The position numbers and the translations under genes are program-made. 64,000 bases of DNA from Kofleriaceae bacterium (lineage in GTDB: Bacteria > Myxococcota_A > Polyangia > Haliangiales > Haliangiaceae), in assembly GCA_037720695.1 (NCBI GenBank), contig JBBJLY010000001.1:55878-119877 (forward strand), written 5' to 3'. Within the stretch, counting starts at the first letter, position 1. Each line of letters starts with the position of its first letter. Shown here piece after piece: positions 1 through 64,000 of the stretch. Under the pieces are notes generated by a model that was given only the letters and a program-made list of their open reading frames with translations, was not told the origin of the DNA and made no database searches.

Positions 1-378
1 CGCGCGATCCTCGCGCCCGGTCACACGCCGGGTTGCACCGTGTGGACCACGACCACGCGCGACACCGCCCGGACCTACGAGGTCGTGTTCTACGGCTGCG
101 TCCGACCGAACGACGAGGTCAAGCTGGTCGGCAACGCACGGTTCCCGCGGCTGATCGAGCAGACGCAGGACACGTTCCGCCGCATGACGACGCTGACCCC
201 CGACATCTACCTGACGATGCATCCCGAGCAGCAGTTCGCCGGCAAGCTCGACGCGCTCGTGGCTGGCACGCGCCCCCACCCGCTCGACGACCGTGCGGCG
301 TGGCCCGCGCTGATTCACGAGTACGAGACCGAATTCGCCGAGCGCGTGGCCCGCGCACGCCGTGAACCTGCGCGTTGA
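1..378 (+). CDS. hypothetical protein (5' end outside window)
   Basis: Frame 1 is open from base 1 to TGA 376-378, the same frame as track ORF 40..378. Codons are GC3-rich. No motif recognised. Confidence 0.35.
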   Translation, partial: RAILAPGHTPGCTVWTTTTRDTARTYEVVFYGCVRPNDEVKLVGNARFPRLIEQTQDTFRRMTTLTPDIYLTMHPEQQFAGKLDALVAGTRPHPLDDRAAWPALIHEYETEFAERVARARREPAR

Positions 379-414
379 GCTGGCCGCGACGAGCGCGCCC
401 GGGCACGATGCGGC

Positions 415-867
415 ATGCGACGCGGGAGCGTGACCGCCACCATCCCGGCCAGCGCCGCGGCCGTGTTCGCGTTGGTCCATGACTACGGTCGCCGGCTCGA
501 ATGGGACACGCTGCTCCGGGCGGCATATCTCGAGCCCGGTCATCCCGTGGCGGCGAAGGGCGCGATCAGCGTGTGCGTCGGGCGCCGCACCCTCGGTGGG
601 CTCGCCTTGCGAACCCGCTACGTCGCGTTCGATCCGCCGAAGGTCGCCGCGGTCGAGATGATCAACGCCCCGCCGTTGTTCGCGACCTGGGCAGCCTCGA
701 TCCGCCACGTCGAGCTCGGTCCCGACGAATCTCGCATCACGTACACGTTCCACTTCCGCGCCCGGCCCCGCTGGCTGGCGTGGCTGTTCGAGCCGATCAT
801 GCTGGTCATGTTTCGGTGGGAGACGCGCAAGCGGCTGCGCGCGCTGAGCGCACACTTTCAGCGCTGA
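415..867 (+). CDS. SRPBCC-superfamily protein (polyketide cyclase/START-like fold)
   Basis: Intact 150-aa ORF. The N-terminal 'AAAVFALVHDYGRRLEWD' and the length and hydrophobic pattern resemble Polyketide_cyc2 proteins. Assigned by eye only. Confidence 0.5.
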   Translation: MRRGSVTATIPASAAAVFALVHDYGRRLEWDTLLRAAYLEPGHPVAAKGAISVCVGRRTLGGLALRTRYVAFDPPKVAAVEMINAPPLFATWAASIRHVELGPDESRITYTFHFRARPRWLAWLFEPIMLVMFRWETRKRLRALSAHFQR

Positions 868-908
868 CGGCTGCACATCAACAGTTTCCATGGTAGTGAA
901 CTATTGCC

Positions 909-1304
909 ATGACGAAGCTCTACACCGGAAGTTGCCACTGTGGCGCGGTCGCGTTCGAGATCAGCGTCGACCTCGCGACCGAGACCAGCCGCTGCAACTG
1001 CTCGATCTGCACGAAGACGCGACTCTGGAAGGTCGGCGCGCCGGCCGCGGACTTCCGGCTCGTGCGGGGCGAGGACTCGCTCGCGGACTATCGGTTCGGT
1101 GACCAGAAGATCCTCCACCAGTTCTGCCGCGTGTGCGGCGTCAAGCTGTTCGGATCCGGCACCGGCGAGGACGGACCGTTTACCGTGGTCAGCGTCGCGA
1201 CCCTGGATGCCACCGAGCCGGAGCTCGCGGACGCGAAGATCACGTACCAGGACGGTCGTACCGGGTCGTTCGACCGCGAGCCGCCCGAGCACCGCTACCT
1301 GTGA
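909..1304 (+). CDS. GFA-family (CENP-V / glutathione-dependent formaldehyde-activating-like) zinc protein
   Basis: Cys motifs 'GSCHCGAV', 'CNCSIC' and 'FCRVCG' are characteristic of the GFA fold. Intact 131-aa ORF. Confidence 0.8.
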   Translation: MTKLYTGSCHCGAVAFEISVDLATETSRCNCSICTKTRLWKVGAPAADFRLVRGEDSLADYRFGDQKILHQFCRVCGVKLFGSGTGEDGPFTVVSVATLDATEPELADAKITYQDGRTGSFDREPPEHRYL

Positions 1305-1645
1305 CCGCGGATGACCAGGTCGGCCGCACGTTCGCGGCGCTCACCGATCCAACGCGGCGCGCGATCTTGCTCCGGCTCGAGCGCGGCGTGGCGACCATCG
1401 GCGAGCTCGCCGCACCGTTCGAGATCAAGTTGCCCGCGGTGATGAAGCACCTCGACGTGCTGCACGACGCTGGTCTGATCTCGCGCGAGAAGCGCGGCCG
1501 CACGGTGTCGATCACGCTCGAGCCAAAGCCGATGCGCGATGCGATGCGCTGGCTCGCCCGCTACGAACGGTTCTGGACCCCGCGGCTCGATCGACTGGTC
1601 GAGCACGCGGAGGCCCGCGAGACCCAACTGAAGAGGAAGCAATGA
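1301..1645 (+). CDS. ArsR/SmtB-family transcriptional regulator
   Basis: 'FAALTDPTRRAILLRL..ATIGELAAPFEIKLPAVMKHLDVLHDAGLI' is a winged HTH. GTG at 1301 overlaps the stop of the upstream gene (GTGA). The track ORF 1133..1645 is trimmed to this start. Confidence 0.8.
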   Translation: MTADDQVGRTFAALTDPTRRAILLRLERGVATIGELAAPFEIKLPAVMKHLDVLHDAGLISREKRGRTVSITLEPKPMRDAMRWLARYERFWTPRLDRLVEHAEARETQLKRKQ

Positions 1646-2070
1646 GCTCGTTGACCATCGTTCGCAAGATCAAGGCCCGCCCATCCGTGGTGTTCGAGGC
1701 GGTGAGCACCCCGGAAGGCCTGCGCCAGTGGATCGGGCCAGATGACGGGCCGGTCCTCGTCGCCGAAGCGGATCCCCGCACGGGCGGGAGATTTCTGGTG
1801 CGGTTCCAGATGCTCGACGGGACCGAGCACGAGGCCGGTGGCGAGTACGTCGAGGTCACCCCGCCCTCCCGCCTGGTGATGACCTGGCAGTGGCGCAACG
1901 AGCCGGAGACTTCGCGTGTCGAGATCAGCTTGCGCGAGATCGCCGAGGGCACCGAGCTGACGTTCACCCACGCTCAGCTGCCGAGCGAGGGCAGCGCGGA
2001 CAGCCACCGCAAAGGTTGGAACGGCTCGCTCGACAAGCTGGTGCGCGCAGTGGACGGCAAGCCCGCATGA
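1642..2070 (+). CDS. SRPBCC/AHSA1 (activator of Hsp90 ATPase-like) domain protein
   Basis: ATGA start/stop overlap with the ArsR gene. 'SVVFEAVSTPEGLRQWIGP' and 'MTWQW' match the AHSA1 pattern. ArsR plus SRPBCC is a common pair. Confidence 0.75.
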   Translation: MSSLTIVRKIKARPSVVFEAVSTPEGLRQWIGPDDGPVLVAEADPRTGGRFLVRFQMLDGTEHEAGGEYVEVTPPSRLVMTWQWRNEPETSRVEISLREIAEGTELTFTHAQLPSEGSADSHRKGWNGSLDKLVRAVDGKPA

Positions 2071-2079
2071 CCGCGATAC

Positions 2080-3118
2080 CTATTCGATCTTGCGCACGAA
2101 CGTCGCGACCGGCTTTCCGCCGGCACCGATCTCGATCTCGAACATGTGCATGATCTGGCCGTGGTTCTTCGGGTTGTCCTGCCCGCCCGAGAACTCCCAC
2201 GTATTGACCGCCATCATCATCGCGCCGGACTCGTCGCGATAGAACGTCGGCGTCCCGGGCCCGAACATGTCGAGCTCGGATCGGCTCGCGAGCCACGGCT
2301 TGTCGACCGTCTGCTTGACGCAGGGGCCCTGGAGGCTTGCGCCACAGTCGGCGTACCCCACGCCGTAGGTGTCGTTGCGGTACGAGCCGCCGGAGTAGAA
2401 GACATACCAGCGCTTCTCGCCATTCGCGTCGAGCCGGACGAGCCCGGCGTTCTCCATCACGGGCTCTTCCCAGCCCCCGAGTGTGATCCGGGTCTGCTCG
2501 ATCCACGTGCTGTCGGGTGCGAAGTAGCGACCAAACTCGCCGAGCTCGCGGATCGAGATCGTGTTGTTACCGCCCGACTCGTCGACTCGCGCGAGCAGGT
2601 GCCAGTCACCCTGCGCGTCGCGCACCGGATAGGCGTCGATCGCCCACAGGCCGCGCTCCGGGCACACCAGCGGGCCCGCGAAGTCGTCGACGAACGGTCC
2701 GTCGGCGCTCGTCGCATGCGCCCGGAAGATGCACATGTGACGCTCGGTGCCGGCCTGCACCGCGGTGTAATAGATCATCCACTGTCCGTCGGCGATCTTC
2801 GCCGCGCCGGGCCCAGACCGAACCGTCCTGCACCGCGAGGTCGTTGAGCCGCGGTAGCGCCTCGCCGATCCGCTGCCAGGTCTGGCCGTTGTCGTCGGAC
2901 CGCGCGTGGGTGACGTTGACCCGCTCGCCCTGGAACGCCTGGAGCGCGAAGTACGCGTGCAGCTGGTCGCCGTCGCGGATGATGGTCGGCGATCCGAAGC
3001 GACCATGGAATGGTGGCAACGCCTGCTCGGACATCAGCAGGTCGTCGTCGGGCTCGGGCTCCCCGGCTCCGCAGGCGGTGACGGCGAGCAGCAGCGAGGT
3101 CGCGACGAGTCGAACCAT
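2080..3118 (-). pseudogene. glycoside hydrolase family 43-like lipoprotein, one frameshift
   Basis: The N-terminus (frame of ORF 2606..3118) has the lipobox 'LLLAVTAC' and reads to '...DGSVWA'. The rest ('PGAAKIADGQWMIYYTAV...' to the end) lies in the frame of ORF 2080..3006. The junction at about 2807-2815 sits at the GH43 'WAP' motif. Confidence 0.7.
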
Positions 3119-3240
3119 GTGCCGCGTTCAGCAAGCGGGATGCCACCAGCCAAGCGTGCGCCATCGTTGATAGGTATCGGCGACCTGTAGCGGCGGACGT
3201 TACAGGTGCCCACGCCACGCGAAGCGGGTAAGGTCGTCGC

Positions 3241-3435
3241 ATGGGCCGCTCGCTCGCGCTGATCTGGCTGGTCGCCTGTGGACCCGGCGGGACCAGCAAG
3301 CCCGCCGGCACGACCAACGATCCGGTCGAGGTCTGCGAGCGCGTCGCCGACGTGTGTCGGATCGACAAGGCCAAGCTCGGCGTGTGCACGCAGCGGCGCG
3401 ACGGCTCCGGGTTGTCCTGCGCCTCGCAGCACTAA
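3241..3435 (+). CDS. small Cys-rich lipoprotein (hypothetical)
   Basis: 64-aa ORF with signal/lipobox 'LIWLVAC' and four further Cys. Codons are GC3-rich. No family recognised. Confidence 0.4.
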   Translation: MGRSLALIWLVACGPGGTSKPAGTTNDPVEVCERVADVCRIDKAKLGVCTQRRDGSGLSCASQH

Positions 3436-3559
3436 CGACGCCACGCGCGACCACCTGCGTGCTGCATCGTCAGCCCGGGCGAGCTGACGAAGCCGGTGGT
3501 CGTCGGCATCACGACGGCGTGCCGTTCCCGGGGTCGAGGACCGAACGTTGGCGAAACCA

Positions 3560-3575
3560 CTGACCATCCGGTCAG
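3560..3575. promoter_or_regulatory. perfect palindrome CTGACCATCCGGTCAG, candidate LexA/SOS operator
   Basis: 6-4-6 inverted repeat 31 nt upstream of the dinB GTG. It matches 14 of 17 positions of the Myxococcus LexA box as I recall it (CTRHAMRYBYGTTCAGS). Confidence 0.35.
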
Positions 3576-3605
3576 TATCAGGGTGGTCGCGTACGTTCAA
3601 CCTCC

Positions 3606-4829
3606 GTGCTGGCTCGGTTCTGCTGCCTCGATCTCGACACGTTCTTCGTCTCCGTCGAGCGCCTGCTGGACCCGAGCCTGTGCGGCAAGCCGGTGGTGGT
3701 CGGCGGTCACCGCGGTGGCACCGGCGTCGTGACCTCGGCGAGCTACGAGGCGCGCGTGTTCGGAGTGCGCTCGGGGATGTCGATCCGCGAGGCGTCGGAG
3801 CGCGCGCCGCGGGAGGCGGTGTTCGTTCCGGGCCACGGCAAGGTCTACGGCGAGTACTCGCAGCGGGCGCGCGAGATCGTCGAGCGGTTCAGTCCCGTCG
3901 TGGTCGCCGCGAGCATCGACGAGCACTATGTCGACTTCCGTGGCTGCGAGCGCATGTACCGCCAGCCCGAGGACCGCAATGACGACGCCACCATCCTGCG
4001 CGTGGTGCGCGAGATGACCGGCGCGATCGATCGCGAGCTCGGGTTGCCTGCGAGCGCGGGCATCGCCACCACCAAGTCGATGGCGAAGGTCGCGAGCGCG
4101 CTGGCCAAGCCGCGCGGCGTGCTCCTGGTCGTTGCGGGCACCGAGGCCGCCACGCTCGGCCCGCTCGCGGTCCGCAAGCTGCCGGGGATCGGCCCGGTCT
4201 CGGAGACCCGGCTGCGCACGCTCGGCATCGAGACGCTCGCGCAGCTGGTCGACGCGCCCGAGGCACTGCTGCGCCCGATCTTCGGCGCGTACACCGCGGG
4301 CATCCGGCGCGCCGCGCGTGGCGAAGGCGCCGCCGAGCTCGGCCACGAGCGACCCGCATTTCGCGAGTACGATCCGCGGGGCGCGTGCAGCGGCACGATC
4401 TCCAACGAGCGCACGTTCGCCGAGGTCACAGGTGAGACCACCGCCGCGGTGCTGTCCGAGCTGTGCGAGCGCGTGTGCTCGCGCGCGCGCAAGCGTGGCG
4501 TGCTCGCCGGTCAGGTGACGCTGAAGCTGCGCTACACCGACTTCGACACGATCAGCCGCGGTCGCACGATCATCCCGACGAGTGACGAGCTCGAGCTGTA
4601 CCGGATCGTCCGCGAGATCTACCGTGAGGCGCGGACGCGCGCATTGCCGATCCGGCTGCTCGGGGTCGCGCTCGCGAAGCTTCGGCTCGACGACGTCCAG
4701 CTGGCGCTGTTCGATTCCGGAGATCGTCGCGGTCACGCGGTCGACGACATCCGCGACAAGTTTGGCTACGACGCCGTGCACCTCGCGACCACGCTCGCGC
4801 GCAGTCGCCGGCGTCGCGACGACGAGTGA
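3606..4829 (+). CDS. dinB: DNA polymerase IV (Y-family translesion polymerase)
   Basis: 'CLDLDTFFVSVE', 'VVTSASYEARVFGVRSGM', 'SIDEHYVD' and 'LPGIGPV' are canonical DinB/UmuC motifs. Intact 407 aa. Confidence 0.9.
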   Translation: MLARFCCLDLDTFFVSVERLLDPSLCGKPVVVGGHRGGTGVVTSASYEARVFGVRSGMSIREASERAPREAVFVPGHGKVYGEYSQRAREIVERFSPVVVAASIDEHYVDFRGCERMYRQPEDRNDDATILRVVREMTGAIDRELGLPASAGIATTKSMAKVASALAKPRGVLLVVAGTEAATLGPLAVRKLPGIGPVSETRLRTLGIETLAQLVDAPEALLRPIFGAYTAGIRRAARGEGAAELGHERPAFREYDPRGACSGTISNERTFAEVTGETTAAVLSELCERVCSRARKRGVLAGQVTLKLRYTDFDTISRGRTIIPTSDELELYRIVREIYREARTRALPIRLLGVALAKLRLDDVQLALFDSGDRRGHAVDDIRDKFGYDAVHLATTLARSRRRRDDE

Positions 4830-5212
4830 ACTATTCTCGACACGTGAACCCGACGATCATCGACTTCAAGCCGTACGTGCCTGCCCGCGAATTCGGGGTC
4901 TCCAAGCGGTTCTATCTCGCGCTCGGGTTCGCGATGTCACAGGGTCACGGCGGCACGGCGGACTTCGAGCTGGGTGGGTCGCGGTTCCGGCTGCAGGACT
5001 ATTACGTCGCCGACTGGGCCAACAACTTCATGCTCGTGATGACGGTCGACGATGTCGAAGCATGGCATCGCCATGTCACGGCCGTGCTCTCCGACCCCCT
5101 GCTCGCCAGTGCGCGGGTCGCGCCGATCGAGGCGATCGACGATGCGCGGGTGCTGCACGTCCACGACCCATCGGGTGTGCTGCTGATCTTCGTGCAACGC
5201 GCGGCTCGCTGA
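4826..5212 (+). CDS. VOC/glyoxalase-bleomycin-resistance-like protein
   Basis: GTGA overlap with the dinB stop. 128 aa. 'FYLALGF...' and 'VHDPSGVLLIF' resemble the VOC beta-alpha-beta-beta-beta module. Confidence 0.5.
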   Translation: MNYSRHVNPTIIDFKPYVPAREFGVSKRFYLALGFAMSQGHGGTADFELGGSRFRLQDYYVADWANNFMLVMTVDDVEAWHRHVTAVLSDPLLASARVAPIEAIDDARVLHVHDPSGVLLIFVQRAAR

Positions 5213-5294
5213 GCCTCGAGCACGCTGTCAATCCGAGATCTTCCGGGGATCTGCTCGGGCTCGTCGTCGGCGCGGCGGCCTGCCACGGTGGAGC

Positions 5295-6512
5295 GTGGAC
5301 GTCCGGCGCAAGCTCGCCATCCTCGCCGACGCTGCGAAGTACGACGCGTCGTGCGCGTCCAGTGGCGCGAAGCGCGCGGGCACGGCCGGCGGCATCGGAC
5401 ACCAGACCGGCAACGGCATCTGTCACAGCTACACGCCGGACGGTCGCTGCGTGTCGCTGCTGAAGATCCTGCTGACCAACAAGTGCACGTTCGATTGCAC
5501 GTACTGCGTCAACCGGCGGTCGAGCGACATCGAGCGCGCGCAGTTCACGCCCGATGAGGTGGTGGACCTCACGCTCGCGATGTACCGCCGCAACTACATC
5601 GAGGGCCTGTTCCTGTCCTCGGGCGTGCTCCGCGACCCCGACTACACGATGGAGCTGGTGACCCGGGTCGCGCGGACCTTGCGCACGACGCAGCGGTTCG
5701 GCGGTTACGTGCACCTGAAGGCGGTGGCTGGGGCCTCGCCGGCGCTGCTCGCGGAAGCCGGACGATGGTGCGACCGCCTGAGCGTCAACATCGAGCTACC
5801 GACCGCAACCGACCTCGCCGCGCTCGCGCCCGAGAAGCAGGTGCCGTCGATCCACGGCTCGATGACGACGATCCGCGACCATCACGACGACGCGCCGCGC
5901 AACTTCGCACCCGCGGGCCAGAGCACGCAGATGATCGTGGGCGCCACGCCGACGCCGGATGCGGCGATCCTCGAGACCTCGCACCGGCTGTACACGACGT
6001 ACAAGCTACGCCGGGTCTACTACACGGCGTACTCGCCGACCCAGCGCGCGGATACCCGGTTGCCGACCGAGGCGCCGCCGCTCGTTCGCGAGCACCGGCT
6101 GTACGAGGCCGACTGGCTGATCCGGCACTACGGGTTTGCGGTCGGCGAGCTCACCACCGCGGACGCGCCGAACCTCGACCCCGAGATCGATCCGAAGCTC
6201 GCGTGGGCGCTGCGCAACCGGGCGCGGTTCCCGATCGACGTCAACACAGGCGATCGCGAGCAACTGCTGCGCATCCCGGGGCTCGGGGTCCGCAACGTGG
6301 ATCGCATCCTCGCGTCACGCCGGCACCGCGCGATCCGGCTCGCCGATCTGGCGCAGCTGCGGGCGCCGATGAAGCACGTCACGCCGTTCGTGATCACCGC
6401 GGACCACAACCCGGATGCGTTGCTGATCGACCGGCTCGACCTCCGCGGACGCGTCGCGCCGACGCAGCTGGCGTTCGACTTCGCGCCCTCGGTGCGAGGC
6501 GGTCAGCTGTGA
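5295..6512 (+). CDS. putative DNA modification/repair radical-SAM protein (TIGR03916-like)
   Basis: Starts 'KLAILADAAKYDASCASSG'. Radical-SAM motif 'CTFDCTYC'. C-terminal helix-hairpin-helix 'LLRIPGLGVRNVDRIL'. Intact 405 aa. Confidence 0.85.
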   Translation: MDVRRKLAILADAAKYDASCASSGAKRAGTAGGIGHQTGNGICHSYTPDGRCVSLLKILLTNKCTFDCTYCVNRRSSDIERAQFTPDEVVDLTLAMYRRNYIEGLFLSSGVLRDPDYTMELVTRVARTLRTTQRFGGYVHLKAVAGASPALLAEAGRWCDRLSVNIELPTATDLAALAPEKQVPSIHGSMTTIRDHHDDAPRNFAPAGQSTQMIVGATPTPDAAILETSHRLYTTYKLRRVYYTAYSPTQRADTRLPTEAPPLVREHRLYEADWLIRHYGFAVGELTTADAPNLDPEIDPKLAWALRNRARFPIDVNTGDREQLLRIPGLGVRNVDRILASRRHRAIRLADLAQLRAPMKHVTPFVITADHNPDALLIDRLDLRGRVAPTQLAFDFAPSVRGGQL

Positions 6513-7890
6513 GGTCCGCAGTCGCGAGCAGCGACTTCCCGACCTGGCGCATCGCCGCGCGCGCTGCTCGCCGGCGAGGTCGCGCCGCGCGAGGTCACGT
6601 GGGTCACCGCAGGCGCCACCCCGAGCCTGTTCGATCAGCCGTACGTGTCCCCGCCGATCGAGGCCGCCGCACAGGTTCCGCGTCGATTCTTTCAGCTGGC
6701 CCACGATGCGGTGCTCCATCGCGACCCGAGCACGCACGCGGTGCTGTATCGCGTGCTGTGGCGAATCGCGCACGGCGAGCGCGTGCTCGACGATCCGCTG
6801 GATCCCGATGCGCGCCTGCTCGGGCTGCGTGTCGGCGAGATCACGCGCGACCTCCACAAGATGCACGCGTTCGTCCGGTTCCGGCAGGTCGGTGATCAGT
6901 TCGTCGCGTGGTACGCGCCCGATCACCACATCGTCGAGCGCGCCGCGCCGTTCTTCCGCGAACGCTTTCACGGCATGGCGTGGACGATCCTGACGCCCGA
7001 TCGCAGCGTGTCCTGGGATCAGCACGAGCTGATATTTGGCCCCGGTGCCCCGCGCAGCGCGGGCCCTGCCACCGACGATCTCGAGGAGCTGTGGCGGACG
7101 TACTACACATCGATCTTCAACCCCGCGCGTGCCAACCCACGCGTCATGCGGCAGCACATGCCCGCGCGATTCTGGCCGCAGCTGCCCGAGACCAGCGTGA
7201 TCCCGGCGCTGCTCGCCGCCGCGGCGCCCCGGGTCGAGCACATGGTCGATCCGGCCGCGGCCGTCGCCGCGCGGATCGCGGCAGCCAGCGGTGGTGAGCG
7301 CGTCACCCTCACGACCCTGCGCGATGCGGCGCGCGGCTGCACCGCATGCGAGCTGTGCGGTCCCGCCACCCAGACCGTGTTTGGCGAAGGCGCATTCGAC
7401 GCGCAGCTGGTGCTCGTCGGCGAGCAACCGGGCGACGAGGAAGACCGCCGCGGCCGGCCGTTCATCGGTCCGCAGGTCAGGTGTCGACCAGGCGCTCGCC
7501 GCGGCCGGGATCGCGCGCGATCGGATCTACGTCACCAACGCGGTCAAACACTTCGGTTTTGCCCGCGGCAAGCAGCGGCTGCACCAGCGCCCGACCGCCG
7601 ATCAGATCCGCGCGTGCAAGCCGTGGCTCGGTGCAGAGCTCGCCGCGCTCCGGCCGCAGGTGATCGTGTGCCTCGGCGCGAGCGCGGCACACTCGTTGAT
7701 CGGCTCGCGGTTCAAGATCTCCGAGCACCGCGGGCAGCGGCTCACCACGCGCTGGGCGGAGCACCTGGTCGCGACCCATCACCCGGCGGCGATCCTTCGC
7801 GTCGACCCCGGCGACCGTCCTCGGTACGAGGCCGAGCTGCGCGCCGACCTCGCGCTTGCGCGCGGCATGCTCGAAGCCGGTCAGCGATAG
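6509..7890 (+). pseudogene. DUF4130 (TIGR03915-like) domain fused to a family-4 uracil-DNA glycosylase-like domain, two apparent frameshifts
   Basis: GTG 6509 overlaps the radical-SAM stop and reads 'VRSAVASSDFPTWRIAARA'. The frame then changes at about 6555-6570 to '..LLAGEVAPREVTW..' (frame of ORF 6645..). UDG motif 'GEGAFDAQLVLVGEQPGDEEDRRGRPFIGP' is followed at about 7470-7485 by a shift into 'DQALAAAGIARDRIYVTNAVKHF...HPAAILR' (frame of ORF 7291..7890). Confidence 0.7.
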
Positions 7891-8768
7891 CGAATCCGAT
7901 AGATGTCGAGCTTGCCCGCGCTCGCCTCGGCCCGCTTGCCCGAGAAGTACAGCACCTGGCGGTCCTGGAGATCGATCGACGGTCCCAGCGTGTAGCCGGC
8001 CGCGACGTTCACCGTGTTCGCCAGCGGGGTGCCGGCGTCATACCCGGCGGGCCCGCGGCGCGCGACGAACAGCTCGATCGGATCGTTCTCGACATCGGTC
8101 GAGCGGGCGAACACGATCGACGTGCCGTCCGCGAGGTACGTCGCATCGAATTCGTCGTGGTCGGCCGTATTGATCGCCCCTGGCAACGGCGTCGCTGCCG
8201 CGAACCCGGTGCCACGCGTGGCGGCGAAGTAGAGGTCGTGCTTGCCCGGCGCGCGGTTGGTCGCGAACAGCAGCCCACCACCGTCGAGCGCGGGGCACGG
8301 TGCCCACTCGTTGCCGCTGGTATTGATCTCGGGCCCGAGGTGCTCGACCGCACCGAAGCCGGTGGCCGCGACCGGGGCGCGATAGATGTCATCGCCCCCT
8401 GCACCACCCGGCCGGTTCGAGAAGAAGTAGACGTAGGCGCCGTCGGCGCTGAACGCTGGATCGAAGTCGTTTGCGGCGGAGTTGAGGCTCGCCGGCTCCG
8501 GCGCGCTCCACGTACCGCCCGTCCGCCGGCTGGTCCACAGGTCCCAGCCCCCGGCACCGCCGGGCCGATCGGGCGAGCCCCACATACGGAGCGCGCCGTC
8601 GGGGCTGACGGCGAACCGGATCTCGACGTGAGCGCTCGAGACGCCATCGCCAACCAGCTCGGCCGTGCCGTCGAGCGCGAATGGGCTGGGGGACGCGGGT
8701 GGCGGCTTCGGCGTCGAGCCGCACGCCGCGATGATCGGGAACCACGCGAGCTTCATGAGGTCCGTCAT
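7881..8768 (-). CDS. TolB-like (PD40/WD40-like) beta-propeller lipoprotein
   Basis: Lipobox 'PIIAAC'. Repeated 'D..P.fS.DG..lyF.S.R.GG.G..DiY' blocks typical of PD40 repeats. Intact 295 aa. Confidence 0.7.
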   Translation of the reverse strand: MTDLMKLAWFPIIAACGSTPKPPPASPSPFALDGTAELVGDGVSSAHVEIRFAVSPDGALRMWGSPDRPGGAGGWDLWTSRRTGGTWSAPEPASLNSAANDFDPAFSADGAYVYFFSNRPGGAGGDDIYRAPVAATGFGAVEHLGPEINTSGNEWAPCPALDGGGLLFATNRAPGKHDLYFAATRGTGFAAATPLPGAINTADHDEFDATYLADGTSIVFARSTDVENDPIELFVARRGPAGYDAGTPLANTVNVAAGYTLGPSIDLQDRQVLYFSGKRAEASAGKLDIYRIRYR

Positions 8769-8906
8769 TGTGCCCGAGGCCTGGACGCAGCGGAGAGCCG
8801 CGACGCGAGTAGCGCGCTCGGCCTGCGCGCCGATTCGGCGTGATCGCGTTCCGGCGACCGAGAATCAGCCGGATAGCGCTGGCGCGGGCATTGCTGAACC
8901 GGCGGG

Positions 8907-10244
8907 ATGCAAACTCATCTGGTCGCGCGAGTCGTCGTGCTCGCGATCCTGTCCGCCTGCGTGGACCCGACCTTCGATGTCGTCGATGTTGAATCGACCA
9001 CGTCGTGGTCCGATCTCGATGGCGATGCCTACGGCGACGCCGACGACTGCAGCCCCGCCAGCCCCACCGTCCATCCAAACGCGACGGAGCTGTCGAACGG
9101 TATCGACGACAACTGCAACGGTTCGACCGACGAGCCCATGATGGTTTACAGCACGGCGCGGCCGGTCGAGGGCACATCCCCACAGCTCGCGCCGTTCATC
9201 CTGCGGATCACGAACGGCGTCACGCTGCAGTACCTCGATCAACTGAACCAGCGGACGATCAAGTACCAGCTCACGTACCAGGCGCTCTCCAACGCGTCGA
9301 GTCCGGCCCAGCTATCAGCCGTCGAGTCGCTATCGATTCCAGGGAACTGGCGCCGCAAGGTGTTGCCGTTCCTCGTGCTCGACCCGAATTCCGCGGGCCG
9401 CGTGCTGCTCGCGAAGACGGTGTACCGTGTGCGCATCCAGCTGTTCGATGCGGCCGGCTTGCCGCTCGGCGTGCGCTCGGACTGGTTCTACGGCGTGACC
9501 GCGGGAACCACCGCGAGCCCCAACAACGTGCTCGAGTGGGGCCGGGTCGACCTCGTGCTGCAAGCACTCGATCAGCTCGGTGACTCGCAGGATGGTCTTG
9601 TCGGTCTGGGCGGCTCGCTCGAGCCGAACGGCAGCCGCTATACCGGGTCGGCGCTGTCACCGTTGCATAGCAAGTACAACCCCGGCGACGACTCGGCTTG
9701 GTGCGATTGGTTCTATCACTACGTCGGAGTCCGGGTGACCGACCCGCTCGACGGCACCGCCGCGACCCCGGTCGTCGATGGCGGGTCCGCGTTCTGGCAC
9801 GAGATGAATCCGAACAACGTCAACAACTCGTTCCGCGACCCGATGAACGACGGTTGCGGCTCGTTCAAGCTCATCCCGGGCCGCGTGCCCGAGCCGATCA
9901 TGCAGGGCTGCCAGGACTACGACCCGGGCGAGATCAACCTCGACACCGCCGACAACGCGTTCTATTCAAACCATCCAAACGACATCTACTACGACGCGAT
10001 GCGGTCGCTGCCTCGCAACCAGGGGCTCGGCAACTTCCAGGCGATGGACCTCCACGTCGGCATGTTCCTCGCGTTCGACCCGGCCGGCGACGGCAGCAAC
10101 ACCGGCACGGGGACCTCCGGCACGGTGTGGAGCATCGAAGGCAATGCGGACAACCATCACGTCGCGATCATGCACCGCGCCGGCGACGATCCCGACATCA
10201 ATGGCTTCGGCAAGCTCGACGAGACGATGTTCGAGCTGCGGTGA
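8907..10244 (+). CDS. secreted lipoprotein with a MopE-type Cys-rich metal-binding motif and a possible CHAP/NlpC-P60-like C-terminal domain
   Basis: Lipobox 'LAILSAC'. 'DGDAYGDADDCSPASPTVHPNATELSNGIDDNCNG' matches the myxobacterial putative metal-binding motif. The C-terminal 'AWCDWFYHYVG', 'DLHVGMFLAF' and 'SIEGNADNHHV' resemble a Cys-His-Asn papain-like triad (weak). Confidence 0.55.
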   Translation: MQTHLVARVVVLAILSACVDPTFDVVDVESTTSWSDLDGDAYGDADDCSPASPTVHPNATELSNGIDDNCNGSTDEPMMVYSTARPVEGTSPQLAPFILRITNGVTLQYLDQLNQRTIKYQLTYQALSNASSPAQLSAVESLSIPGNWRRKVLPFLVLDPNSAGRVLLAKTVYRVRIQLFDAAGLPLGVRSDWFYGVTAGTTASPNNVLEWGRVDLVLQALDQLGDSQDGLVGLGGSLEPNGSRYTGSALSPLHSKYNPGDDSAWCDWFYHYVGVRVTDPLDGTAATPVVDGGSAFWHEMNPNNVNNSFRDPMNDGCGSFKLIPGRVPEPIMQGCQDYDPGEINLDTADNAFYSNHPNDIYYDAMRSLPRNQGLGNFQAMDLHVGMFLAFDPAGDGSNTGTGTSGTVWSIEGNADNHHVAIMHRAGDDPDINGFGKLDETMFELR

Positions 10245-10301
10245 GGTTCACCACGCGAGCGAACACCATCACGGCGAGCGCACGGTTCACTGCTTCGCAG
10301 G

Positions 10302-10940
10302 CTATCGCAAACGGCGGCCGTGCGAAGGTCGCCCGTCGCGGGCAGCGGCGATCGCGTCGAGGATCGGCGTGACGACGTCGAGATCGAGTCGCGCCTGGTG
10401 GACCGCGACGAACGCCTGCATCGTCTGGTCGAGCGCGGCGAGGCTCGCCTCGACCGCATCGAGCTGGCGGCGCTGGTGGAGCTCTCGCCGCAGGATGTCG
10501 CACAGGTAGTGGACGCAGCGGCCCGGGCGATGCGTCACCTCGAGCGTGCAGCCCGTCGGACCGCGAAACGCGCAGCCCGCGTGGTCGTCGGCGCCCGCGG
10601 GTGGCACGAGGTGCCGGGGCCGGGTACCGGCGTGCGCGAGCGCAGCGAGCTCGTTGTCGTCGAACAGGTCCGCCGTGACGCCGGCGCAACAGTCTCCGCC
10701 ATCGTAGCCACCGCGTGGCCACGGCTGGCCGGTCGCGCACGTGCGGCACGACGAAACCGCCGTTAGCTCCGCCGCAACCGCGAGCTTGCGCGCGAGCACC
10801 GTGCGCGCGAGCTCGCGTTCCTCGTCGGCGACCTCGCGTGCGAGCTCGTCCCGCAGCCGCCGCCGGAGCGCGATCAACTCGCCGGCCCGCGATCGCGGCT
10901 GGCGGATCTTGATCAACAGGCGCTCGACGGCGATCAGCAC
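10302..10940 (-). CDS. YkgJ-like (CxxCxxCC) zinc/iron-chelating domain protein
   Basis: 'CRTCATG...DCCAG' and 'GCAFRGPTGCTLEVTHRPGRCVHYLC' resemble the UPF0153/YkgJ Cys pattern. 212 aa, GTG start. Confidence 0.5.
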   Translation of the reverse strand: MLIAVERLLIKIRQPRSRAGELIALRRRLRDELAREVADEERELARTVLARKLAVAAELTAVSSCRTCATGQPWPRGGYDGGDCCAGVTADLFDDNELAALAHAGTRPRHLVPPAGADDHAGCAFRGPTGCTLEVTHRPGRCVHYLCDILRRELHQRRQLDAVEASLAALDQTMQAFVAVHQARLDLDVVTPILDAIAAARDGRPSHGRRLR

Positions 10941-10979
10941 GCCGCCACCGTAGCACTAGGCGCCGGGCGCCGACGCCCG

Positions 10980-11600
10980 CTACTTCGCCAGACCCTGCTC
11001 CTCCATCACCGCGGCGTTGCGCGCATCGGCGCGTTGCAGCGCGGGCCGCTGACCGAGCCGCTCGTCGTACGCGAGGAACGACGGCCGGGTATCGATCATC
11101 TTGAACTTCAGCATGAAGCGGAGCGTGCCGCCGAGGATGACGTCGGCCATCGAGAACGTGTCTCCGAGGACGAAGTCGCGTCCCTTGAGGGCGGTCTCGA
11201 TCGCTTGCACCATCACGTCGTACTCGCCCCACCCGACCTGCCCCGGCTTGCACTCCCACTTGCTGGAGTTGGCGATCGAGCCCGGCTCGATCACCGACGG
11301 CGCGAACAGCGACCACCGCAGGTACGTCCCGCGCTTCGGGTCGTCAAACGCCGGGGCGAGCTTGCCGATCGAGTAGCGATCCGCGAGGTAGAGACAGATC
11401 GCCGCCGCCTCGGTCACCACGGCCTCGCCGTCGGTGAGGATCGGCAACTTGCCCATCGGGTTGATCGCCAGGATGTCGGTCGCCTTCTGGTCGCCCTTCA
11501 TCAGGTTGACGAACTTCAGCTCGTACGGCTGACCGATCTCCTCGAGGGCCCAGATCGTGCCAGCGGCACGCGAGAACGGGTGGTGATAGAGCGTGATCAT
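10980..11600 (-). CDS. glutathione S-transferase
   Basis: The last 206 aa of track ORF 10980..12659 begin 'MITLYHHPFSRAAGTIWALEE'. 'INPMGKLPIL' and 'SMADV' are GST N/C-domain motifs. The upstream part of that ORF is a shadow of the phosphoesterase gene. Confidence 0.85.
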   Translation of the reverse strand: MITLYHHPFSRAAGTIWALEEIGQPYELKFVNLMKGDQKATDILAINPMGKLPILTDGEAVVTEAAAICLYLADRYSIGKLAPAFDDPKRGTYLRWSLFAPSVIEPGSIANSSKWECKPGQVGWGEYDVMVQAIETALKGRDFVLGDTFSMADVILGGTLRFMLKFKMIDTRPSFLAYDERLGQRPALQRADARNAAVMEEQGLAK

Positions 11601-11653
11601 CCGCGGAGCATAGCCACGGACCCACACGGGCGCAGGCGTTGCCGCGCGCGATC

Positions 11654-12724
11654 TCAGGCGGATCCGACCAACGTGATCGCGGCGATCTCGCACCTCGTGC
11701 CGACGCGGAGCGGCGGGCCCCAATAACCGGTGCCTTCGCTGACGTACAGCCACGTGCGGCCGAACCGCGCGAGGCCCGCGACCTTCGGATCGAACAGTCG
11801 CGCGAGCCAGCCCAGCGGGAGCATCTGACCTCCGTGCGTGTGGCCGGAGAGCTGGAGATCGACGCCGGCCTTGCTCGCGCGGGTGATCGTGCGCGGATGG
11901 TGTGCGAGCAGCACGAGCGGGAGCCCGGGGTCGCGACCGGCGACCGCGCGCGGGACGTCCTCGGCGGCGCTGGAATCGTCGACGCCGGCGAGCTCGAACG
12001 CGCCGGCGATCGTGACATGCTCGTTGCGCAGGATCCGGATCCCGAGCGAGCGCAGGTGCTCGAGCCACGGCTCCGGGTTCCAGTAGTACTCGTGATTGCC
12101 CGTGACCGCGTAGACGCCGTCGCGGGCACGCAGCTCCCGGAGCGGCTCGATGTGGTGCTGGAGCTCGGACAGCTTGCCGTCGACGAGGTCGCCGGTGATC
12201 ACGACCAGGTCGGGCGATAGCGCATTGACGCGACGGACCAGCAGCTCGGCGAACTCGCGGCCGATCATCGGGCCGATGTGGACGTCCGTCAGGTGCACGA
12301 CCGTGTACGAGGGGACGCCCAGCCGCTCGAGCGGGATCCGCACCCGGCGAACGAGCGGGCCGCGTGCCACCTGCAGCAGGCCGCCGATCACGACCGCGAT
12401 CGAGACCAGTCCCGCGACGATCGCCGCCAGCCGGGCGGGCGCCCCGAAGGCAGTCGCGAGGTGGCTCGCGGCCGCACCGAGCAGGAAGTAGGTCGCGAAG
12501 CCGAACCACAGGTAGCCGACCAGCAACCACGGGCGCGCCGCCTCGCGAGATAGCTTCCGCCCGATCAGCACGGTCATCGGAAACGAGGGGCCGAGGATCA
12601 CGATCAGCGCGGTCCCGACCTGCCACCACGGCGACGGCAGCGGCCACGCGAGCCGCCACCAGATGTACACGTGCACCGCGGCGAGGATCGCCAGCACGGT
12701 CAGCAGACGGCGTCGCACCGTCAC
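11654..12724 (-). CDS. membrane-anchored metallophosphoesterase (YkuE/calcineurin-like)
   Basis: N-terminal TM helices, then 'HLTDVHIG', 'ITGDLVDG', 'GNHEYY' and 'GHTHGG' motifs. GTG at 12724 lies 4 nt after the helicase stop, so I prefer it over ATG 12778. Confidence 0.8.
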   Translation of the reverse strand: MTVRRRLLTVLAILAAVHVYIWWRLAWPLPSPWWQVGTALIVILGPSFPMTVLIGRKLSREAARPWLLVGYLWFGFATYFLLGAAASHLATAFGAPARLAAIVAGLVSIAVVIGGLLQVARGPLVRRVRIPLERLGVPSYTVVHLTDVHIGPMIGREFAELLVRRVNALSPDLVVITGDLVDGKLSELQHHIEPLRELRARDGVYAVTGNHEYYWNPEPWLEHLRSLGIRILRNEHVTIAGAFELAGVDDSSAAEDVPRAVAGRDPGLPLVLLAHHPRTITRASKAGVDLQLSGHTHGGQMLPLGWLARLFDPKVAGLARFGRTWLYVSEGTGYWGPPLRVGTRCEIAAITLVGSA

Positions 12725-12728
12725 GTGC

Positions 12729-14693
12729 TTAGCATCCAGCCGTACCGGCCGCACGCAGCAGCGTGGCGACCAGCCCATCCGGTGAGGCTGCCGCGAAGTA
12801 CGCGACGTCGGCGACGATCACCAGCTTCCCGCGTGCGCGCGAGATGCTCACATTGACGAGGTTCGGTGCCTCGGTCACCAGCGCGCTCGGTCGCATCGGC
12901 GCGGCATCGACCAGGTCGAGGATGATCGCGTCGCACTCGCGGCCTTGAAACCGATGGATGGTGTTGCACTCGACCGCCTCGGCGATCCCGCGCGCTGCGA
13001 GCAAGCGCCGGATCTCGCCCGCCTGCGCGGCATACGGAGTGATCACGCCGATCGAGGTGATGCCGGCGCGCACGCACTCGAGTGCGAGCCCGGCCGTGAT
13101 CTCGGCCGAGGCGCGGTTGATCCGCGAGCTACCCTTCGCGGACCGCTCGCAGGTCGTCCGGCCCTCGGTGTCGACCACCGTGATCGGCGCGCCGGCGAAG
13201 GGAGCCCGCGCGGCGATCGCTTCGGTCGCGACTCGATCCGCGCCGTGGCTCAGCCTGCCGCCGTAGAACAGGCCGCCGACCAGCGCGCCGATCGCGGGAT
13301 GCATGCGGTACTGCACCTCGAGCATGGCGACCACCTCCGACCGTGCCGGATCCGGGATCGCGACCTCGAACACGTTGCGGCCGATCGTGCGGCGCACCAG
13401 CTCGTCGTTCGATTGTACGATCGGCGGCAGCTGGCGAGGATCACCGACCACGATCGCGCGTCGCGTGCACAGGCACGCTGCGTAGAACAGCGCGGGTAAC
13501 GTCGCCATGCCAGCCTCCTCGGCGATCAGCACGTCGAACCGTTGCCCGGCCATCACCGCTGCGAGGTGGGCGTTGGTCAGCGTGCACATCACGACCCGTG
13601 CGCCGCCGACGATCCGTGCCTCGAGGTCGCGATCCGCGGCGGTGTGCGCGGCGACCCGCGCCTTCGCGAGCACCTGGACGCGTGCGAGGCGCTCCAGGCG
13701 GAGCTCGATCGCACGCAGCTGACCCGCCGCCGGCAGGTCGGCGATGACCTCGGCGAGACCTGCCGCGAACAGGCGCGAGAGCGCCGCGACGCGCAGGCGC
13801 GGTGCGGGCGCCGTGAACAGCGACTGCTGCGCGTCGACCGCCGGTGCGAGCTCCGCCGCGAGCGCCTGACCGAATCGGATCAGCTGCACGACGTCGCCGA
13901 TCCGTGCCCGCAGGCGATCGACCGTGGTGCGATGCGCGCCGTGCATTCGATCGACGACATCGCCGAGCTCGGCGCCAAACGTGTCCGCGCTGCTGCGCCC
14001 GAGCCGGACCAAGGACCCCGCTTCGACCGCGGGAGCGAACCACGGCCGGTTCGAGAGCTTGGCCAGGATCTGATCGATCGCCGCGTTCGTCGTCGACGCG
14101 AGCAAGATCCGCTGATCCTGCGCGAGCAGCTCCTCGACGACATGCGTCAGGGTGACCGTCTTTCCGGTGCCGGGTGGACCCCAGATGAACGCGAGGTCGC
14201 TGTCGCTGCACAGCTGGACCGCCGTCCGCTGGCTGGCATCGAGCGCACCGTGGTCGCAGCGCAGCACGGTTGGTGTGCGCGTATGGGGTTGCTTGCCGAA
14301 CAGTCGCAGAGCGACGGCCACTGCATGACGATCGACGTCGAGCTCGTCGAGCGCCTGCAGCAGCCGGTCGTAGAGAAACCACGGCGCGACGACCAGCACG
14401 ATCGGTGCGGAGTCGATGTCGATCGCCTGGGTCGCCGTCAGGGTCAGCCGCGCATCCTCGCAGCGCTCGACGACGATCCGCTGCTCGCCGCGCGGCGATC
14501 GCAGCGAGCACACGGTGCCGGGCGCGAGCCGGTCACCCGACGTCGCGAGCTCGAAGCCGTAGCGCAGCGCTCCCGTCTGCTCGCCGCGCGCCAGCGGGAT
14601 CTCGAACGCCGCGGCGGAATCGTGCATCGCCGCGAGCTCGCCCTCGATGCCGCGCTTGAACGCCGCCACGAATCGCGCGAGCAGGTCCCTCAT
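12729..14693 (-). CDS. Superfamily-1 Upf1/DNA2-like helicase (AAA_11/AAA_12)
   Basis: Walker A 'GPPGTGKT'. 'VLIAEEAGM', 'VGDPRQLPP', 'YRMHP', 'VITPYAAQ', 'HRFQGRECD' and 'NVSISRARGKLVIV' are present. Intact 654 aa. Confidence 0.85.
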   Translation of the reverse strand: MRDLLARFVAAFKRGIEGELAAMHDSAAAFEIPLARGEQTGALRYGFELATSGDRLAPGTVCSLRSPRGEQRIVVERCEDARLTLTATQAIDIDSAPIVLVVAPWFLYDRLLQALDELDVDRHAVAVALRLFGKQPHTRTPTVLRCDHGALDASQRTAVQLCSDSDLAFIWGPPGTGKTVTLTHVVEELLAQDQRILLASTTNAAIDQILAKLSNRPWFAPAVEAGSLVRLGRSSADTFGAELGDVVDRMHGAHRTTVDRLRARIGDVVQLIRFGQALAAELAPAVDAQQSLFTAPAPRLRVAALSRLFAAGLAEVIADLPAAGQLRAIELRLERLARVQVLAKARVAAHTAADRDLEARIVGGARVVMCTLTNAHLAAVMAGQRFDVLIAEEAGMATLPALFYAACLCTRRAIVVGDPRQLPPIVQSNDELVRRTIGRNVFEVAIPDPARSEVVAMLEVQYRMHPAIGALVGGLFYGGRLSHGADRVATEAIAARAPFAGAPITVVDTEGRTTCERSAKGSSRINRASAEITAGLALECVRAGITSIGVITPYAAQAGEIRRLLAARGIAEAVECNTIHRFQGRECDAIILDLVDAAPMRPSALVTEAPNLVNVSISRARGKLVIVADVAYFAAASPDGLVATLLRAAGTAGC

Positions 14694-14947
14694 GGCCGCG
14701 CCACTGTGCGCGATCGGTCACGATCTGAACAGCCGGAGATCTGCTGCTCGCGGCACGGACCTCGGCAGGGGATTGGTCCTGGTCGCCGTCGGCGCGTTCG
14801 GACCCGGCGCTTCCCGCGCCGCAGGATTTGGTCTACAAATGCCCGCAAGCGCGCATGGTGCAAGTGCCGGCTGTGTCACGGCGCACGACAAAGATCGGGC
14901 GTGAAGCACTCGGCCGATTTCGCGAGAAGCGTGGTATCTAGGGGGCG

Positions 14948-15787
14948 ATGGGCGCGCTCGATGGCACTGCACTCCTCCTCGTGGACGATGACGAGGACAG
15001 CGTGTTCCTGCTCGCGATCGGGCTGCGCCGCCACGGCGCGCAGGTCGAGACCGCGCTGACCTTCGAGGACGCGCTCGAGTCGCTGACCACCCGTACGCCA
15101 GACGTCCTGGTGTCCGATCTCCAGCTCGGCCCTCGCGACGGCAACGAGCTGATCCGGCTCGCGCGGAACCGGCCCGGCCTCGAGCGGTTGCCCGCGATCG
15201 CCCTCACCGGTCATGGCCGGCAGTCGCACCGCGACGAGGCGTTCGGTGCGGGGTACGCGAAGCTCCTGCTCAAGCCGGCCTCGATCAACGACCTCGTTTC
15301 TGCCGTGCTGGCGCTCGTGCAAGCGCCGAAGCCGGTGCCCGAGACGCCGTCGGATGTCCGCGACCTGCTCGCGCAGCTGAGCGAGGCCTCGCCGTGTCGC
15401 TTCACCTCGCTGCTCCGGTTCGCAAACGACGACACGCTGGCGAGTGTGTGGACCTTCGATCGCGAGAACCCGCAGGTCGACCCGTTTCCTCTCGGGCTGC
15501 CGATCACCGCGTCCTACTGCACGCTCGTGCGCGCGGCGCGCGAGTCGTACACGATCGAGAACGCCGCGACGGATCCGAGAACCACCGCGCATCCCAAGCG
15601 CGACGAGCTCGCGTCGTATGTCGGTGTCCCGGTCTGGGCCTCCGATGGCTCGATGTTCGGCACCCTGTGCACCTTCGATGCGCAGCCGCTGAGGCTCGAC
15701 GAGTCGGTGCGCGACGCGTTCGAACGCGCGTCCCGCACGATCGAGTCCCTGCTGATCACGCTGGCCGACGCGCCGGTCGCGGCCTGA
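14948..15787 (+). CDS. response regulator receiver domain fused to a GAF domain
   Basis: 'LLLVDDDEDS', 'DVLVSDLQL' and 'LLLKP' form a CheY-like receiver. The C-terminal 'SYVGVPVWASDGSMFGTLCTFD' is GAF-like. Confidence 0.8.
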   Translation: MGALDGTALLLVDDDEDSVFLLAIGLRRHGAQVETALTFEDALESLTTRTPDVLVSDLQLGPRDGNELIRLARNRPGLERLPAIALTGHGRQSHRDEAFGAGYAKLLLKPASINDLVSAVLALVQAPKPVPETPSDVRDLLAQLSEASPCRFTSLLRFANDDTLASVWTFDRENPQVDPFPLGLPITASYCTLVRAARESYTIENAATDPRTTAHPKRDELASYVGVPVWASDGSMFGTLCTFDAQPLRLDESVRDAFERASRTIESLLITLADAPVAA

Positions 15788-15858
15788 CCGCACATCGCCA
15801 TCGTCCGCAACGTTTCTTCATCCACCGGGGCAGACGGTAGAAGCTACGGTCGACCGCG

Positions 15859-16642
15859 ATGCTGACGACGGCCACGCTTCACGTCCACGCCTGGCTGCGC
15901 TGGCTGTTGCTCGTGCTCGCACTCGTGGTGCTCGTGCGTGCGGTGCACGGCTGGCGACGTGGGCGGAGCTGGGCGCCGCTCGACGACCGCCTGGCACGCG
16001 TGTTCATCGGGCTCGCCGATCTGCAGATGCTCGCCGGGCTGGTCATGATGCTATGGACCTCGCCGCTGGTCGCGGCCGCCTGGCAGGCCGGGCTGTCGGC
16101 GATGCTCGAGCAACCCGCCCTGCTCGTGTTCGGGCTCGTCCATCCGCTCGGGATGTTCGTCGCGATCGCGGTGATCCACGCCGCGCACGGCCGCGCGGAG
16201 CGGATCGCCGACGTTCGGATCCGCCACCGCACGATCGCGATCGGGGTCGGCGCCTGGTTCGTGATCGTGCTCGCGCTGATCCCGTGGCCATTCGTACCGT
16301 GGGGCCGTCCGCTCGCGCGGATCGGGCTGCCCGGCGCCGGCGCGCCGGCGTCGCCCCGCGCCCCTCGCTCCGCCGCCGACCTTCCTCGCGCGCTGCGCGT
16401 CCTGTCACGGCAGCGGCGGCGGTGGCGATGGCCCCGCGAGTGCCGGGCTCGTCCCGCGCCCGCGCGCGTTCGCCGATCCGGTGTGGCAGCGCGCCACCTC
16501 GGACACGCGGATGCGTTCAGCGATCACCTTCGGCGGTGCGTCGATCGGCCTCGGTGCTGCGATGCCCGCACATGGTGATCTGTCTCGCGCCGAGCTCGAT
16601 GCGCTCGTCGTGTTCATCCGTTCGCTCGGCGAGGCTCCATGA
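15859..16642 (+). pseudogene. membrane protein with a C-terminal c-type cytochrome domain, one frameshift
   Basis: Four or five TM helices lie in the frame of ORF 15859. The haem motif CASCH (16394-16408) and '...AMPAHGDLSRAELDALVVFIRSLGEAP*' lie in another frame that has no start codon upstream of the motif. Junction at about 16320-16375. Confidence 0.55.
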
Positions 16643-16809
16643 CGCTACTACCCACCGCACGCGTTTTGGCTCGAGCGCGAGATCCGGCGCGGCAGGTTTC
16701 CGCGCTGGCACCCTGCTGGCGGGCTGCCACGGGGTCAGAGCGGTCAGCCAACCAACGCGATCTCCCCGTCCCCTCATGTCCTGCCCGCGGATGCGACGCT
16801 TCGTTCGCT

Positions 16810-17235
16810 TCACCGCTTCGCTCGCTTCACCGGCTTCGAGGCCCGCTTCACCGGCTTCGGTCGGTTCGCCGGCTTTGCCCGCTTCGGCTTCGCCGGCTTG
16901 CGCGGCAGCTTCGCGGCGAGCACGAAGGCGAGCGCGATCCAGCGCCGGAGCTCGTCCGGGTCGTCCATCAGGTCGGCCGGCAACATCACCTTCTGGCTCT
17001 TGCGACCGTCGCCCATCGGCTCGAAGTACGCGGCACCGTCGAGCGCGAGGGCCTCGGACCGCTGGGGCTCCGGCAACGCGAGCATCACCGACCGGCCGAA
17101 CAGGCCGGCGAAGACGTGGCCATTGACCTTCGCGGCGACGCCGCCGAACAGCGGCATCGTGGTGACCCTGCGGTCGGCAGGCAACGCCGCGCGAAACAGC
17201 GGGTGGTGCTCGGGCGGAACCTTGATCCAGGGCAT
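16810..17235 (-). CDS. TfoX/Sxy N-terminal-domain family protein with a Lys/Pro-rich tail
   Basis: 'MPLFGGVAAKVNGHVFAGLF...' is a TfoX_N-like pattern. The C-terminal tail is 'KPAKPKRAKPANRPKPVKRASKPVKRAKR'. Confidence 0.65.
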   Translation of the reverse strand: MPWIKVPPEHHPLFRAALPADRRVTTMPLFGGVAAKVNGHVFAGLFGRSVMLALPEPQRSEALALDGAAYFEPMGDGRKSQKVMLPADLMDDPDELRRWIALAFVLAAKLPRKPAKPKRAKPANRPKPVKRASKPVKRAKR

Positions 17236-17257
17236 GGCCCGCGGGATCGTACCCTCC

Positions 17258-18136
17258 CTACACCTTCACGGAGCGCCCGGACCGCGCGGCATCGCCGCGA
17301 TCGAGGAAGGCGCCGGTCGCTCGCGGCCGCTCGGTGCGGCACCACTCGCTCCAGCTCCCGACGTAGAGCGCGGCACCCGGCAGTCCCGCGTGCTCGAGCG
17401 CGAGCAGTGTGTGGCACGCCGTGACGCCGCTGCCACAGTGCACGATCACCTGCGATGGCGGCGTGTCGCCGAGCGCACGGTCGTAGATCTCACGCAGCTC
17501 CTCGACTGACTTGAACCTGTCATCCGGCCCGAGGTTCGCGACGTACGGGATGTTAATCGCACCCGGGATGTGGCCCGCGACCGGATCGAATGGCTCGGTG
17601 TCGCCGCGAAACCGCTCGCCGCTGCGGACGTCGATCACCTTCCAGGCGCGCGACGCACGGCGGATCTCCACCGCATCTGCATCGAGTGTCGGCAACACCC
17701 GCCGTGGTTGGGATACGGCGGCGCCGCGGTCCTGCTGGCGTACTGGTGTGACCGTCGAGCTCGGGCACCGCGGCCAGTCCACCGTCGACTACGCGCACGC
17801 GCGGGTGACCGATCGCGCGCAGCATCCACCACAGCCGCGCCGCAGCGTTGGCGCCGGCGGCGGCATCGTAGATCACGACGTCGCTCGTCTCCGTGATCCC
17901 GAGCGACCCGAGCCAGTGCGTGAACGCGTCCGCGCTCGGCAGCGGATGGCGCCCGCCCTGGGCCGGATCGTGGCCGGGCGCGTGCGCGGTGCTCAGATCG
18001 CGCTCGAGGTCGGCGTGCAGCGCGCCGCGAAGGTGACCCGCATCGAGGCCGCCGCCGGCGGGCGTCGAGCAGCGTCAGCCCCGCGAGACCGGCGCGCAGC
18101 TCGTCGGGCGAGATCAGGGGCGAGATCCGAGGCCAT
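17258..18136 (-). pseudogene. sseA: 3-mercaptopyruvate/thiosulfate sulfurtransferase (tandem rhodanese), about three frameshifts
   Basis: The C-terminal domain has 'VIDVRSGERFRG..GHIPGAINIP' and active site 'HCGSGVTACH..GSWSEW'. The N-terminal domain 'GHLRGALHADLE..GRHPLP..VVIYDAAAGANAAARLWWMLRAIGHPRVRVVDGG' is in a second frame, and 'LISPDELRAGLAGLTLLDAR' is in a third. The ATG at 18136 is in the same frame as the stop. Confidence 0.7.
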
Positions 18137-18171
18137 GGCGCAGGATACGCCACGCTCGTTATAATGGCCGG

Positions 18172-18915
18172 ATGGCCGACCATGAGGTGCCGGAGTGGAA
18201 GCTGCGCGCGGCGGCGATTCCCGGGCTCGTGCTGGTCGCGCTCGCGTTCCACGCGTGGGAGCTCGGCCACTTCATGCAGCGCACCGCGCTCAGCATGCCG
18301 TTGCACGAGGTTGGCCATGCGGCGACCGGGTGGTGGTGCGGGTTCGATGCGATCCCGACGCTGTGGAAGACGCTGATCCCCGAGACCCGCGGCGTGATCA
18401 TGATGCTGGTGATCGCCGCGGGCTGCGGCTGGCTGGTGTATCGCGGGTGGCGCACCCAGCAGCTGTGGCTCGGCGGCGTGGGGCTCGCGCTCGGGGCGCT
18501 GCAGTTCCTCGGGACCACCGCGTCGCTCGAGACCGCGCAGGTCTTGATCACGTTCGGCGGTGACGCCGGCGCGATGGTGCTCGGCACCGTGCTGATGATG
18601 ACGTTCTTCGTCGGGCCGGACTCGCGGCTCCGCCATGGTGGGCTGCGCTGGGGCCTCGCCGGGATCGGGGCGGCAGGTTTCGTCGACACGTTCGCGACCT
18701 GGTGGAGTGCGCGCTCGGACACCGACGTGATCCCGTTTGGCGAGATCGAAGGCGTCGGGCTGTCCGATCCGTCGAAGCTGCAGGAGGTCCACGGCTGGTC
18801 GACCTTGCAGCTGGTCGATCGCTACGTGCTGGTCGGTGTCGTGTGCCTGATCGCGCTGACGACCGTGTACGTGTGGGCCGTGCGCGATGCGCGCCGCAGC
18901 GTGATCACTCGGTGA
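18172..18915 (+). CDS. integral membrane protein with an HExxH motif (putative membrane metalloprotease-like)
   Basis: 247 aa with about six TM segments. 'PLHEVGHAATGW' sits in the first loop. No further family assignment. Confidence 0.5.
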   Translation: MADHEVPEWKLRAAAIPGLVLVALAFHAWELGHFMQRTALSMPLHEVGHAATGWWCGFDAIPTLWKTLIPETRGVIMMLVIAAGCGWLVYRGWRTQQLWLGGVGLALGALQFLGTTASLETAQVLITFGGDAGAMVLGTVLMMTFFVGPDSRLRHGGLRWGLAGIGAAGFVDTFATWWSARSDTDVIPFGEIEGVGLSDPSKLQEVHGWSTLQLVDRYVLVGVVCLIALTTVYVWAVRDARRSVITR

Positions 18916-20311
18916 CGGTGAACGCCTTGATCACGGCCATGTGCTGCATCGCGGACGCGCCGCTATCGGACTGACGCGCCGGCGCGACGTCGGACAGCGG
19001 CGAGTAGACGCGGGTCTCGCACACCACCCCGGCGGGGAACGAGCGCGCGCCGATCACGACTGGGACGCGCTTGGCCTCGAGGTCGGCGTCGTTCATGACC
19101 CAGTCGTACGGGTTATTCCGCCCCGCATTGGTTTCGGAGGTCCCGGCCATGTCGGCCGGATATGGACCGCCGACGACCGCGACGCTGCCGAGGCCGCGCT
19201 GGCCGCCGCCACCGACGAGCGCGGGCTCGTCGCGGCGATACGTGTTGAGGTCGCCGCCGATCACGAGGTAGTCGCCCGCCGGAATCGTGGCCTCGATGTA
19301 GCCCACCAGCTGGTCGGCCTCCGCCAGCCGCCGGTCGGCCTCGCCGCTCGAGGCCTTGAGGTGGATGCTGACGACCCACAGGTTGATCGGGCCCGGGATG
19401 TCGATGCACGCGTAGGTGAACTCGCGATCGCTGAGGTCGAAGATGTCCCACTCCCCCGGCGGACTGCCGGCGCAGAACGGGTACCGGCTGATCACGCCGT
19501 TCGCGATCCGACCCGTGCCGCGAAAGTAGACGTAGGTCGGGCCGAACATCGACATCAGCGCGTCGAAGTCGCTCGCGGTGTTGCTGCGAAAGTTCATCTC
19601 CTGGACCGCGACGATGTCGGGCTTGAGCGCCCGGAAGATCCGCAGACCGGGACCCTCGAACGGTCCATCGGTCTCCTCGTACGTCTGGCCCGAGCCGCTC
19701 GTGGTGTTGGCCGCCATCACGGTGAACGTGATGTCCTGCGGGTTGTCGAACGTCCAGCTCGCGGTGTCGGGGGTGGCGTCGGAGTTGCCAGCACCGTCGC
19801 GTGCGCGAACCTCGAACACGTGCGCGCCGAAACCAACCCGGCCGAGCTGCCGGGGCGAGGTGCACGCGGCGAACGCGGCGCCGTCGAACCTGCACTCGAC
19901 TGTCGCATCCGCGTCACCGGCTACGAACTCGAAGGTCGGCTCGGAGTCGAGCCCCGGCCCCGACGTGATCGTCGTCTCGGGAGCGAGGTTGTCGAGCGTG
20001 AACAGCCGGCTCGCCGGGCTGGGATCGACGCCAGTCGCCGTCGCGGCGACGACCTCGAACGTGTGAGCACCATCGCCGAGCCCGGTGTACGCCGCCGGGG
20101 AGGTGCAGCTCTCGAACGCATCGTCATCGAGCCGGCAGCGGAACGTGCTCGCGATCGAGGCGCGGAACTCGAACGCCACGTCCTGACCACGCAGCATCCC
20201 CGACGGACCGTCGGTGATCTCGGTGTCCGGAACGTTCGGATCCGGGTCCGGATCGGGGTCGGGGTCCGACGCGCACGCGGTGAGGACAGCCAGCAGGATC
20301 GGGAAGCGCAA
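18905..20311 (-). CDS. secreted lipoprotein: two Cys-containing Ig-like repeats plus an endonuclease/exonuclease/phosphatase (EEP) domain
   Basis: TTG 20311 gives 'MRFPILLAVLTAC' and is preceded by GGTGGGGG. The block 'F.CRLD..AF..CTSP......G.H.FEV.A.D..G..D..PA' occurs twice. EEP motifs 'DIVAVQE', 'SIHL' and 'IGGDLN' are present. An alternative GTG start lies at 20344. Confidence 0.75.
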   Translation of the reverse strand: MRFPILLAVLTACASDPDPDPDPDPNVPDTEITDGPSGMLRGQDVAFEFRASIASTFRCRLDDDAFESCTSPAAYTGLGDGAHTFEVVAATATGVDPSPASRLFTLDNLAPETTITSGPGLDSEPTFEFVAGDADATVECRFDGAAFAACTSPRQLGRVGFGAHVFEVRARDGAGNSDATPDTASWTFDNPQDITFTVMAANTTSGSGQTYEETDGPFEGPGLRIFRALKPDIVAVQEMNFRSNTASDFDALMSMFGPTYVYFRGTGRIANGVISRYPFCAGSPPGEWDIFDLSDREFTYACIDIPGPINLWVVSIHLKASSGEADRRLAEADQLVGYIEATIPAGDYLVIGGDLNTYRRDEPALVGGGGQRGLGSVAVVGGPYPADMAGTSETNAGRNNPYDWVMNDADLEAKRVPVVIGARSFPAGVVCETRVYSPLSDVAPARQSDSGASAMQHMAVIKAFTVTE

Positions 20312-20394
20312 CTGACCCCCACCATAGCCAACCGAACCCGCCACGTGTCGGCGATAAGGTGAGCCAGCTGTTGTCCGCGGCTCACCGACCGTAA

Positions 20395-20961
20395 CTACAA
20401 GTCCTCGATCTTGAGCCTCACGGGCAGGCCGTAGACCGCGGCGGCACACAACGGCCCTCCGGGGCAGTAGCTGGCGCGCTGGGCCGAGATCTCGACGTAC
20501 GGGGAGGACTGGCCCCCGACGATCTGGGTCCGCATCACGCATCCCGACGCGGTCCACTCTGCATTGTTCGTGGTGGTCGCGATCGCCAGCCCGGCGCTGC
20601 TGGACTTGTAAGTCCGAACGGTCAGGCTCGTCGAAACGCAGCCGAGCGCGGTGGTTGGTAGGGTGGACGTCGGCATGTAGACGTCCATGGTGCCCGGATT
20701 CCCCTGTGCGGGGTTCGCGAGCCGGACGACATAGTTGGCGCAGGTCGTGGTTCCGTAGTCAGTGATCGAACGGATGATCGTGATCGAACCGTCGGGGTTG
20801 AACCCGTACCGGTAGTCGTACGGCGGGGGCGAGCTGGAGGGCCCGCACAGCGCGGACTCCGTGGTGGACACCGAGGGCTCGGTGTTGTCGGCGTCGTCGG
20901 CGCCGTCGGTGACGCACGCCGCGACAGGGATCGAGAGACAGAGGAGCATGAGGGTACGCAT
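20395..20961 (-). CDS. lipoprotein, hypothetical (paralogue of 20986..21570)
   Basis: Lipobox 'IPVAAC'. It shares Cys spacing, a PPP segment and a 'YGLP' C-terminus with the upstream gene. Confidence 0.55.
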   Translation of the reverse strand: MRTLMLLCLSIPVAACVTDGADDADNTEPSVSTTESALCGPSSSPPPYDYRYGFNPDGSITIIRSITDYGTTTCANYVVRLANPAQGNPGTMDVYMPTSTLPTTALGCVSTSLTVRTYKSSSAGLAIATTTNNAEWTASGCVMRTQIVGGQSSPYVEISAQRASYCPGGPLCAAAVYGLPVRLKIEDL

Positions 20962-20985
20962 GGGGTGTGCCTTTCGAGCCGAGAG

Positions 20986-21570
20986 CTAGTTGGGAGATTC
21001 CTGGACGTAGACCCACCCGCGCGCCTGGAACGGCAGGCCGTACGTGGTCACGGTGAAGCCACCCGACGGGTACGAGCGCTTGGTCGTGATGTGGATCCGG
21101 GCGTTGCTGGTGGTGTGGGTGGTCCACGTGAGCGAAGGCAGTCGACAACCGTCGATCGTCCAGACGCCGGTCGCCGTGGCCGCGCCCGCGTAGGTCCAGC
21201 CACTCGAGCCCTGCACGTAGCGCCGGGCGGTCACCGAGGTTCCGACGCACTTGTCCGGATCGGGGGTCTGACTGGTGACTGAGACCAGGAGGCTCTCGAC
21301 GTTGTGAGCGTTGATCACCCACGAGTCGCATTGCCCGTTCGGCGGGTCGAACTGTCCTCCGTCCGTGGGATTACTCGCCGTGAGCAGCCACGACCGGTTC
21401 CACGGAGGTGGGGTCGGCGGCGCGGGACACAACGCCGCGGCCTCGGGCGGCGCTGGCTCGGTGATGGGCTCGCTCTCGTCGCGCGGCTCCTCGGAGACGT
21501 CGGTCTCCGTGACACAGGCCAGCACCGATGGCGCCAGCAGGGCCACCAGCAAACAGTTGTTCGAACGCAT
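20986..21570 (-). CDS. lipoprotein, hypothetical (paralogue of 20395..20961)
   Basis: Lipobox 'SVLAC', and the same architecture as the downstream gene, which lies 24 nt away. Confidence 0.55.
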   Translation of the reverse strand: MRSNNCLLVALLAPSVLACVTETDVSEEPRDESEPITEPAPPEAAALCPAPPTPPPWNRSWLLTASNPTDGGQFDPPNGQCDSWVINAHNVESLLVSVTSQTPDPDKCVGTSVTARRYVQGSSGWTYAGAATATGVWTIDGCRLPSLTWTTHTTSNARIHITTKRSYPSGGFTVTTYGLPFQARGWVYVQESPN

Positions 21571-21689
21571 TTGGGTCTTCGCTTTCTGCCGATGTCCTCA
21601 CCGGCGCTGAATAGAGACCGCTCGCGTTCCGGTGTGGCGGGGCCCTCGCTCGATTTTTTCGCGCGCGCCTTCGGCTATCCTCGCGGCGC

Positions 21690-24246
21690 GTGACCGAGGA
21701 CCAGCCCGTCGAGACCGACCCCTCAGCCACCAAGGGCGATGAGATCGTGCTCGGCGAGCGCCCGGCCGGGGATGCGCTCGTGCTCGAGGTCGCGCGCTCG
21801 CGGATCGCCGACGCGTTGTTCGCCACGGGCGAGCGCGTCGCCGTGGGCCGCTACCAGCTACTGAAGCGCGCGGGTGCTGGCGGCATGGGTGTCGTGTGGA
21901 GCGCGTGGGATCCCGAGCTCGAGCGGCGGGTCGCGATCAAGCTGATGCACGTGCGTAGCGAGGCTGCGCGCGCACACATGCTGCGCGAGGGTCAGTCGCT
22001 CGCGAAGCTGTCGCATCCCAACGTCGTGCCGATCCACGACGTCGGCAGCGTCGACGACCAGGTCTACCTCGTCATGGAGTGGATCGCCGGTGAGACCTTG
22101 CGGGTCCACTGCGAACAGCCGCGGACGTTGCGAGCGCTGGTCGCGATCTATCTCGCGGCGGGTGCCGGCGTCGCAGCCGCGCATCGCGCCGGCATCGTGC
22201 AACGTGACTTCAAGCCTGACAACGTGATGATCGGCGACGACGGCCGCGTGCGCGTGCTCGACTTCGGGATCGCGCGTTTTGAGGACGCACCCGGTGACTC
22301 GGTCGCCGGGACGCCGCGCTACATGGCGCCCGAGCAGGCGCGCGGCGAGGCGCCGACGGTCGCGGCGGATCAGTACTCGTTCGGGATCTCGCTCGGCGAG
22401 TCGCTCGCGACCCGTGGCGAGGTGCCCACGTGGATCGCGACGATCATCACGCGCGCGACGGCGCCGAAGGCTTCTGATCGTTACCCCGACATGGACGCAT
22501 TGCTCGCGGCCCTCGCGCATGATCCGGCGCGGCGGTGGCGCAGGCGCGCTGCGATCGCCGCCGTGCTCGTCGTGGCCGGTGGCGCGTTCGCGATCGGGAC
22601 GCTGCGCGCCGATCCCGACGATGCATGCTCGGGCGCAGGCGACGAGCTGGCGCGGGTGTGGAACCCGAAGCGCAGCGCGGAGCTGGTCGCGCATGTCGCG
22701 ACGCTCGGGCCGTACGGAGCCGCGCAGGCGAGGCTGCTCGCGGGCCAGCTCGCTGCGTACGGCACGCGCTGGACCGGCGCCCGGCGGGGGGCATGCCACG
22801 CACGGCGCCGCGGTGAGGTGACGACGATGCTGTACGAGCGCGGGCTCGCCTGCATCGAACGGTCGCGCGCGGCGCTCGATGGTGTGGCGGCGGCGATGAC
22901 GCGGGCCTCGCTCGACCAGTTTCCGAACGCCGTGGTCGCGGCGCGTGATCTCCCCGACGCCGAGCGTTGTCTCGCGGAGGCCACGGCCGATCTGATCTCG
23001 CCGCCCCGCCCCGCGATCGCGGCCGAGGTCTCGCGCGTCGGGGCAAGCGCGACCAAGGCACGGTTCCTTGCCCTCGCCTCCGACCCGGCCGCCCTGCCGC
23101 TCGCGCGTGACGCCGCGAGATCGCCGATCGCTGGCGTATCCGCCGCTCGTCGCGCGCGCCCAGCTGGCACTCGGTGCGGCACCTCGAGGCACCCCAGCAC
23201 CCAGGCGTTCGACGCGTACCGGGTCGCCAGCGAGGCCGCGTTGCAGGCCGGCGATGATCTCGCGTTCGTCGAGGCGTTCGCGCGCGACCTGTTCGTGGTG
23301 ACGCGGCGGCACCAAGCGCGTGCGCCCACCCTCGCGAGCACGTTGCCGTTCGTCGCGACGATCGCGGGCGCACGGGAAGCGGCCGGTTCGCGCGCGCCCT
23401 GCTCTACAACAACGCCGGCACCGCGTCGCTCGCGGCGGGCGATACCGCAGCCGCGGTTGGCTGGCTTCGCCAGGCCCGGGCCGAGCCCCACCACCAGACC
23501 GGCGGCGCCGAGCTGTGGGCGATCCTCGGCACCTCGCGATGGTGTCCGAGCGCGCGGAACGTGACGCGCTGTTCCGCGAGGAGCGCCCGCGACTCGAGGG
23601 CACGCTCGGCGCCGATCATCCGTTCACGTTGCAGGTCCGGCTGCGCGCCGCGATGTTCGTCGAGCATCCTGGCGAGGCCGCATCGCGACTCCGCGAGCTG
23701 TGCGCCGCCTACGTGCGGTTGCATCCGCATCGCGAGGACAAGATCGGGTCGTGCCACTACGAGCTCGCGTGGCTCGCCGCGGAACGTGGAGACGCGCGCG
23801 AAGCGCAGCGCGCGTATGCGGTCGCGGTCGCTCACCCCGCCCACAACCCGCGGCGCACGACCACGGCGCACGCGCAGCTCGCGCGACTCGCTGGAGACCT
23901 GTCAGCGGCCATCCGGCTCGCCGACTCGGTCGCATCCGAGGCCACCAGTGCGCCGACCTGGTGGGAGCGGTTCACCGCGGTCGACGCGTTGCTCGTCGTC
24001 GCCGCAGCCGAGGAGACGCGCGGCGCGTCCGCTGCCGCGAACGTGGCGCTGCGGCGCGCGCGCGCGGTGCTCTCCGATCCGGAGCTGAACGTCCAGGCGA
24101 TCCATATCCAGCGGCGCCGGACCCGGGTCACGGCGCTGCTCGCGCTGGCCACGCGCGACCGTGCGCTCGGCGACGAGGCGCTGGCGTGGTATCGAGCGGC
24201 CGGCGGTTACGAGCCGATGGTGCTGACGCTCACGAACATCCGGTGA
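21690..24246 (+). pseudogene. Ser/Thr protein kinase with a TM segment and a TPR-like C-terminal region, at least four frameshifts
   Basis: 'GAGGMGVVW', 'VAIK', 'DFKPDN', 'DFG' and 'GTPRYMAPE' kinase motifs. TM segment 'AAIAAVLVVAGGAFAIG'. The C-terminal region continues through frames 0/2/1/0/2/1 between about 23115 and 23540 and ends with ORF 23320..24246 ('...ALAWYRAAGGYEPMVLTLTNIR'). Confidence 0.75.
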
Positions 24247-25321
24247 TCGGACACGGGTTGTGGCTGATCAGGTGGAAGCCGACATCGGTTCCCGGCTCGC
24301 ACCGGACAAGCAATCGATTCACACTCTCGCACTCGGTATTGATCAGGTCCCGGATCTCGTCGAGCTCGTCGCCGAATTCCGCCGTCGAGGCGGGGGTGGG
24401 ATGGGCTGCGACGCGGGGTACACCAAGACACGCGGCGCCTTGCGGCGTCCATCGGGCCTCGACCTCGCTTTGCAGGTGCGATGGAAGCTTCATCGTGCCG
24501 CGGTCGTCTTTCCACTCGAGTCGTTGGCCCGCGACCGTGAACGGCTTGCCCGTGCCGCAGTAATCCGCGGAGAGCATCTTGAGCATCGTCTGGCGGTGGC
24601 TGATTGTGGTGTTGAAGCCCGCCAGCTTCGCGACCTCGGTGTGCCCCGTGAGCTGAAGCTTCGCGAGCGCGCTCCCCTCACAGCCGAGGTTGAACCAGCG
24701 ATTGTTGGGGAAGAAGCTGATGGTCTTTGCGGGACCGTTGATGCGCTCGCCCTCGAACACGAGCGCCGAGTGTGCCGTCATTTGGACGAGTGGCAGGCCG
24801 CTGGGCAGCTGAGGCTTCGGGCACAGCATGGCGCTCCAGCCGGTATCCATCGATGTGACCTCGATCTCGTAGGTCTCGATCCGTTTCCCCGGCGTCACGT
24901 CATCGACCTTGGCCCAGTACTGGGTGTCGTTGCGCACGCTCTTGAACTCCGCCCTGTAGCGCAACGTGCCATGGCGCCGCAGAGTCAGCTGGAGGCCGAC
25001 GAGCGCCGCTCCGGTCAGTACCTGAGGTGACCCGATCTCGCCGAGCCAGAGTCGCGCGATGAACGTTCCGTTCTCCACGGCGACGTTGTAGAGCGCCGCG
25101 CCTTTGATCGCGCCGGTCAACGCGAACCCCCTCGTGTTCTCCAACCCATCCAGGTTCAGGTCGTGAAACCATTTGCCCTCGATCTCCGGTGAATTGATTC
25201 CACAACCGTAGTCAGGACATTCCTTGGACACCGCCTGCCCTGCTTCCGAGAGCGGTCGCTCATCGGTGGATAGACAACTGGCAAGCGTCAACAACAGGCA
25301 CGAGAGCGGGAGGATCTTCAT
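24230..25321 (-). CDS. ADYC-domain lipoprotein
   Basis: Starts 'MKILPLSCLLLTLASC' (aa 106 of track ORF 24230..25636). The 'LSADYCGTGKPFT' motif is present. It lies 7 nt downstream of an ECF sigma gene. GC content is visibly lower than in its neighbours. Confidence 0.65.
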   Translation of the reverse strand: MKILPLSCLLLTLASCLSTDERPLSEAGQAVSKECPDYGCGINSPEIEGKWFHDLNLDGLENTRGFALTGAIKGAALYNVAVENGTFIARLWLGEIGSPQVLTGAALVGLQLTLRRHGTLRYRAEFKSVRNDTQYWAKVDDVTPGKRIETYEIEVTSMDTGWSAMLCPKPQLPSGLPLVQMTAHSALVFEGERINGPAKTISFFPNNRWFNLGCEGSALAKLQLTGHTEVAKLAGFNTTISHRQTMLKMLSADYCGTGKPFTVAGQRLEWKDDRGTMKLPSHLQSEVEARWTPQGAACLGVPRVAAHPTPASTAEFGDELDEIRDLINTECESVNRLLVRCEPGTDVGFHLISHNPCPITGCS

Positions 25322-25328
25322 CGAGGTC

Positions 25329-25967
25329 CTACATAGAGCCCGGCTCCCCGGGAATGTGACGGCCACGCACGACGGTTTGTTGGTCCTGCATCCAGCGGTC
25401 GAGCGTCTCGTCGTTTTGCAGCGCCTCGGGCGGCGCCACCGCGACCAGCTGCGCGCGCAGGGACTTGCGAGCGCGATGCAGGCGGCTGCGGATCGCGACG
25501 GCGGTGGTCTCGAAGATCTCGACCAGCCCCGCGATGTCGACCTCCTCCCAGTAGTGCAGCTCCAGCAACACTTGCTGATCGACCGGCAGGCGATGCAGCG
25601 CGTCGACCAGCTGGCGGTGCTCCTGCGCCCGGCCAAGGCGGGTGCCCGCGGTCGAGACCAGATCGGCGATCGACGACACCGCGAAGTCGAGCTTGTCCTG
25701 CTTGCGCGACTTGGTGCGCAGGTGATGGCACAGCTCGTGGCGCGCGATCGTGAACAGGTACGTACGGAAGCTCGAGTCCTGGCGAAACTGATCCCGTGCG
25801 CGCACGCACGCGAGGAACGTCGACTGGGTCAGCTCCTCGGCCTCGGGCTCGCATTTGGTCTCGAAGAACCGGAACACGGTCGCGAAGTGACGCGCGAACA
25901 GCGCCTGCCCGGCGGCTCGATCGCCCGCTCGCCAGCGCTCGAGCAACGCGAGATCGTCGACTTCCAC
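25329..25967 (-). CDS. ECF-type RNA polymerase sigma-70 factor
   Basis: Region 2 'FRTYLFTIARHEL' and region 4 'LELHYWEEVDIAGLVEIFETTAVAIRSRLHRARKSL'. 212 aa. Confidence 0.85.
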   Translation of the reverse strand: MEVDDLALLERWRAGDRAAGQALFARHFATVFRFFETKCEPEAEELTQSTFLACVRARDQFRQDSSFRTYLFTIARHELCHHLRTKSRKQDKLDFAVSSIADLVSTAGTRLGRAQEHRQLVDALHRLPVDQQVLLELHYWEEVDIAGLVEIFETTAVAIRSRLHRARKSLRAQLVAVAPPEALQNDETLDRWMQDQQTVVRGRHIPGEPGSM

Positions 25968-26002
25968 GCGGGGACTCTACACCAGCGTCCCGGCCACGGC
26001 CC

Positions 26003-26752
26003 TCACGCATAGAACCGGAGCAGCGGCGGCGCGAGCACCTCGGGCACGAGGTCGTGCGTTGCGCCCTCGATCACCAGGACACGTCCATCCGGGACTGCCC
26101 GTGCGAGGGCCTCGGCGGTCTCGCGCATGAACGGCGGCGCCGCGCCGGCGGCGATCGCGAGGGTCGGTATGCGGACGCGGCGCGCCTGCTCGAGCGACAG
26201 AAGGTGATCGCCGAGGATCGCAGCCTCGTAGACCAGCGTGTGGGCCATTGCCTCGAGCCCGGGCCGGAATGGTGCGTGGCGGAGCTTCGCGATCACCGGC
26301 TCGGGGAGCCCGACCAGCGCGCGCTGAAAGTACTCCACCGCATCGCCGCGCCGTCCCGCGCGCACGAGCTCGTCGAGGGCAGCTGCATGATCGACCTGGT
26401 TGACCGGAGGCCCGACGGTCAGCGGCAGATCGAACAGCGCGAGCCGGGTGATCGCGATTCCGTGCGCGGCGGCCGCGAGCGCGAGTGCTGCGCCCGACGA
26501 GAAGCCGAACACCGCAGCGGCACCGCCGACGCGGCCGACGAGCGTGTCGAGATCTTCGATCTCCCGCTGCACCGCGTACGGCGCCTCGTCACCGCTCTCG
26601 CCGCGGCCCCGGCGATCGTAGTTGAGGACCGTGTGGTTGGCGGCGAGCGCCGCCGCGAGCGGGGCACCGGCCGCGCGCGTGTTGAACGCGCCGAGCACCA
26701 GGATGACCGGCGAGCCGGTGCCGAGCTTATCGAAGGCGATGGTTGGGGGCAT
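26003..26752 (-). CDS. alpha/beta-fold hydrolase
   Basis: 'VILVLG', nucleophile elbow 'GFSSGA' and a C-terminal 'GATHDL' His motif. 249 aa. Confidence 0.8.
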   Translation of the reverse strand: MPPTIAFDKLGTGSPVILVLGAFNTRAAGAPLAAALAANHTVLNYDRRGRGESGDEAPYAVQREIEDLDTLVGRVGGAAAVFGFSSGAALALAAAAHGIAITRLALFDLPLTVGPPVNQVDHAAALDELVRAGRRGDAVEYFQRALVGLPEPVIAKLRHAPFRPGLEAMAHTLVYEAAILGDHLLSLEQARRVRIPTLAIAAGAAPPFMRETAEALARAVPDGRVLVIEGATHDLVPEVLAPPLLRFYA

Positions 26753-26758
26753 GCAAGG

Positions 26759-27745
26759 TTAGACGGCCGGCGGCAAAAAACTCATCGCGAGCTCGAAGCC
26801 GTTGCACAGCGACGCCCCGAACGTCGTGATCTCGGCGACCTGGTCGCCCTCGGTGCGCAGCAAGTGGACGCCCGAGAACCGGAAGTCCGCCGCGCCGTGC
26901 GGTCGCAGGTAGCCTGCCGCCGCGAGCTGCCGATTGGCACCGATCGCGAACAGATGATGGGTGCCGTGAAAGCCCATCGGGTACAGCGCGAGCAGCTGCT
27001 CGACCGCGGCCCGACCCTCGAACCACAGTGCGGCAGGTGGCATCGACCACCGAACGTCATCGCGCAGCAGGCGGGTGAGCTCGCCGGCATCGCCACGGGT
27101 CCACGCCGCCATGTAGCGGTCCAGCAGCGCGCGATCGGCCGCGCTCGGTGGCGCGAGCGGCGCCCACGCCTGCCGACCTCTCGGGACCAGCGTCTGGATC
27201 GTCCCGTGTGCACGCTGCAGTGTGCTGGTCACGGCGGCGACGGTGAGCTCGAGGAGCCCGGCGACCTCCTTCGCCGACCATCCGAGCACGTCGCACAGGA
27301 TCAGGGTCGCGCGCTGGCGCGGTCCCAGATGCTGGAGCGCGGCGAGGAACGCGAGCTCGATCGACTCGCGCGACGCCGCGAGCGCCTCCGGATCGAGCAG
27401 GCGATCGGGGAACGGCTGCATCCAGGGCAGCTCCGGGACGAGCGCCGGGGTCGCGCGCGGCTCGTCGGTCTGCGCCACCGCCGGCACGACGTCGGACGGC
27501 AACACCGACCGCGGCCTCCGCTCCAGCGCATCGAGGCATGCATTGGTTGCGATGCGATGCAGCCAGGTCCCGAGCTGCGCCCTGCCCTCGAAGCTGTCGC
27601 GCGAACGCCAGGCCCGCAGAAACGTCTCCTGCACCAGATCCTCGGCCTCGTCGAACGAGCCAGTCATCCGGTAGCAATGCAGGCGCAGCTTGCGGCGGTG
27701 CGCCTCGTACTGCGCCGCGAACGCGGCCTGCTCGGGATCGGTCAC
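26759..27745 (-). CDS. ECF sigma factor with a SnoaL-like C-terminal domain (SigJ/TIGR02960-like)
   Basis: 'HRRKLRLHCYRMTGSFDEAEDLVQETFLRAW', 'WLHRIATNACLD' and 'LILCDVLGWSAKEVAGLLELTVAAVTSTLQRA', then an NTF2-like tail. GTG at 27745, with an alternative at 27763. Confidence 0.8.
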   Translation of the reverse strand: MTDPEQAAFAAQYEAHRRKLRLHCYRMTGSFDEAEDLVQETFLRAWRSRDSFEGRAQLGTWLHRIATNACLDALERRPRSVLPSDVVPAVAQTDEPRATPALVPELPWMQPFPDRLLDPEALAASRESIELAFLAALQHLGPRQRATLILCDVLGWSAKEVAGLLELTVAAVTSTLQRAHGTIQTLVPRGRQAWAPLAPPSAADRALLDRYMAAWTRGDAGELTRLLRDDVRWSMPPAALWFEGRAAVEQLLALYPMGFHGTHHLFAIGANRQLAAAGYLRPHGAADFRFSGVHLLRTEGDQVAEITTFGASLCNGFELAMSFLPPAV

Positions 27746-27786
27746 GCCTGGCCCGAATAGCACGCCCGGGCGCGGTACGTTGGGAC

Positions 27787-28743
27787 ATGCTCCGGTTTGC
27801 CCTGTGCGGCGTGCTCGTCGCGTGCAGCTCACCGAGCAAGCCCGCACCCGTTCCCGCGCGCGCAAGCAACGCGGAGATCACGCCGACGCGCAAGGCGCAG
27901 TTGATGGCGGCGCATCGCGAGCTCGAGGACGAGCAGCAGACCGCACTCGCGGCGACCTGCACGTCGTCGCGCAAGCAGCCGCGTTGCGAGCCGTCCTGCT
28001 ACGAGGCCGAGCCACCGGATCCGCGCGCGGGCAAGCAGCACGTGCGGGCCGAGATCAGTCACCTCGTCTGCAGGCCGGCTGGTAGAGAGACCGGGCAGCT
28101 GGTGTTCGCCGACGAGATCGGCGGCACGCAGGTGATGATCCGCGCGGCCCGCGGCGCGCAGCCCAAAGCACACAAGGCCGGGTGGGAGGCCGGGGTCGCG
28201 CGCGCCGTGCGCGTGGCGCTGCAACCCGAGGTCGCGCGCGGCGACGTGATCCGGGTGACCGGCGCGTGGACCGAGCGCACGCATCCGGTGACGCAGGAAG
28301 CGCTCCGCTGCGTCACGGTCTCGCATCACGTGGCGGTGATGCGCGCTGCGCTCGATCCGTGCGGCGGCCGCGGTGCGATCGCGTGTGAGGCCACCGGCAA
28401 CGCCGCCGTGCACGGGATCAACGTCGTGCACTACCGGCTGGGCGAGGCGCGACGACTGCACGCGGCAGGCGACGATCCGGGTTGTCAGCGCGCCTCGCTC
28501 GAGGCAATCGCGGTCGCACGCGGGCTTCCGCGCTGGCGCCAATACGTGACGCTGAACGTCAACAAGTGGCGGGCCTCGCCGCGCTACCGCACGCGGTTCG
28601 ACGGCATCCTCGACGAGGAGACCCTGTTCACGACCGCGATGTCACTCGGTCGCGAAGCCGAGGTCGTTCACACCAGCTGCGGCGGCGCCGCCCATCCGCC
28701 CCCGGACGCGACCCGGGAGCAATCGTTTCACACCTGCCGGTGA
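27787..28743 (+). CDS. Cys-rich lipoprotein, hypothetical
   Basis: ATG 27787 gives 'MLRFALCGVLVACSS' (aa 84 of track ORF 27538..28743). No family recognised. Confidence 0.5.
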   Translation: MLRFALCGVLVACSSPSKPAPVPARASNAEITPTRKAQLMAAHRELEDEQQTALAATCTSSRKQPRCEPSCYEAEPPDPRAGKQHVRAEISHLVCRPAGRETGQLVFADEIGGTQVMIRAARGAQPKAHKAGWEAGVARAVRVALQPEVARGDVIRVTGAWTERTHPVTQEALRCVTVSHHVAVMRAALDPCGGRGAIACEATGNAAVHGINVVHYRLGEARRLHAAGDDPGCQRASLEAIAVARGLPRWRQYVTLNVNKWRASPRYRTRFDGILDEETLFTTAMSLGREAEVVHTSCGGAAHPPPDATREQSFHTCR

Positions 28744-28745
28744 GG

Positions 28746-29960
28746 TCAGTCTTGCCAGTAGAACAGGAGCGTTTCGATGTCGAGCGGCTCGCGCTTCCCG
28801 AAGTAGTACACGCACAGCCCGGTGACGAGAATCGCGCCGAGCTCCGGATCGATCCAGCGAAAGCCCGCGTCCTCGAGGGCCTGTCGTAGCTTCCGAGGCG
28901 CGTAGCCTCCCCCACTCCGCACGAACCGGCCGAGCGTGCTGACCTCGATCGTCCCGGCAGCCGTCTCGATCACGTGATAGGTGCCGCCGCCCTGGTTGTT
29001 GACCAGGCCGATCTCGCGCGCGGGTCCGGGAGCGAGCCCCGCCGCGTCGAGCGCTGCCGTGACGCGCGCGAGCTGCGCCTGCTCGTCGGGGGGTGCGGGT
29101 AGATCGACCGCGGCGGCCTCGACCAGCCAGCGTGGATCGGTCCGTCCGGTGCCCGGATAGTCGCGCACGATCGCGAGACGAAGCTCGTCATCGAGCCCGG
29201 CGATCTCGAGGCGCGGGCAGTCGAGCGCGTGCCACAGCTCGCGAATGTCCCGACCACGGCGGTGCAGCGCGAGCATGGCCCACAGCCGCGCGGTCATCGT
29301 CGGCCCCGTCACCACGTAGTCGAGCAACATCTCGGTGTCCGGGATCCCGGTCGCGACGACGAGCTCGCAGGCCGTGCGCGCGACATCGACGTCGACATCG
29401 GCGAACGCGCGCGTGACGTCAGCCCCACCGCGCGCTTCGACCCGGACCTGAAACACCCGGTCTTCGGCACGCGCGTCCCCGACCTGCAACTGGATCGCCG
29501 CGGCGCCGTGCCGGGCCACGAGTGACTCGAGCGCGGCCTCGCCGATCCGACGGCGATGCGTCCACGGGCTGTTCGCGAGCGTCGCGATCGCTGGCGCGGC
29601 CGTGACGTCGCCGAGCATGGCGCGCACGTGCAAGCACGCCTCGTACACGCCGAAGTCATCGGCCACCTGTTCGCGCAGCCAAGGCAGCAGCTCCACGCGA
29701 TCGTGGAGCACTTCGAGTAGCGCGATGCGCACCGCGCTCTCGTCGTCGAGATCCCGCACCCGATCGAGCAGGCTGGGAACCCGCGCCTCGGGCACGCGAC
29801 CCCGCAGCGCGTGGACACATGGCACGCGGCGCCACCACGGATGCTTGCGGTGGGCGGCATAGCGCGCCAGCAGCTCGGGTGCGACTGCGCGTAACCCGGC
29901 CTCGTCCGCCTTGCCCGCCTTCGGGATCAGGGACTTGATCCGCCATCGCGCGGTCAACAC
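28746..29960 (-). CDS. hypothetical protein (404 aa)
   Basis: GC3-rich coding signal begins at GTG 29960 ('VLTARWRIKSL'). The upstream part of track ORF 28746..30641 has poor codon usage. No motif recognised. Confidence 0.5.
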   Translation of the reverse strand: MLTARWRIKSLIPKAGKADEAGLRAVAPELLARYAAHRKHPWWRRVPCVHALRGRVPEARVPSLLDRVRDLDDESAVRIALLEVLHDRVELLPWLREQVADDFGVYEACLHVRAMLGDVTAAPAIATLANSPWTHRRRIGEAALESLVARHGAAAIQLQVGDARAEDRVFQVRVEARGGADVTRAFADVDVDVARTACELVVATGIPDTEMLLDYVVTGPTMTARLWAMLALHRRGRDIRELWHALDCPRLEIAGLDDELRLAIVRDYPGTGRTDPRWLVEAAAVDLPAPPDEQAQLARVTAALDAAGLAPGPAREIGLVNNQGGGTYHVIETAAGTIEVSTLGRFVRSGGGYAPRKLRQALEDAGFRWIDPELGAILVTGLCVYYFGKREPLDIETLLFYWQD

Positions 29961-30022
29961 TTGTAGGCGTTGACCGTGCAGACGTTCTGCATGCAGAGCA
30001 GCACGAGGAGAGCGCGACGCAT
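29954..30022 (-). CDS. 22-aa small ORF MRRALLVLLCMQNVCTVNAYKC (possible mini-lipoprotein or leader peptide)
   Basis: 18 of 21 sense codons end in G or C, whereas the other frames here are GC3-poor. 'VLLC' is lipobox-like. Its stop overlaps the GTG of the downstream gene (GTGTTGA). Confidence 0.3.
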   Translation of the reverse strand: MRRALLVLLCMQNVCTVNAYKC

Positions 30023-30086
30023 GACCGCTCGATACTGACACGAGCCGCCACCACATCCGGGCACGTCGAGTTGGTAGGTTCCGGCC

Positions 30087-30917
30087 ATGCAATCCAAGCT
30101 GCATCCGGATCCGAGCTCCAAGGACGCCGCCGTGGTCCGGCTCGCGCTTGCGAACCTGCCGTTCCCGGCCACGCCCGAAGACTCGATCGCCCGGACGACC
30201 GCCGCGATCGCGCAAGCGGGTGCCGCGCGCGCGCAGCTGGTGTGCTTCCCCGAGTGCTACGTGCCGGGATACCGCGGGCTCGGTCATGCACCGCCCCCGC
30301 CCGACATCGCGTTCCTCGAGCGAGCATGGCGCGCGATCGCCGACGCCGCGCGCATCGCCAGCGTCGCCGTGGTGCTCGGCACCGAGCGCATCGTCGACGG
30401 CAAGCTGCGCGCGACCGCGCTCGTGATCGACGCTGGCGGCGAGGTCCTGGGCTTCCAGGACAAGGTCCAGCTCGATCCCAGCGAGGACGGGACCTACGCC
30501 GCGGGCGACGCGCGCCACGTGTTCCGCGTCGGCGAGCTCGTGTTCGGCGTCGTGATCTGTCACGAGGGTTGGCGCTATCCCGAGACCGTGCGCTGGGCCG
30601 CGCGACGCGGAGCGCAGGTCGTGTTTCATCAGCAGTTTCACGAGGCGGAACCCGGATCATTTCGTCCGACGACCTACGCCGATCCCGCCAACTCGTTTCA
30701 CGAGAAGGCGGTGCTGTGTCGTGCCGCCGAGAACACGTGCTACTTCGCGACCGTCAACTTCGCGAGCGCGGGCTCGCCCACGACCTCCGCGATCGCGAAT
30801 CCCGACGGGACACTGCTCGCGTTCCAGCCGTACGGCGAGGCTGGACTGCTGCTCGCCGAGCTCGATCTCTCAGCGGCAACCGGGCTCCTCGCGGCGCGCT
30901 GCCGGACTGACGTCTAA
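30087..30917 (+). CDS. carbon-nitrogen hydrolase (nitrilase superfamily)
   Basis: 'LVCFPECYVPGY' (Glu), 'FQDKVQL' (Lys) and 'GVVICHEGWRYPE' (Cys) form the catalytic triad context. 276 aa. Confidence 0.85.
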   Translation: MQSKLHPDPSSKDAAVVRLALANLPFPATPEDSIARTTAAIAQAGAARAQLVCFPECYVPGYRGLGHAPPPPDIAFLERAWRAIADAARIASVAVVLGTERIVDGKLRATALVIDAGGEVLGFQDKVQLDPSEDGTYAAGDARHVFRVGELVFGVVICHEGWRYPETVRWAARRGAQVVFHQQFHEAEPGSFRPTTYADPANSFHEKAVLCRAAENTCYFATVNFASAGSPTTSAIANPDGTLLAFQPYGEAGLLLAELDLSAATGLLAARCRTDV

Positions 30918-31822
30918 CCCTTGAACGTCGACGGCCCGACGTCGCCGAACGGCTCGTCGCGGTCGCGCACGGCCTGCTTGAACCCAGCTTCGGCGGCGCG
31001 CTGCTGGAACGCGTAGCCCTCGCGCGTGTGTCGCGACACGCCGTCGAACATCGTGCCCAGGATCTGCGTGGTGTGGAGCTGAGCTGCGAGTGCCTGGTTG
31101 GTGAGCAGCTTCATCATCGTCAGCTGGTTGATCGGCATCTGCGCGATGCGCGCGAGCAAGACCTCGAACCGCTCGTCGAGCTTGTCCGCGGGTGGCGCCT
31201 CGACCCCGAGTCCCCACGCGACGGCTTCCTTGCCCGACAGACAGTCTCCGGTGAACAGCAGCCGCTTCGCACGCTCGACACCAAGCCGCGCCATCCACAA
31301 CGCGGTGGTCGGGACACCCCACACGCGTGCCGGCGGATAGCCGATCTTCGCGGTGTCCTCGATCACGAGCAGATCGGAGCACAGCGCCATGTCGGTCCCA
31401 CCGGCGACGCAGAACCCCTGGACCTTGCACACGACCGGCTTGTCGCTCCAGAACAGGCTCATGAAGCCGCGCACGTTGCGGCTCATCATTGCGTAGTCGA
31501 CCATCGGGTCCCACACGCCGCCGGGATCGTGATTCTGCAGCTGGACTCGCGGATCGAGTGGCGAGCCCGCGAGCTGCGCCGCATGGATGCCGACGTCGAG
31601 CTGCTCGGCCGAGGCGACGAGATCGTAGCCACCGCAAAATCCCTTGCCCGTGCCCGACAGCGCGATGACGTGGATCTCCGGGTCGAGGTTCGCGCGTTCG
31701 ACGCACGCGGTGATCTCGCGTGGCATCTCGAGCGTGATGCCGTTGCCGCGCTCGGGACGATTCAAGGTGATGCGCGCGATCTTGCCGGTCTTGTCGTAGG
31801 TCAGCGTCGTCAGGGTCTCCAT
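30914..31822 (-). CDS. enoyl-CoA hydratase/isomerase (crotonase) family protein
   Basis: The last 302 aa of track ORF 30914..32968 begin 'METLTTLTYDKTGKIARITLNRPERGNG'. 'GKGFCGGYDL' and 'VQGFCVAGGTDMALCSD' are present. Confidence 0.85.
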   Translation of the reverse strand: METLTTLTYDKTGKIARITLNRPERGNGITLEMPREITACVERANLDPEIHVIALSGTGKGFCGGYDLVASAEQLDVGIHAAQLAGSPLDPRVQLQNHDPGGVWDPMVDYAMMSRNVRGFMSLFWSDKPVVCKVQGFCVAGGTDMALCSDLLVIEDTAKIGYPPARVWGVPTTALWMARLGVERAKRLLFTGDCLSGKEAVAWGLGVEAPPADKLDERFEVLLARIAQMPINQLTMMKLLTNQALAAQLHTTQILGTMFDGVSRHTREGYAFQQRAAEAGFKQAVRDRDEPFGDVGPSTFKG

Positions 31823-31827
31823 CGCGC

Positions 31828-35634
<3,807 letters not shown>

Positions 35635-35693
35635 CTGTCCAACGTATCGTCAAACGCGAGCGCACCGCAAAGGCCGGAACCTGATTGCCGCGC

Positions 35694-35713
35694 CTGTCTC
35701 AAACATGAGACAG
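35694..35713. promoter_or_regulatory. inverted repeat CTGTCTC-AAACAT-GAGACAG in the divergent cfa / kinase promoter region
   Basis: Perfect 7-nt arms, 8 nt upstream of the cfa ATG. It could be an operator or a 5' hairpin. Function unknown. Confidence 0.3.
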
Positions 35714-35721
35714 ACCGCTAG

Positions 35722-36918
35722 ATGCCCGGTGCTGAAGCCCGTCTGACGTTTCGCGCCCTGGTCGACGCCGTGCTGCCCGGCGGGTGGGTGCCGAATCGAG
35801 CACGCGACGCGGAGGCCGTCGTGCGCGAGCTGTTCGAGCTGGCAGACATCCAGATCGGTGGCACCCGTCCCGGCGACCTCCGCGTCCACGACGGCCGGTT
35901 CTACGAGCGCCTGCTGCGCGATGCGTCGGTCGGGCTCGGCGAGTCGTACATGGAGGACTGGTGGGAGACCGGCGCGCTCGACGTGATGATCGAGAACATC
36001 GTCCGTGCCGATCTCAAGCAGAAGGTGCAAGGCAGCTGGCGGCTCAAGGCGCTGACCGTGAAGGCCGCACTGCTGAACCTCCAGAACAGGGACCGCGCGA
36101 GCGCCGCGATCGCCGCGCACTACGACATCGGCAACGATCTCTACACGCGGATGCTCGACGACCGGATGAACTACTCGTGTGGCTACTGGAGGACCGGCGC
36201 CACCACGCTCGCGGCCGCGCAGGAGGCGAAGCTCGAGCTCATCTGTCGCAAGCTCGGCCTCGCCGCCGGCATGCGCGTGCTCGACATCGGCTGCGGCTGG
36301 GGCGGCTTCGCGGGTTGGGCGGCCGAGCGCTACGGCTGCTCGGTCGTCGGCATCACGCTGTCGCGCCAGCAGCTCGCGCTCGGTCGCGACAAGACGCAAC
36401 ACCTGCCGGTCGAGCTCCGGCTGTGCGACTACCGCGACCTCGCGGGCACGTTCGACCGCATCGTCTCGATCGGGATGATGGAGCACGTCGGCCCCAAGAA
36501 TCATCGCGACCTGATGCGGGTCATCGATCGCTCGCTCGCGTCCGATGGCATCGCGCTGGTCCACACGATCGGCAACAACCGCAGCCGCACGCACGGCACG
36601 CCGTTCATCGAGAAGTACGTGTTCCCGCATGCCGTCGCACCGTCGCTCGCGCAGCTCGGCCACTCGATCGAGGGCCTGTTCGTGCCCGAGGACGTGCACA
36701 ACCTCGCGGCCGACTACGTCCCCACGCTGCTCGCATGGTGGGCGAACTTCGATCGCACGTACGCGGAGATCGCGCACCGCTACGACCGGCGGTTCTACCA
36801 GATGTGGAAGTTCTACCTGCTCGGCGCCGCCGGGACGTCACGCGCACGCGACGCGCAGCTGTATCAGCTCGTGCTGTCGAAGCCGGGCCGCGCGCAGCCC
36901 GACTGTCGGTTCAGCTGA
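35722..36918 (+). CDS. cfa: cyclopropane-fatty-acyl-phospholipid synthase
   Basis: 'HYDIGNDLY', 'YSCGYW', SAM motif 'VLDIGCGWGG', 'SIGMMEHVG' and 'FYQMWKFYL'. 398 aa. Confidence 0.9.
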   Translation: MPGAEARLTFRALVDAVLPGGWVPNRARDAEAVVRELFELADIQIGGTRPGDLRVHDGRFYERLLRDASVGLGESYMEDWWETGALDVMIENIVRADLKQKVQGSWRLKALTVKAALLNLQNRDRASAAIAAHYDIGNDLYTRMLDDRMNYSCGYWRTGATTLAAAQEAKLELICRKLGLAAGMRVLDIGCGWGGFAGWAAERYGCSVVGITLSRQQLALGRDKTQHLPVELRLCDYRDLAGTFDRIVSIGMMEHVGPKNHRDLMRVIDRSLASDGIALVHTIGNNRSRTHGTPFIEKYVFPHAVAPSLAQLGHSIEGLFVPEDVHNLAADYVPTLLAWWANFDRTYAEIAHRYDRRFYQMWKFYLLGAAGTSRARDAQLYQLVLSKPGRAQPDCRFS

Positions 36919-36921
36919 TCG

Positions 36922-37530
36922 TCACGGGCGCGGCGTCGGGACGGCCTCGCCGGGCCCCGGCGACGTCGCGGCCGAGCCCGGATCGATCGGTGTCGGCGCA
37001 GCCGTCGGTGCCGGGGCTGGGGTGGGCGCCGTCGAGCTCGGGCCCGCTGGTGCAGTCGCGGCGTAGCTCTTCAGGTGCTCGTAGATCGCGAGCTCGAGCC
37101 CCTCGACCTTGCCGCCGACCCAGCCCGGGATGCTCGGATCGTTACGATCGAGGGTCTCCGGCTTCGAGCTGATGCCCGGCTTGCGCAGGATGATCGGCGT
37201 GACCGTGACACGGTGCTGCCCCGCGTCGACCTGCGGGAACGTGACGACGAGCGACAGGTTGATGCTGTTCTCCTGCAGCCGGGCGATGTTGCCGCCCTCG
37301 GCATGATCCGCGAGCCCCTCGGGCGTGTACCAGCGCGGCTCGGTCTGATACGAGAGCGCGCCGGGGTCGGTACGGACGATCCTGTAGTCCTTCTCGATCA
37401 CCGGCTTGACCTCCGCGAACAGCGTCGCGGGCGGGGCGGTGTACTGGGTCTCACGTGCATTCTTGACCTGGGCCGAGCTGGCGCCACAGGCCACGAGCAC
37501 GGCGAGGAGGAGGTACCAGAGCTTGTGCAT
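36922..37530 (-). CDS. lipoprotein with a Pro/Ala/Thr-rich C-terminus, hypothetical
   Basis: The last 202 aa of track ORF 36922..38586 begin 'MHKLWYLLLAVLVAC'. Confidence 0.55.
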   Translation of the reverse strand: MHKLWYLLLAVLVACGASSAQVKNARETQYTAPPATLFAEVKPVIEKDYRIVRTDPGALSYQTEPRWYTPEGLADHAEGGNIARLQENSINLSLVVTFPQVDAGQHRVTVTPIILRKPGISSKPETLDRNDPSIPGWVGGKVEGLELAIYEHLKSYAATAPAGPSSTAPTPAPAPTAAPTPIDPGSAATSPGPGEAVPTPRP

Positions 37531-37621
37531 GGCGGAGTCGTAGCATCCCTCGCAGCCGGTAGGGTCGTGGCCTCGTTTGCCCGTGACATTGTCCGGAGTC
37601 TCGGACATTCGGCGTACCGTC

Positions 37622-38673
37622 ATGCCGATGCCGGCAGTCCACCACGTGTTCCTAGTCCCCGGCTTCTTCGGGTTCGTCAACTTCGGGCGCCTCGTGTACT
37701 TCACGCACGTCCGCGAGTTCCTCGAGGATGCCTTCGCCCGCGAGGGGCTCAGCGTCGAGATCCATCGCGTGCGCGTCAAGCCGACCTCGTCGTTGCGCGT
37801 GCGCGCCGCGGAGCTGCTTGCCACGGTGCGCGAGGGTGCACCGGCCGATGCGCCAATCCACCTGTCGGCCACTCGACCGGCGGTCTCGATGCGCGGCTGA
37901 TCGCGACACCCGGCCTCTCGCTCGAGGGGATCGAGGTCGAGCCCGAGGCGCGCCGCATCCGCTCGGTGGTGACCGTCGCCACCCCGCACCGCGGGACCCC
38001 GCTCGCCGAGTTCTTCTCGAGCTTGCTCGGGCAGCAGGTGCTGCGCCTGCTGTCGCTCGTCACCGTCACCGTGCTGCGGCGCGGGCGGCTCCCACTCGGC
38101 GTGATGGCCAAGGTGGCCGCCGCACTCGCGCGGGTCGCGATCCGCCGTCCGAACGCGCCGCTCACGCTGCTCGAGGCGGTCGAGGGCGAGCTCCACAGCC
38201 AGATCGGCGAGCCCGAGCTGATCGACGCATTCCTCCAGGACGTCACGGGGGATCAGGATCTGATGCCGCAGCTGACGCCGGCCGCGATGGATCTGTTCGA
38301 TGCCGCGACCGGCGATCGCCCCGGCGTCGCCTACGCGTCGGTCACCGCCGAGGCGCCGCCGCCGCGACTGCGCACGCGCCTCGCATACGGCCCGCGGCCC
38401 TGGGAGCAGGCGACCTACGCGCTCTACAGCTGGCTCCATCGCCAGGTCGGCCCGGGCGACGGCATGGTCCCGATCGCGTCCCAGCGTCGGGGCACCCTGC
38501 TGTACGAGGCCACGGCGGATCACCTCGACGTGATCGGCCACTTCGACGATCCGGACCACCAGCCACCCCACACGGACTGGATCCACACCGGTTCGAAGTT
38601 CGATCGCAAACAGTTCGAGGCGCTGTGGACCAGCGTCACAAAGTTTGTCGCGACCGCCGCACGACAGCGGTGA
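37622..38673 (+). pseudogene. lipase-like alpha/beta hydrolase (GHSxG), one frameshift
   Basis: 'MPMPAVHHVFLVPGFFGF...APIHL' (frame of ORF 37577) continues at about 37864 as 'VGHSTGGLDARL...VATPHRGTPLA...DGMVP...HLDVIGH' (frame of ORF 37075..38673). 'ctgtc' versus the expected 'ctggtc' fits a 1-nt deletion. Confidence 0.65.
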
Positions 38674-38675
38674 GG

Positions 38676-40114
38676 CTAGCCGCGCGCACGCAACAGCGAC
38701 TTCTGTACCTTGCCCATCGCGTTGCGTGGCAGCTCGTCAACAAACCGGATCTCGCGTGGCCGCTTGTGCGGCGACAGCAAGCCCGCGACGTGATCCTGCA
38801 AGGCCGCGGACTCGACCGGCGCGCGCGTGACGACGAACGCCACGATGTTCTCACCGAGGTCCGCATCGGGGACGCCGATCACGGCCGCGGCCGCGACGTC
38901 GGGATGCTCGAGCAACGCGGCCTCGATCTCACCCGCGCCGACCTTGTACCCGCCGCACTTGAGGATGTCGGTCGAGCGCCGGCCGACGATCCGGATCTGC
39001 CCCGCCTCGCGCACCGCGAGATCTCCGGTGTAGAACCAGCCATCCGCGTCGAGCACCTCGCGTGTCGCTTCGTCGCGATTCAGGTAGCCGGCGAACACGC
39101 GGGCCACGCACGGCGATCTCGCCCATCGTGGTCGGGTCGCCGTCGATCGGCACGCGCGTCGTCGACCAGGCGGAGCTCGACACCATCGAGTGGCGTCCCG
39201 ACATGACCGGGACGGCGATCGCCATCGTGTCGGGTCGAGCAGTTGATCAGCGTCTCGGTCAGCCCGTAGCGCTCGATCGCGCGCTGGCCGGTCAGCTGCT
39301 CGAGCCAGCGATGCTCGCGCACCGAGAGCGGCGCGGAGCCGCTGACGAGCAGCCTCGCGCTGCGCAGTGCGCCCGCGATCGCGGGGGACCGCTCCGCCGC
39401 CTCGCACAGCCGGTGGATCATCGTCGGCACCGCGAACACCACCGCAGGCGTGTGCTCGCCGACGGCGCGGGCCAGCTCCTCGGGCGAGAACCGCGGCACC
39501 CAGCGCAGCGCGCCCCCGCGACGAAGGCTGCCAAACAGTCCCAGGACCAGGCCGTGGACGTGGAACATCGGCAACGCGTGGACGACCGTGTCGTCGCCGG
39601 TCCACGCCCAGGCGCGTGCGAGGGCGTCGAGGTTGCTCGCGACGTTGCGATCGGTGAGCAGCGCGCCCTTCGGCGCACCGGTCGTGCCCGAGGTGTAGAG
39701 CACGAGGGCGGGCACACCGCGCAGGGTCACGGCGTCCAGTGGCGCGGTCGCGTCGGTGCGCACGATCGCGGGCACCGTCTCGAACCTGCGGTCGACCGCG
39801 TCGAGCGCTGCGGCGACGCACAGCCGGGGCGCGGCATCGCCGAGCACGTGCGCGAGCTCGTGCGTCCCGAGCTTTGGATCGAGGGGCACGGACACGTATC
39901 CGCCAGCGGCCTGCGCGACGAGCGCGACCAGGGTCTCGAGCACCGGCTGGGTCCACACCCCGATCCGATCACCCGGCGCGCAGCCATGCGCCGCGAGCGC
40001 CGCGAGATGGTGGGCGCACGCGGCGGCGAGCTCGCGCTGCGTCAGCGTGCGGGCCTGGACCTGGAGCGCCAGTCGATCAGACGGCGCGGAGAGCGCTGGA
40101 AACAGCGGCTCCAT
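38676..40114 (-). pseudogene. AMP-dependent acyl-CoA synthetase/ligase, two frameshifts
   Basis: 'LYTSGTTGAPKGA', 'YGLTET', 'GEIAVRGP', 'GWFYTGD' and 'GGYKVGAGEIE' motifs. Three frames are used (ORFs 39080..40114, 38929..39225, 38676..39956), with junctions at about 39155 and 39095. Confidence 0.8.
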
Positions 40115-40118
40115 CTCC

Positions 40119-41347
40119 TCACCCGTAGCGAACCTGGACGGTCTCGATCAGCGCGCGCAGCGCACGCTTCACGCCGTCGGTGGTCGGCGCCTTGACGATC
40201 GCCCAGCCTTCACCTTCGTAGCCATCCGCGCGGCCCTGCCCCACTCGGGGGCGGTTCGACCAGCGGTCGCCGCCGCCTCGATCGCGTGCTCGATGCCGGA
40301 CACCGCGACGATCCGCGAGCCGCCGCCCTGGCCGCGAAAGAACGCCGAACCGGCGGCGTGCGTCCGCGGCTTCGGCGTGAACTCGTCGAGCGCCATCAGC
40401 CGCGCCCAGTCGGCGAACAGATCGGTCTCGTGTGCGATGCCCATCAGCGGCATGATCTGCACGCCGGGTGGCCGCACGCCGACCTCGTTGACGAGCGCGC
40501 TGCCATCCTCGCGCAGGAACCACTCCATGTGCGTCAGCGCGGTGCCGGCCGCGGTACCAGCCTGGTCGCCGAACAGCGCCGCGAGCGCTGCGGTGTTGAC
40601 CGGATGGAACGCGGTCCAGGTCGGGTCGTCGACCTCGCGCGGCAACAGCACGCTGTACTGGATCCACGGCGTCTCGAGCACCTCGAGCGGCGACGGGAAG
40701 TAGCGCGTGCCCGATCGCCAGACCGGGACGCCGCGGACGGTGACGGTCTCGCACGTGTGCTCGCGGGCGCGCACGAACTCCTCGACCTGCAGCGGCTGGT
40801 CGGGCGTCGGCGTCGGTACGGCTACGAGGTCGGCGGCCGACTCGACCCGCGACGTCCCGCGGCTGCCGAGCCCGGTCTGCGGCTTGACGATCACCGGATA
40901 GCCCACCTCGTCGATGAACGCGGCGATCTGATCACGGGACCGGGCGAGCGTGCTGCGTGCCACCGGGACGTTTGCCCCGCGCAGGACCTCCTTCATCCGA
41001 TCCTTGTCGCGAAAGTTTCGCGCGATCGCGGTGGTCAGGCCCTCGATGCCGAGCGCATCGCGCGCCGCGGCCATGGGCAGCTGGAGCTGCTCGAGCACGC
41101 CGACCAGGCGATCGACGGGGCCAATCGATCCCGTGATCGCGCGTAGCGCAACGATCAGCTGCTCCGCGGACAGGCAGTCGTCGACCCGGTAGTGCCCGGC
41201 GACGCGGGCGCGCAACCCGGGTGGGATCGCGTGCGAGTGATCGCTGCTGATCAGGCTCAACGTGATGCCATCGAGCCGCGCGAACGCGCGGACGTAGCGG
41301 TTGGTGGTCTCGAGGAAGCGGGGCGCGACGAAGACGACGTGGTTCAT
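40119..41347 (-). pseudogene. ATP-grasp ligase (paralogue B), one frameshift near the C-terminus
   Basis: 'FRDKDRMKE', 'GYPVIVKPQTGLGSRG' and 'MEWFLREDGSALVNEVGVRPPG'. The tail 'GYEGEGWAIVKAPTTDGVKRALRALIETVQVRYG*' lies in the frame of ORF 40119..40754 and parallels the tail of paralogue A. Junction at about 40255-40275. Confidence 0.7.
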
Positions 41348-41349
41348 GG

Positions 41350-42566
41350 TCAGGATGCGTGGAGCTGGATGGTGGTCGCGGCGTCGAAGGCCATCTGCTG
41401 CGCGGCCTCCCAGTCAGGGTGTCGGATCACGATGTAACCGTCGGACAGCAGGGTCGCCTTCCAGTCCCGCCGCGGCGTGCCTGGACGTAGCAGCGTATCC
41501 TCGACGATGAACGGGCGAAAGCGATTGTAGAACTCGGTGAGGCCGACCATCTGGGTGATCCGGCCCTTGCCCTGCGCCCGCGTGAACACGATGGCCACGT
41601 TGTACTTGCGCTCGGTCGAGCCTGCGAACTGCTTGTGGGCCACGGCGCGCGCCCACTCGCGGAACAGGTCGACGTCGTTGGTGTAGTTCATCAGATCGAC
41701 GATCCCTGCGCCGCCCGGGCGACACGCGACCTCGCCGAACACGACCTCGCCGGCCGGCGTGCGGAACCACTCCATGTGGGTCATGCCGTCACCCATGCCG
41801 AGTGCGCGCAGCACGCCACGCCCGAGCTCGACCCCGGCCTTGATGTGGGCTGGTCGAGGTCACGCACCGAGAGCATGATCGGTGAGACCCACTCGTTCGA
41901 CCGCATCTCGAGCGCGCTCGGGATGTACTTCGTCACGCTCTCGAGGGCGGGCACGCCGTCGAGCGCGACCGTGTCGTACGTGTACTCGTCGCCCGCGATG
42001 AACTCCTCGCAGATCGCCTCGGTGATGTGGCGCATGTGCGGCAACACGCGCTCCATGTCGGTCGCCGATTCCACCTTGTAGGTGTCCGCGCTGCCGGCCC
42101 CACTGATCGGCTTGATGATCGCCGGATAGCCGGTGGCCTCGATCGCCTCCCACACATCCTTGATCGAGCGCACGCGCTGGGCCCGTGGCACGCGGAGCCC
42201 CGCCGCGGCGACCCGCTCCTTCATCAGCTGCTTGTCGCGGAACCCGCGCACGGTGTCGACCGACATCCCGGGGATGCCGAACCGCTCGCGCAACCGCGCG
42301 GCGACCATCACCAGCGGCTCCCAGTTCGCGAGCACGTTGTCGATCGAGCGACCGCGCAGCCAGTGCTCGACCCGTGTCATCACGTCGTCCTCGTCAAGCA
42401 GCGACGGGACCTCGAGGTACGCCGACAGGTAGCGCTGGAGCTCCGGATCCGGGCTGCCATCGCCAACCCCGAGCACCTCGACACCGACCTCGGCCAGGCC
42501 GCGCGTGAACTGCCGCATCTCCGGCGGGTACCTCGGCGACAGGAACACGACTCGCATCTCGCGCAC
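41350..42566 (-). pseudogene. ATP-grasp ligase (paralogue A), one frameshift
   Basis: 'FRDKQLMKE', 'GYPAIIKPISGAGSAD' and 'MEWFRTPAGEVVFGEVACRPGG'. ORFs 41781..42566 and 41350..41814 join at about 41847 ('..DLDQP|HIKAGVELG..'), where 'ccc' versus the expected 'cccc' fits a 1-nt deletion. Confidence 0.7.
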
Positions 42567-42584
42567 GGTAACCGACTCTGGCCG

Positions 42585-44785
42585 TCAGCGCGCGTCGATG
42601 GCCATCCCGAGGTGAAGTCTCAGCTCGGCGAGGATCTCCTTGATCTCGACGATCGACTTTCTGGAGCACCGCATCTTCAACAGCTCGGCTTCGCTGCGTT
42701 GCACGAGCTCGCGGATCGTGGTGATCCCAGCCTTCTCGAGCGCGTTCGCAGCGCGCACGGACAGCTCGAGATCGTCGACGTGCCGGGCGAGGTGCTCGTT
42801 CTCCGCCGGGCGCACGACAGGTGGCCGGGCCCCGAGCGCGGGTCGTGGTGCCGGCCCGTCGTAGCGATAGCCGCCGATGATCACCGCCGCGGGCGGCCAC
42901 GTGCACGGATCGACCTCGCCCGCGCGCGCCGCTTCGACGAGCCGACCGATTCGATCTGCGGACTCCGCGACGGCGCCGACCCACGACGTCGTGACATCCG
43001 GCGCGGCGCCGCGCGGAGCGAGCTGCTTCGCCTCGTACTGGCCGGCATCGCTGATCGGGAGGTGCAGCGACACGCGGTCGCCCGCGACCACGCCGAGCTG
43101 CGATGCGGTGTCGCGATCGAGCTCGACGACTGAATCATCGCGCTGCTCGAACGCGACGCCGACCATCGCCGGGCCGCGCGCGCCGACGAGCAGGACCCGC
43201 TCGTGCATCACCATGCGGACCAGCTCGCGCCGGACCGTCGGATTGCCGGCGATCAGCTGCTTCGCGTTTTTGATCGTCGTCGTGTAGCCGAGCGACTCGC
43301 AGAGACCGAACACGAGCGGGCTCGCCAGCCGCGCGAGCAGCTCGACCGGTGCCCGGCATGCCGTCCCGATCACGACCCGCGCGGCCCCCGAATAGTCGGC
43401 GCGCAACGGCCGCGGCGCGAGCGCCTCGCACAACCTGCCGAGCATCAGCTCGACCACGGCATCGACCGCGGCCTGATCCTGCGCCTCGAGCACCCGCGTG
43501 TAGGCCTGGTTCAGCGCATCCTGCGGATCGGGTCGCAGCCCGGCGGGCAGCACCGGCACGATCGCCCACGTCACGCCACCGAACCGGCGCGGTGCGATCG
43601 GCATCGCGAGCCGGATGTGCGCGAACCGCTCGCCACGAACGCGCGCCTGTACCACCTCGACGCCGCACACCTCGCACACCGTCCCGCGGTCCTTCATCCG
43701 GGTGTACTTGCCGCACTCGCAGCGGTAGTCCACGCGCGGCCCAAACAGCTGCGGCGAGAACAGGTCGTTACCGAGCTCGCCGCGCGACCACGCGGGACTG
43801 GGGTCGCGAAGGTCCGCGAGCGCGAGGCAGAGCGCGTGATCGTCCTGCACCAGATCGATCCCGGCCGCGCGTGCGAGGATCGCCAGTCGCGCGACGCGCT
43901 CGAACCCGCGCACCTCGGGCGGCCGGGCCGACGAGACCAGCGCGGTCAGGCCCGGCATCGCGTAGTCGTGCGCGGCGACGACCGGTCGCGCGCGCGGCGG
44001 TGGGTGCACGCGGACCAGCCGTCGGCGATCGGCTCGTGCTTGATCTGTGATTCGACACAGGTCCCCGCGAGTATCGAATCGCCACCCGTCTTGTAGGCCG
44101 CGTGCTCGCTGACGAGCGCGAGCCCGCCAGCTGCGACCAGCCAGGACAGCTGGTCGAGCCGCAGCGGCTCGCCATCGACCGGCTCGTGGGTAACCGGATC
44201 GTACGCGCCCACGCCGCGCGCGTGGAGCTCCTGCGACGCGGTCGGGAAGCCTCGCGTGATCAGACACGCCTGCCCTGCGCGGCTCGCGACGTGAAGCCGC
44301 GGCACAGGATCGCCATCGTCGACGATCTCGTCGACCAGCCCGAGTCGCGCGTCATCCGCGAACAGCGAGTCGCCGACCTCGAGCGGCCCCGACCAGCGCA
44401 CGGTCACGCGGATGCGCTCGCCGATCCCCGCCGGCAGCCCGGTGGTGATGGACTCGACCGCTTCGATCACACCTTCTGGTGCCGACGAGAAGTGAAGCAC
44501 GCCGTGCAGGTGGCGGACCAGCTCTCCGCCCCGCACCACCGTGCGGCCGAGCTCGGGGAGCTGGGACCTCGCCGTCTCGCCGAAGATCGCGAGCAACAGC
44601 TTCTCCTCCGGCGACAGCGCACGCTCCAGGTCCTGGTCGAGCACGTCGAGCTCGTGGATCGAGCGGTGCGTCGCGACGAGCTGATCGGCGAGCGCGCGGT
44701 TGGGCCGTAGCGTGCCCGTCGCGATCGCGTGCAGCCTTGCCTCGAGGGCGACCGCCTCGACCTGTTCGTCGACCCGGATCGGCAT
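42585..44785 (-). CDS. RNAP beta(C-terminal)-like / beta-prime(N-terminal)-like pseudo-polymerase fused to an alpha-subunit C-terminal domain; one frameshift at about 44000-44012
   Basis: '[16 protein letters not shown]' (RpoB flap tip). '[19 protein letters not shown]..' (RpoB C-terminus). '[51 protein letters not shown]' (RpoC zinc ribbon). 'ADYSG', 'TTIKNAK', and a degenerate active site '[14 protein letters not shown]'. '[47 protein letters not shown]' (alpha-CTD). See findings. Confidence 0.6.
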
Positions 44786-44831
44786 GCGTCACGGTATCGC
44801 CGATCGCCGACGGCTTGCGGTAGGGTGCCGC

Positions 44832-45152
44832 ATGAAGATCGACACCACGATCCTGCTCCCCGTCGCCGCGGTCATCGCGTCGTTGCTGCTGCTGGTCGCG
44901 GGCAGGAAGCGGCTGCTCGAGGCGATCGCCCTCGTGGCCAGTGGAGCGTGGCTGCTGCATGCACTTGGCATGTACACGTGGCCGTTCAAGCATCAGTACG
45001 CGACCCACAACATGGTGATCGGCGGCGTGCTCGTACTCGTCGGGATCGCGGTGTATCTCAAGACCACGAACAAGCGCGAGGTGACCTCGGCGACCGTGGT
45101 CGCGATCCTCGGCGGCATGCTGGTGGTGAACGCGCTCGCGACGCTTGGCTGA
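44832..45152 (+). CDS. small integral membrane protein (106 aa, three TM)
   Basis: ATG 44832 gives 'MKIDTTILLPVAAVIASLLLLVAG' (aa 45 of track ORF 44700..45152). Divergent from the RNAP-like gene, 46 nt away. Confidence 0.5.
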   Translation: MKIDTTILLPVAAVIASLLLLVAGRKRLLEAIALVASGAWLLHALGMYTWPFKHQYATHNMVIGGVLVLVGIAVYLKTTNKREVTSATVVAILGGMLVVNALATLG

Positions 45153-45193
45153 GGTGATCGCTCGATGGTCCCAGCGATGCACCTGGTCTCCGC

Positions 45194-46450
45194 ATGTCGA
45201 GGGGACCGAGAGTCAACCGTCCGGAATCCATCAACCTGCATCACGCACCGCGCGTGAGACTGCAATCGCTCGTGTGCATCGCGCTGGCCACGACTGTCGG
45301 TGCGTGTAACGCACCGTCCGACCCCGATCTCACGGCGGACATCCCCGCGGACGAGCTACCGGCGCGCTGGACCGACGGCACGGATGTCGACGACGATCTC
45401 TCGGGCGATCTGCGTCCCGAGGCGCGCGATCTGATCGACACGCGCGCGTCGGGCGCCGAGCAAGCCGCGCTCGCGCTCGCGTGGACGCCACCGGCATCGA
45501 TCCGGGTGTGGCGCCGCGCGCTCGATGGCTCGACCGCGTCGTGCTCGGGTCGGGTCGACGTGATCCCGTTCGAGACCTACGTCAAGGGCGTGCTGCCGCA
45601 CGAGTGGATCCGCAGCTGGCACGCTGCCTCGCTGCGCGCGGGGGCGATCGCGATCCGGACCTACGCCGCCAACTGGATCATGAACGGCGGCAAGTACACG
45701 TGCGCCGATCTCGACGACACCACGGCCTCGCAGGTCTACCGCGACGAGTTCTTCGCGGTCACCAATGCCGCGGTCGACGCGACCGCGAACACGTACGCGA
45801 TCAAGAACGGTGTCCCCGTGTTCGCCGAGTACTCGGCCGAGAACGGTCACCCGACCGCGACCGGGATCTCCGATCCGCCGTGTGCGGGCAAGGCCCGGTT
45901 CGGCCACGGCCGCGGGACCTGCCAGTGGGGCAGCCAGCGCTGGGCTACCCAAAGCAAGAGTCACACCTGGATCATCGAGCACTACTATCCAGGCGCGTCC
46001 GTCGTCACGGTCGGCTCCGGTGGTGGCGAGTCGATCATCGTCGACAACAACAACGCAAACAACAACCCCGCCGCCGCGAAGGTGGAGTACGTCGGGACGT
46101 GGACCGCCTCCACGGGATCGCCGGGCTATCACGCCACCGACTACCGCTGGGCGGCGACCGAGGCCAGCTCCGAGCCAGCGACGTTCTCGTTCTTCCTGAC
46201 CGCCGCACGCAGCCGCACGATCGATGCGTGGTGGGTTGCTGGGACGAACCGGTCGGCCGCCGCCACCTTCATCATCCAGGACGCGCGCGGGGTCGAGCTC
46301 GGCCGGGTCGCCGCCAACCAGCAGTCCTCCGGCGGGCGCTGGAACGCGATCGGGACGTTCTCGTTCAGCGCGGGCTGGAACCGCGTCGTGTTGTCGCGCT
46401 GGCAGGCGCCCGGTAGCGTCGTGGTCGCCGACGCCGTCCGTGTGCGCTGA
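45194..46450 (+). CDS. SpoIID/LytB-domain lipoprotein with a golvesin-C-terminal-like carbohydrate-binding domain
   Basis: 'FETYVKGVLPHEW', 'LRAGAIAIRTYA' and 'TASQVY' (SpoIID-like). The C-terminal 'GTWTASTGSPGYHATDYRWA...WWVAGTNRSAAATF...NQQSSGGRWNAIGTFSF' is golvesin-like. Lipobox 'TTVGAC'. An alternative GTG start lies at 45254. Confidence 0.7.
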   Translation: MSRGPRVNRPESINLHHAPRVRLQSLVCIALATTVGACNAPSDPDLTADIPADELPARWTDGTDVDDDLSGDLRPEARDLIDTRASGAEQAALALAWTPPASIRVWRRALDGSTASCSGRVDVIPFETYVKGVLPHEWIRSWHAASLRAGAIAIRTYAANWIMNGGKYTCADLDDTTASQVYRDEFFAVTNAAVDATANTYAIKNGVPVFAEYSAENGHPTATGISDPPCAGKARFGHGRGTCQWGSQRWATQSKSHTWIIEHYYPGASVVTVGSGGGESIIVDNNNANNNPAAAKVEYVGTWTASTGSPGYHATDYRWAATEASSEPATFSFFLTAARSRTIDAWWVAGTNRSAAATFIIQDARGVELGRVAANQQSSGGRWNAIGTFSFSAGWNRVVLSRWQAPGSVVVADAVRVR

Positions 46451-46524
46451 GCCACAGCGCAGGCCGTGGATGACGACCGCCGGGATGCGCTCCCAGCGGT
46501 CCACTGCGGTATCGTGGTGCGCCG

Positions 46525-46947
46525 ATGACGGCGAAGCACACCACCGGCGCGCTCGAAGGAGCGCGGGTCCTCGTCGTCGACGATGACGTCGACGTGCTGC
46601 GACTGATCCAGATCCTGCTCCAGAACGCGAAGGCGATCGTCGAGACCGCTCCGTCGATGACCGCCGCGCTCGAGCTGCTCGAGTCGTTCACCCCCGACGT
46701 GATCGTCAGCGACATCGAGATGCCTGGCCACGACGGGTACGAGCTCATCACCTCGGTCCGCGAGCGCTCGGCCGAGCGAGGCGGCAAGCTGCCCGCGATC
46801 GCCCTGTCCGCCCACGTCAGCGAGCAGGACCGGCTGAAGGCGATCGCCGCCGGCTTCAACGTCCACGTCAAGAAGCCGATGCGCGCCAGCCACCTGATCG
46901 AGGCGATCCGGCGGGTGCTCGAGCACGAGCCGCCGCCCACCGCCTGA
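46525..46947 (+). CDS. single-domain response regulator (CheY-like receiver)
   Basis: 'VLVVDDDVDVL', 'DVIVSDIEMPGHDG' and 'HVKKP'. 140 aa. Confidence 0.85.
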   Translation: MTAKHTTGALEGARVLVVDDDVDVLRLIQILLQNAKAIVETAPSMTAALELLESFTPDVIVSDIEMPGHDGYELITSVRERSAERGGKLPAIALSAHVSEQDRLKAIAAGFNVHVKKPMRASHLIEAIRRVLEHEPPPTA

Positions 46948-47002
46948 CGCTCGTCCAGCCCATTGGGTGGTAGGGTCCCGACCGCGTGTCCGCGAGTCGC
47001 CC

Positions 47003-48499
47003 ATGAATGACCAGCTCGATCTCCTGATCGCCGATGGCGTCATCGACGAGGTCCTGGGACGGCTCAAGAGCGGTAAGGAAGCGAACATCTCGCTGGTCCG
47101 GCGCGGCGACGACGTGATCGCCGCGAAGGTCTACAAGGATCGCGCGACCCGCAGCTTCAAGAACAACGCCGGCTACAAGGAAGGCCGCAAGGTCCGCAAC
47201 AGCCGCACCCAGCGCGCGATGGACGGCGGCGGCCAGTTCGGCCGCGACGCTGCCGAGCAGGAGTGGAAGTCCGCCGAGGCCGATGCGATGTACAAGCTGG
47301 TCGGCAGCGGCGTGCGGATCCCCGAGCCGCTGATGTTCTACGAGGGAGTCCTGCTGATGGAGCTCGTGCGCGATGCCGAGGGCCGCCCCGCGCCGCGCCT
47401 GATCGACATCGCGATCGAGCAGGCCGACGCGATCGGCCTCTACGCCGACCTGTTCGCGCAGATCGTTTCGCTGCTCTGCTGCGACCTCATCCACGGCGAT
47501 CTGTCCCCGTACAACATCCTCGCCGCCGCCGACGGGCCGACCATCATCGACTTCCCGCAAGTGGTGTCCGCGGTGCATAGCTCGCGCGCCGAGTTCTACT
47601 TCCTGCGCGACTTCGACAATGTCGTCTCGTTCGTGTCGCGGTTCGATCCCGCGCTCGCGGTGCATCGCCACGATGGGCGCGCCGTGTGGCGCGCCTACGT
47701 CAGCCGCGAGCTGACGCCGAGCTTCGTTCCGCCACCTCCCCCGCCCCCGCGGCCCACGCGCGGCCCGGATCGCCGGGGCCCTCGCGATCGTCGTTCGCCG
47801 CAACGCGGACCGCAGCCGCCGCAGCAGGGCGCGCCACAGCGTGATGGTCAGCCCCGCGGACCGCAACCGCCGCGCGACTTCCCGCCACGCGATGCCCAGC
47901 GCGGGCCGCAACCGCAACGCGGACCGCAACCGCAGCGCGACTTCCAGCCACGCGATGGCCAGCGCGGACCGCAAGGCGCGCCACAACCGCAGCGCGGGCC
48001 GCAACCGCAGCGCGACTTCCAGCCACGTGATGGCCAGCGCGGACCGCAAGGCGCGCCGCAACCGCAACGCGACTTCCAGCCACGCGATGGCCAGCCGCAC
48101 GGGCCGCAGCAGCCGCGCGGCCGCAACCACCACGCGGGCAGCGGCCGCGCGGGCCGCAACCACCACGCGGGCCGCAGCGCCGCGCGGGCCGCAACCACCA
48201 CGAGATCTCCAGCAGCGCGACAGGCAGACGGGTGGCCCGCAGCCGCAACCGCCCCGCGATCAGCCACCGCCACGCGACTTCCAGCAGCGCGGTCCGCAGC
48301 CGCAACGCGATGGCCAGTCGCGTGGTCCCGCAGTCGCCATCGCGCGGACCCCGATCACCCGCTCCGCGCGGAACCGCAGCCGCGGCCGGGTTGGACCGAG
48401 GCTCGACCCGCGAGCAGCCCACCTCCGCCGCTCGTGGCGGCGCCGGCGGCCGAAGCGACACTGGTAACCCGGGCGCTAACAGGACGACGAGATCACTAA
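47003..48499 (+). CDS. RIO-type atypical protein kinase with a Pro/Gln/Arg/Gly-rich repetitive tail (3' end uncertain)
   Basis: 'GKEANISLV', 'AAKVYK', 'LLMELV' and 'LIHGDLSPYNIL..IIDFPQ' form a RIO1-like core. From about aa 256 the tail is low complexity and appears to continue in other frames after about 48120. Confidence 0.7.
   Translation: MNDQLDLLIADGVIDEVLGRLKSGKEANISLVRRGDDVIAAKVYKDRATRSFKNNAGYKEGRKVRNSRTQRAMDGGGQFGRDAAEQEWKSAEADAMYKLVGSGVRIPEPLMFYEGVLLMELVRDAEGRPAPRLIDIAIEQADAIGLYADLFAQIVSLLCCDLIHGDLSPYNILAAADGPTIIDFPQVVSAVHSSRAEFYFLRDFDNVVSFVSRFDPALAVHRHDGRAVWRAYVSRELTPSFVPPPPPPPRPTRGPDRRGPRDRRSPQRGPQPPQQGAPQRDGQPRGPQPPRDFPPRDAQRGPQPQRGPQPQRDFQPRDGQRGPQGAPQPQRGPQPQRDFQPRDGQRGPQGAPQPQRDFQPRDGQPHGPQQPRGRNHHAGSGRAGRNHHAGRSAARAATTTRSPAARQADGWPAAATAPRSATATRLPAARSAAATRWPVAWSRSRHRADPDHPLRAEPQPRPGWTEARPASSPPPPLVAAPAAEATLVTRALTGRRDH
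47858..48121 (+). repeat. 75-nt coding tandem repeat (about 3.5 copies) encoding GPQPQRDFQPRDGQRGPQGAPQPQR
   Basis: Near-identical units at 47921-47995 and 47996-48070, with degenerate or partial copies on both sides. The repeat lies within the RIO-kinase tail. Confidence 0.8.
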
Positions 48500-48807
48500 C
48501 ACGACGATGCCGACCAGAAACGCGAGGGCGACGAACTGCCGGAACACCTCGCGCAGCACGAGACCCTCCGATCGCGATCGCGATCAGCTCGAGCTCGCGG
48601 ATCATGACGCGCCGGGTCCTGACGATGCGCGCAATCGTGAACGTCAGCGACGCGCTGGCGAGGGCGTACTGCACGGCCGAGATGCCGGGCTCGAGCTGAG
48701 CGTTGGACCTCGCCAGCAGCCCGGCCAGAACCGAGACGACGGCGAGCCACCCGCCACGATGTGGATGGGCACGTCCCAGATCCCTGACGTGACGATCGCT
48801 CGCTCAT
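48476..48807 (-). pseudogene. small (~110 aa) three-TM membrane protein readable only across three frames
   Basis: ATG 48807 overlaps the stop of the upstream gene (ATGA). Segments 'IWDVPIHIVAGG', 'WLAVVSVLAGLLARSNAQLEPGISAVQYALASASLTFTIARIVRTRRVMIRELELIAIAI' and 'SEGLVLREVFRQFVALAFLVGIVVLVISSSC*' lie in different frames. Confidence 0.35.
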
Positions 48808-49598
48808 TGCGCGGCTCCGCACTTCGAACAGATCGTCGTGCCGGGCGCGAGCGGCTGATCGCACGCCAGGCACGGAACGACGGGCGCGACGGGCGCGACG
48901 GGCGCGACGGGCGGGTCGACGACGAGCTCGCGGGCATGCACTACGAACAGCGAGCGCCGGAACACCGCCAGCGCGAGCAGCCCCAGCGCGATGCCGGCGC
49001 CGGACCCGATCACCCGCCAGCCATAGAGCGCCCACCAGGTCGGGACCGCACGCAGGACGATCGAGGCCGCCTTGACCCGGTCCTTGTGCACCATCGGTAG
49101 CGCGATCCCGAGCCCCCAGGTCCCTGGATCACCGAGCGTCGCGCCACCCACCGGGTCGGACAGCAGGTGGTCGTCGTCCTGGACCTCGAGCGAGATGATC
49201 GATCGTTCATCGATCGAGATCTCGACCTCGAGCACGCACCGCGTGGTCAACGAATCGTGCTCGGGCGCGCACGTTGCGACGTGCTTGCCATCGACGGCAA
49301 CCTCGACTTCCAGCTCGGGCGCATCCGCCGGCGCGGCATCCCAGGTCTCGGCGCGGCGCTTGAACGGCTCGGCCTCGACCACCACTTCCACCAGCCGGTA
49401 GCGGCCCGCCGAAAGTCCGGGACCGTCGGGCCGCAGGATCGGACGCTGTGCGAGCGCCTCTGCCTCGGCACGATCCGATTCGTTGTCGCGCGCGCGCTCA
49501 GCCTCTCGCTGCTCGGCCCAGGCAGTCAGGCGCTTGCCGCTGCCCTTGCAGCTGAGTGCTGTCACGAGCACGACGCCGAGCCCTACCGCCCCTCGCAT
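48804..49598 (-). CDS. lipoprotein/membrane protein with a C-terminal zinc ribbon, hypothetical
   Basis: Lipobox 'VTALSC'. TM segment 'VIGSGAGIALGLLALAVF'. 'PVAPVAPVAPV' linker. 'CLACDQPLAPGTTICSKCG'. Confidence 0.55.
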   Translation of the reverse strand: MRGAVGLGVVLVTALSCKGSGKRLTAWAEQREAERARDNESDRAEAEALAQRPILRPDGPGLSAGRYRLVEVVVEAEPFKRRAETWDAAPADAPELEVEVAVDGKHVATCAPEHDSLTTRCVLEVEISIDERSIISLEVQDDDHLLSDPVGGATLGDPGTWGLGIALPMVHKDRVKAASIVLRAVPTWWALYGWRVIGSGAGIALGLLALAVFRRSLFVVHARELVVDPPVAPVAPVAPVVPCLACDQPLAPGTTICSKCGAAQ

Positions 49599-49605
49599 GA
49601 TCCCA

Positions 49606-50598
49606 TCATGTCACGTGTCCCCGTCTGTAGAGCGCAGCGACCGCACGCGCGGTGTCGCGCAACCGGGTCCGCAACGCCGCAGGTTCGAGCACCTCGACCT
49701 CGGGACCGAGCGCCAGCAGCTGGGAGGTCGCGTGATCGATCGATTCGATCGGGATGGTCACCTCCAGCCGATCGCCGCCGGGCGCACGGGCGATCGCGCC
49801 TTCGATCGCTTCCTCGATCGCTTCCTCGATCGCGGCGCTGGTACCGCGGAGCAGTTGGCGCCCGCGGGGCGTCAGCCGGATCCGGGCGCGTCCGCGATCG
49901 AGGTCGCGCTCGAAGCGCTCGATCGACGCGACCCAGTACGCGTCGAGGTCGAAGGTTGCGGGCCGCGCGAACGAGCCCGCGACTTCGAGGCGGCGGATGT
50001 TCGAGACCTTGTAGGTCCGGGGCGTCGCTTTGCCGCGGGCGCGCGCGACCAGGTACCACTCGCCCGCCTTGATCACGAGTCCGAGCGGCTCGAGCTCGCG
50101 CTCGACGACCGCGGTCCAGCTCTCGTAGCGGATGGTGATCCGCTGATCGCCCCAGACCGCGTCGGCGAGCGAGCGCAGGTGCTGCACGGGACCCGTCCGG
50201 CGGTACCAGCCCGCGAGATCGACGTGGAACCGCGAGCTCACCCGATGCGCCTCGGCCTGCCACTCTCGAGGAAGTGCGGCCAGCAGCTTGAGCTGCGCCG
50301 AGGCCATCGTGTCGCCGAGCCCGAGCTGGACGGCGGGCCCGGGCAACCCGGAGACGAACAGCGACTGCGCCTCGTTCGGCGTGAGGCCGGTCAGCGTCGT
50401 GCGCCAGCCGTCGAGCAGCTCGAAGCCGCCCGCCGCGCCGCGCTCGACCACGACCGGGATCCCGGCGGCACTCAGCTCGTCGATGTCGCGGTAGACCGTC
50501 CGGGTCGAGACCTCGAGATGGGCGGCGAGGGCGCGCGCGCTGACCCGACCGCGGGTCTGCAGCAGCATCATGATCGAGACCAGCCGGCTGGCACGCAT
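49606..50598 (-). CDS. HTH-WYL domain transcriptional regulator (YafY-like)
   Basis: ATG 50598 gives 'MRASRLVSIMMLLQTRGRVSARALAAHLEVSTRTVYRDIDELSAAGIPV'. WYL motif 'GEWYLVA'. 330 aa. The rest of track ORF 49606..51255 is a shadow reading. Confidence 0.85.
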   Translation of the reverse strand: MRASRLVSIMMLLQTRGRVSARALAAHLEVSTRTVYRDIDELSAAGIPVVVERGAAGGFELLDGWRTTLTGLTPNEAQSLFVSGLPGPAVQLGLGDTMASAQLKLLAALPREWQAEAHRVSSRFHVDLAGWYRRTGPVQHLRSLADAVWGDQRITIRYESWTAVVERELEPLGLVIKAGEWYLVARARGKATPRTYKVSNIRRLEVAGSFARPATFDLDAYWVASIERFERDLDRGRARIRLTPRGRQLLRGTSAAIEEAIEEAIEGAIARAPGGDRLEVTIPIESIDHATSQLLALGPEVEVLEPAALRTRLRDTARAVAALYRRGHVT

Positions 50599-50664
50599 CG
50601 AAATCGGATCCTGCGCGATCATATATGACAGTCGGTGGCAAGTATGGGGGCGCAGTGTCGGCCG

Positions 50665-51258
50665 ATGACGAATCGACTCTCGAACCTGTCCCGTTCCCTG
50701 CTCGCGCTGGTCGCGGGCTGCAGCGCGTCGGCCGCACGGCCGTCGATGCTGGCTGATCCGCCCGGCTACACGCTGCAGCGAACCGGGGACGTCCACGACT
50801 TCGACTTTCTCGCGGGTGCCTGGACCGTGCAGAACCGCCGCCTGCTCGGGCGTGGGGTCGCCAGCACGGAGTGGGAGGAATTCCCCGCCACGACGTGCGC
50901 CACCGTGTATCTCGGAGGCGTCGCCAACATCGACGAGCTGGTGTTCCCGACCAAGGGCTGGGCCGGCGTGTCGTTTCACACGTTCGATCGCGCGAAGCGG
51001 CAGTGGTCGATCTACTGGGTCAACAGCCGGAGCGGCACGATGTTCCCGCCGGTGCTCGGCGGGTTCGACGGTAAGATCGGCGAGTTCTACGGCGTGGACG
51101 AGGACGGCGGGCGCCCGGTGAAGGTGCGCTTCCGCTGGACCAAGGACGGTCCGGATCACGCGCTGTGGGAGCAGGCGTTCTCGTTCGACGGCAAGACCTG
51201 GGAGGTCAACTGGAAGAACGAGCTGACGCGCGCCGCACCGGGCAGCTGCGCGCACTGA
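50665..51258 (+). CDS. lipoprotein, DUF1579-like (hypothetical)
   Basis: ATG 50665 gives 'MTNRLSNLSRSLLALVAGCSAS'. The family assignment from 'FDRAKRQWSIYWVNSRSG' is weak. Confidence 0.5.
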   Translation: MTNRLSNLSRSLLALVAGCSASAARPSMLADPPGYTLQRTGDVHDFDFLAGAWTVQNRRLLGRGVASTEWEEFPATTCATVYLGGVANIDELVFPTKGWAGVSFHTFDRAKRQWSIYWVNSRSGTMFPPVLGGFDGKIGEFYGVDEDGGRPVKVRFRWTKDGPDHALWEQAFSFDGKTWEVNWKNELTRAAPGSCAH

Positions 51259-51259
51259 C

Positions 51260-53062
51260 TCACAGCACGCGCAGGTACGCGAGCAGCGCGGCGGTCTCGG
51301 CGTCGGTGAACGGGCGATCGTGCACCGGCGGCACGATGCCGGACTGGGTGGTCAGCAGCGGTGCGCCCGGCGCAAGGATCGCGACGCGCTTGAAGAACTG
51401 CTGGTAGTGCTCGACGACGGCCTCCAGCGTCGCGGCGGTGTTGTTGCTGAAGTATGGCGCGGTGCGCACGAGACCGCGCAGGCTTGGGATGTCGAGGTGC
51501 TCGATGTCGCCGGGGGCGCCCGGCGCAGGATAACCGGTCAGCAGCAGGCGGCCCGGATCGGAGGTCGTGACGCGCGTGATGCACGGCGGTTGCGGCGCGG
51601 GACCGCCACAGGGCGTCCCCGCTGGTGGCGCGCCGCTGTTCGTGATCTCGTAGGTGCGGACGTTCTCGAGCTGGCTCGCGCTGCATGCCGCGAACGTGAA
51701 GCGTGCCGGCGTGACGGAGTCGACCGGCCGCGGGCATGCGGTCGTGATGCCGTGGTACCGGATGAGCGCGGTCGGGGTGCCCGGGATGCCCTGCTGGATC
51801 GGCGTGCTGCCGCTCGGATGATCCGCGAGGTTGCCGTGGCACTGGCCACACGCGCGATCGAATACGACCTTGCCCTGCGCGGCGAGCGGGTCGAGCGCGG
51901 GGTCCGGATCCGGCAGCGGAGACGATCCGGCGGCCATCGCATCGGCCAGCACGCGGACCCGCGGCGACGAGAACTGCGTGTCCTCGAAGTGCGCGACGTC
52001 GGTCAGCCAGTCGGCCGCGGGATCGGCGGTGATGCCGGCGTGACCGCGCAGCGCGGCGAGCGCCTGCTGCTCGAGGGTGTCGATCCGACCGTCGAGCTGA
52101 TAGCCACCGCGCTGATTCGGGCCGCGCGGCCAGCCTGGCCCGACGTCATCGGGGCCGGTGATGCGGACATCGAAGATCGAGGGCACCGCGCGCCAGATGT
52201 CGGCGATGGTCTCGGTCGTCGGCAACGCGGACGCCGGGCACGGGATCGCCGCGCCGCAGTCGAGCAGCTTCACGTTCGGCGGCAGCGGGAGCGTGACCCG
52301 GACCAGCCCGTTCTCGATCAGGTTCGTGAAGTCATGCGCCGACGGGCCATGGATCCGGAAGTCATCGGCATCGATCGGACGGAACAGTGGGTCGTCCGTG
52401 CCGGTGCGCGTCATCTCGGTGAAGCGCGCCAGCACGCGCGTCGGGCTCAGCTGGAAGCTATCTGCGGGCACATGACAGTCGGCGCACGCGCGGCCGTTGC
52501 CACCGAGCCCAGCGAGCGTTCGATCGTGAAAGTTGGTCTCACCGCGGCAGGCGCTCGGATCGGCAGCACCAGGAAGGTCGAGGTGCACCGCGGTCGCGGG
52601 AAACCGGCGATCGCCTTGCTGCAAGTGCAACGTGAACGTGTCGGCCTCCGCGGGACTCCCGGCCGTTGGCGCGTCGTCGTGGTCGCAAGCCTCGTCGGGC
52701 ACGTCGCCCACCTTGCACCGCGAGAACGCGTAGGGACGACCGGGCGCACCGCGGTAGATGCACGTCGTCTCGGCGCCGGCGCCAGTGCGGTAGCTGAACA
52801 GGACCTTGCCGTATCCCGCACCGCCGATCGGCACCGGAATCTCGGTGGGAATCACGAAGCCGAGCACGCCATCGCCGAGCAGCACGTGGCCGTCGACGAC
52901 GCGCTTCGGTCGATAGTCGCGTCTCGCATCGAGCGAGACACCATCACATCGCGACGGCGGCGCGGCCAGCGCCTCTGCGACGACGACGCCCTCGCCTGCT
53001 TGCTCGACGGAACAGGCGGTGCTCGCGAGACCGAGCACGATCAGAACAGGAGCGACTTGCAT
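51260..53062 (-). CDS. di-haem cytochrome c peroxidase/MauG-family lipoprotein
   Basis: Two CxxCH motifs ('GRACADCHVP', 'RACGQCHGN'). 'FHDRTLAGLG' and 'PSLRGLVRTAPYFSNNTAATLEAVVEHY' match the CCP pattern. Lipobox 'LASTAC' from ATG 53062. Confidence 0.75.
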   Translation of the reverse strand: MQVAPVLIVLGLASTACSVEQAGEGVVVAEALAAPPSRCDGVSLDARRDYRPKRVVDGHVLLGDGVLGFVIPTEIPVPIGGAGYGKVLFSYRTGAGAETTCIYRGAPGRPYAFSRCKVGDVPDEACDHDDAPTAGSPAEADTFTLHLQQGDRRFPATAVHLDLPGAADPSACRGETNFHDRTLAGLGGNGRACADCHVPADSFQLSPTRVLARFTEMTRTGTDDPLFRPIDADDFRIHGPSAHDFTNLIENGLVRVTLPLPPNVKLLDCGAAIPCPASALPTTETIADIWRAVPSIFDVRITGPDDVGPGWPRGPNQRGGYQLDGRIDTLEQQALAALRGHAGITADPAADWLTDVAHFEDTQFSSPRVRVLADAMAAGSSPLPDPDPALDPLAAQGKVVFDRACGQCHGNLADHPSGSTPIQQGIPGTPTALIRYHGITTACPRPVDSVTPARFTFAACSASQLENVRTYEITNSGAPPAGTPCGGPAPQPPCITRVTTSDPGRLLLTGYPAPGAPGDIEHLDIPSLRGLVRTAPYFSNNTAATLEAVVEHYQQFFKRVAILAPGAPLLTTQSGIVPPVHDRPFTDAETAALLAYLRVL

Positions 53063-53075
53063 GTCCGCATGCCTG

Positions 53076-53091
53076 TGCAGCGGCAATGCCA
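53076..53091 (-). promoter_or_regulatory. candidate sigma-54 (-24/-12) promoter TGGCAT-N5-CTGCA
   Basis: On the minus strand, TGGCATTGCCGCTGCA has the exact GG-N10-GC spacing. It lies between the sigma-54 activator gene and the peroxidase gene. The predicted transcription start is only about 3 nt before ATG 53062. Confidence 0.4.
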
Positions 53092-53185
53092 CGCGCGCGG
53101 GCGCGGTACAGCGGTCGCCGCGCGGCGGACAAGCCGCGACGCTCGCTCATCGGGACAGTCAGACAGACAGCTGTCAGACGGCAGG

Positions 53186-54509
53186 TCAGCGAAAGCTGGT
53201 CGGGTCGAGCTGGTAGCGCTTGAGCCACCGGTAGATCTGCTTCGCGTCCTTGCCATAGAACGCAGCGAGTCGGCTGACGTTGCCGTGCAGCCCGGTGAGC
53301 TGCGTGACGAGCTCGTCGCGACTCGGCATGCCGGGGAGCTGACCCTCGCCGCTCGCGGGTACGGCCTCGTCGGGCGAGGCGATCGGAAGCTCGAGGACTG
53401 CATCGAGATCCGAGCGCCGGACCTCCGTGCGGGCACCGAGCTGGAGTGCGATCAACTGCATCGCCGACTGCAGCTCGCGAATATTGCGTGGCCACGGATG
53501 GGTGACGAGTCGCTCGGCGGCCTGGCCGGAGAGCTGGCGCACGGGACCGGCCGCGGCAAGGAAGCGCTCCGCGAGCATCACGATGTCTCCGCGCCGCGTG
53601 CGCAGCGGCGGCAGCTGAATGACGGCACCGGCGAGCCGCGCGTGAGGTCGCTGCGAAACCGGCCCTCTGCCGTGCGCGCCGCGAGATCGAGGTTGGTCGC
53701 CGCGATCACCCGCGCATCCGTGTGCACGCTGCGGGTGGCGCCGACCGGAATGATCTCGTGGGCGTCGAGTGCGCGCAGCAGCTTGGCCTGATGCGCGAGC
53801 CCGAGCTCGCCGATCTCGTCGAGGAACAGCGTCCCGCCCTGGGCTTCGAGGAACAGGCCCGGGCTGTCACTGGTCGCGCCGGTGAATGCGCCCTTCCGGT
53901 GCCCGAACAGCGTCGCCTCGAACAGATCGTCCGCGAGCGCGGCGCAGTTGACCGCCACGAACGGGCCCCGCCGGCCGCTCTGCCGGTGGACGTACTGTGC
54001 GAGCACGTCCTTGCCGGTCCCCGTCTCGCCGAGCAGCAGCACCGGGATCGCGGATGGGGCCACGCGTGCCGCGAGCGCAGTCGCGGCGACAAATGCCGGC
54101 GCGTTGCCGACCAGCAGCGGATCTCCGGTCTCGCCGGCCGGGCCACCATCTGCGAGCTCGAGCAGCGTGTCACCGACGCGCACGAGGTCCCCGCGCTGCA
54201 GCATGCGCGTCGCGATCCGGTGGCCGTTGACGAACGTGCCATTGCGACTGGCATGATCGTGGATCTCGACGATGACTCCCGCGCGCGTGATGGTCGCGTG
54301 CAGGCGCGACAGCTTTGCGTCATCGATCGCGAGCTCGACGCCGGGGCCGAGCGCCCTGCCGATGCCGAGCCTCGTCGCGAGCTCGACCCGGCGCGACCGC
54401 AGCCCCGCGACCGGCGTGTGGAGGACCAGCAGCGACCACGACTCGGTGGCGCCTGGATCCGGTCCGGAGCCTGCGCTCTGGAGCGTCGTGGCGGAGGGCC
54501 GTCCGGCAA
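53186..54509 (-). pseudogene. FHA-domain sigma-54-dependent transcriptional activator (EBP), two frameshifts
   Basis: FHA domain '[32 protein letters not shown]'. AAA+ domain '[12 protein letters not shown]', 'GAFTGA' and '[11 protein letters not shown]'. Fis HTH 'NVSRLAAFYGKDAKQIYRWLKRY'. Junctions at about 53641-53644 ('DL|YARLAG') and about 54493-54497, next to the TTG start. Confidence 0.8.
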
Positions 54510-54551
54510 GGCCGCACTCTACCAGCGCGGTTCCTGCCCTACACTCCCCAC

Positions 54552-57068
54552 GTGATCGAGGGCGACACGGCGCCGGACAGCGAGCCGGAGGTTCCCGCGA
54601 CCGGGCGCCTCGCGGACGAGCTGCTGCCTGAGACGCTGGTCGACCGCTACCAGATCGAGCACCGGCTCGGCGCCGGCGGGATGGGCATCGTGTACGCGGC
54701 GCGCGATATCCATCTCGGCCGCGCGGTCGCGGTCAAGCTCGTCGGTTCGCGCGTCGACCTCGAGTCCGGCCAGGGCCAGCTCGTGCGCGAGGCGCAGGCG
54801 ATGGCGAAGCTGCGCCACCCGAACCTCGCCACCGTCTACGATCTCCGGGTCACGGCCGACCGGCTGTTCATCGTGATGGAGCTGGTCGACGGCGGCACGC
54901 TCGCCGACTGGGCTGGTGCCGTCGCGCGACCATGGCGCGAGCTGACCGCCATGTATCTGCAGGCTGGGAGAGGCCTCGCGGCGGCGCATGCCGCCAGTTC
55001 GTTCATCGCGACTTCAAGCCGGAGAACGTGCTGGTCGGCAAGGACGGCATCGCGCGGGTCAGCGACTTCGGGGTCGCGGGCATCCTCGGCGCCCAAGGCC
55101 TCGTCGGGACGCCCGGCTACATCGCGCCGGAGGTGCGACGGCACGAGCCCGTCGACGGCCGCGCGGATCAGTACAGCTTCTGCATCGCGCTGAGCGCTGC
55201 GCTATGCGGCAAGCGTCCAGCCGAGTCCGTCGCGCGCCATGTTCGCCCGCGCTGGCTGATGAAGATCATCACGCGCGGGCTGGCGGAGGATCCGCGCGAT
55301 CGCTGGCCGTCGATGGACGTGCTGATCGGAGCGATCGAGCGCAGGCTCGAGCACCGCCGGCGCGCGTGGTTGCTTGCGGCCCTCGCTGTGGTGGTCGTCG
55401 GCGTGACGATCGCGGTGATCGCCGGCACGCGGCGACCGCCGCCGTCGGTGCGGAGCTGGTCGCCGGTCGTGATCGGGCGCGAGCGTCGCGACTCGCCGCT
55501 CGGCATGATCGTGTCGCGAGATGGCTCGACCGTGGCCGGCATCGCCGCGACCGAGGCGTGGACCGAGCCGCGCAGCGTGGTGGATCGCGACGGCGGATCC
55601 GTTCCCGGTCCGCGCCGAGCTCGACGCGTGCCGGCTGTCGCGCACCGGTGCGCGGCTGGTCTGCGGGTTCGGCGGCGAGCTCGAGATCTGGGCGATCGAG
55701 CTCGCCACCCTGCGCGCGTCGCGCCTCGTCACGGGAGCCAGGCTGTTCGACGTCGGACCCGACGACAGCATCCTGTTCGGCTCGGTCGACCTCGCGCGGC
55801 TCCACCGCCGCACGGCCTCGGGCGTCACCGCATCGATCGCGACGGTGCGTGGCCCCGACTTGCTCACCGGCGCCGTGTGGTCGCCCGATGGCACGCGCAT
55901 CGCGTACAAGGTGCGGACCGCGGATGGCGCGCGGATCGAGATCTTGACGCTGGCGACCCACGACACCCGGGTGGTGTCGCGTCGGATCTGCAAAGAGCTC
56001 GAGTGGCTGACCGACACGTCGCTCGTGTGTGCCCCGCGCAGCTTTCGCAAGCCGCTCGTGATCGAGCTTCGCCTCGGTGCGGGAGAGGCGACGGAGCTCG
56101 TCCGCTACGACGGCCCCGAGTACCAGCAGGTCAGCGCGCTGTCCGCATCGGCCGCGGGCGTCTTGCTGTCGACCTCGCCGAACGATCAACACCTCGCGAT
56201 CGTGTCGTCGAGCGGTGAGGTGCAACGGATCGCGTCGGGCGGCGTCACCGATCTGCCGGCCGCAGGCTTCACCGCTTCGGGACAGCTGATCTTCGGGGCC
56301 AGCGAGCAAGGGCATCTCCGGATCAAGTCGCTCGAGGTCGACGGGACCGTCGCGACCGTGCGCACCGGCCCGACCGCGGAGGTCCCGTTCGTCGTCGCCG
56401 GCGAGACGGTGGTGTTCGGACGCTTCCCGGGCGGCGAAGCCACGATCCCGTTCTTCGAGACCCCGGTCGGTAGGCGCTATCCCGACGGCGAGCTGTTCCG
56501 GCTGATGCTCGCATCGGGCAAGGTCGAGCCACTCGGTGCGACGCGCGGATTCAGCTCGCTGTCGTGCGCGACTGCTGTCGGACCTTGCCTGCTCGCGGAG
56601 CGCAGCGGCGCGTACGTGATCGCGCGCGACTGGGATCTCGCGACCGGCGCGCGGGGGCCCGAGCGCGCCCGCTGGCTGGTGACCAGCTTCGCGTCCACCG
56701 TCGCGCTGTCGCCCGATGGCCGCACGCTCGCCCACGTCCAGCGCCTGATGGAGAACCGCGAGCTGTCGCTGCTCGAGCTCGACACCGGGGTCCGTCGCCG
56801 GATCGAGCTGCCGGGGACGGCGCTCGACTTCCCGCGCTGGCTGCCCGACGCGACCCTGGTCGCTGTGCGCACGCGCGGTGGCGAGCGTGGCCTGGTCCGC
56901 GTGCGGGAAGCCGGACCGCCGGAGCTCGTGCTCGCGGTGCCACCGGCTGGCGAATCGCTGACCCTCGCGGGCGAATTCCAGATCGCACCTGACGGTCGCG
57001 CCGCGGTGCTGCTGACCGATTCACTCCAGACCCATGGCTGGGTCGCCCGTGATCAGTTCCAGAATTGA
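54552..57068 (+). pseudogene. Ser/Thr protein kinase with a TM segment and a C-terminal beta-propeller (PD40/WD40-like), two frameshifts
   Basis: '[12 protein letters not shown]', 'VAVK', 'HRDFKPENVL', 'DFG' and 'GTPGYIAPE'. TM segment 'LLAALAVVVVGVTIAVIAG'. Propeller repeats 'WSPDGTRIAY' and 'LSPDGRTLAH'. Junctions at about 54993-54998 and about 55570-55585. Confidence 0.8.
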
Positions 57069-58102
57069 TCGAGCAGCAACATCGCGAGCTTGATCGGCTC
57101 GCCTTGCCGGCGATTGGTCAAGATGATCACGCCGAGCTTGCGGGAAGGCACCCAGACCAGCGCGTTCTTGAACCCGCTCGTGGTGCCGGTGTGGAACACG
57201 ACCTTCTCGCCGCGCTGCTGACTGATCCGCCAGCCGAGGCCGTACTTGATCGCGGGCTCGTCGGTCGCGACCAGCGCGCTGGTGGCCTCGGCGAGCCGCT
57301 TGGGTGCGAGCAGCGTGCTGTGATCGAGGGCATCGATCCAGCGCGCCAGGTCGTGGACCGACGAGTACACGCCGCCATCACCGAGCACGGCGCTGCTCCG
57401 GTTCTGATCGGCCGGCCCGAGCTGGTTCGGGCTGCCGCTGTAGCCGAGCGCGCGATGCGGGATCGTGACCTGCGGGTCGTAGACCAGTGAGGCCGTCATC
57501 TTCAGTGGTTCGAAGATGTTCTTGCGCAGGAACTCCGCGTACGAAACCTTCGACACGCGCTCGACGACCAGTGCGAGCAGCGCGTACCCGGTGTTGTTGT
57601 AGCGGTAGCGCGTGCCGGGCGTCAGCGCGAGCCGTTGCTTCGCGAGCAACGCGAGCACGTCACGATCGACGATCTGCGCCGGGTCGTCCTTCGGCAGCAG
57701 CGTCTCGTACTCCGGCAGCCCGGAGGTATGGGTGAGCAGGTGGCGCAACGTCACGGTCGGCGCCTGCTGCGCGAGCTCGGGCAGGTAGCGCGCGACCGGA
57801 TCCTCGATCGACAGGCTGCCACGGTCGGCGAGGATCGAGATCGCCGTCGCGGTGAACGGCTTGGTCACCGACGCGAGCCGGTAGTTCGTGTGCGACCCCG
57901 CGCGCTCCTTGGTCTGGAGGTTGGCCAGCCCGTACGAGCGCTCGAACACGATCGAGCCATGCTTGACGATCGCGATGCTCGCGCCCGGCTGCTGCCCGGC
58001 GTACGACGCGAACAAGGCGTCCACCGGGTCACCGGGACATGCTGCGGCGATCACGGACAGAACACCGGCAAACACCGCGAGACCGGGCACGACCTGCAGC
58101 AT
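57053..58102 (-). CDS. serine hydrolase, beta-lactamase (class C/PBP4*-like) family
   Basis: The last 349 aa of track ORF 57053..59032. SxxK motif 'ASVTKPFT', 'YNNTGY' and 'HTGTTSG'. Confidence 0.85.
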   Translation of the reverse strand: MLQVVPGLAVFAGVLSVIAAACPGDPVDALFASYAGQQPGASIAIVKHGSIVFERSYGLANLQTKERAGSHTNYRLASVTKPFTATAISILADRGSLSIEDPVARYLPELAQQAPTVTLRHLLTHTSGLPEYETLLPKDDPAQIVDRDVLALLAKQRLALTPGTRYRYNNTGYALLALVVERVSKVSYAEFLRKNIFEPLKMTASLVYDPQVTIPHRALGYSGSPNQLGPADQNRSSAVLGDGGVYSSVHDLARWIDALDHSTLLAPKRLAEATSALVATDEPAIKYGLGWRISQQRGEKVVFHTGTTSGFKNALVWVPSRKLGVIILTNRRQGEPIKLAMLLLDQFWN

Positions 58103-58306
58103 AGCGCGGTCCCGCACATCCGCTGCCCCGAAGCTGGGTGGCAGCAGTTTGTCGCAGGCGTCGCGGTACTCGCGCTGCCATGCGTTATCAGCGGCGAAAA
58201 TCGCTGGCAGCGGAGCGGCAGTTCGATACGATGTTCCCGCGCGACGTTGAACGATCGCAGGGGGCGGGCAACGGGACCCGCGAGCGAAGTCACCACGCGC
58301 GTTGCC

Positions 58307-59530
58307 ATGGCCACGCTGACGCCTGCCGAGCCGCGAGAACGCATGGTCGTGCTCGACGTCTTGCGTGGCCTCGCGCTGCTCGGCGTGTTGCTCGGAAACA
58401 CGCAGCGCCTGTACAGCGGGATGTTCGCTGGGACCCTTCAGGGCTACCAGATGACCGAGCTGGATATCGCCGCGTCGTGGTTCATCGCGCTGCTGATCCA
58501 GAGCAAGGCGCAGACGCTGCTGACCTTCCTGTTCGGGTTCGGCTTCGCGGCGCAGCTGCTGCGCGCCCGCGAGCGCGGCGAACCGGTGATCGGGATGTAC
58601 GTGCGCCGGCTGCTCGCGATGCTCGCGTTCGGCATGCTGCACATCGGGCTCGTGTGGTGGGGCGACGTCCTGTGGACCTATGCGGTCGCCGGCTTCGTGT
58701 TGCTCGCGTTTCATCGGGTGTCGAACCGGACGCGCGTGATCGCGGCGGCGCTCCTGGTGTTCGTCCCGGGCGCGATCATGTCGCTGCCGGGGATGTGGGC
58801 GCGCGCCTCGTCGCTGCTGTATCCATCGGATGCCTGGCCGATCTACACCCGTGACCTGCTGGCCGCGATGCGGGGGGACGACCACGGCGAGCTGCTGTGG
58901 CAGCAGATCCGGTTCTTCCCGCTGTTCTCCGCAGCCGGCATCTACTCGTATCAGCCGTGGCTGGTCGGCCGGTTCCTGCTCGGCCAGGTCGCCGGCTCGC
59001 TGCGGTGGTTCGATCGCGATGGCGCCGACCACCTCGCGGTGTTCAAGCGGATCCTGTTCTGGGGCGGCTTTTTGGGCGCTGCCGGCCTCGTGTTCTCGGT
59101 GTTCCAGGTCCTCGGGTTGACTCGGAGCGCCGAGCAGACGGTCGTGCGAGAGATCCTGCTCTCGGTGTTCCGCGAGCTCAACTACCTCGGGCTGGCGGCG
59201 TTCTACCTCTCCGCGACCGTGCTGATGTTCCAGCGCGGCCGCTGGCGCCAGTTGCTCTCCGCGGTCGCGCCCGCAGGCCAGATGCCGCTGACGGTCTACA
59301 TCTCCCAGAGCGTGATCATGACGTTCCTCCTCTACGGGTGGGGGCTCGGGTGGAACGACTGGCTGAGCCCGGCGGGGTACGTCGGCCTGTCGTTCGCGGT
59401 GTTCGCGGTCCAGGTGCTCGCGTGTACGCTGTGGCTGCGGTCATTCCGGTTTGGACCGCTCGAATGGCTGTGGCGCGCGGTGGTGTACTGGCGGTTTCCG
59501 CCGATGCGGCTCTCCGTGACGCGCACCTGA
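58307..59530 (+). CDS. DUF418 (YeiB-like) membrane protein
   Basis: ATG 58307 gives 'MATLTPAEPRERMVVLDVLRGLALLGVLLGN'. C-terminal 'FRFGPLEWLWR' motif. 407 aa. Confidence 0.8.
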   Translation: MATLTPAEPRERMVVLDVLRGLALLGVLLGNTQRLYSGMFAGTLQGYQMTELDIAASWFIALLIQSKAQTLLTFLFGFGFAAQLLRARERGEPVIGMYVRRLLAMLAFGMLHIGLVWWGDVLWTYAVAGFVLLAFHRVSNRTRVIAAALLVFVPGAIMSLPGMWARASSLLYPSDAWPIYTRDLLAAMRGDDHGELLWQQIRFFPLFSAAGIYSYQPWLVGRFLLGQVAGSLRWFDRDGADHLAVFKRILFWGGFLGAAGLVFSVFQVLGLTRSAEQTVVREILLSVFRELNYLGLAAFYLSATVLMFQRGRWRQLLSAVAPAGQMPLTVYISQSVIMTFLLYGWGLGWNDWLSPAGYVGLSFAVFAVQVLACTLWLRSFRFGPLEWLWRAVVYWRFPPMRLSVTRT

Positions 59531-59565
59531 CGCAAGTGATCGGAGCGCCGATTCGTGGTTAGATC

Positions 59566-61551
59566 TTGCGAGTGGCAACGAGCTCTGATCTCGAGCCCGG
59601 CGACCCGTATCGCCTGCTGTCACGCGACGAGCTCGAGCACCGCGCCCGCGCCTCGGAGAATCGCTTCGAGCAGGCGTTCCACGGCAACGCCGCGGCGATG
59701 GTGATCGCGCACCGGAGCGACCTCCGGATCATCGACGTCAATCGGCGGTGGCTCGAGCTGTTCGGGGCGACGCGCGAGGACGTGATCGGGAAGACGTCGG
59801 TCGAGCTTGGCCTGATCAGCGAGGCCGACGCGAACGCCCGGATCGCGCGGCACAAGCAGTTCGTTGGGGGCTACGACGCCGAGCTCGTGTTGCGGAAGCG
59901 CACCGGCGAGTCGCTGACCGTCCTCGCGAGCGCGAAGCCGATCGAGATCGAGGAAGGCCCGTGCACGCTGACCACCGTGATCGACATCACGGCGCGCAAG
60001 CACGCGGAGGAAGCGTTCGAGGTCGCATTCAGCGCCGGACCGGCGGGCATGATGTTGGTCCATGTGGCGACCGACGTGGTCGTCTCGGTCAACGCGCGCA
60101 TGCTGGAGATGACCGGGTACCAGCGCGACGAGCTCGTCGGCCGCGGCGTCGACGAGCTCGCGTTCGTCCTCAATCGCTCGCGCGGGGAGCTACTCGCCGA
60201 GCTCGAGCGTACCGGCCGGCTGAACGAGGTCGAGCTCGAGCTCGGGTGCAAGGATGGCTCGGAGCTGTGGACGCTGGCGTCGACCGAGACGGTACGGATC
60301 CACGACACGCCGCACCGGCTCACGGCGTTCACGGACATCACGGCCCGGATGCGGGTGGAGAGCCGGCTGTTGACCCAGCACGTGGTGGGTCGGTGTCTCG
60401 CAGAGGCAGGCGAGCTCGAGACCGCGTTCCCGCAGGTCCTCCAGGCGCTCGGCCGGGGCGAGGGCTGGGAGTGCGGTGCGGTGTGGCTCCGCGACGAGCA
60501 CCGCGCGCTGCAGGTGCACAGCGCATGGCGCCTGGATCGTCTCGAGCCGGGTGCGCTCGCCGAGTTGCTCGAGCGCGTGGTCGCGAACGGCGAGGCCGAG
60601 ACCGTCGCGCTCTCCCGCCCGCTCGCGGGTCGGGAGACGATGACGCGCGCCCTGGCATTTCCCCTGCTCCGCGGCACGGAGGCGCTCGGCGTCGCGGTGC
60701 TGTTCGGCACTGGCGAGCACGTGGCGATCGAGACCGCCGAGCGCGGGCTGTTCGACTCGATCGGCCGCATGCTCGGCTTGTTCGTCGGACGGGCACGCGC
60801 CGAGCGCTCGCTCCGCGAGCTCAATATCGAGCTCGAGCGCCGCGTCCTCGAGCGCACGCACGACCTCGAGCTCAGCAATCGCGACCTCGAGGCGTTCTCC
60901 TCGTCGATCTCGCACGACCTGCGGGCACCGCTGCGGACGATTCACGGGTTCTCAGAGATCTTGCTCGAAGATTTCTCCGAGGAGCTCCCTGCCAAGGCGC
61001 GGCGCTACCTGACGAGCATCCACGAGAGCGGCGACCGGCTCCGCCACCTGATCGACGATCTGCTCGCGTTCTCGCGCCTCGGCAGCAAGGGCGTCCGCCG
61101 CGACGAGGTCGATCTCGACGAGCTCGTGCGATCCGTGCTCGACGAGCTGATCGCGGCCCGGGAGCTTGGGAACAAGCTCGAGCTCCACGTGATGCCGCTC
61201 GGCACGTGCTACGCGGATCCGTCACTCCTGCGAGCCGTGTGGATGAACCTGCTCGATAATGCGTTCAAGTACGCGCGCGACTCGCATCCGATGGTGATCG
61301 AGGTCGGGCGCGCGCACACCGGCGGCGAGACCGTGTTCTACGTCCGCGACAACGGTGTCGGCTTCGACATGGCCGAGGCCGACCGGCTGTTCGGCGTGTT
61401 CCAGCGCTTGCATCCGCCGAGCGAGTTCGAGGGCACGGGGGTCGGCCTCGCGAACGTGCGCCGGATCGTCGAGCGCCATCACGGTCGCGTCGCGGCGAGC
61501 TCGCAGCTCGGCCACGGCAGCCGGTTCGAGTTCACGCTCGGCCCGACCTGA
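59566..61551 (+). CDS. PAS-PAS-GAF sensor histidine kinase
   Basis: Two PAS blocks ('ENRFEQAFHGNAAAM', 'FEVAFSAGPAGM'), a GAF-like segment, the H-box 'FSSSISHDLRAPL', and N/G boxes 'LLDNAFKY', 'DNGVGFD' and 'GTGVGLA'. 661 aa. Confidence 0.9.
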   Translation: MRVATSSDLEPGDPYRLLSRDELEHRARASENRFEQAFHGNAAAMVIAHRSDLRIIDVNRRWLELFGATREDVIGKTSVELGLISEADANARIARHKQFVGGYDAELVLRKRTGESLTVLASAKPIEIEEGPCTLTTVIDITARKHAEEAFEVAFSAGPAGMMLVHVATDVVVSVNARMLEMTGYQRDELVGRGVDELAFVLNRSRGELLAELERTGRLNEVELELGCKDGSELWTLASTETVRIHDTPHRLTAFTDITARMRVESRLLTQHVVGRCLAEAGELETAFPQVLQALGRGEGWECGAVWLRDEHRALQVHSAWRLDRLEPGALAELLERVVANGEAETVALSRPLAGRETMTRALAFPLLRGTEALGVAVLFGTGEHVAIETAERGLFDSIGRMLGLFVGRARAERSLRELNIELERRVLERTHDLELSNRDLEAFSSSISHDLRAPLRTIHGFSEILLEDFSEELPAKARRYLTSIHESGDRLRHLIDDLLAFSRLGSKGVRRDEVDLDELVRSVLDELIAARELGNKLELHVMPLGTCYADPSLLRAVWMNLLDNAFKYARDSHPMVIEVGRAHTGGETVFYVRDNGVGFDMAEADRLFGVFQRLHPPSEFEGTGVGLANVRRIVERHHGRVAASSQLGHGSRFEFTLGPT

Positions 61552-61610
61552 GCTGATCCGGGGAGCGTCAGGATCAGGCCCGCGCGCGTACGGTATGATT
61601 CATCCCCGCG

Positions 61611-62324
61611 GTGTCCGATTCGCAACAGCTCTGGGAGCGCTTCCGTACGGTCCTCACGGATGGGGACGCCGGATGGCAGAAGCTCGTCGTCGACCTCGGT
61701 CCCGAGCTCCAGCTGATGGCCCGCCGACAGCCGATCGGCAGGCTGCGCGACCGCGAGGACACGCCGCGCGAGATCCTGACCCGGGTGCTCGCGCGGCTGC
61801 ACGCGCGCGACTACGCGGCGATCCGGAAGCTGTGCGCGATGGATCCGCCGCCGGAGCTGCGAGCCTGGCTGCGCGTGCTCGTGATGCGGTCCGCGATCGA
61901 TTACATGCGCGAGCACCCGGAGTTCGAGCGCGGAGGTCCCGAGCAACCGCCCCGCTGGGTCTCGCTCGCGAGCTTCGACTCGTCGGACGCGCCCCCCGTG
62001 GATCCGAGCTCGCTGGCCGAGAAACGCGCCGAGCTGCTGGGGTTCGTGCGGACAGCTGTCGAGCGCGCGCAGGAAGAGTTCCGGGCGCACGGCGCCGAAG
62101 CGCAATCCCGACTCGCGCTCGAGTGGAAGATCGCGGCGATCCACGTCCGCCGCCTGCTCGCTCGCGGGGACCAGTATCTCGCGGTGCTCGATTCGGTGCT
62201 CGCCGGAAATAGCTATCCGGAGACCGCGACCCGGCTCTCGATCACGCGCCGCGAGGTCGAGCTGACCGTGCGCTATCTCGAGGAGCTGCTCCGGGCCCGC
62301 CACTTCGGGGTGGTGACCGAGTAG
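61611..62324 (+). CDS. divergent sigma-70/ECF-like sigma factor
   Basis: Region-2-like 'LRAWLRVLVMRSAIDYMRE' and region-4-like HTH 'AGNSYPETATRLSITRREVELTVRYLEELLR'. 237 aa, GTG start. Assignment is tentative. Confidence 0.5.
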   Translation: MSDSQQLWERFRTVLTDGDAGWQKLVVDLGPELQLMARRQPIGRLRDREDTPREILTRVLARLHARDYAAIRKLCAMDPPPELRAWLRVLVMRSAIDYMREHPEFERGGPEQPPRWVSLASFDSSDAPPVDPSSLAEKRAELLGFVRTAVERAQEEFRAHGAEAQSRLALEWKIAAIHVRRLLARGDQYLAVLDSVLAGNSYPETATRLSITRREVELTVRYLEELLRARHFGVVTE

Positions 62325-62344
62325 CCGTTGCAGCGGTCTGTGCC

Positions 62345-64000
62345 ATGGCGCATCGTGTCGTGGTGGACTGCGACGACGTCATGCTCGCGATCGCGAATCG
62401 CGATCACGCGACGTTGACCGGCGCGGAGGAGACGCGGTTGCACGCGCACCTGGCGCGGTGCGAAGCGTGTCGCGTCCTCGAGGGCGAGGTCGACGATTGC
62501 TGGGGCTGGGTCACGCACGAGCCGACAGAGATCGCGATGGCGGTCGTCGAGCGCGCGCGGTTCGAGCTCGGCGCCGAGATCGCAGCCGGCGGGATGGGCC
62601 GGATCACCAGGGCCACCGACCGCCGGCTCGACCGCGAGGTCGCGATCAAGGAGGTACTCGACCCGCGGCTGCGCGCGCGGTTCGATCGCGAGGTCCGGAT
62701 CACCGCGCGCCTGCAACATCCGGCGATCGTCCCGATCTACGAGGCCGGCACGTGGCCAGACGGGGCGGCGTTCTACACCATGCGCCTGGTCCCGGGTGGC
62801 ACGCTGGCGGAGGCGATCGCGCGTCGGCAGACGCTCTCCGAACGCCTCGCGCTGTTGCCCCACGTGATCGCCGTGACCGAGGCCCTCGCGTACGCCCACT
62901 CGCGCCGGATCATCCATCGCGACCTCAAGCCGGGGAACATCCTGGTCGGCGAGTTCGGCGAGACGGTCGTGATCGACTGGGGACTCGCGAAGGAGCTCGA
63001 CGCCGAATCCGCCCGCGACGAGCTCGCGGGGATCGCCGAGCCGGCCACGAACGGCCTGACCCGCGTGGGCTCGGTGCTCGGGACCCCTGGCTTCATGGCA
63101 CCCGAGCAGGCCGCCGGGACGCACGACACGGTCGACGAGCGTGCCGATGTCTACGCGCTCGGTGCGATCCTCTACACCGTGCTGGCCGGATCACCGCCGC
63201 ACCACGACGAGCTTCCGCACGACAACGGCGATCTGATCCTCGAGCTCTCGCTGATCAAGCCGCCGACCCCGCTCGCGACTCGCGTCCCCGACCTGCCGCG
63301 CGACCTGTCCGCCATCGTCGAGCGCGCGATGTCGCGTCGCCGCGAGGAGCGCTATCCCACCGCGAAGGAGATGGCGGAGGAGCTGCGCCGGTTCGCCGCC
63401 GGCCAGCTGGTCGCGACGCACGACTACAGCCTGCGCGAGCTACTCGGACGCTGGCTCCGCAGGCACCGCACAGCCGTCACGGTCGGCGCGGTCATGCTGG
63501 TCGCGCTCGCGATCGTCGGCGTGCTCGCAGTTGTTGGCGTCACGCGCTCGCGCGATGCCGAGCAGCGGGCACGGTTCGCGGCCGAGACCGGCTTCGCGAC
63601 CAGCGAGCGCAGCGTGGCGTCGCTGCTCGAGGAGCAAGGGCGCTACGAGGTCCTCGAGGGCGACCGCGGGCGCGGCCTCGCCTTCCTCGCCGAGGCGGTG
63701 CAACGCGGGCGCGATGGCGTCGCGATCCGCCAGCTGCTCGGGACCGCGACCCGGAACCTCGATCTGCTCGAGTCCTCGCTCGCGTTTCCTGACGGCGTGC
63801 TGACGATCGGGTTCGCGCGCACGGGAGAGCTCGTGGTCGTCGAGGCCGAGCCTCGGATCCGGGTGTGGAATGGCAGCAAGCAGATCCGGACGATGGCGCT
63901 CGACGACGCACCACATGCCGCCACGCTGAGCGACGATGGTCAGTACGCCGCGGTCGTCGGTGCCGATCCGGCGATCGACGTCTGGGACACCAGCCGGGGC
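62345..64000 (+). CDS. anti-sigma (zf-HC2/ZAS-like) N-terminal domain fused to a Ser/Thr kinase, a TM segment and WD40-like repeats; 3' end outside the window
   Basis: Open from ATG 62345 to the window end (552 codons, translated by hand), and absent from the ORF track because it has no stop. 'HAHLARCEACR' (H-x3-C-x2-C). 'AAGGMGRI', 'VAIK', 'HRDLKPGNIL', 'DWGLA' and 'GTPGFMAPE'. TM segment 'AVTVGAVMLVALAIVGVLAVVGV'. 'IRVWN' and 'IDVWD'. Confidence 0.8.
   Translation, partial: MAHRVVVDCDDVMLAIANRDHATLTGAEETRLHAHLARCEACRVLEGEVDDCWGWVTHEPTEIAMAVVERARFELGAEIAAGGMGRITRATDRRLDREVAIKEVLDPRLRARFDREVRITARLQHPAIVPIYEAGTWPDGAAFYTMRLVPGGTLAEAIARRQTLSERLALLPHVIAVTEALAYAHSRRIIHRDLKPGNILVGEFGETVVIDWGLAKELDAESARDELAGIAEPATNGLTRVGSVLGTPGFMAPEQAAGTHDTVDERADVYALGAILYTVLAGSPPHHDELPHDNGDLILELSLIKPPTPLATRVPDLPRDLSAIVERAMSRRREERYPTAKEMAEELRRFAAGQLVATHDYSLRELLGRWLRRHRTAVTVGAVMLVALAIVGVLAVVGVTRSRDAEQRARFAAETGFATSERSVASLLEEQGRYEVLEGDRGRGLAFLAEAVQRGRDGVAIRQLLGTATRNLDLLESSLAFPDGVLTIGFARTGELVVVEAEPRIRVWNGSKQIRTMALDDAPHAATLSDDGQYAAVVGADPAIDVWDTSRG

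Follow-up and report, generated by a model that had tools for sequence, protein, structure and literature searches.

A polymerase look-alike, predicted to be non-catalytic, packed with paralogous ATP-grasp ligase genes in a Kofleriaceae bacterium

The closest described relatives of the ligases considered here are the L-amino-acid ligases RizA/RhiM, RhiC, BL00235 and BacD/YwfE, which are ~400 aa long. Rhizocticin biosynthesis uses two such ligases sequentially, RhiM and RhiC, encoded side by side as paralogues (PMC13579937). A second comparison is offered by RimK/S6 and LysX/LysW, which share with our locus an ATP-grasp gene beside that of a protein resembling a gene-expression component, in principle an acceptor. 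A third is dapdiamide biosynthesis, where an adenylating amide ligase (DdaG) and an ATP-grasp ligase (DdaF) are a known route to small acyl-peptides; an operon that combines these two kinds of enzyme could assemble an N-acyl-dipeptide. The polymerase look-alike of the locus is best compared with RNA polymerase (RNAP) itself, including its naturally fused beta::beta' forms. In E. coli, the flap-tip-helix residues E898/E899/R903/I905 are contact sites of NusA and sigma region 4 (PMC4357713).

We analysed a 64,000-nt stretch of DNA from a Kofleriaceae bacterium (the window), in which positions 38676-44785 hold four minus-strand genes in the order mimic (an RNAP look-alike), grasp1 and grasp2 (two ATP-grasp ligases) and AMP-ligase (an adenylate-forming enzyme) (Table 1). 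The strand, order, boundaries and gaps of 18, 2 and 4 nt given in an initial annotation of the sequence all hold, as does its description of the packing as operon-like. The mimic stops at TGA 42587-42585 and grasp1 at TGA 41352-41350, which is followed by the grasp2 start at ATG 41347; the grasp2 stop (TGA 40121-40119) in turn precedes ATG 40114 of AMP-ligase. Orthologues of grasp1 begin at the equivalent of ATG 42557, which is likely to be the start of the gene, rather than GTG 42566. The unit is bordered upstream by a divergent gene for a small membrane protein (106 aa) from ~44832, and downstream by a convergent hydrolase-like gene that ends at 38673, 2 nt from the last stop. A single strand, short gaps and oppositely oriented flanking genes make up the layout of an operon, and we infer that the four genes are a co-transcribed unit in a Kofleriaceae-like myxobacterium. 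A scan of this 70% GC DNA for consensus promoters and terminators gave no informative calls: 0 promoters and 1 terminator-like site, against 1.3 expected.

Table 1. Genes, spacers and frame changes of the four-gene unit, in window coordinates.
Feature	Position	Strand	Remarks
mimic (RNAP look-alike)	42585..44785	-	~733 aa after bridging one frame error (~44002-44004)
grasp1, ATP-grasp ligase, putative L-amino-acid-ligase type	41350..42566	-	402-405 aa after bridging ~41847-41849
grasp2, paralogous ATP-grasp ligase	40119..41347	-	~409 aa after bridging ~40266-40276
AMP-ligase, putative PRK07787 acyl-CoA synthetase type	38676..40114	-	~480 aa after bridging ~39151-39157 and ~39095-39103
mimic-grasp1 spacer	42567..42584	-	18 nt to GTG 42566; 27 nt to ATG 42557
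grasp1-grasp2 spacer	41348..41349	-	2 nt (tga cc atg)
grasp2-AMP-ligase spacer	40115..40118	-	4 nt (tga ggag atg)
mimic frame change	~44002-44004	-	C-run
grasp1 frame change	~41847-41849	-	C4 read as C3, with orthologue P0020 as reference
grasp2 frame change	~40266-40276	-	GGC repeat
AMP-ligase frame changes	~39151-39157, ~39095-39103	-	GC repeats

None of the four genes is an intact open reading frame in the window (lengths of 2201, 1217, 1229 and 1439 nt for mimic, grasp1, grasp2 and AMP-ligase). These breaks went unreported in the initial annotation. There are at least five frame changes in 6.1 kb, with at least one in every gene, a density that would suit a decaying locus, with four pseudogenes in a unit that no longer works in this organism. 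We give that reading very little credence. Each change is a length error of only 1-2 nt in a short C-run or GC repeat, the four genes have no in-frame stops or large deletions, and GC3 is 0.85-0.95 on either side of each break. Moreover, a Ser/Thr kinase gene unrelated to the unit (54291-56218) is broken in the same manner at Pkinase profile position 116/117, and further frame junctions are present across the window. Because GC3 stays high on both sides and the kinase is split likewise, the breaks are most likely assembly indel errors and not signs of pseudogenes.

To judge from its sequence, the mimic is a non-catalytic beta/beta'/alpha-CTD chimera that has lost the catalytic aspartates and kept elements for docking factors and DNA, namely the flap-tip helix, the beta' Zn-ribbon and the alpha-CTD. 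Its sequence runs colinear with the final part of beta and the initial part of beta' (Cystobacter rpoB ~915-1384 and rpoC 18-484). Its recognizable domains are an alpha-CTD (PF03118, 64.9 bits vs a cutoff of 23.8) and the Zn-ribbon region of beta', to which a weak match to beta can be added. The beta segment consists of a flap-tip helix (14 residues) near-identical to that of real beta, a GDKxxGRHGNKG barrel remnant and an HARSxGPYS-like C-terminus. The beta' N-terminal segment has the Zn-ribbon CxCGKY..RMK.RG..C..CGVEV, a DYSG switch-2-like segment, GYTTTIKxAK and a degraded NADFDGD. The Zn-ribbon cysteines C356, C358, C371 and C374 are invariant across the mimic family, and a model of the mimic finds beta' chains as its best matches (E ~1e-14). 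A family-specific linker, DPCxWPxAAxxxGGY, leads into the alpha-CTD, which retains the R/N...G-K-S DNA-contact residues and, unlike that of RNAP, is fused in cis.

The departures from RNAP are equally clear. The mimic has ~730 aa whereas beta and beta' together exceed 2,700 aa; its clamp coiled-coil is truncated, and it has no beta lobes, bridge helix or trigger loop. In place of NADFDGD, the mimic of the window has VVAGD and the family as a whole xxxGD/GE, and the lysines of the beta GDKxxGRHGNKG motif are also lost. The earlier description of the look-alike as non-catalytic stands. Scores fall far under every rpoA/B/C equivalog cutoff: 82 bits vs 963.5 for rpoC (TIGR02386), 16.9 bits vs 896 for rpoB (NF001616), where the flap-tip, barrel-remnant and C-terminal segments alone align, and 78.6 bits vs 302 for the best rpoA model, which matches only the CTD, the alpha N-terminal dimerisation domain being absent. 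Against the PADLOC anti-phage defence models, the mimic gives a single hit, weak and alpha-CTD-like, to PglW (19.6 bits); neither the ligases nor the synthetase give any.

The two ATP-grasp proteins had been described as mutual paralogues of L-amino-acid-ligase or RimK type. Their paralogy is borne out by 30-32% identity over ~350 aa (E ~1e-43) and by the quoted motifs FRDK..MKE, GYPxIxKPxxGxGS and (H)MEWF in both. As for the type, the former alternative is upheld and the latter is not. The best structure matches of grasp1 are RizA (4wd3, E=3.9e-21), BL00235 (3vot, 1e-11) and BacD (3wo1, 4e-8), with an alignment to RizA that runs across the H-x-E...GE-x-A-x-R-x-GG catalytic region, whereas the RimK structure 3vpd reaches only E=3.5e-4. 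Matches of grasp2 are weaker (4wd3 2.5e-7, Ddl 3e-8), and the catalytic signature of these free-amino-acid ligases, E...E-x-(A/G)-x-R-x-G, is present in both proteins. Neither passes the RimK family model TIGR00768 (28.4 bits for grasp1 and 32 bits for grasp2, cutoff 143.4) or the LysX model (26-30 bits vs 276). They also stay far under the BacD equivalog (39-40 bits vs 850) and DdaF (19 bits vs 840) cutoffs. These comparisons point to grasp1 and grasp2 as L-amino-acid-ligase-type ATP-grasp enzymes, resembling RizA rather than RimK. Two differences from the described ligases are that no phosphonate or other biosynthetic genes lie beside grasp1/grasp2 and that the pair is 75-85% identical across many Myxococcota MAGs, in the manner of housekeeping genes.

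Two other assignments for the ligases were considered and rejected. A graspetide (microviridin-type) system would involve a small precursor-peptide gene, and none lies in or beside the ligase genes, where the gaps of 2-27 nt are too small to hold one, or at the ligase pairs of loci L167-L169. A RimK-type protein-modifying ATP-grasp was dropped on the TIGR00768 result and on the adjacent mimic, which is without the conserved C-terminal Glu of S6 and LysW or an acidic tail.

The last gene was correctly recognized as adenylate-forming: its product has AMP-binding and AMP-binding_C domains. Its match to the PRK07787 subfamily model is full-length (13-469 of 471 positions) and scores 574.7 bits, which is 0.3 bit short of the curated cutoff of 575 for a protein pieced together over two frame errors; the next best model, malonyl-CoA synthase (MatB-like) PRK07514, is not passed (369.4 bits, cutoff 558). 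A probable acyl-CoA synthetase type sets AMP-ligase apart from dapdiamide DdaG, as does a gene combination that is not conserved. The AMP-ligase and the two ligases might still build an RNAP-targeting acyl-peptide, with the mimic as a self-protecting target decoy, comparable to the duplicated resistant targets in biosynthetic gene clusters. Myxobacteria produce several RNAP inhibitors, the dapdiamide route would be a precedent, the DdaF model does match weakly, and the mimic has retained the DYSG segment and the beta C-terminal elements. We nonetheless consider such an antibiotic locus very unlikely, as ligases so well conserved over many MAGs, and present without AMP-ligase or mimic, are unlike biosynthetic clusters, the four-gene unit contains no transporter, tailoring or regulatory genes, and AMP-ligase probably falls in a generic acyl-CoA synthetase subfamily.

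The distribution of the genes bears on how they belong together. There are >3,500 matches to grasp1, the best 120 of which (75-85% identical, 402 aa) come from Myxococcales/Kofleriaceae MAGs. Orthologues of grasp2 (71-74% identical) lie directly downstream of grasp1 in L167-L169, and L167/L168, L169 and a JGI contig have grasp1 followed by grasp2 but neither mimic nor AMP-ligase, among otherwise unrelated neighbours; the flanks of the pair differ in every sampled locus. The ligase pair is an autonomous module, far commoner than the mimic (at least an order of magnitude more widespread). No AMP-ligase was seen beside ATP-grasp genes in the other sampled loci, the only AMP-binding gene nearby (L166) being 36% identical and 4.4 kb off, and the acyl-CoA synthetase link is apparently unique to this genome among them.

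The mimic is rare and adjoins the ligase pair in only 2 of ~10 contexts, namely the window and locus L001; ~8 of the ~10 are without an ATP-grasp neighbour, although two were sampled only in part and several are short contigs (the L003 contig breaks off 179 nt upstream of its mimic). In L001, a distant mimic orthologue (45% identical) again stands beside the two ligases, each represented by an orthologue (62% and 40%), in the order grasp1, 2 nt, mimic, with grasp2 divergent, which differs from the order in the window; the two loci have no other neighbours in common. In none of 100 bootstraps did the two grasp-linked mimics come out as sisters, and the clade that unites them extends over the core mimic family. 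Of the four-gene arrangement in the initial annotation, grasp1-grasp2 is therefore conserved, the mimic link recurs once and the AMP-ligase link recurs in no sampled locus. The annotation had let its proposal fall if orthologues of the mimic were never linked to ATP-grasp or AMP-ligase genes, and L001 supplies such a link.

One reading of these data is that the mimic and the synthetase are transcribed along with a conserved housekeeping pair of ATP-grasp genes merely because they adjoin it, the three modules being functionally unrelated. It would explain why the pair is autonomous with flanks that vary from locus to locus, why the majority of mimic homologues have unrelated neighbours, why the AMP-ligase link is confined to this genome and why the wider mimic family contains no fusions with ATP-grasp or adenylating domains. 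It sits less well with mimic-grasp1 adjacency (2-27 nt) in two non-sister lineages that differ in gene order and share no other neighbours: chance adjacency of two specific single-copy families would be unlikely to arise twice, and it seems unlikely too that the link was kept passively while at least two rearrangements took place and protein identity fell to 45%. We regard an incidental neighbourhood as rather unlikely, while according it some weight. A facultative functional link between mimic and ligase pair is plausible, given two non-sister lineages that differ in gene order and yet both have the mimic tightly spaced to grasp1.

The account that we favour, though tentatively and at somewhat less than an even chance for the whole, combines a ligase-pair core, a local synthetase and a facultative regulator or decoy in one co-transcribed unit. 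The conserved core would be the autonomous pair of L-amino-acid-ligase-type enzymes, which most likely join carboxylates to amines on small substrates in two successive ATP-dependent steps; the product may be a di- or tripeptide-like metabolite, as for RhiM/RhiC. The PRK07787-type synthetase would be a lineage-specific addition that either supplies an activated acid for this product or has no more than its expression in common with the pair. The mimic, as a facultative accessory partner of grasp1, would most likely bind transcription factors or DNA, as a decoy or regulator made in coupled synthesis with the ligases, and would probably not be their obligatory substrate. Two observations weigh against this account, besides the peptidases named below. 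First, linked loci number only two, set against the mimic contexts without an ATP-grasp neighbour. Second, the identity of the best-matching MAG orthologues of the ligase would be unusual for a secondary-metabolite pathway; such conservation hints at a housekeeping role.

The initial annotation also suggested that the ligases modify the mimic as RimK does S6. This is the weaker reading because the ligases resemble RizA and not RimK and the mimic has no conserved acidic C-terminus (family members end in AIDAR, MKL, QTPSA, MRLG, MKV, MRI or MRL). In contrast to RimK/S6, genomes with the ligases far outnumber those with the presumed acceptor, and since the pair is so widespread and occurs without the mimic, modifying it cannot be the main purpose of the pair. 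In a broader form, one or both ligases would add amino acids to the mimic or to RNAP, and M14/AstE-type carboxypeptidases would remove them in other lineages, in parallel with RimK/S6 or with TTLL/CCP on tubulin. Tight coupling to grasp1 in two lineages agrees with such tagging, and so do several neighbours of the mimic: L164 has an M14 zinc carboxypeptidase 14 nt downstream, and L003 an orthologue of it at 75% identity; L001 has, just past the mimic, an AstE/AspA-type hydrolase, a GCS2 ligase and a third ATP-grasp-like gene; and the P0006 contig has a divergent CN-hydrolase. This neighbour theme was, however, set post hoc and is missing from L004, L171, L165 and L084, and with the breadth of the ligase pair, its grouping with free-amino-acid ligases and the variable C-termini, it leaves tagging distinctly unlikely. 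The specific proposal that the ligases write and the carboxypeptidases erase amino-acid tags on the mimic, or on RNAP with the mimic as a competing substrate, strikes us as more improbable still; if true, the transcription apparatus of bacteria would be subject to a modification system resembling the tubulin code. The M14/AstE-type peptidases beside the mimic in other lineages do suit protein tagging better than they suit the regulator that we favour.

All four co-directional coding regions that the initial annotation had placed on the minus strand were recovered at 38676-44785 with the same boundaries and gaps: an RNAP look-alike (the mimic, a chimera of beta, beta' and alpha-CTD), two ATP-grasp ligases (grasp1 and grasp2) and an adenylate-forming enzyme (AMP-ligase). 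Orthologues of grasp1 start at the position matching the second of the two candidate start codons in the table, the ATG. Upstream, the unit is bordered by a divergent gene for a 106-aa membrane protein; downstream, only 2 nt separate its last stop codon from the end of a convergent hydrolase-like gene. Genes farther out are unrelated, and include a CMAS methyltransferase, a SpoIID-like protein, a response regulator and a RIO kinase, the last with a long Pro/Gln/Arg-rich C-terminal tail of repeated PQPQRDFQPRDGQRGPQGA-like units. GC content is about 70% across the whole window, and a scan for consensus promoters and terminators was uninformative.

Features of the four-gene unit, its surroundings and the compared loci (window positions unless a locus is named)
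Feature	Position	Strand	Detail
Mimic	42585-44785	minus	spans 2201 nt
Mimic flap-tip segment	44624-44581	minus	residues 54-68
Mimic break	~44002-44004	minus	within ACCCAC
Mimic family motif	42700-42830	minus	residues ~620-650
Mimic stop TGA	42587-42585	minus	18 nt to grasp1 GTG 42566; 27 nt to ATG 42557
grasp1	41350-42566	minus	spans 1217 nt
grasp1 break	~41847-41849	minus	one C missing from C4 run
grasp1 TGA	41352-41350	minus	2 nt, then grasp2 ATG 41347
grasp2	40119-41347	minus	spans 1229 nt
grasp2 break	~40266-40276	minus	within GGC repeat
grasp2 TGA	40121-40119	minus	'ggag', then AMP-ligase ATG 40114
AMP-ligase	38676-40114	minus	spans 1439 nt
AMP-ligase shifts (two)	~39151-39157; 39095-39103	minus	GC-dinucleotide runs
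Hydrolase-like gene	37577-38673	+	convergent with operon; frame shifts near 37852
RIO-domain kinase	46967-48499	+	PF01163, 107.8 bits
Ser/Thr kinase	54291-56218	+	broken at Pkinase profile position 116/117
L001, second amide-bond cluster	12298-18589	minus	convergent with L001 mimic
L003, M14 orthologue	10939-11688
L164, M14 carboxypeptidase	2542-3006
L165, two-gene mimic	1088-3243
L051 (Cystobacter fuscus), rpoC	9881-14166		ORFs 9881-12796, 12628-14166

None of the four genes has an intact ORF, each being spread over two or three frames. Break positions were set by comparison with intact orthologues and all lie in short repeats; in grasp1, for example, the window reads CAGCCC/ACATC where the protein match P0020 (82% identical) requires CCC-CAC. 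GC3 stays at 0.85-0.95 on either side of each break, the Ser/Thr kinase gene is likewise split into two overlapping ORFs in different frames, and further same-strand frame junctions are scattered over the window. On these grounds, the five frame changes are read as assembly indel errors rather than gene decay. Pseudogenes were dropped as an explanation, and we give them next to no credence, because every indel sits in a homopolymer or short repeat, GC3 is undisturbed and a kinase gene with no relation to the unit is broken in the same manner. The operon proteins analysed are sequences stitched over the breaks, and in so indel-prone an assembly gene calls in the window call for frame-aware handling. 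The genuine rpoC of Cystobacter fuscus contig JBMEQP010000002.1 is also recorded as a pair of ORFs that overlap but differ in frame, which suggests a frame error there too.

The two ATP-grasp proteins are paralogues, as annotated, with a mutual identity of 30-32%. Their proposed likeness to L-amino-acid ligases was borne out: the closest solved relatives of grasp1 are RizA (E=3.9e-21), BL00235 and BacD, and its H-x-E...GE-x-A-x-R-x-GG catalytic region aligns with these ligases, with grasp2 further from the solved enzymes. A RimK-type assignment did not survive, the RimK and LysX models scoring well under their cutoffs for both proteins. The pair is predicted to act in the manner of the sequential L-amino-acid ligases RhiM and RhiC (PMC13579937); since neither protein passes any curated equivalog model, both are predicted to be new members of that kind. 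Matches to grasp1 exceed 3,500, and the best 120 are 75-85% identical proteins of 389-452 aa from Myxococcales/Kofleriaceae MAGs. Such very high conservation of the ligase pair suggests an unrecognised core metabolite behind it, and an uncharacterised, highly conserved L-amino-acid-ligase-like pair common in Kofleriaceae-like Myxococcota is of interest independently of any link to the mimic. The last gene is adenylate-forming, as had been proposed, and its product aligns over the whole length with the PRK07787 acyl-CoA synthetase subfamily. Its putative membership is borderline, the stitched sequence scoring 574.7 bits against a cutoff of 575 (0.3 bit under); the malonyl-CoA synthase model gives just 369 of 558.

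Synteny of the four genes is upheld for the ligases, in part for the mimic and nowhere else sampled for the AMP-ligase. At L167/L168, L169 and one JGI contig, grasp1 is followed 14-24 nt on by grasp2 (71-74% identical), the pair standing without mimic or AMP-ligase among otherwise unrelated genes, and L166 and L170 carry grasp1 without its partner. The sole AMP-binding gene near the sampled ligase loci is that of L166, which lies 4.4 kb off and has 36% identity. It is the ATP-grasp pair that forms the conserved functional unit; the pair needs neither the mimic nor the AMP-ligase, and the AMP-ligase is a local addition. Linkage of mimic and ligases occurs in 2 of about 10 mimic contexts sampled. 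In the second of these, L001, a divergent grasp2 (40% identical) and grasp1 (62%) precede the mimic (45%), which follows after 2 nt; a near-identical copy of this arrangement lies on a contig from a second sample. At L003 the contig edge lies 179 nt upstream of the mimic and the downstream genes are unrelated, and no ATP-grasp neighbour of the mimic was found at L004 (a Myxococcales MAG), L084, L164, L165, the contigs of protein matches P0002 and P0006 or the distant L171. In a tree of 16 family members built by a fast distance method, the two linked mimics are sister in 0 of 100 bootstraps and the smallest clade uniting them is the entire core family. That the modules share no functional link at all is an unlikely account, if one to be taken seriously; it would leave the recurrent adjacency of mimic and grasp1 to chance or inertia, to which it is hard to ascribe. 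Adjacency in a second, non-sister lineage, in another gene order, with no other shared neighbours and with tight spacing both times, is instead evidence for a facultative functional link.

At about 733 aa, the mimic runs colinear with the last part of beta and the first part of beta' of a genuine myxobacterial RNAP (Cystobacter rpoB ~915-1384, rpoC 18-484); large internal stretches are deleted, and an alpha-CTD closes the protein. It derives from rpoB, rpoC and rpoA but falls outside all three on their membership tests, the catalytic motif included. The NADFDGD aspartates are gone (VVAGD in the window, xxxGD/GE family-wide), as are the lysines of beta GDKxxGRHGNKG and most of the clamp coiled-coil. 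Retained are all four Zn-ribbon cysteines, a DYSG switch-2-like segment, GYTTTIKxAK and, nearly unaltered, the beta flap-tip helix, whose family consensus is the same as in real beta. The R...N and G-K-S DNA-contact positions of the alpha-CTD are presumably kept, as read from alignment against E. coli alpha. A family motif, AARAxxVDPCxWPxAAxxxGGYxY, separates the beta'-like part from the alpha-CTD; its D, C, W, AA and GGY are invariant, and no counterpart of it was found in real beta'. An AlphaFold model of P0002, an intact homologue, is of moderate confidence (pLDDT 67.5, pTM 0.39) and matches beta' chains best (E about 1e-14). In the E. coli flap tip, E899 and R903 bind NusA-NTD, R903 being required, and I905 is implicated in sigma region 4 binding (PMC4357713). 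The R903 position is Arg in the family consensus and in real beta, Leu in the window copy, Ser in P0004 and His at L004, substitutions from which NusA-type binding may vary among members.

There are several possible explanations for this pairing. Where a lineage-specific nucleic-acid- or factor-binding protein lies beside conserved enzyme genes, the commonest reason is regulation or coupled expression, and the mimic keeps factor- and DNA-docking parts without catalysis. For these reasons we tentatively favor an explanation in which grasp1 and grasp2 would form an L-amino-acid-ligase-type, amide-forming module acting in two steps, the acyl-CoA synthetase would have been recruited locally, and the mimic would be an RNAP-derived decoy or regulator and a facultative partner. 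An acyl-peptide targeting RNAP, with the mimic as decoy, is a very improbable rival. The initial annotation had suggested that the ligases modify the mimic or that the mimic regulates or escorts a small-molecule pathway; this stands in part, the arrangement being confirmed with the caveat of frame errors, and modification of the mimic cannot be the primary purpose of ligases that are independent of it. That the mimic or RNAP itself carries protein tags is improbable given the ligase type, the differing distributions of ligases and mimic and the non-acidic mimic C-termini, although two neighborhoods speak for it. At L164, the gene 14 nt 3' of the mimic encodes an M14 zinc carboxypeptidase, and at L001 the mimic is adjoined by genes for an AstE/AspA-type hydrolase, a GCS2 carboxylate-amine ligase with CBS domains and a 404-aa weakly ATP-grasp-like protein. 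The L001 cluster also codes for a Uma2 nuclease, an esterase and an HhH protein, and no gene of this cluster has a counterpart in the window. The M14 orthologue at L003 (75% identical) is 8.5 kb from the mimic, with unannotated ORFs, WHD and AAA genes, an MS channel, LysR and others between, which looks like an insertion between once-adjacent genes. No M14 orthologue was found in the window, L001, L004 or L171, and the peptidase was dropped as a universal partner. The four-gene unit combines known kinds in a new way and is a candidate system, an unusual pairing whose joint action is evidenced by one genome and one partial recurrence; no precedent for linking an RNAP look-alike to amide-bond-forming enzymes was found in the literature, and PADLOC gave no defence-system match. 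If the link is real, an undescribed non-catalytic RNAP-derived class would be tied to such enzymes, via regulation or covalent tagging; the look-alike itself is a beta/beta'/alpha-CTD chimera in which flap-tip helix, Zn-ribbon and DNA-binding alpha-CTD are preserved.

Independently of any ligase link, the mimics form an inactivated mini-RNAP family of several dozen 50%-identity clusters, fused and split, of which no description was found in the literature. A word-indexed search of 5.8 billion proteins gave seven close homologues (44-50% identical; five full-length at 709-758 aa, P0003 at 89% coverage and P0008 a beta'-half product) and two distant ones. An exhaustive search of representatives placed about 80 clusters above the true-RpoC background, with beta fragment, beta' fragment and alpha-CTD as their architecture. 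Longer members add a second alpha-CTD or a Sel1 repeat to RNAP-derived domains and no others, and a Rosetta-stone test found no fusion to a ligase domain in the representative clusters. No members were found among viral contigs, annotated phages or plasmids. Among the matches listed, L004 was the sole real relative in species-representative genomes, where absence carries little weight, the patterns used (RMKxRGxxC and VDELELSVR) also hitting true rpoC and rpoA. L084 was the sole relative among the matches listed in a metagenome scan with a 'mimic-specific' sub-alignment, whose region proved beta'-like too (GYTTTIKxAK; HVPLTLEAQ in the comparison). At L165 the mimic is two genes, a 267-aa beta-like ORF and, with a 4-nt overlap, a 451-aa ORF whose start coincides with the beta' N-terminus (MNDIFSFFEKP), a layout mirroring rpoB-rpoC. 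Many representative matches likewise span just profile positions 1-260 or just 274-726 (P0137, P0138, P0172, P0181, P0184, P0188, P0197). Together with the L165 form, they suggest that the family descended from an rpoB-rpoC duplicate and exists in both split and fused forms.

Follow-up and report, generated by a model that had tools for sequence, protein, structure and literature searches.

The virion polymerases of crAss-like phages and of P23-45 are single-chain two-barrel RNA polymerases. Other enzymes of this type are YonO of prophage SPbeta (PMC5467207) and QDE-1 (PMC9508822), both of which are active, as are the full-length fusions of beta to beta' that are the other known relatives of the protein described here. 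By contrast, the present family keeps only some surfaces of the polymerase (the flap tip, the zinc-binding domain, sometimes the clamp helices and often an alpha-CTD), with catalysis having been discarded in every member examined.

The locus is located in a 64,000-nucleotide stretch of a Kofleriaceae contig that was analysed as a whole and that we call the window. An earlier sequence-only reading had proposed that the C-terminal part of beta, the N-terminal part of beta' and an alpha-CTD are joined in a single, catalytically degenerate chain, and this architecture is borne out by our analysis. The chimera is a non-catalytic paralogue of bacterial RNA polymerase. A Pro/Ala-rich linker connects the last third of beta, which contributes the flap and its flap-tip helix, a crippled double-psi barrel and the C-terminal clamp anchor, with the first third of beta'. 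The latter contributes the zinc-binding domain, a clamp core that has been trimmed and another crippled barrel, this one devoid of the Asp triad, and a family-specific segment and then the alpha-CTD close the chain. The features are as follows.

42585..44785, minus strand: gene of the beta/beta'/alpha-CTD chimera, 734 aa once a single frame change is corrected, from the ATG at 44785 to the stop at 42585-42587
44009..44785, minus strand: beta-like part, ~259 aa, with the flap (sandwich-barrel hybrid), a crippled double-psi barrel and the conserved beta C-terminal segment
44570..44617, minus strand: flap-tip helix (family motif EEKLLRAIFG), from profile A2 against solved beta chains
44333..44380, minus strand: degenerate counterpart of beta GDKMAGRHGNKG, with the Lys and the RHGNKG residues gone
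44078..44227, minus strand: counterpart of beta ...TVKSDD, here ...AAYKTGGD (profile stretch 3, E=1.3e-09)
43958..44012, minus strand: Pro/Ala-rich linker with the single change from the ORF1 frame to the ORF2 frame, from the homologue alignment
43851..43919, minus strand: beta C-terminal helix-strand followed by the first beta' strand; relatives read PESIEILARELAALAIEVRL
43593..43748, minus strand: beta' zinc-binding domain, four Cys at 43665-43721 (TIGR02386 E=1.1e-23)
43386..43553, minus strand: trimmed clamp core from VLPAGLRP to ADYSG, ~60 aa versus 160-190 aa in long-form relatives
43053..43157, minus strand: remnant of the beta' double-psi barrel, catalytic loop NADFDGD changed to LGVVAGD
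42855..42914, minus strand: family-specific conserved segment, W..VDPCxWPxAAxxxGGY, from the homologue alignment
42603..42779, minus strand: alpha-CTD (Pfam PF03118 E=4.3e-18)

One gene split by a change of frame

The gene is covered by two overlapping minus-strand ORFs, 43946..44785 (279 aa) and 42585..44267 (560 aa), as originally claimed. Joining them through one frameshift yields a 734-aa chimera, against an earlier estimate of about 733 aa, that aligns end to end with the single-ORF homologues P0002-P0009. The frame-corrected query specifically returned eight single-ORF homologues of 719-790 aa with 33-50% identity and 89-100% coverage, and the NCBI annotation of the locus contains only a 474-aa product (P0001) that starts from a GTG at 44009. 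The homologue alignment confines the change of frame to 43958-44012 and no finer, an interval within which the previously suggested 44000-44012 falls. Homologues have 35-90 aa of low-complexity sequence at this position. The window copy has the shortest linker and does not have the DIFxFFE motif that the homologues carry there, and because of these two features and the frameshift it could be defective. In the homologues of the window subfamily DIFxFFE is located before the beta C-terminal helix. As proof of a fusion of beta to beta' Met1 this motif was rejected, as it holds true for type I relatives only.

The frameshift in the window copy is probably an assembly error since similar splits affect at least four further genes of the window. 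These are a Pkinase domain at ~54.99 kb, an AMP-binding enzyme at ~39.1 kb and both ATP-grasp genes of the window at ~41.84 and ~40.26 kb. Cases were counted only if confirmed by split Pfam domains or by tblastn, the noise of a GC3-based frameshift scan across the window being too high for event counts. The sequence-only reading was also right in stating that GC-rich third positions are kept, as ORF1 has a GC3 of 0.88 that is similar to that of the neighbouring genes, and no in-frame stops are present.

Polymerase elements kept and lost

The assignment of the beta-like part to the C-terminal third of RpoB is confirmed by profile A2, which matched solved beta chains with E=1.5e-19 in an alignment that covers the flap tip and the HARS..SDD segments. 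The window sequence alone gives weak matches for this part (PRK00405 E=0.001, Pfam Rpb2_6 E=0.17), and relatives match Rpb2_6 at 5e-16 to 2e-23. The coordinates first given for the flap tip, 44570-44617, are exact. EEKLLRAIFG is found unchanged in 26 of the 33 non-canonical top relatives and one position off in 5 more, and the beta-like part outside the flap tip is far more diverged. Among more distant representatives the motif is absent or unrecognised in about half, so the flap tip may not be a common denominator of the family. The PEVRGFERV.. segment is indeed the beta C-terminal helix-strand, relatives showing PESIEILARELAALAIEVRL at this point, and in the AF2 model a helix (residues 297-308) and two strands (311-316 and 319-324) are present in this region. 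The chimera begins inside the flap region, with no matches to Pfam Rpb2_1 to Rpb2_5, and the N-terminal two thirds of RpoB with its lobes, protrusion, fork and rifampicin pocket are absent.

The RpoC-like N-terminus was likewise recognised by profile, with the rpoC model TIGR02386 matching ORF2 residues 64-122 at E=1.1e-23. Its total score of 83 bits is far under the equivalog cut-off of 963 because only a fragment matches; the whole family profile matches solved beta' chains at E=5e-55. Within this part the four-Cys ribbon is located exactly at 43665-43721, as reported previously, and alignments A1 and A5 show no variation at its zinc-binding Cys. Basic residues around the zinc-binding domain (RMKHRG, KVRRER) are widely retained across the family, and this domain, above the flap tip, is the family's most constant element. 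Alignment with canonical beta' shows that the lid, the rudder and nearly the whole clamp coiled-coil have been deleted in the window subfamily, in addition to beta' residues ~40-57 and ~100-235; these parts are retained in long-form relatives only. The sequence-only reading had listed the surfaces that remain for contacting sigma factors and activators. This list stands for the flap-tip helix, the zinc-binding domain and the alpha-CTD, which are near-canonical, and it fails for the surface that contacts sigma region 2 because the lid, clamp helices and rudder have been deleted in this subfamily.

The catalytic center has been lost from both barrels, as was claimed. The Mg-binding Asp triad of beta' is gone, the loop now reading LGVVAGD, and the degenerate active-site strand spans 43053-43097, a small correction to the 43077-43091 given before. 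DxDxD is present in the barrel region of none of the 75 family representatives and none of 33 further non-canonical top matches, whereas canonical beta' sequences in the same searches retain DFDGD. The residues of the beta GDKxAGRHGNKG motif are also lost in the chimera and in every relative examined. In 5 of the 9 members scanned, the barrel remnant weakly matches Pfam Molydop_binding, whose fold is a double-psi barrel. The beta'-like part stops at about beta' residue 500, and for this reason there is no bridge helix or trigger loop; the jaw and the C-terminal clamp are absent as well, and Pfam Rpb1_2 to Rpb1_5 have no matches in the chimera or in the members scanned. RNA synthesis by the chimera would thus appear impossible. 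A minimal active two-barrel polymerase that uses unconventional catalytic residues could be imagined, given that single-chain two-barrel enzymes such as YonO and QDE-1 exist and that both barrels appear to be retained here. However, no member has DxDxD in the barrel region, the beta Lys and Arg residues are lost and the chain ends before the bridge helix and trigger loop, which makes such an enzyme barely credible.

An AF2 model (pLDDT 76), compared by Foldseek as the sequence-only reading had recommended, returned E. coli beta' chains as top matches; the flap tip and part of the zinc-binding domain are modelled with low confidence. Kinship with phage single-chain polymerases was considered and rejected, as Foldseek against a viral library returned only large subunits of multisubunit polymerases, with a TM of 0.26 or less.

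A ~70-aa family-specific segment, which had gone unmentioned before, is present between the beta' barrel and the alpha-CTD. The alpha-CTD itself was called correctly, with Pfam RNA_pol_A_CTD (PF03118) scoring 65.2 bits against a gathering cut-off of 23.8 bits, and at 42603-42779 it falls within the range of 42588-42800 first proposed. The rpoA equivalog PRK05182 also matches the chimera (E=2.8e-22). In the E. coli alpha-CTD the DNA-contact residues of the helix-hairpin-helix are R265, N268, G296, K298 and S299, and the roles of R265, N268, K298, S299, D258, D259 and E261 are established. Counterparts of R265, N268, K298 and S299 are retained in an alignment read by eye, as are those of D258, D259 and E261 when compared by eye with the E. 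coli sequence; at the G296 position most homologues have Gly and the window copy has Ser. Because these bacteria reuse the alpha-CTD module widely, in proteins with up to ~11 tandem copies, its presence need not imply polymerase mimicry.

A family in Polyangia

Half of the 150 best cluster representatives (75, with 50% clustering) share the chimera build. The family is thus known from at least 75 representatives at this clustering level, all with intact ORFs of 600-1250 aa, and its architecture varies, members being with or without the alpha-CTD and with or without clamp helices. It occurs in Polyangia, including cultured Nannocystis (P0167) and Enhygromyxa (P0168), with taxonomy taken from the source names of the sequences. 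A contig profile scan with alignment A4 has one Kofleriaceae MAG among the matches listed; the first scan alignment, A3, was too variable for a taxonomic survey. Public databases name the members generically, as "hypothetical" or as "alpha-CTD domain-containing", and a precomputed Pfam label, PF26169, on P0001, P0003 and P0027 was not reproduced by Pfam search. This is a large family in Polyangia for which we found no description, although its sequences are public and numerous; the literature searched contains no paper on it, an absence that is not proof as most subscription journals are outside that literature.

The chimera derives from a duplicated myxobacterial rpoB-rpoC pair. The canonical sequences nearest to the family are Myxococcota beta', and long-form relatives still have a near-canonical lid and clamp helices. 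In type I relatives the beta C-terminus simply reads through into beta' Met1.

Neutral decay of such a duplicate had been named beforehand as an outcome that would count against a functional protein, and purifying selection was found instead. One close orthologue pair, P0004 and P0006, has a dN/dS of 0.20 overall (0.25 in the beta-like part, 0.22 in the beta'-like part and 0.05 in the alpha-CTD tail), indicating that the family is not decaying. The window copy, or the whole lineage, could nonetheless be viewed as a functionless remnant of a duplicated rpoBC operon, given that the window copy combines a frameshift with the shortest linker and no DIFxFFE, has lost all catalytic residues and is located next to three other frameshifted genes. 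Against this are the intact ORFs of at least 75 representatives (50% clustering), the dN/dS between close orthologues, the normal GC3 and absence of in-frame stops, and the splitting of unrelated window genes that points to assembly error. Together these observations exclude a lineage-wide pseudogene and leave the variant in which one copy has recently been broken, so that the pseudogene explanation is improbable as a whole.

The "neighbouring ECF sigma factors" of the sequence-only reading do not exist as such, the only ECF sigma among 20 candidate ORFs searched with Pfam being encoded at 25329-25976, 17 kb away; a fragment of a sigma-54 activator is present at 53578-54204. Nine related loci (L001-L009) have no neighbours in common across the family and no conserved linkage to sigma, anti-sigma or nusA genes. 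An ATP-grasp pair adjoins the chimera gene in the window and in L003, and an M14 peptidase is adjacent to the family gene in L001 and 8.5 kb distant in L004.

These neighbourhoods also bear on a possible role against phages, in which a dead copy of polymerase surfaces would soak up anti-polymerase phage proteins or trigger defence. Common binding sites of phage inhibitors are the flap tip, the beta' N-terminus and the zinc-binding domain; the surfaces retained here are the targets of T4 gp33, Xp10 p7 and P23-45 gp39. A decoy of this kind would account for retention of the flap tip, the zinc-binding domain and, in homologues, the beta' N-terminal MKDIFNFFE, and also for the wide architectural variation among members. 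However, the family is surrounded by ordinary housekeeping and metabolic genes rather than defence islands, and no effector domain is fused to it. Membership in a defence system was rejected on the basis of PADLOC-DB 2.0, where the sole match was an alpha-CTD-like stretch of PglW (E~4e-05). A phage decoy or sensor is thus very unlikely.

A proposed role in binding, and comparison with known systems

The uneven conservation of the chimera, with the flap-tip 10-mer, the zinc-binding Cys and the alpha-CTD residues standing out, points to binding surfaces. On the real polymerase, the flap tip and zinc-binding domain provide the docking site for both sigma region 4 and the NusA N-terminal domain. 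Our preferred explanation, which we hold tentatively, is that the chimera is a dead mimic of the exit-channel mouth that binds sigma region 4 or a NusA-type partner. It would act by binding, displaying the mouth of the RNA exit channel (flap-tip helix plus zinc-binding domain), and the alpha-CTD with its retained DNA-contact residues would tether it to DNA or to an activator. With these surfaces on display the chimera would titrate, store or position a polymerase partner, most likely a sigma factor through region 4 and otherwise a NusA-type factor. The clamp helices are the main contact of sigma with core and the contact of region 4 with the flap is weaker, so with the clamp helices lost any binding of sigma would rest on the weaker of the two.

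A stronger version, in which the chimera is a "pseudo-polymerase", a dead mini-core still able to load a sigma factor, is rather unlikely. Its long forms would hold sigma by both the clamp helices and the flap tip, and short forms of the window type would place the flap tip, zinc-binding domain and alpha-CTD around sigma region 4. On promoters such a protein would be a non-transcribing look-alike of the holoenzyme that occludes or bookmarks promoters or buffers the pool of free sigma, in bacteria with ECF sigma factors by the dozen.

Two further roles were considered. The flap, zinc-binding domain and two dead barrels may form a groove resembling the exit channel or cleft that binds RNA or DNA, with the alpha-CTD adding DNA contacts, and the protein would then act without a polymerase partner as a repressor, RNA chaperone or nucleoid-type protein. 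In the real polymerase the beta' zinc-binding domain is in contact with nascent RNA and with spacer DNA, and the wide retention of its basic residues (RMKHRG, KVRRER), its greater constancy relative to the flap tip and the retained DNA-contact residues of the alpha-CTD are all congruent with this role. However, the lid, rudder, beta lobes and bridge helix, which line the nucleic-acid path in the real enzyme, are absent in the window subfamily, and exact conservation of the hydrophobic face of the flap tip fits a protein partner better, so we regard a nucleic-acid-binding protein as unlikely, if with some weight. Alternatively, the chimera may dock on core polymerase as an accessory subunit or assembly factor that replaces or competes with a part of beta/beta' or with the alpha-CTD. 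The alpha-CTD, flap and clamp pieces do normally reside in core, and members of the family are chromosomal and have been conserved vertically in Polyangia. This role is quite improbable given that the partners of the beta C-terminus and beta' N-terminus are already satisfied within the one chain, and that the alpha N-terminal domain and the alpha- and omega-binding regions of beta/beta' are absent.

If the preferred reading of a sigma- or NusA-binding mimic is true then the chimera would be a regulator that imitates the enzyme it regulates, and it would help explain how the very large sigma-factor repertoires of Polyangia are handled. The pseudo-polymerase, if true, would constitute a regulatory layer made from the polymerase's own parts. 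The graded long and short forms are in addition a natural deletion experiment, showing which surfaces are able to fold and serve alone. Since Nannocystis and Enhygromyxa, both in culture, have members of the family, the idea is directly testable.

When compared with canonical bacterial RpoB and RpoC, above all those of Myxococcota, the chimera is alike in the flap-tip motif, in TTIK and VLPPDLRP and in the order of the two double-psi barrels, and its zinc-binding domain is very close by eye to that of Myxococcota beta'. In contrast, it has ~730 aa where the canonical pair has ~2,750 aa, and it is without the lobes, protrusion, fork, beta' past about residue 500, the Asp triad and the beta basic residues. 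The RpoBC fusions of Helicobacter and Wolbachia also join beta to beta' in one chain, and the NCBIfam fusion models PRK14844 and PRK09603 match the chimera at E=1.6e-19. Those fusions are full-length, essential and catalytic, whereas the chimera is a deletion derivative with a dead active site and an added alpha-CTD. Its C-terminal 60 aa are a bona fide alpha-CTD like that of stand-alone alpha-CTD proteins (PF03118), here attached to beta/beta' fragments and, unlike in rpoA, not accompanied by the alpha N-terminal dimerisation domain. With the anti-sigma proteins Rsd and AsiA the chimera would share a proposed occupation of sigma region 4 at the flap-tip site; there is no kinship in sequence or fold, and here the polymerase surface itself would be the mimic. 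Finally, enzymes of the YonO and QDE-1 type resemble the chimera in having both barrels on one polypeptide and a size much below that of the cellular core (PMC5467207, PMC9508822). However, the sequences of these enzymes are very distant from those of beta/beta' and retain the metal-binding DxDGD, whereas the chimera family, which has lost it, was derived recently from bacterial beta/beta' and is still close to them.

Reading frame of the chimera gene and selection on its family

The chimera gene is open in two overlapping frames:

43946..44785, minus strand, ORF 1 of the chimera, 279 aa
42585..44267, minus strand, ORF 2 of the chimera, 560 aa, overlapping ORF 1

Three-frame translation places the switch in coding sense after PIADGWSA, which ends at 44009, and before AMPGLTALV, which starts at 43958, within a GC-rich Pro/Ala linker. 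Joining both frames gives a 734-aa protein, while NCBI's called product in the same assembly (P0001) is a 474-aa protein starting from a GTG at 44009. A protein search with the 734-aa chimera returned P0001 and eight uninterrupted homologues (P0002-P0009; 719-790 aa, 33-50% identity, 89-100% coverage), two of which are named as Kofleriaceae MAG proteins, so the joined frame is the natural one. The frameshift is probably not biological, since four more window genes are split alike:

54315-56218, Ser/Thr protein kinase domain, break near 54.99 kb; Pfam positions 1-116 and 117-199 fall in different frames
38676-40114, AMP-binding enzyme, break near 39.1 kb; AMP-binding in 39080-40114, AMP-binding_C in the frame of 38676-39956
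41359-42557, ATP-grasp A, break near 41.84 kb; tblastn with the orthologue at related locus L003 changes frame
40119-41347, ATP-grasp B, break near 40.26 kb; tblastn with the L003 orthologue changes frame

The assembly thus appears indel-prone in the window, with at least four non-chimera genes each split by a single frame change. A GC3 scan suggests more candidate breaks near 2.8, 7.4, 17.7, 37.85, 48.18 and 55.58 kb. Long window ORFs such as that of a 1268-aa kinase are intact, which indicates an error rate that is moderate, yet clearly extends beyond the chimera gene.

The disordered linker of the homologues holds a short, conserved aromatic motif, (D/N)IFxFFExP (for example at residues ~305-315 of P0002), which corresponds to the opening residues of canonical Myxococcota beta', MKDIFNFFEKPKDP. 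Type I relatives have the plain read-through order of beta end, linker and beta' Met1; the window's subfamily has the motif placed before the beta C-terminal helix, and the relative P0039 has it twice. It behaves as a short linear motif independent of its surroundings would. In the window copy the linker is the shortest of the group and the motif is missing in all three frames, with ALVSSARPP at that place. These two features would fit a recent pseudogene, a reading that we consider improbable given that unrelated window genes are broken in the same manner.

Decay of the lineage as a whole is a separate matter. The homologues P0004 and P0006 (88% identical) have an overall dN/dS of 0.20 (beta-like part 0.25, beta'-like part 0.22, linker 0.16, alpha-CTD tail 0.05), which together with dozens of intact, divergent members excludes neutral decay.

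Homology to polymerase subunits and loss of catalytic residues

As a single sequence the chimera matched the rpoC equivalog TIGR02386 in its zinc-ribbon region (E=1.1e-23), the rpoA equivalog (E=2.8e-22) and, over threshold, the Pfam alpha-CTD (E=4.3e-18); its rpoB match was weak (PRK00405 E=0.001, Rpb2_6 E=0.17). The family profile matched solved beta' chains at E=5e-55, and a profile of the N-terminal 260 aa alone matched solved beta chains at E=1.5e-19, in an alignment spanning the flap tip (SPEEKLLrAIFGe), the GDK..RHGNKG region and HARSxGPY...SDD..GR..YEaivkg. At the profile level, homology to polymerase subunits is unambiguous. An AF2 model (mean pLDDT 76, pTM 0.61) had E. coli beta' chains as its first structural matches, and matched only large subunits of multisubunit polymerases in a viral structure library. 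The motif coordinates proposed earlier were correct, except that the active-site strand lies at 43053-43097. Neither Pfam nor NCBIfam has a model for the family as such; a precomputed Pfam label, PF26169, on P0001 and the homologues P0003 and P0027 was not reproduced by our Pfam scan.

Run with HMMER against all of 1.84 billion cluster representatives, the family profile had 459 matches below 1e-30. Among the best 150 of these, 75 are built like the chimera, with a beta C-terminal part, a zinc ribbon and a beta' barrel in 528-1245 aa, and DxDGD is absent from all 75, whereas DFDGD is present in every canonical beta' and beta-beta' fusion among the same 150. The catalytic loop of beta' in the family reads LG..(G/S)GD..x.H.P, with at most one Asp, and the beta motif reads VGD.L....G...V, with neither Lys nor RHGNKG. 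A 57-sequence profile, used for a second search, brought in 33 further non-canonical members, and the outcome for these was the same. Judging from these residues the whole family is catalytically dead, which extends to the relatives the degeneracy first noticed in the window copy, and family-wide loss of DxDGD, the beta Lys and RHGNKG makes an unconventional active enzyme scarcely credible. Overall, at the sequence level, the chimera proves to be a selected, non-catalytic assembly of polymerase parts.

Retained and deleted surfaces and the proposed role

Alignment of family members with canonical beta' N-termini, with inspection of the junctions, revealed a graded series from long to short forms. 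Long-form relatives (P0037, P0040, P0046, P0047, P0057, P0079, P0085) have near-canonical KKPETINYRTFKPERDGLF, lid (LVPLDGGRFATSD), clamp helices (DLNDLYRRxINRNNRLxRL...RNE..LQ.A.D.L..NG) and part of the rudder. All of these are deleted in the window's subfamily, where ~60 residues replace the 160-190 of the long forms. Thus the docking surface for sigma region 2 on real polymerase, which had been thought retained, is absent from this subfamily.

The flap-tip helix is near-canonical (EEKLLRAIFG exact in 26 of 33 relatives, with one mismatch in 5 more), as are the zinc-binding domain, with four invariant Cys and widely retained basic residues, and the beta C-terminal helix-strand, the element with which the first beta' strand pairs. 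In the window's subfamily this also holds for TTIK and for the alpha-CTD, including its DNA-contact residues and the acidic '261' residues. The alpha-CTD is present on 36 of the 75 same-build members, and the others stop just past a family-specific segment.

The alpha-CTD is a module widely reused outside polymerase. Tandem arrays occur in many metagenomic proteins (P0048, P0058, P0078, P0125, P0143, P0153 and others), with 11 detectable copies in P0048 (1031 aa) and 3-4 copies at the end of other proteins of 1400-1800 aa. Three further proteins of 799-1152 aa (P0187, P0202, P0203) join beta C-terminal and beta' N-terminal parts and retain NADFDGD; they may fall outside the family, as cyanobacterial/plastid-type rpoB-rpoC1 read-throughs or as merged gene calls.

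In a real polymerase the flap tip, zinc-binding domain and alpha-CTD are grouped around sigma region 4, at the -35 element, and around the N-terminal domain of NusA, at the RNA exit channel. That a protein-docking helix was selectively kept when catalysis was lost argues for a binding role. We tentatively favor, at somewhat less than an even chance, a mimic of the exit-channel mouth, in which flap tip and zinc-binding domain would capture or position a polymerase partner and the alpha-CTD would tether the protein to DNA or to an activator. Direct binding of nucleic acid with no partner is unlikely, though worth weighing, and a role as an accessory factor that docks onto the core enzyme is quite improbable. 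A decoy for phage anti-polymerase proteins is very improbable, as PADLOC gave the chimera no defence affiliation.

Gene neighbourhood and occurrence

The chimera gene stands alone in varied neighbourhoods at the related loci inspected. Its neighbours in the window are:

44700-45152, plus strand, 150-aa ORF, GC3 0.88, hydrophobic stretches, no Pfam match
45194-46450, plus strand, SpoIID + Golvesin_C protein
46474-46947, plus strand, stand-alone response regulator
46967-48499, plus strand, RIO-type kinase
49606-51255, minus strand, WYL/WCX/HTH regulator
53578-54204, minus strand, sigma-54 activator AAA+ fragment

The 5' end of the 150-aa ORF overlaps the chimera start on the opposite strand, and this ORF may encode a small membrane protein or be no more than a shadow ORF. 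The ECF sigma factors described earlier as neighbouring come down to one, the sole one among the window ORFs scanned, 17 kb away.

Two paralogous ATP-grasp genes (40119-42557, minus strand) lie downstream of the chimera on the same strand after an 18-nt gap, and an orthologous pair flanks the gene at L003 (7538-9998), one upstream with a 2-nt gap and one divergent. The pair might be a peptide-ligase system tied to the window's subfamily, or reflect mere shared ancestry of two loci. GCS2 and AstE/AspA-type genes also lie near the L003 homologue. At locus L001 an M14 carboxypeptidase gene (12170-13672) directly follows that of the homologue P0008 after 9 nt, and a 73%-identical M14 peptidase orthologue (L004, 10945-11688) lies 8.5 kb from P0006. 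The ATP-grasp and M14 peptidase links are too sparse as a basis for mechanism.

By source name, members come from Kofleriaceae, cultured Nannocystis genomes (a 13.2-Mb contig among them), Enhygromyxa salina, one source beginning 'Polyan', and 'Myxococcales' and 'Deltaproteobacteria' MAGs, a range that amounts to Polyangia of Myxococcota; among canonical sequences, Myxococcota beta' is the closest. Members are named only 'hypothetical protein', 'DNA-directed RNA polymerase subunit' or 'alpha C-terminal domain-containing protein'. We found no description of the family in the literature covered, including a 2010 survey of non-canonical two-barrel polymerases, a coverage that is incomplete, such that absence is no proof. 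A conserved, apparently catalytically dead family of polymerase fragments with an added alpha-CTD would surprise a transcription specialist, and its cultured hosts allow testing. The family is nevertheless a derivative of a well-known enzyme, of which fusions and single-chain relatives are already known.
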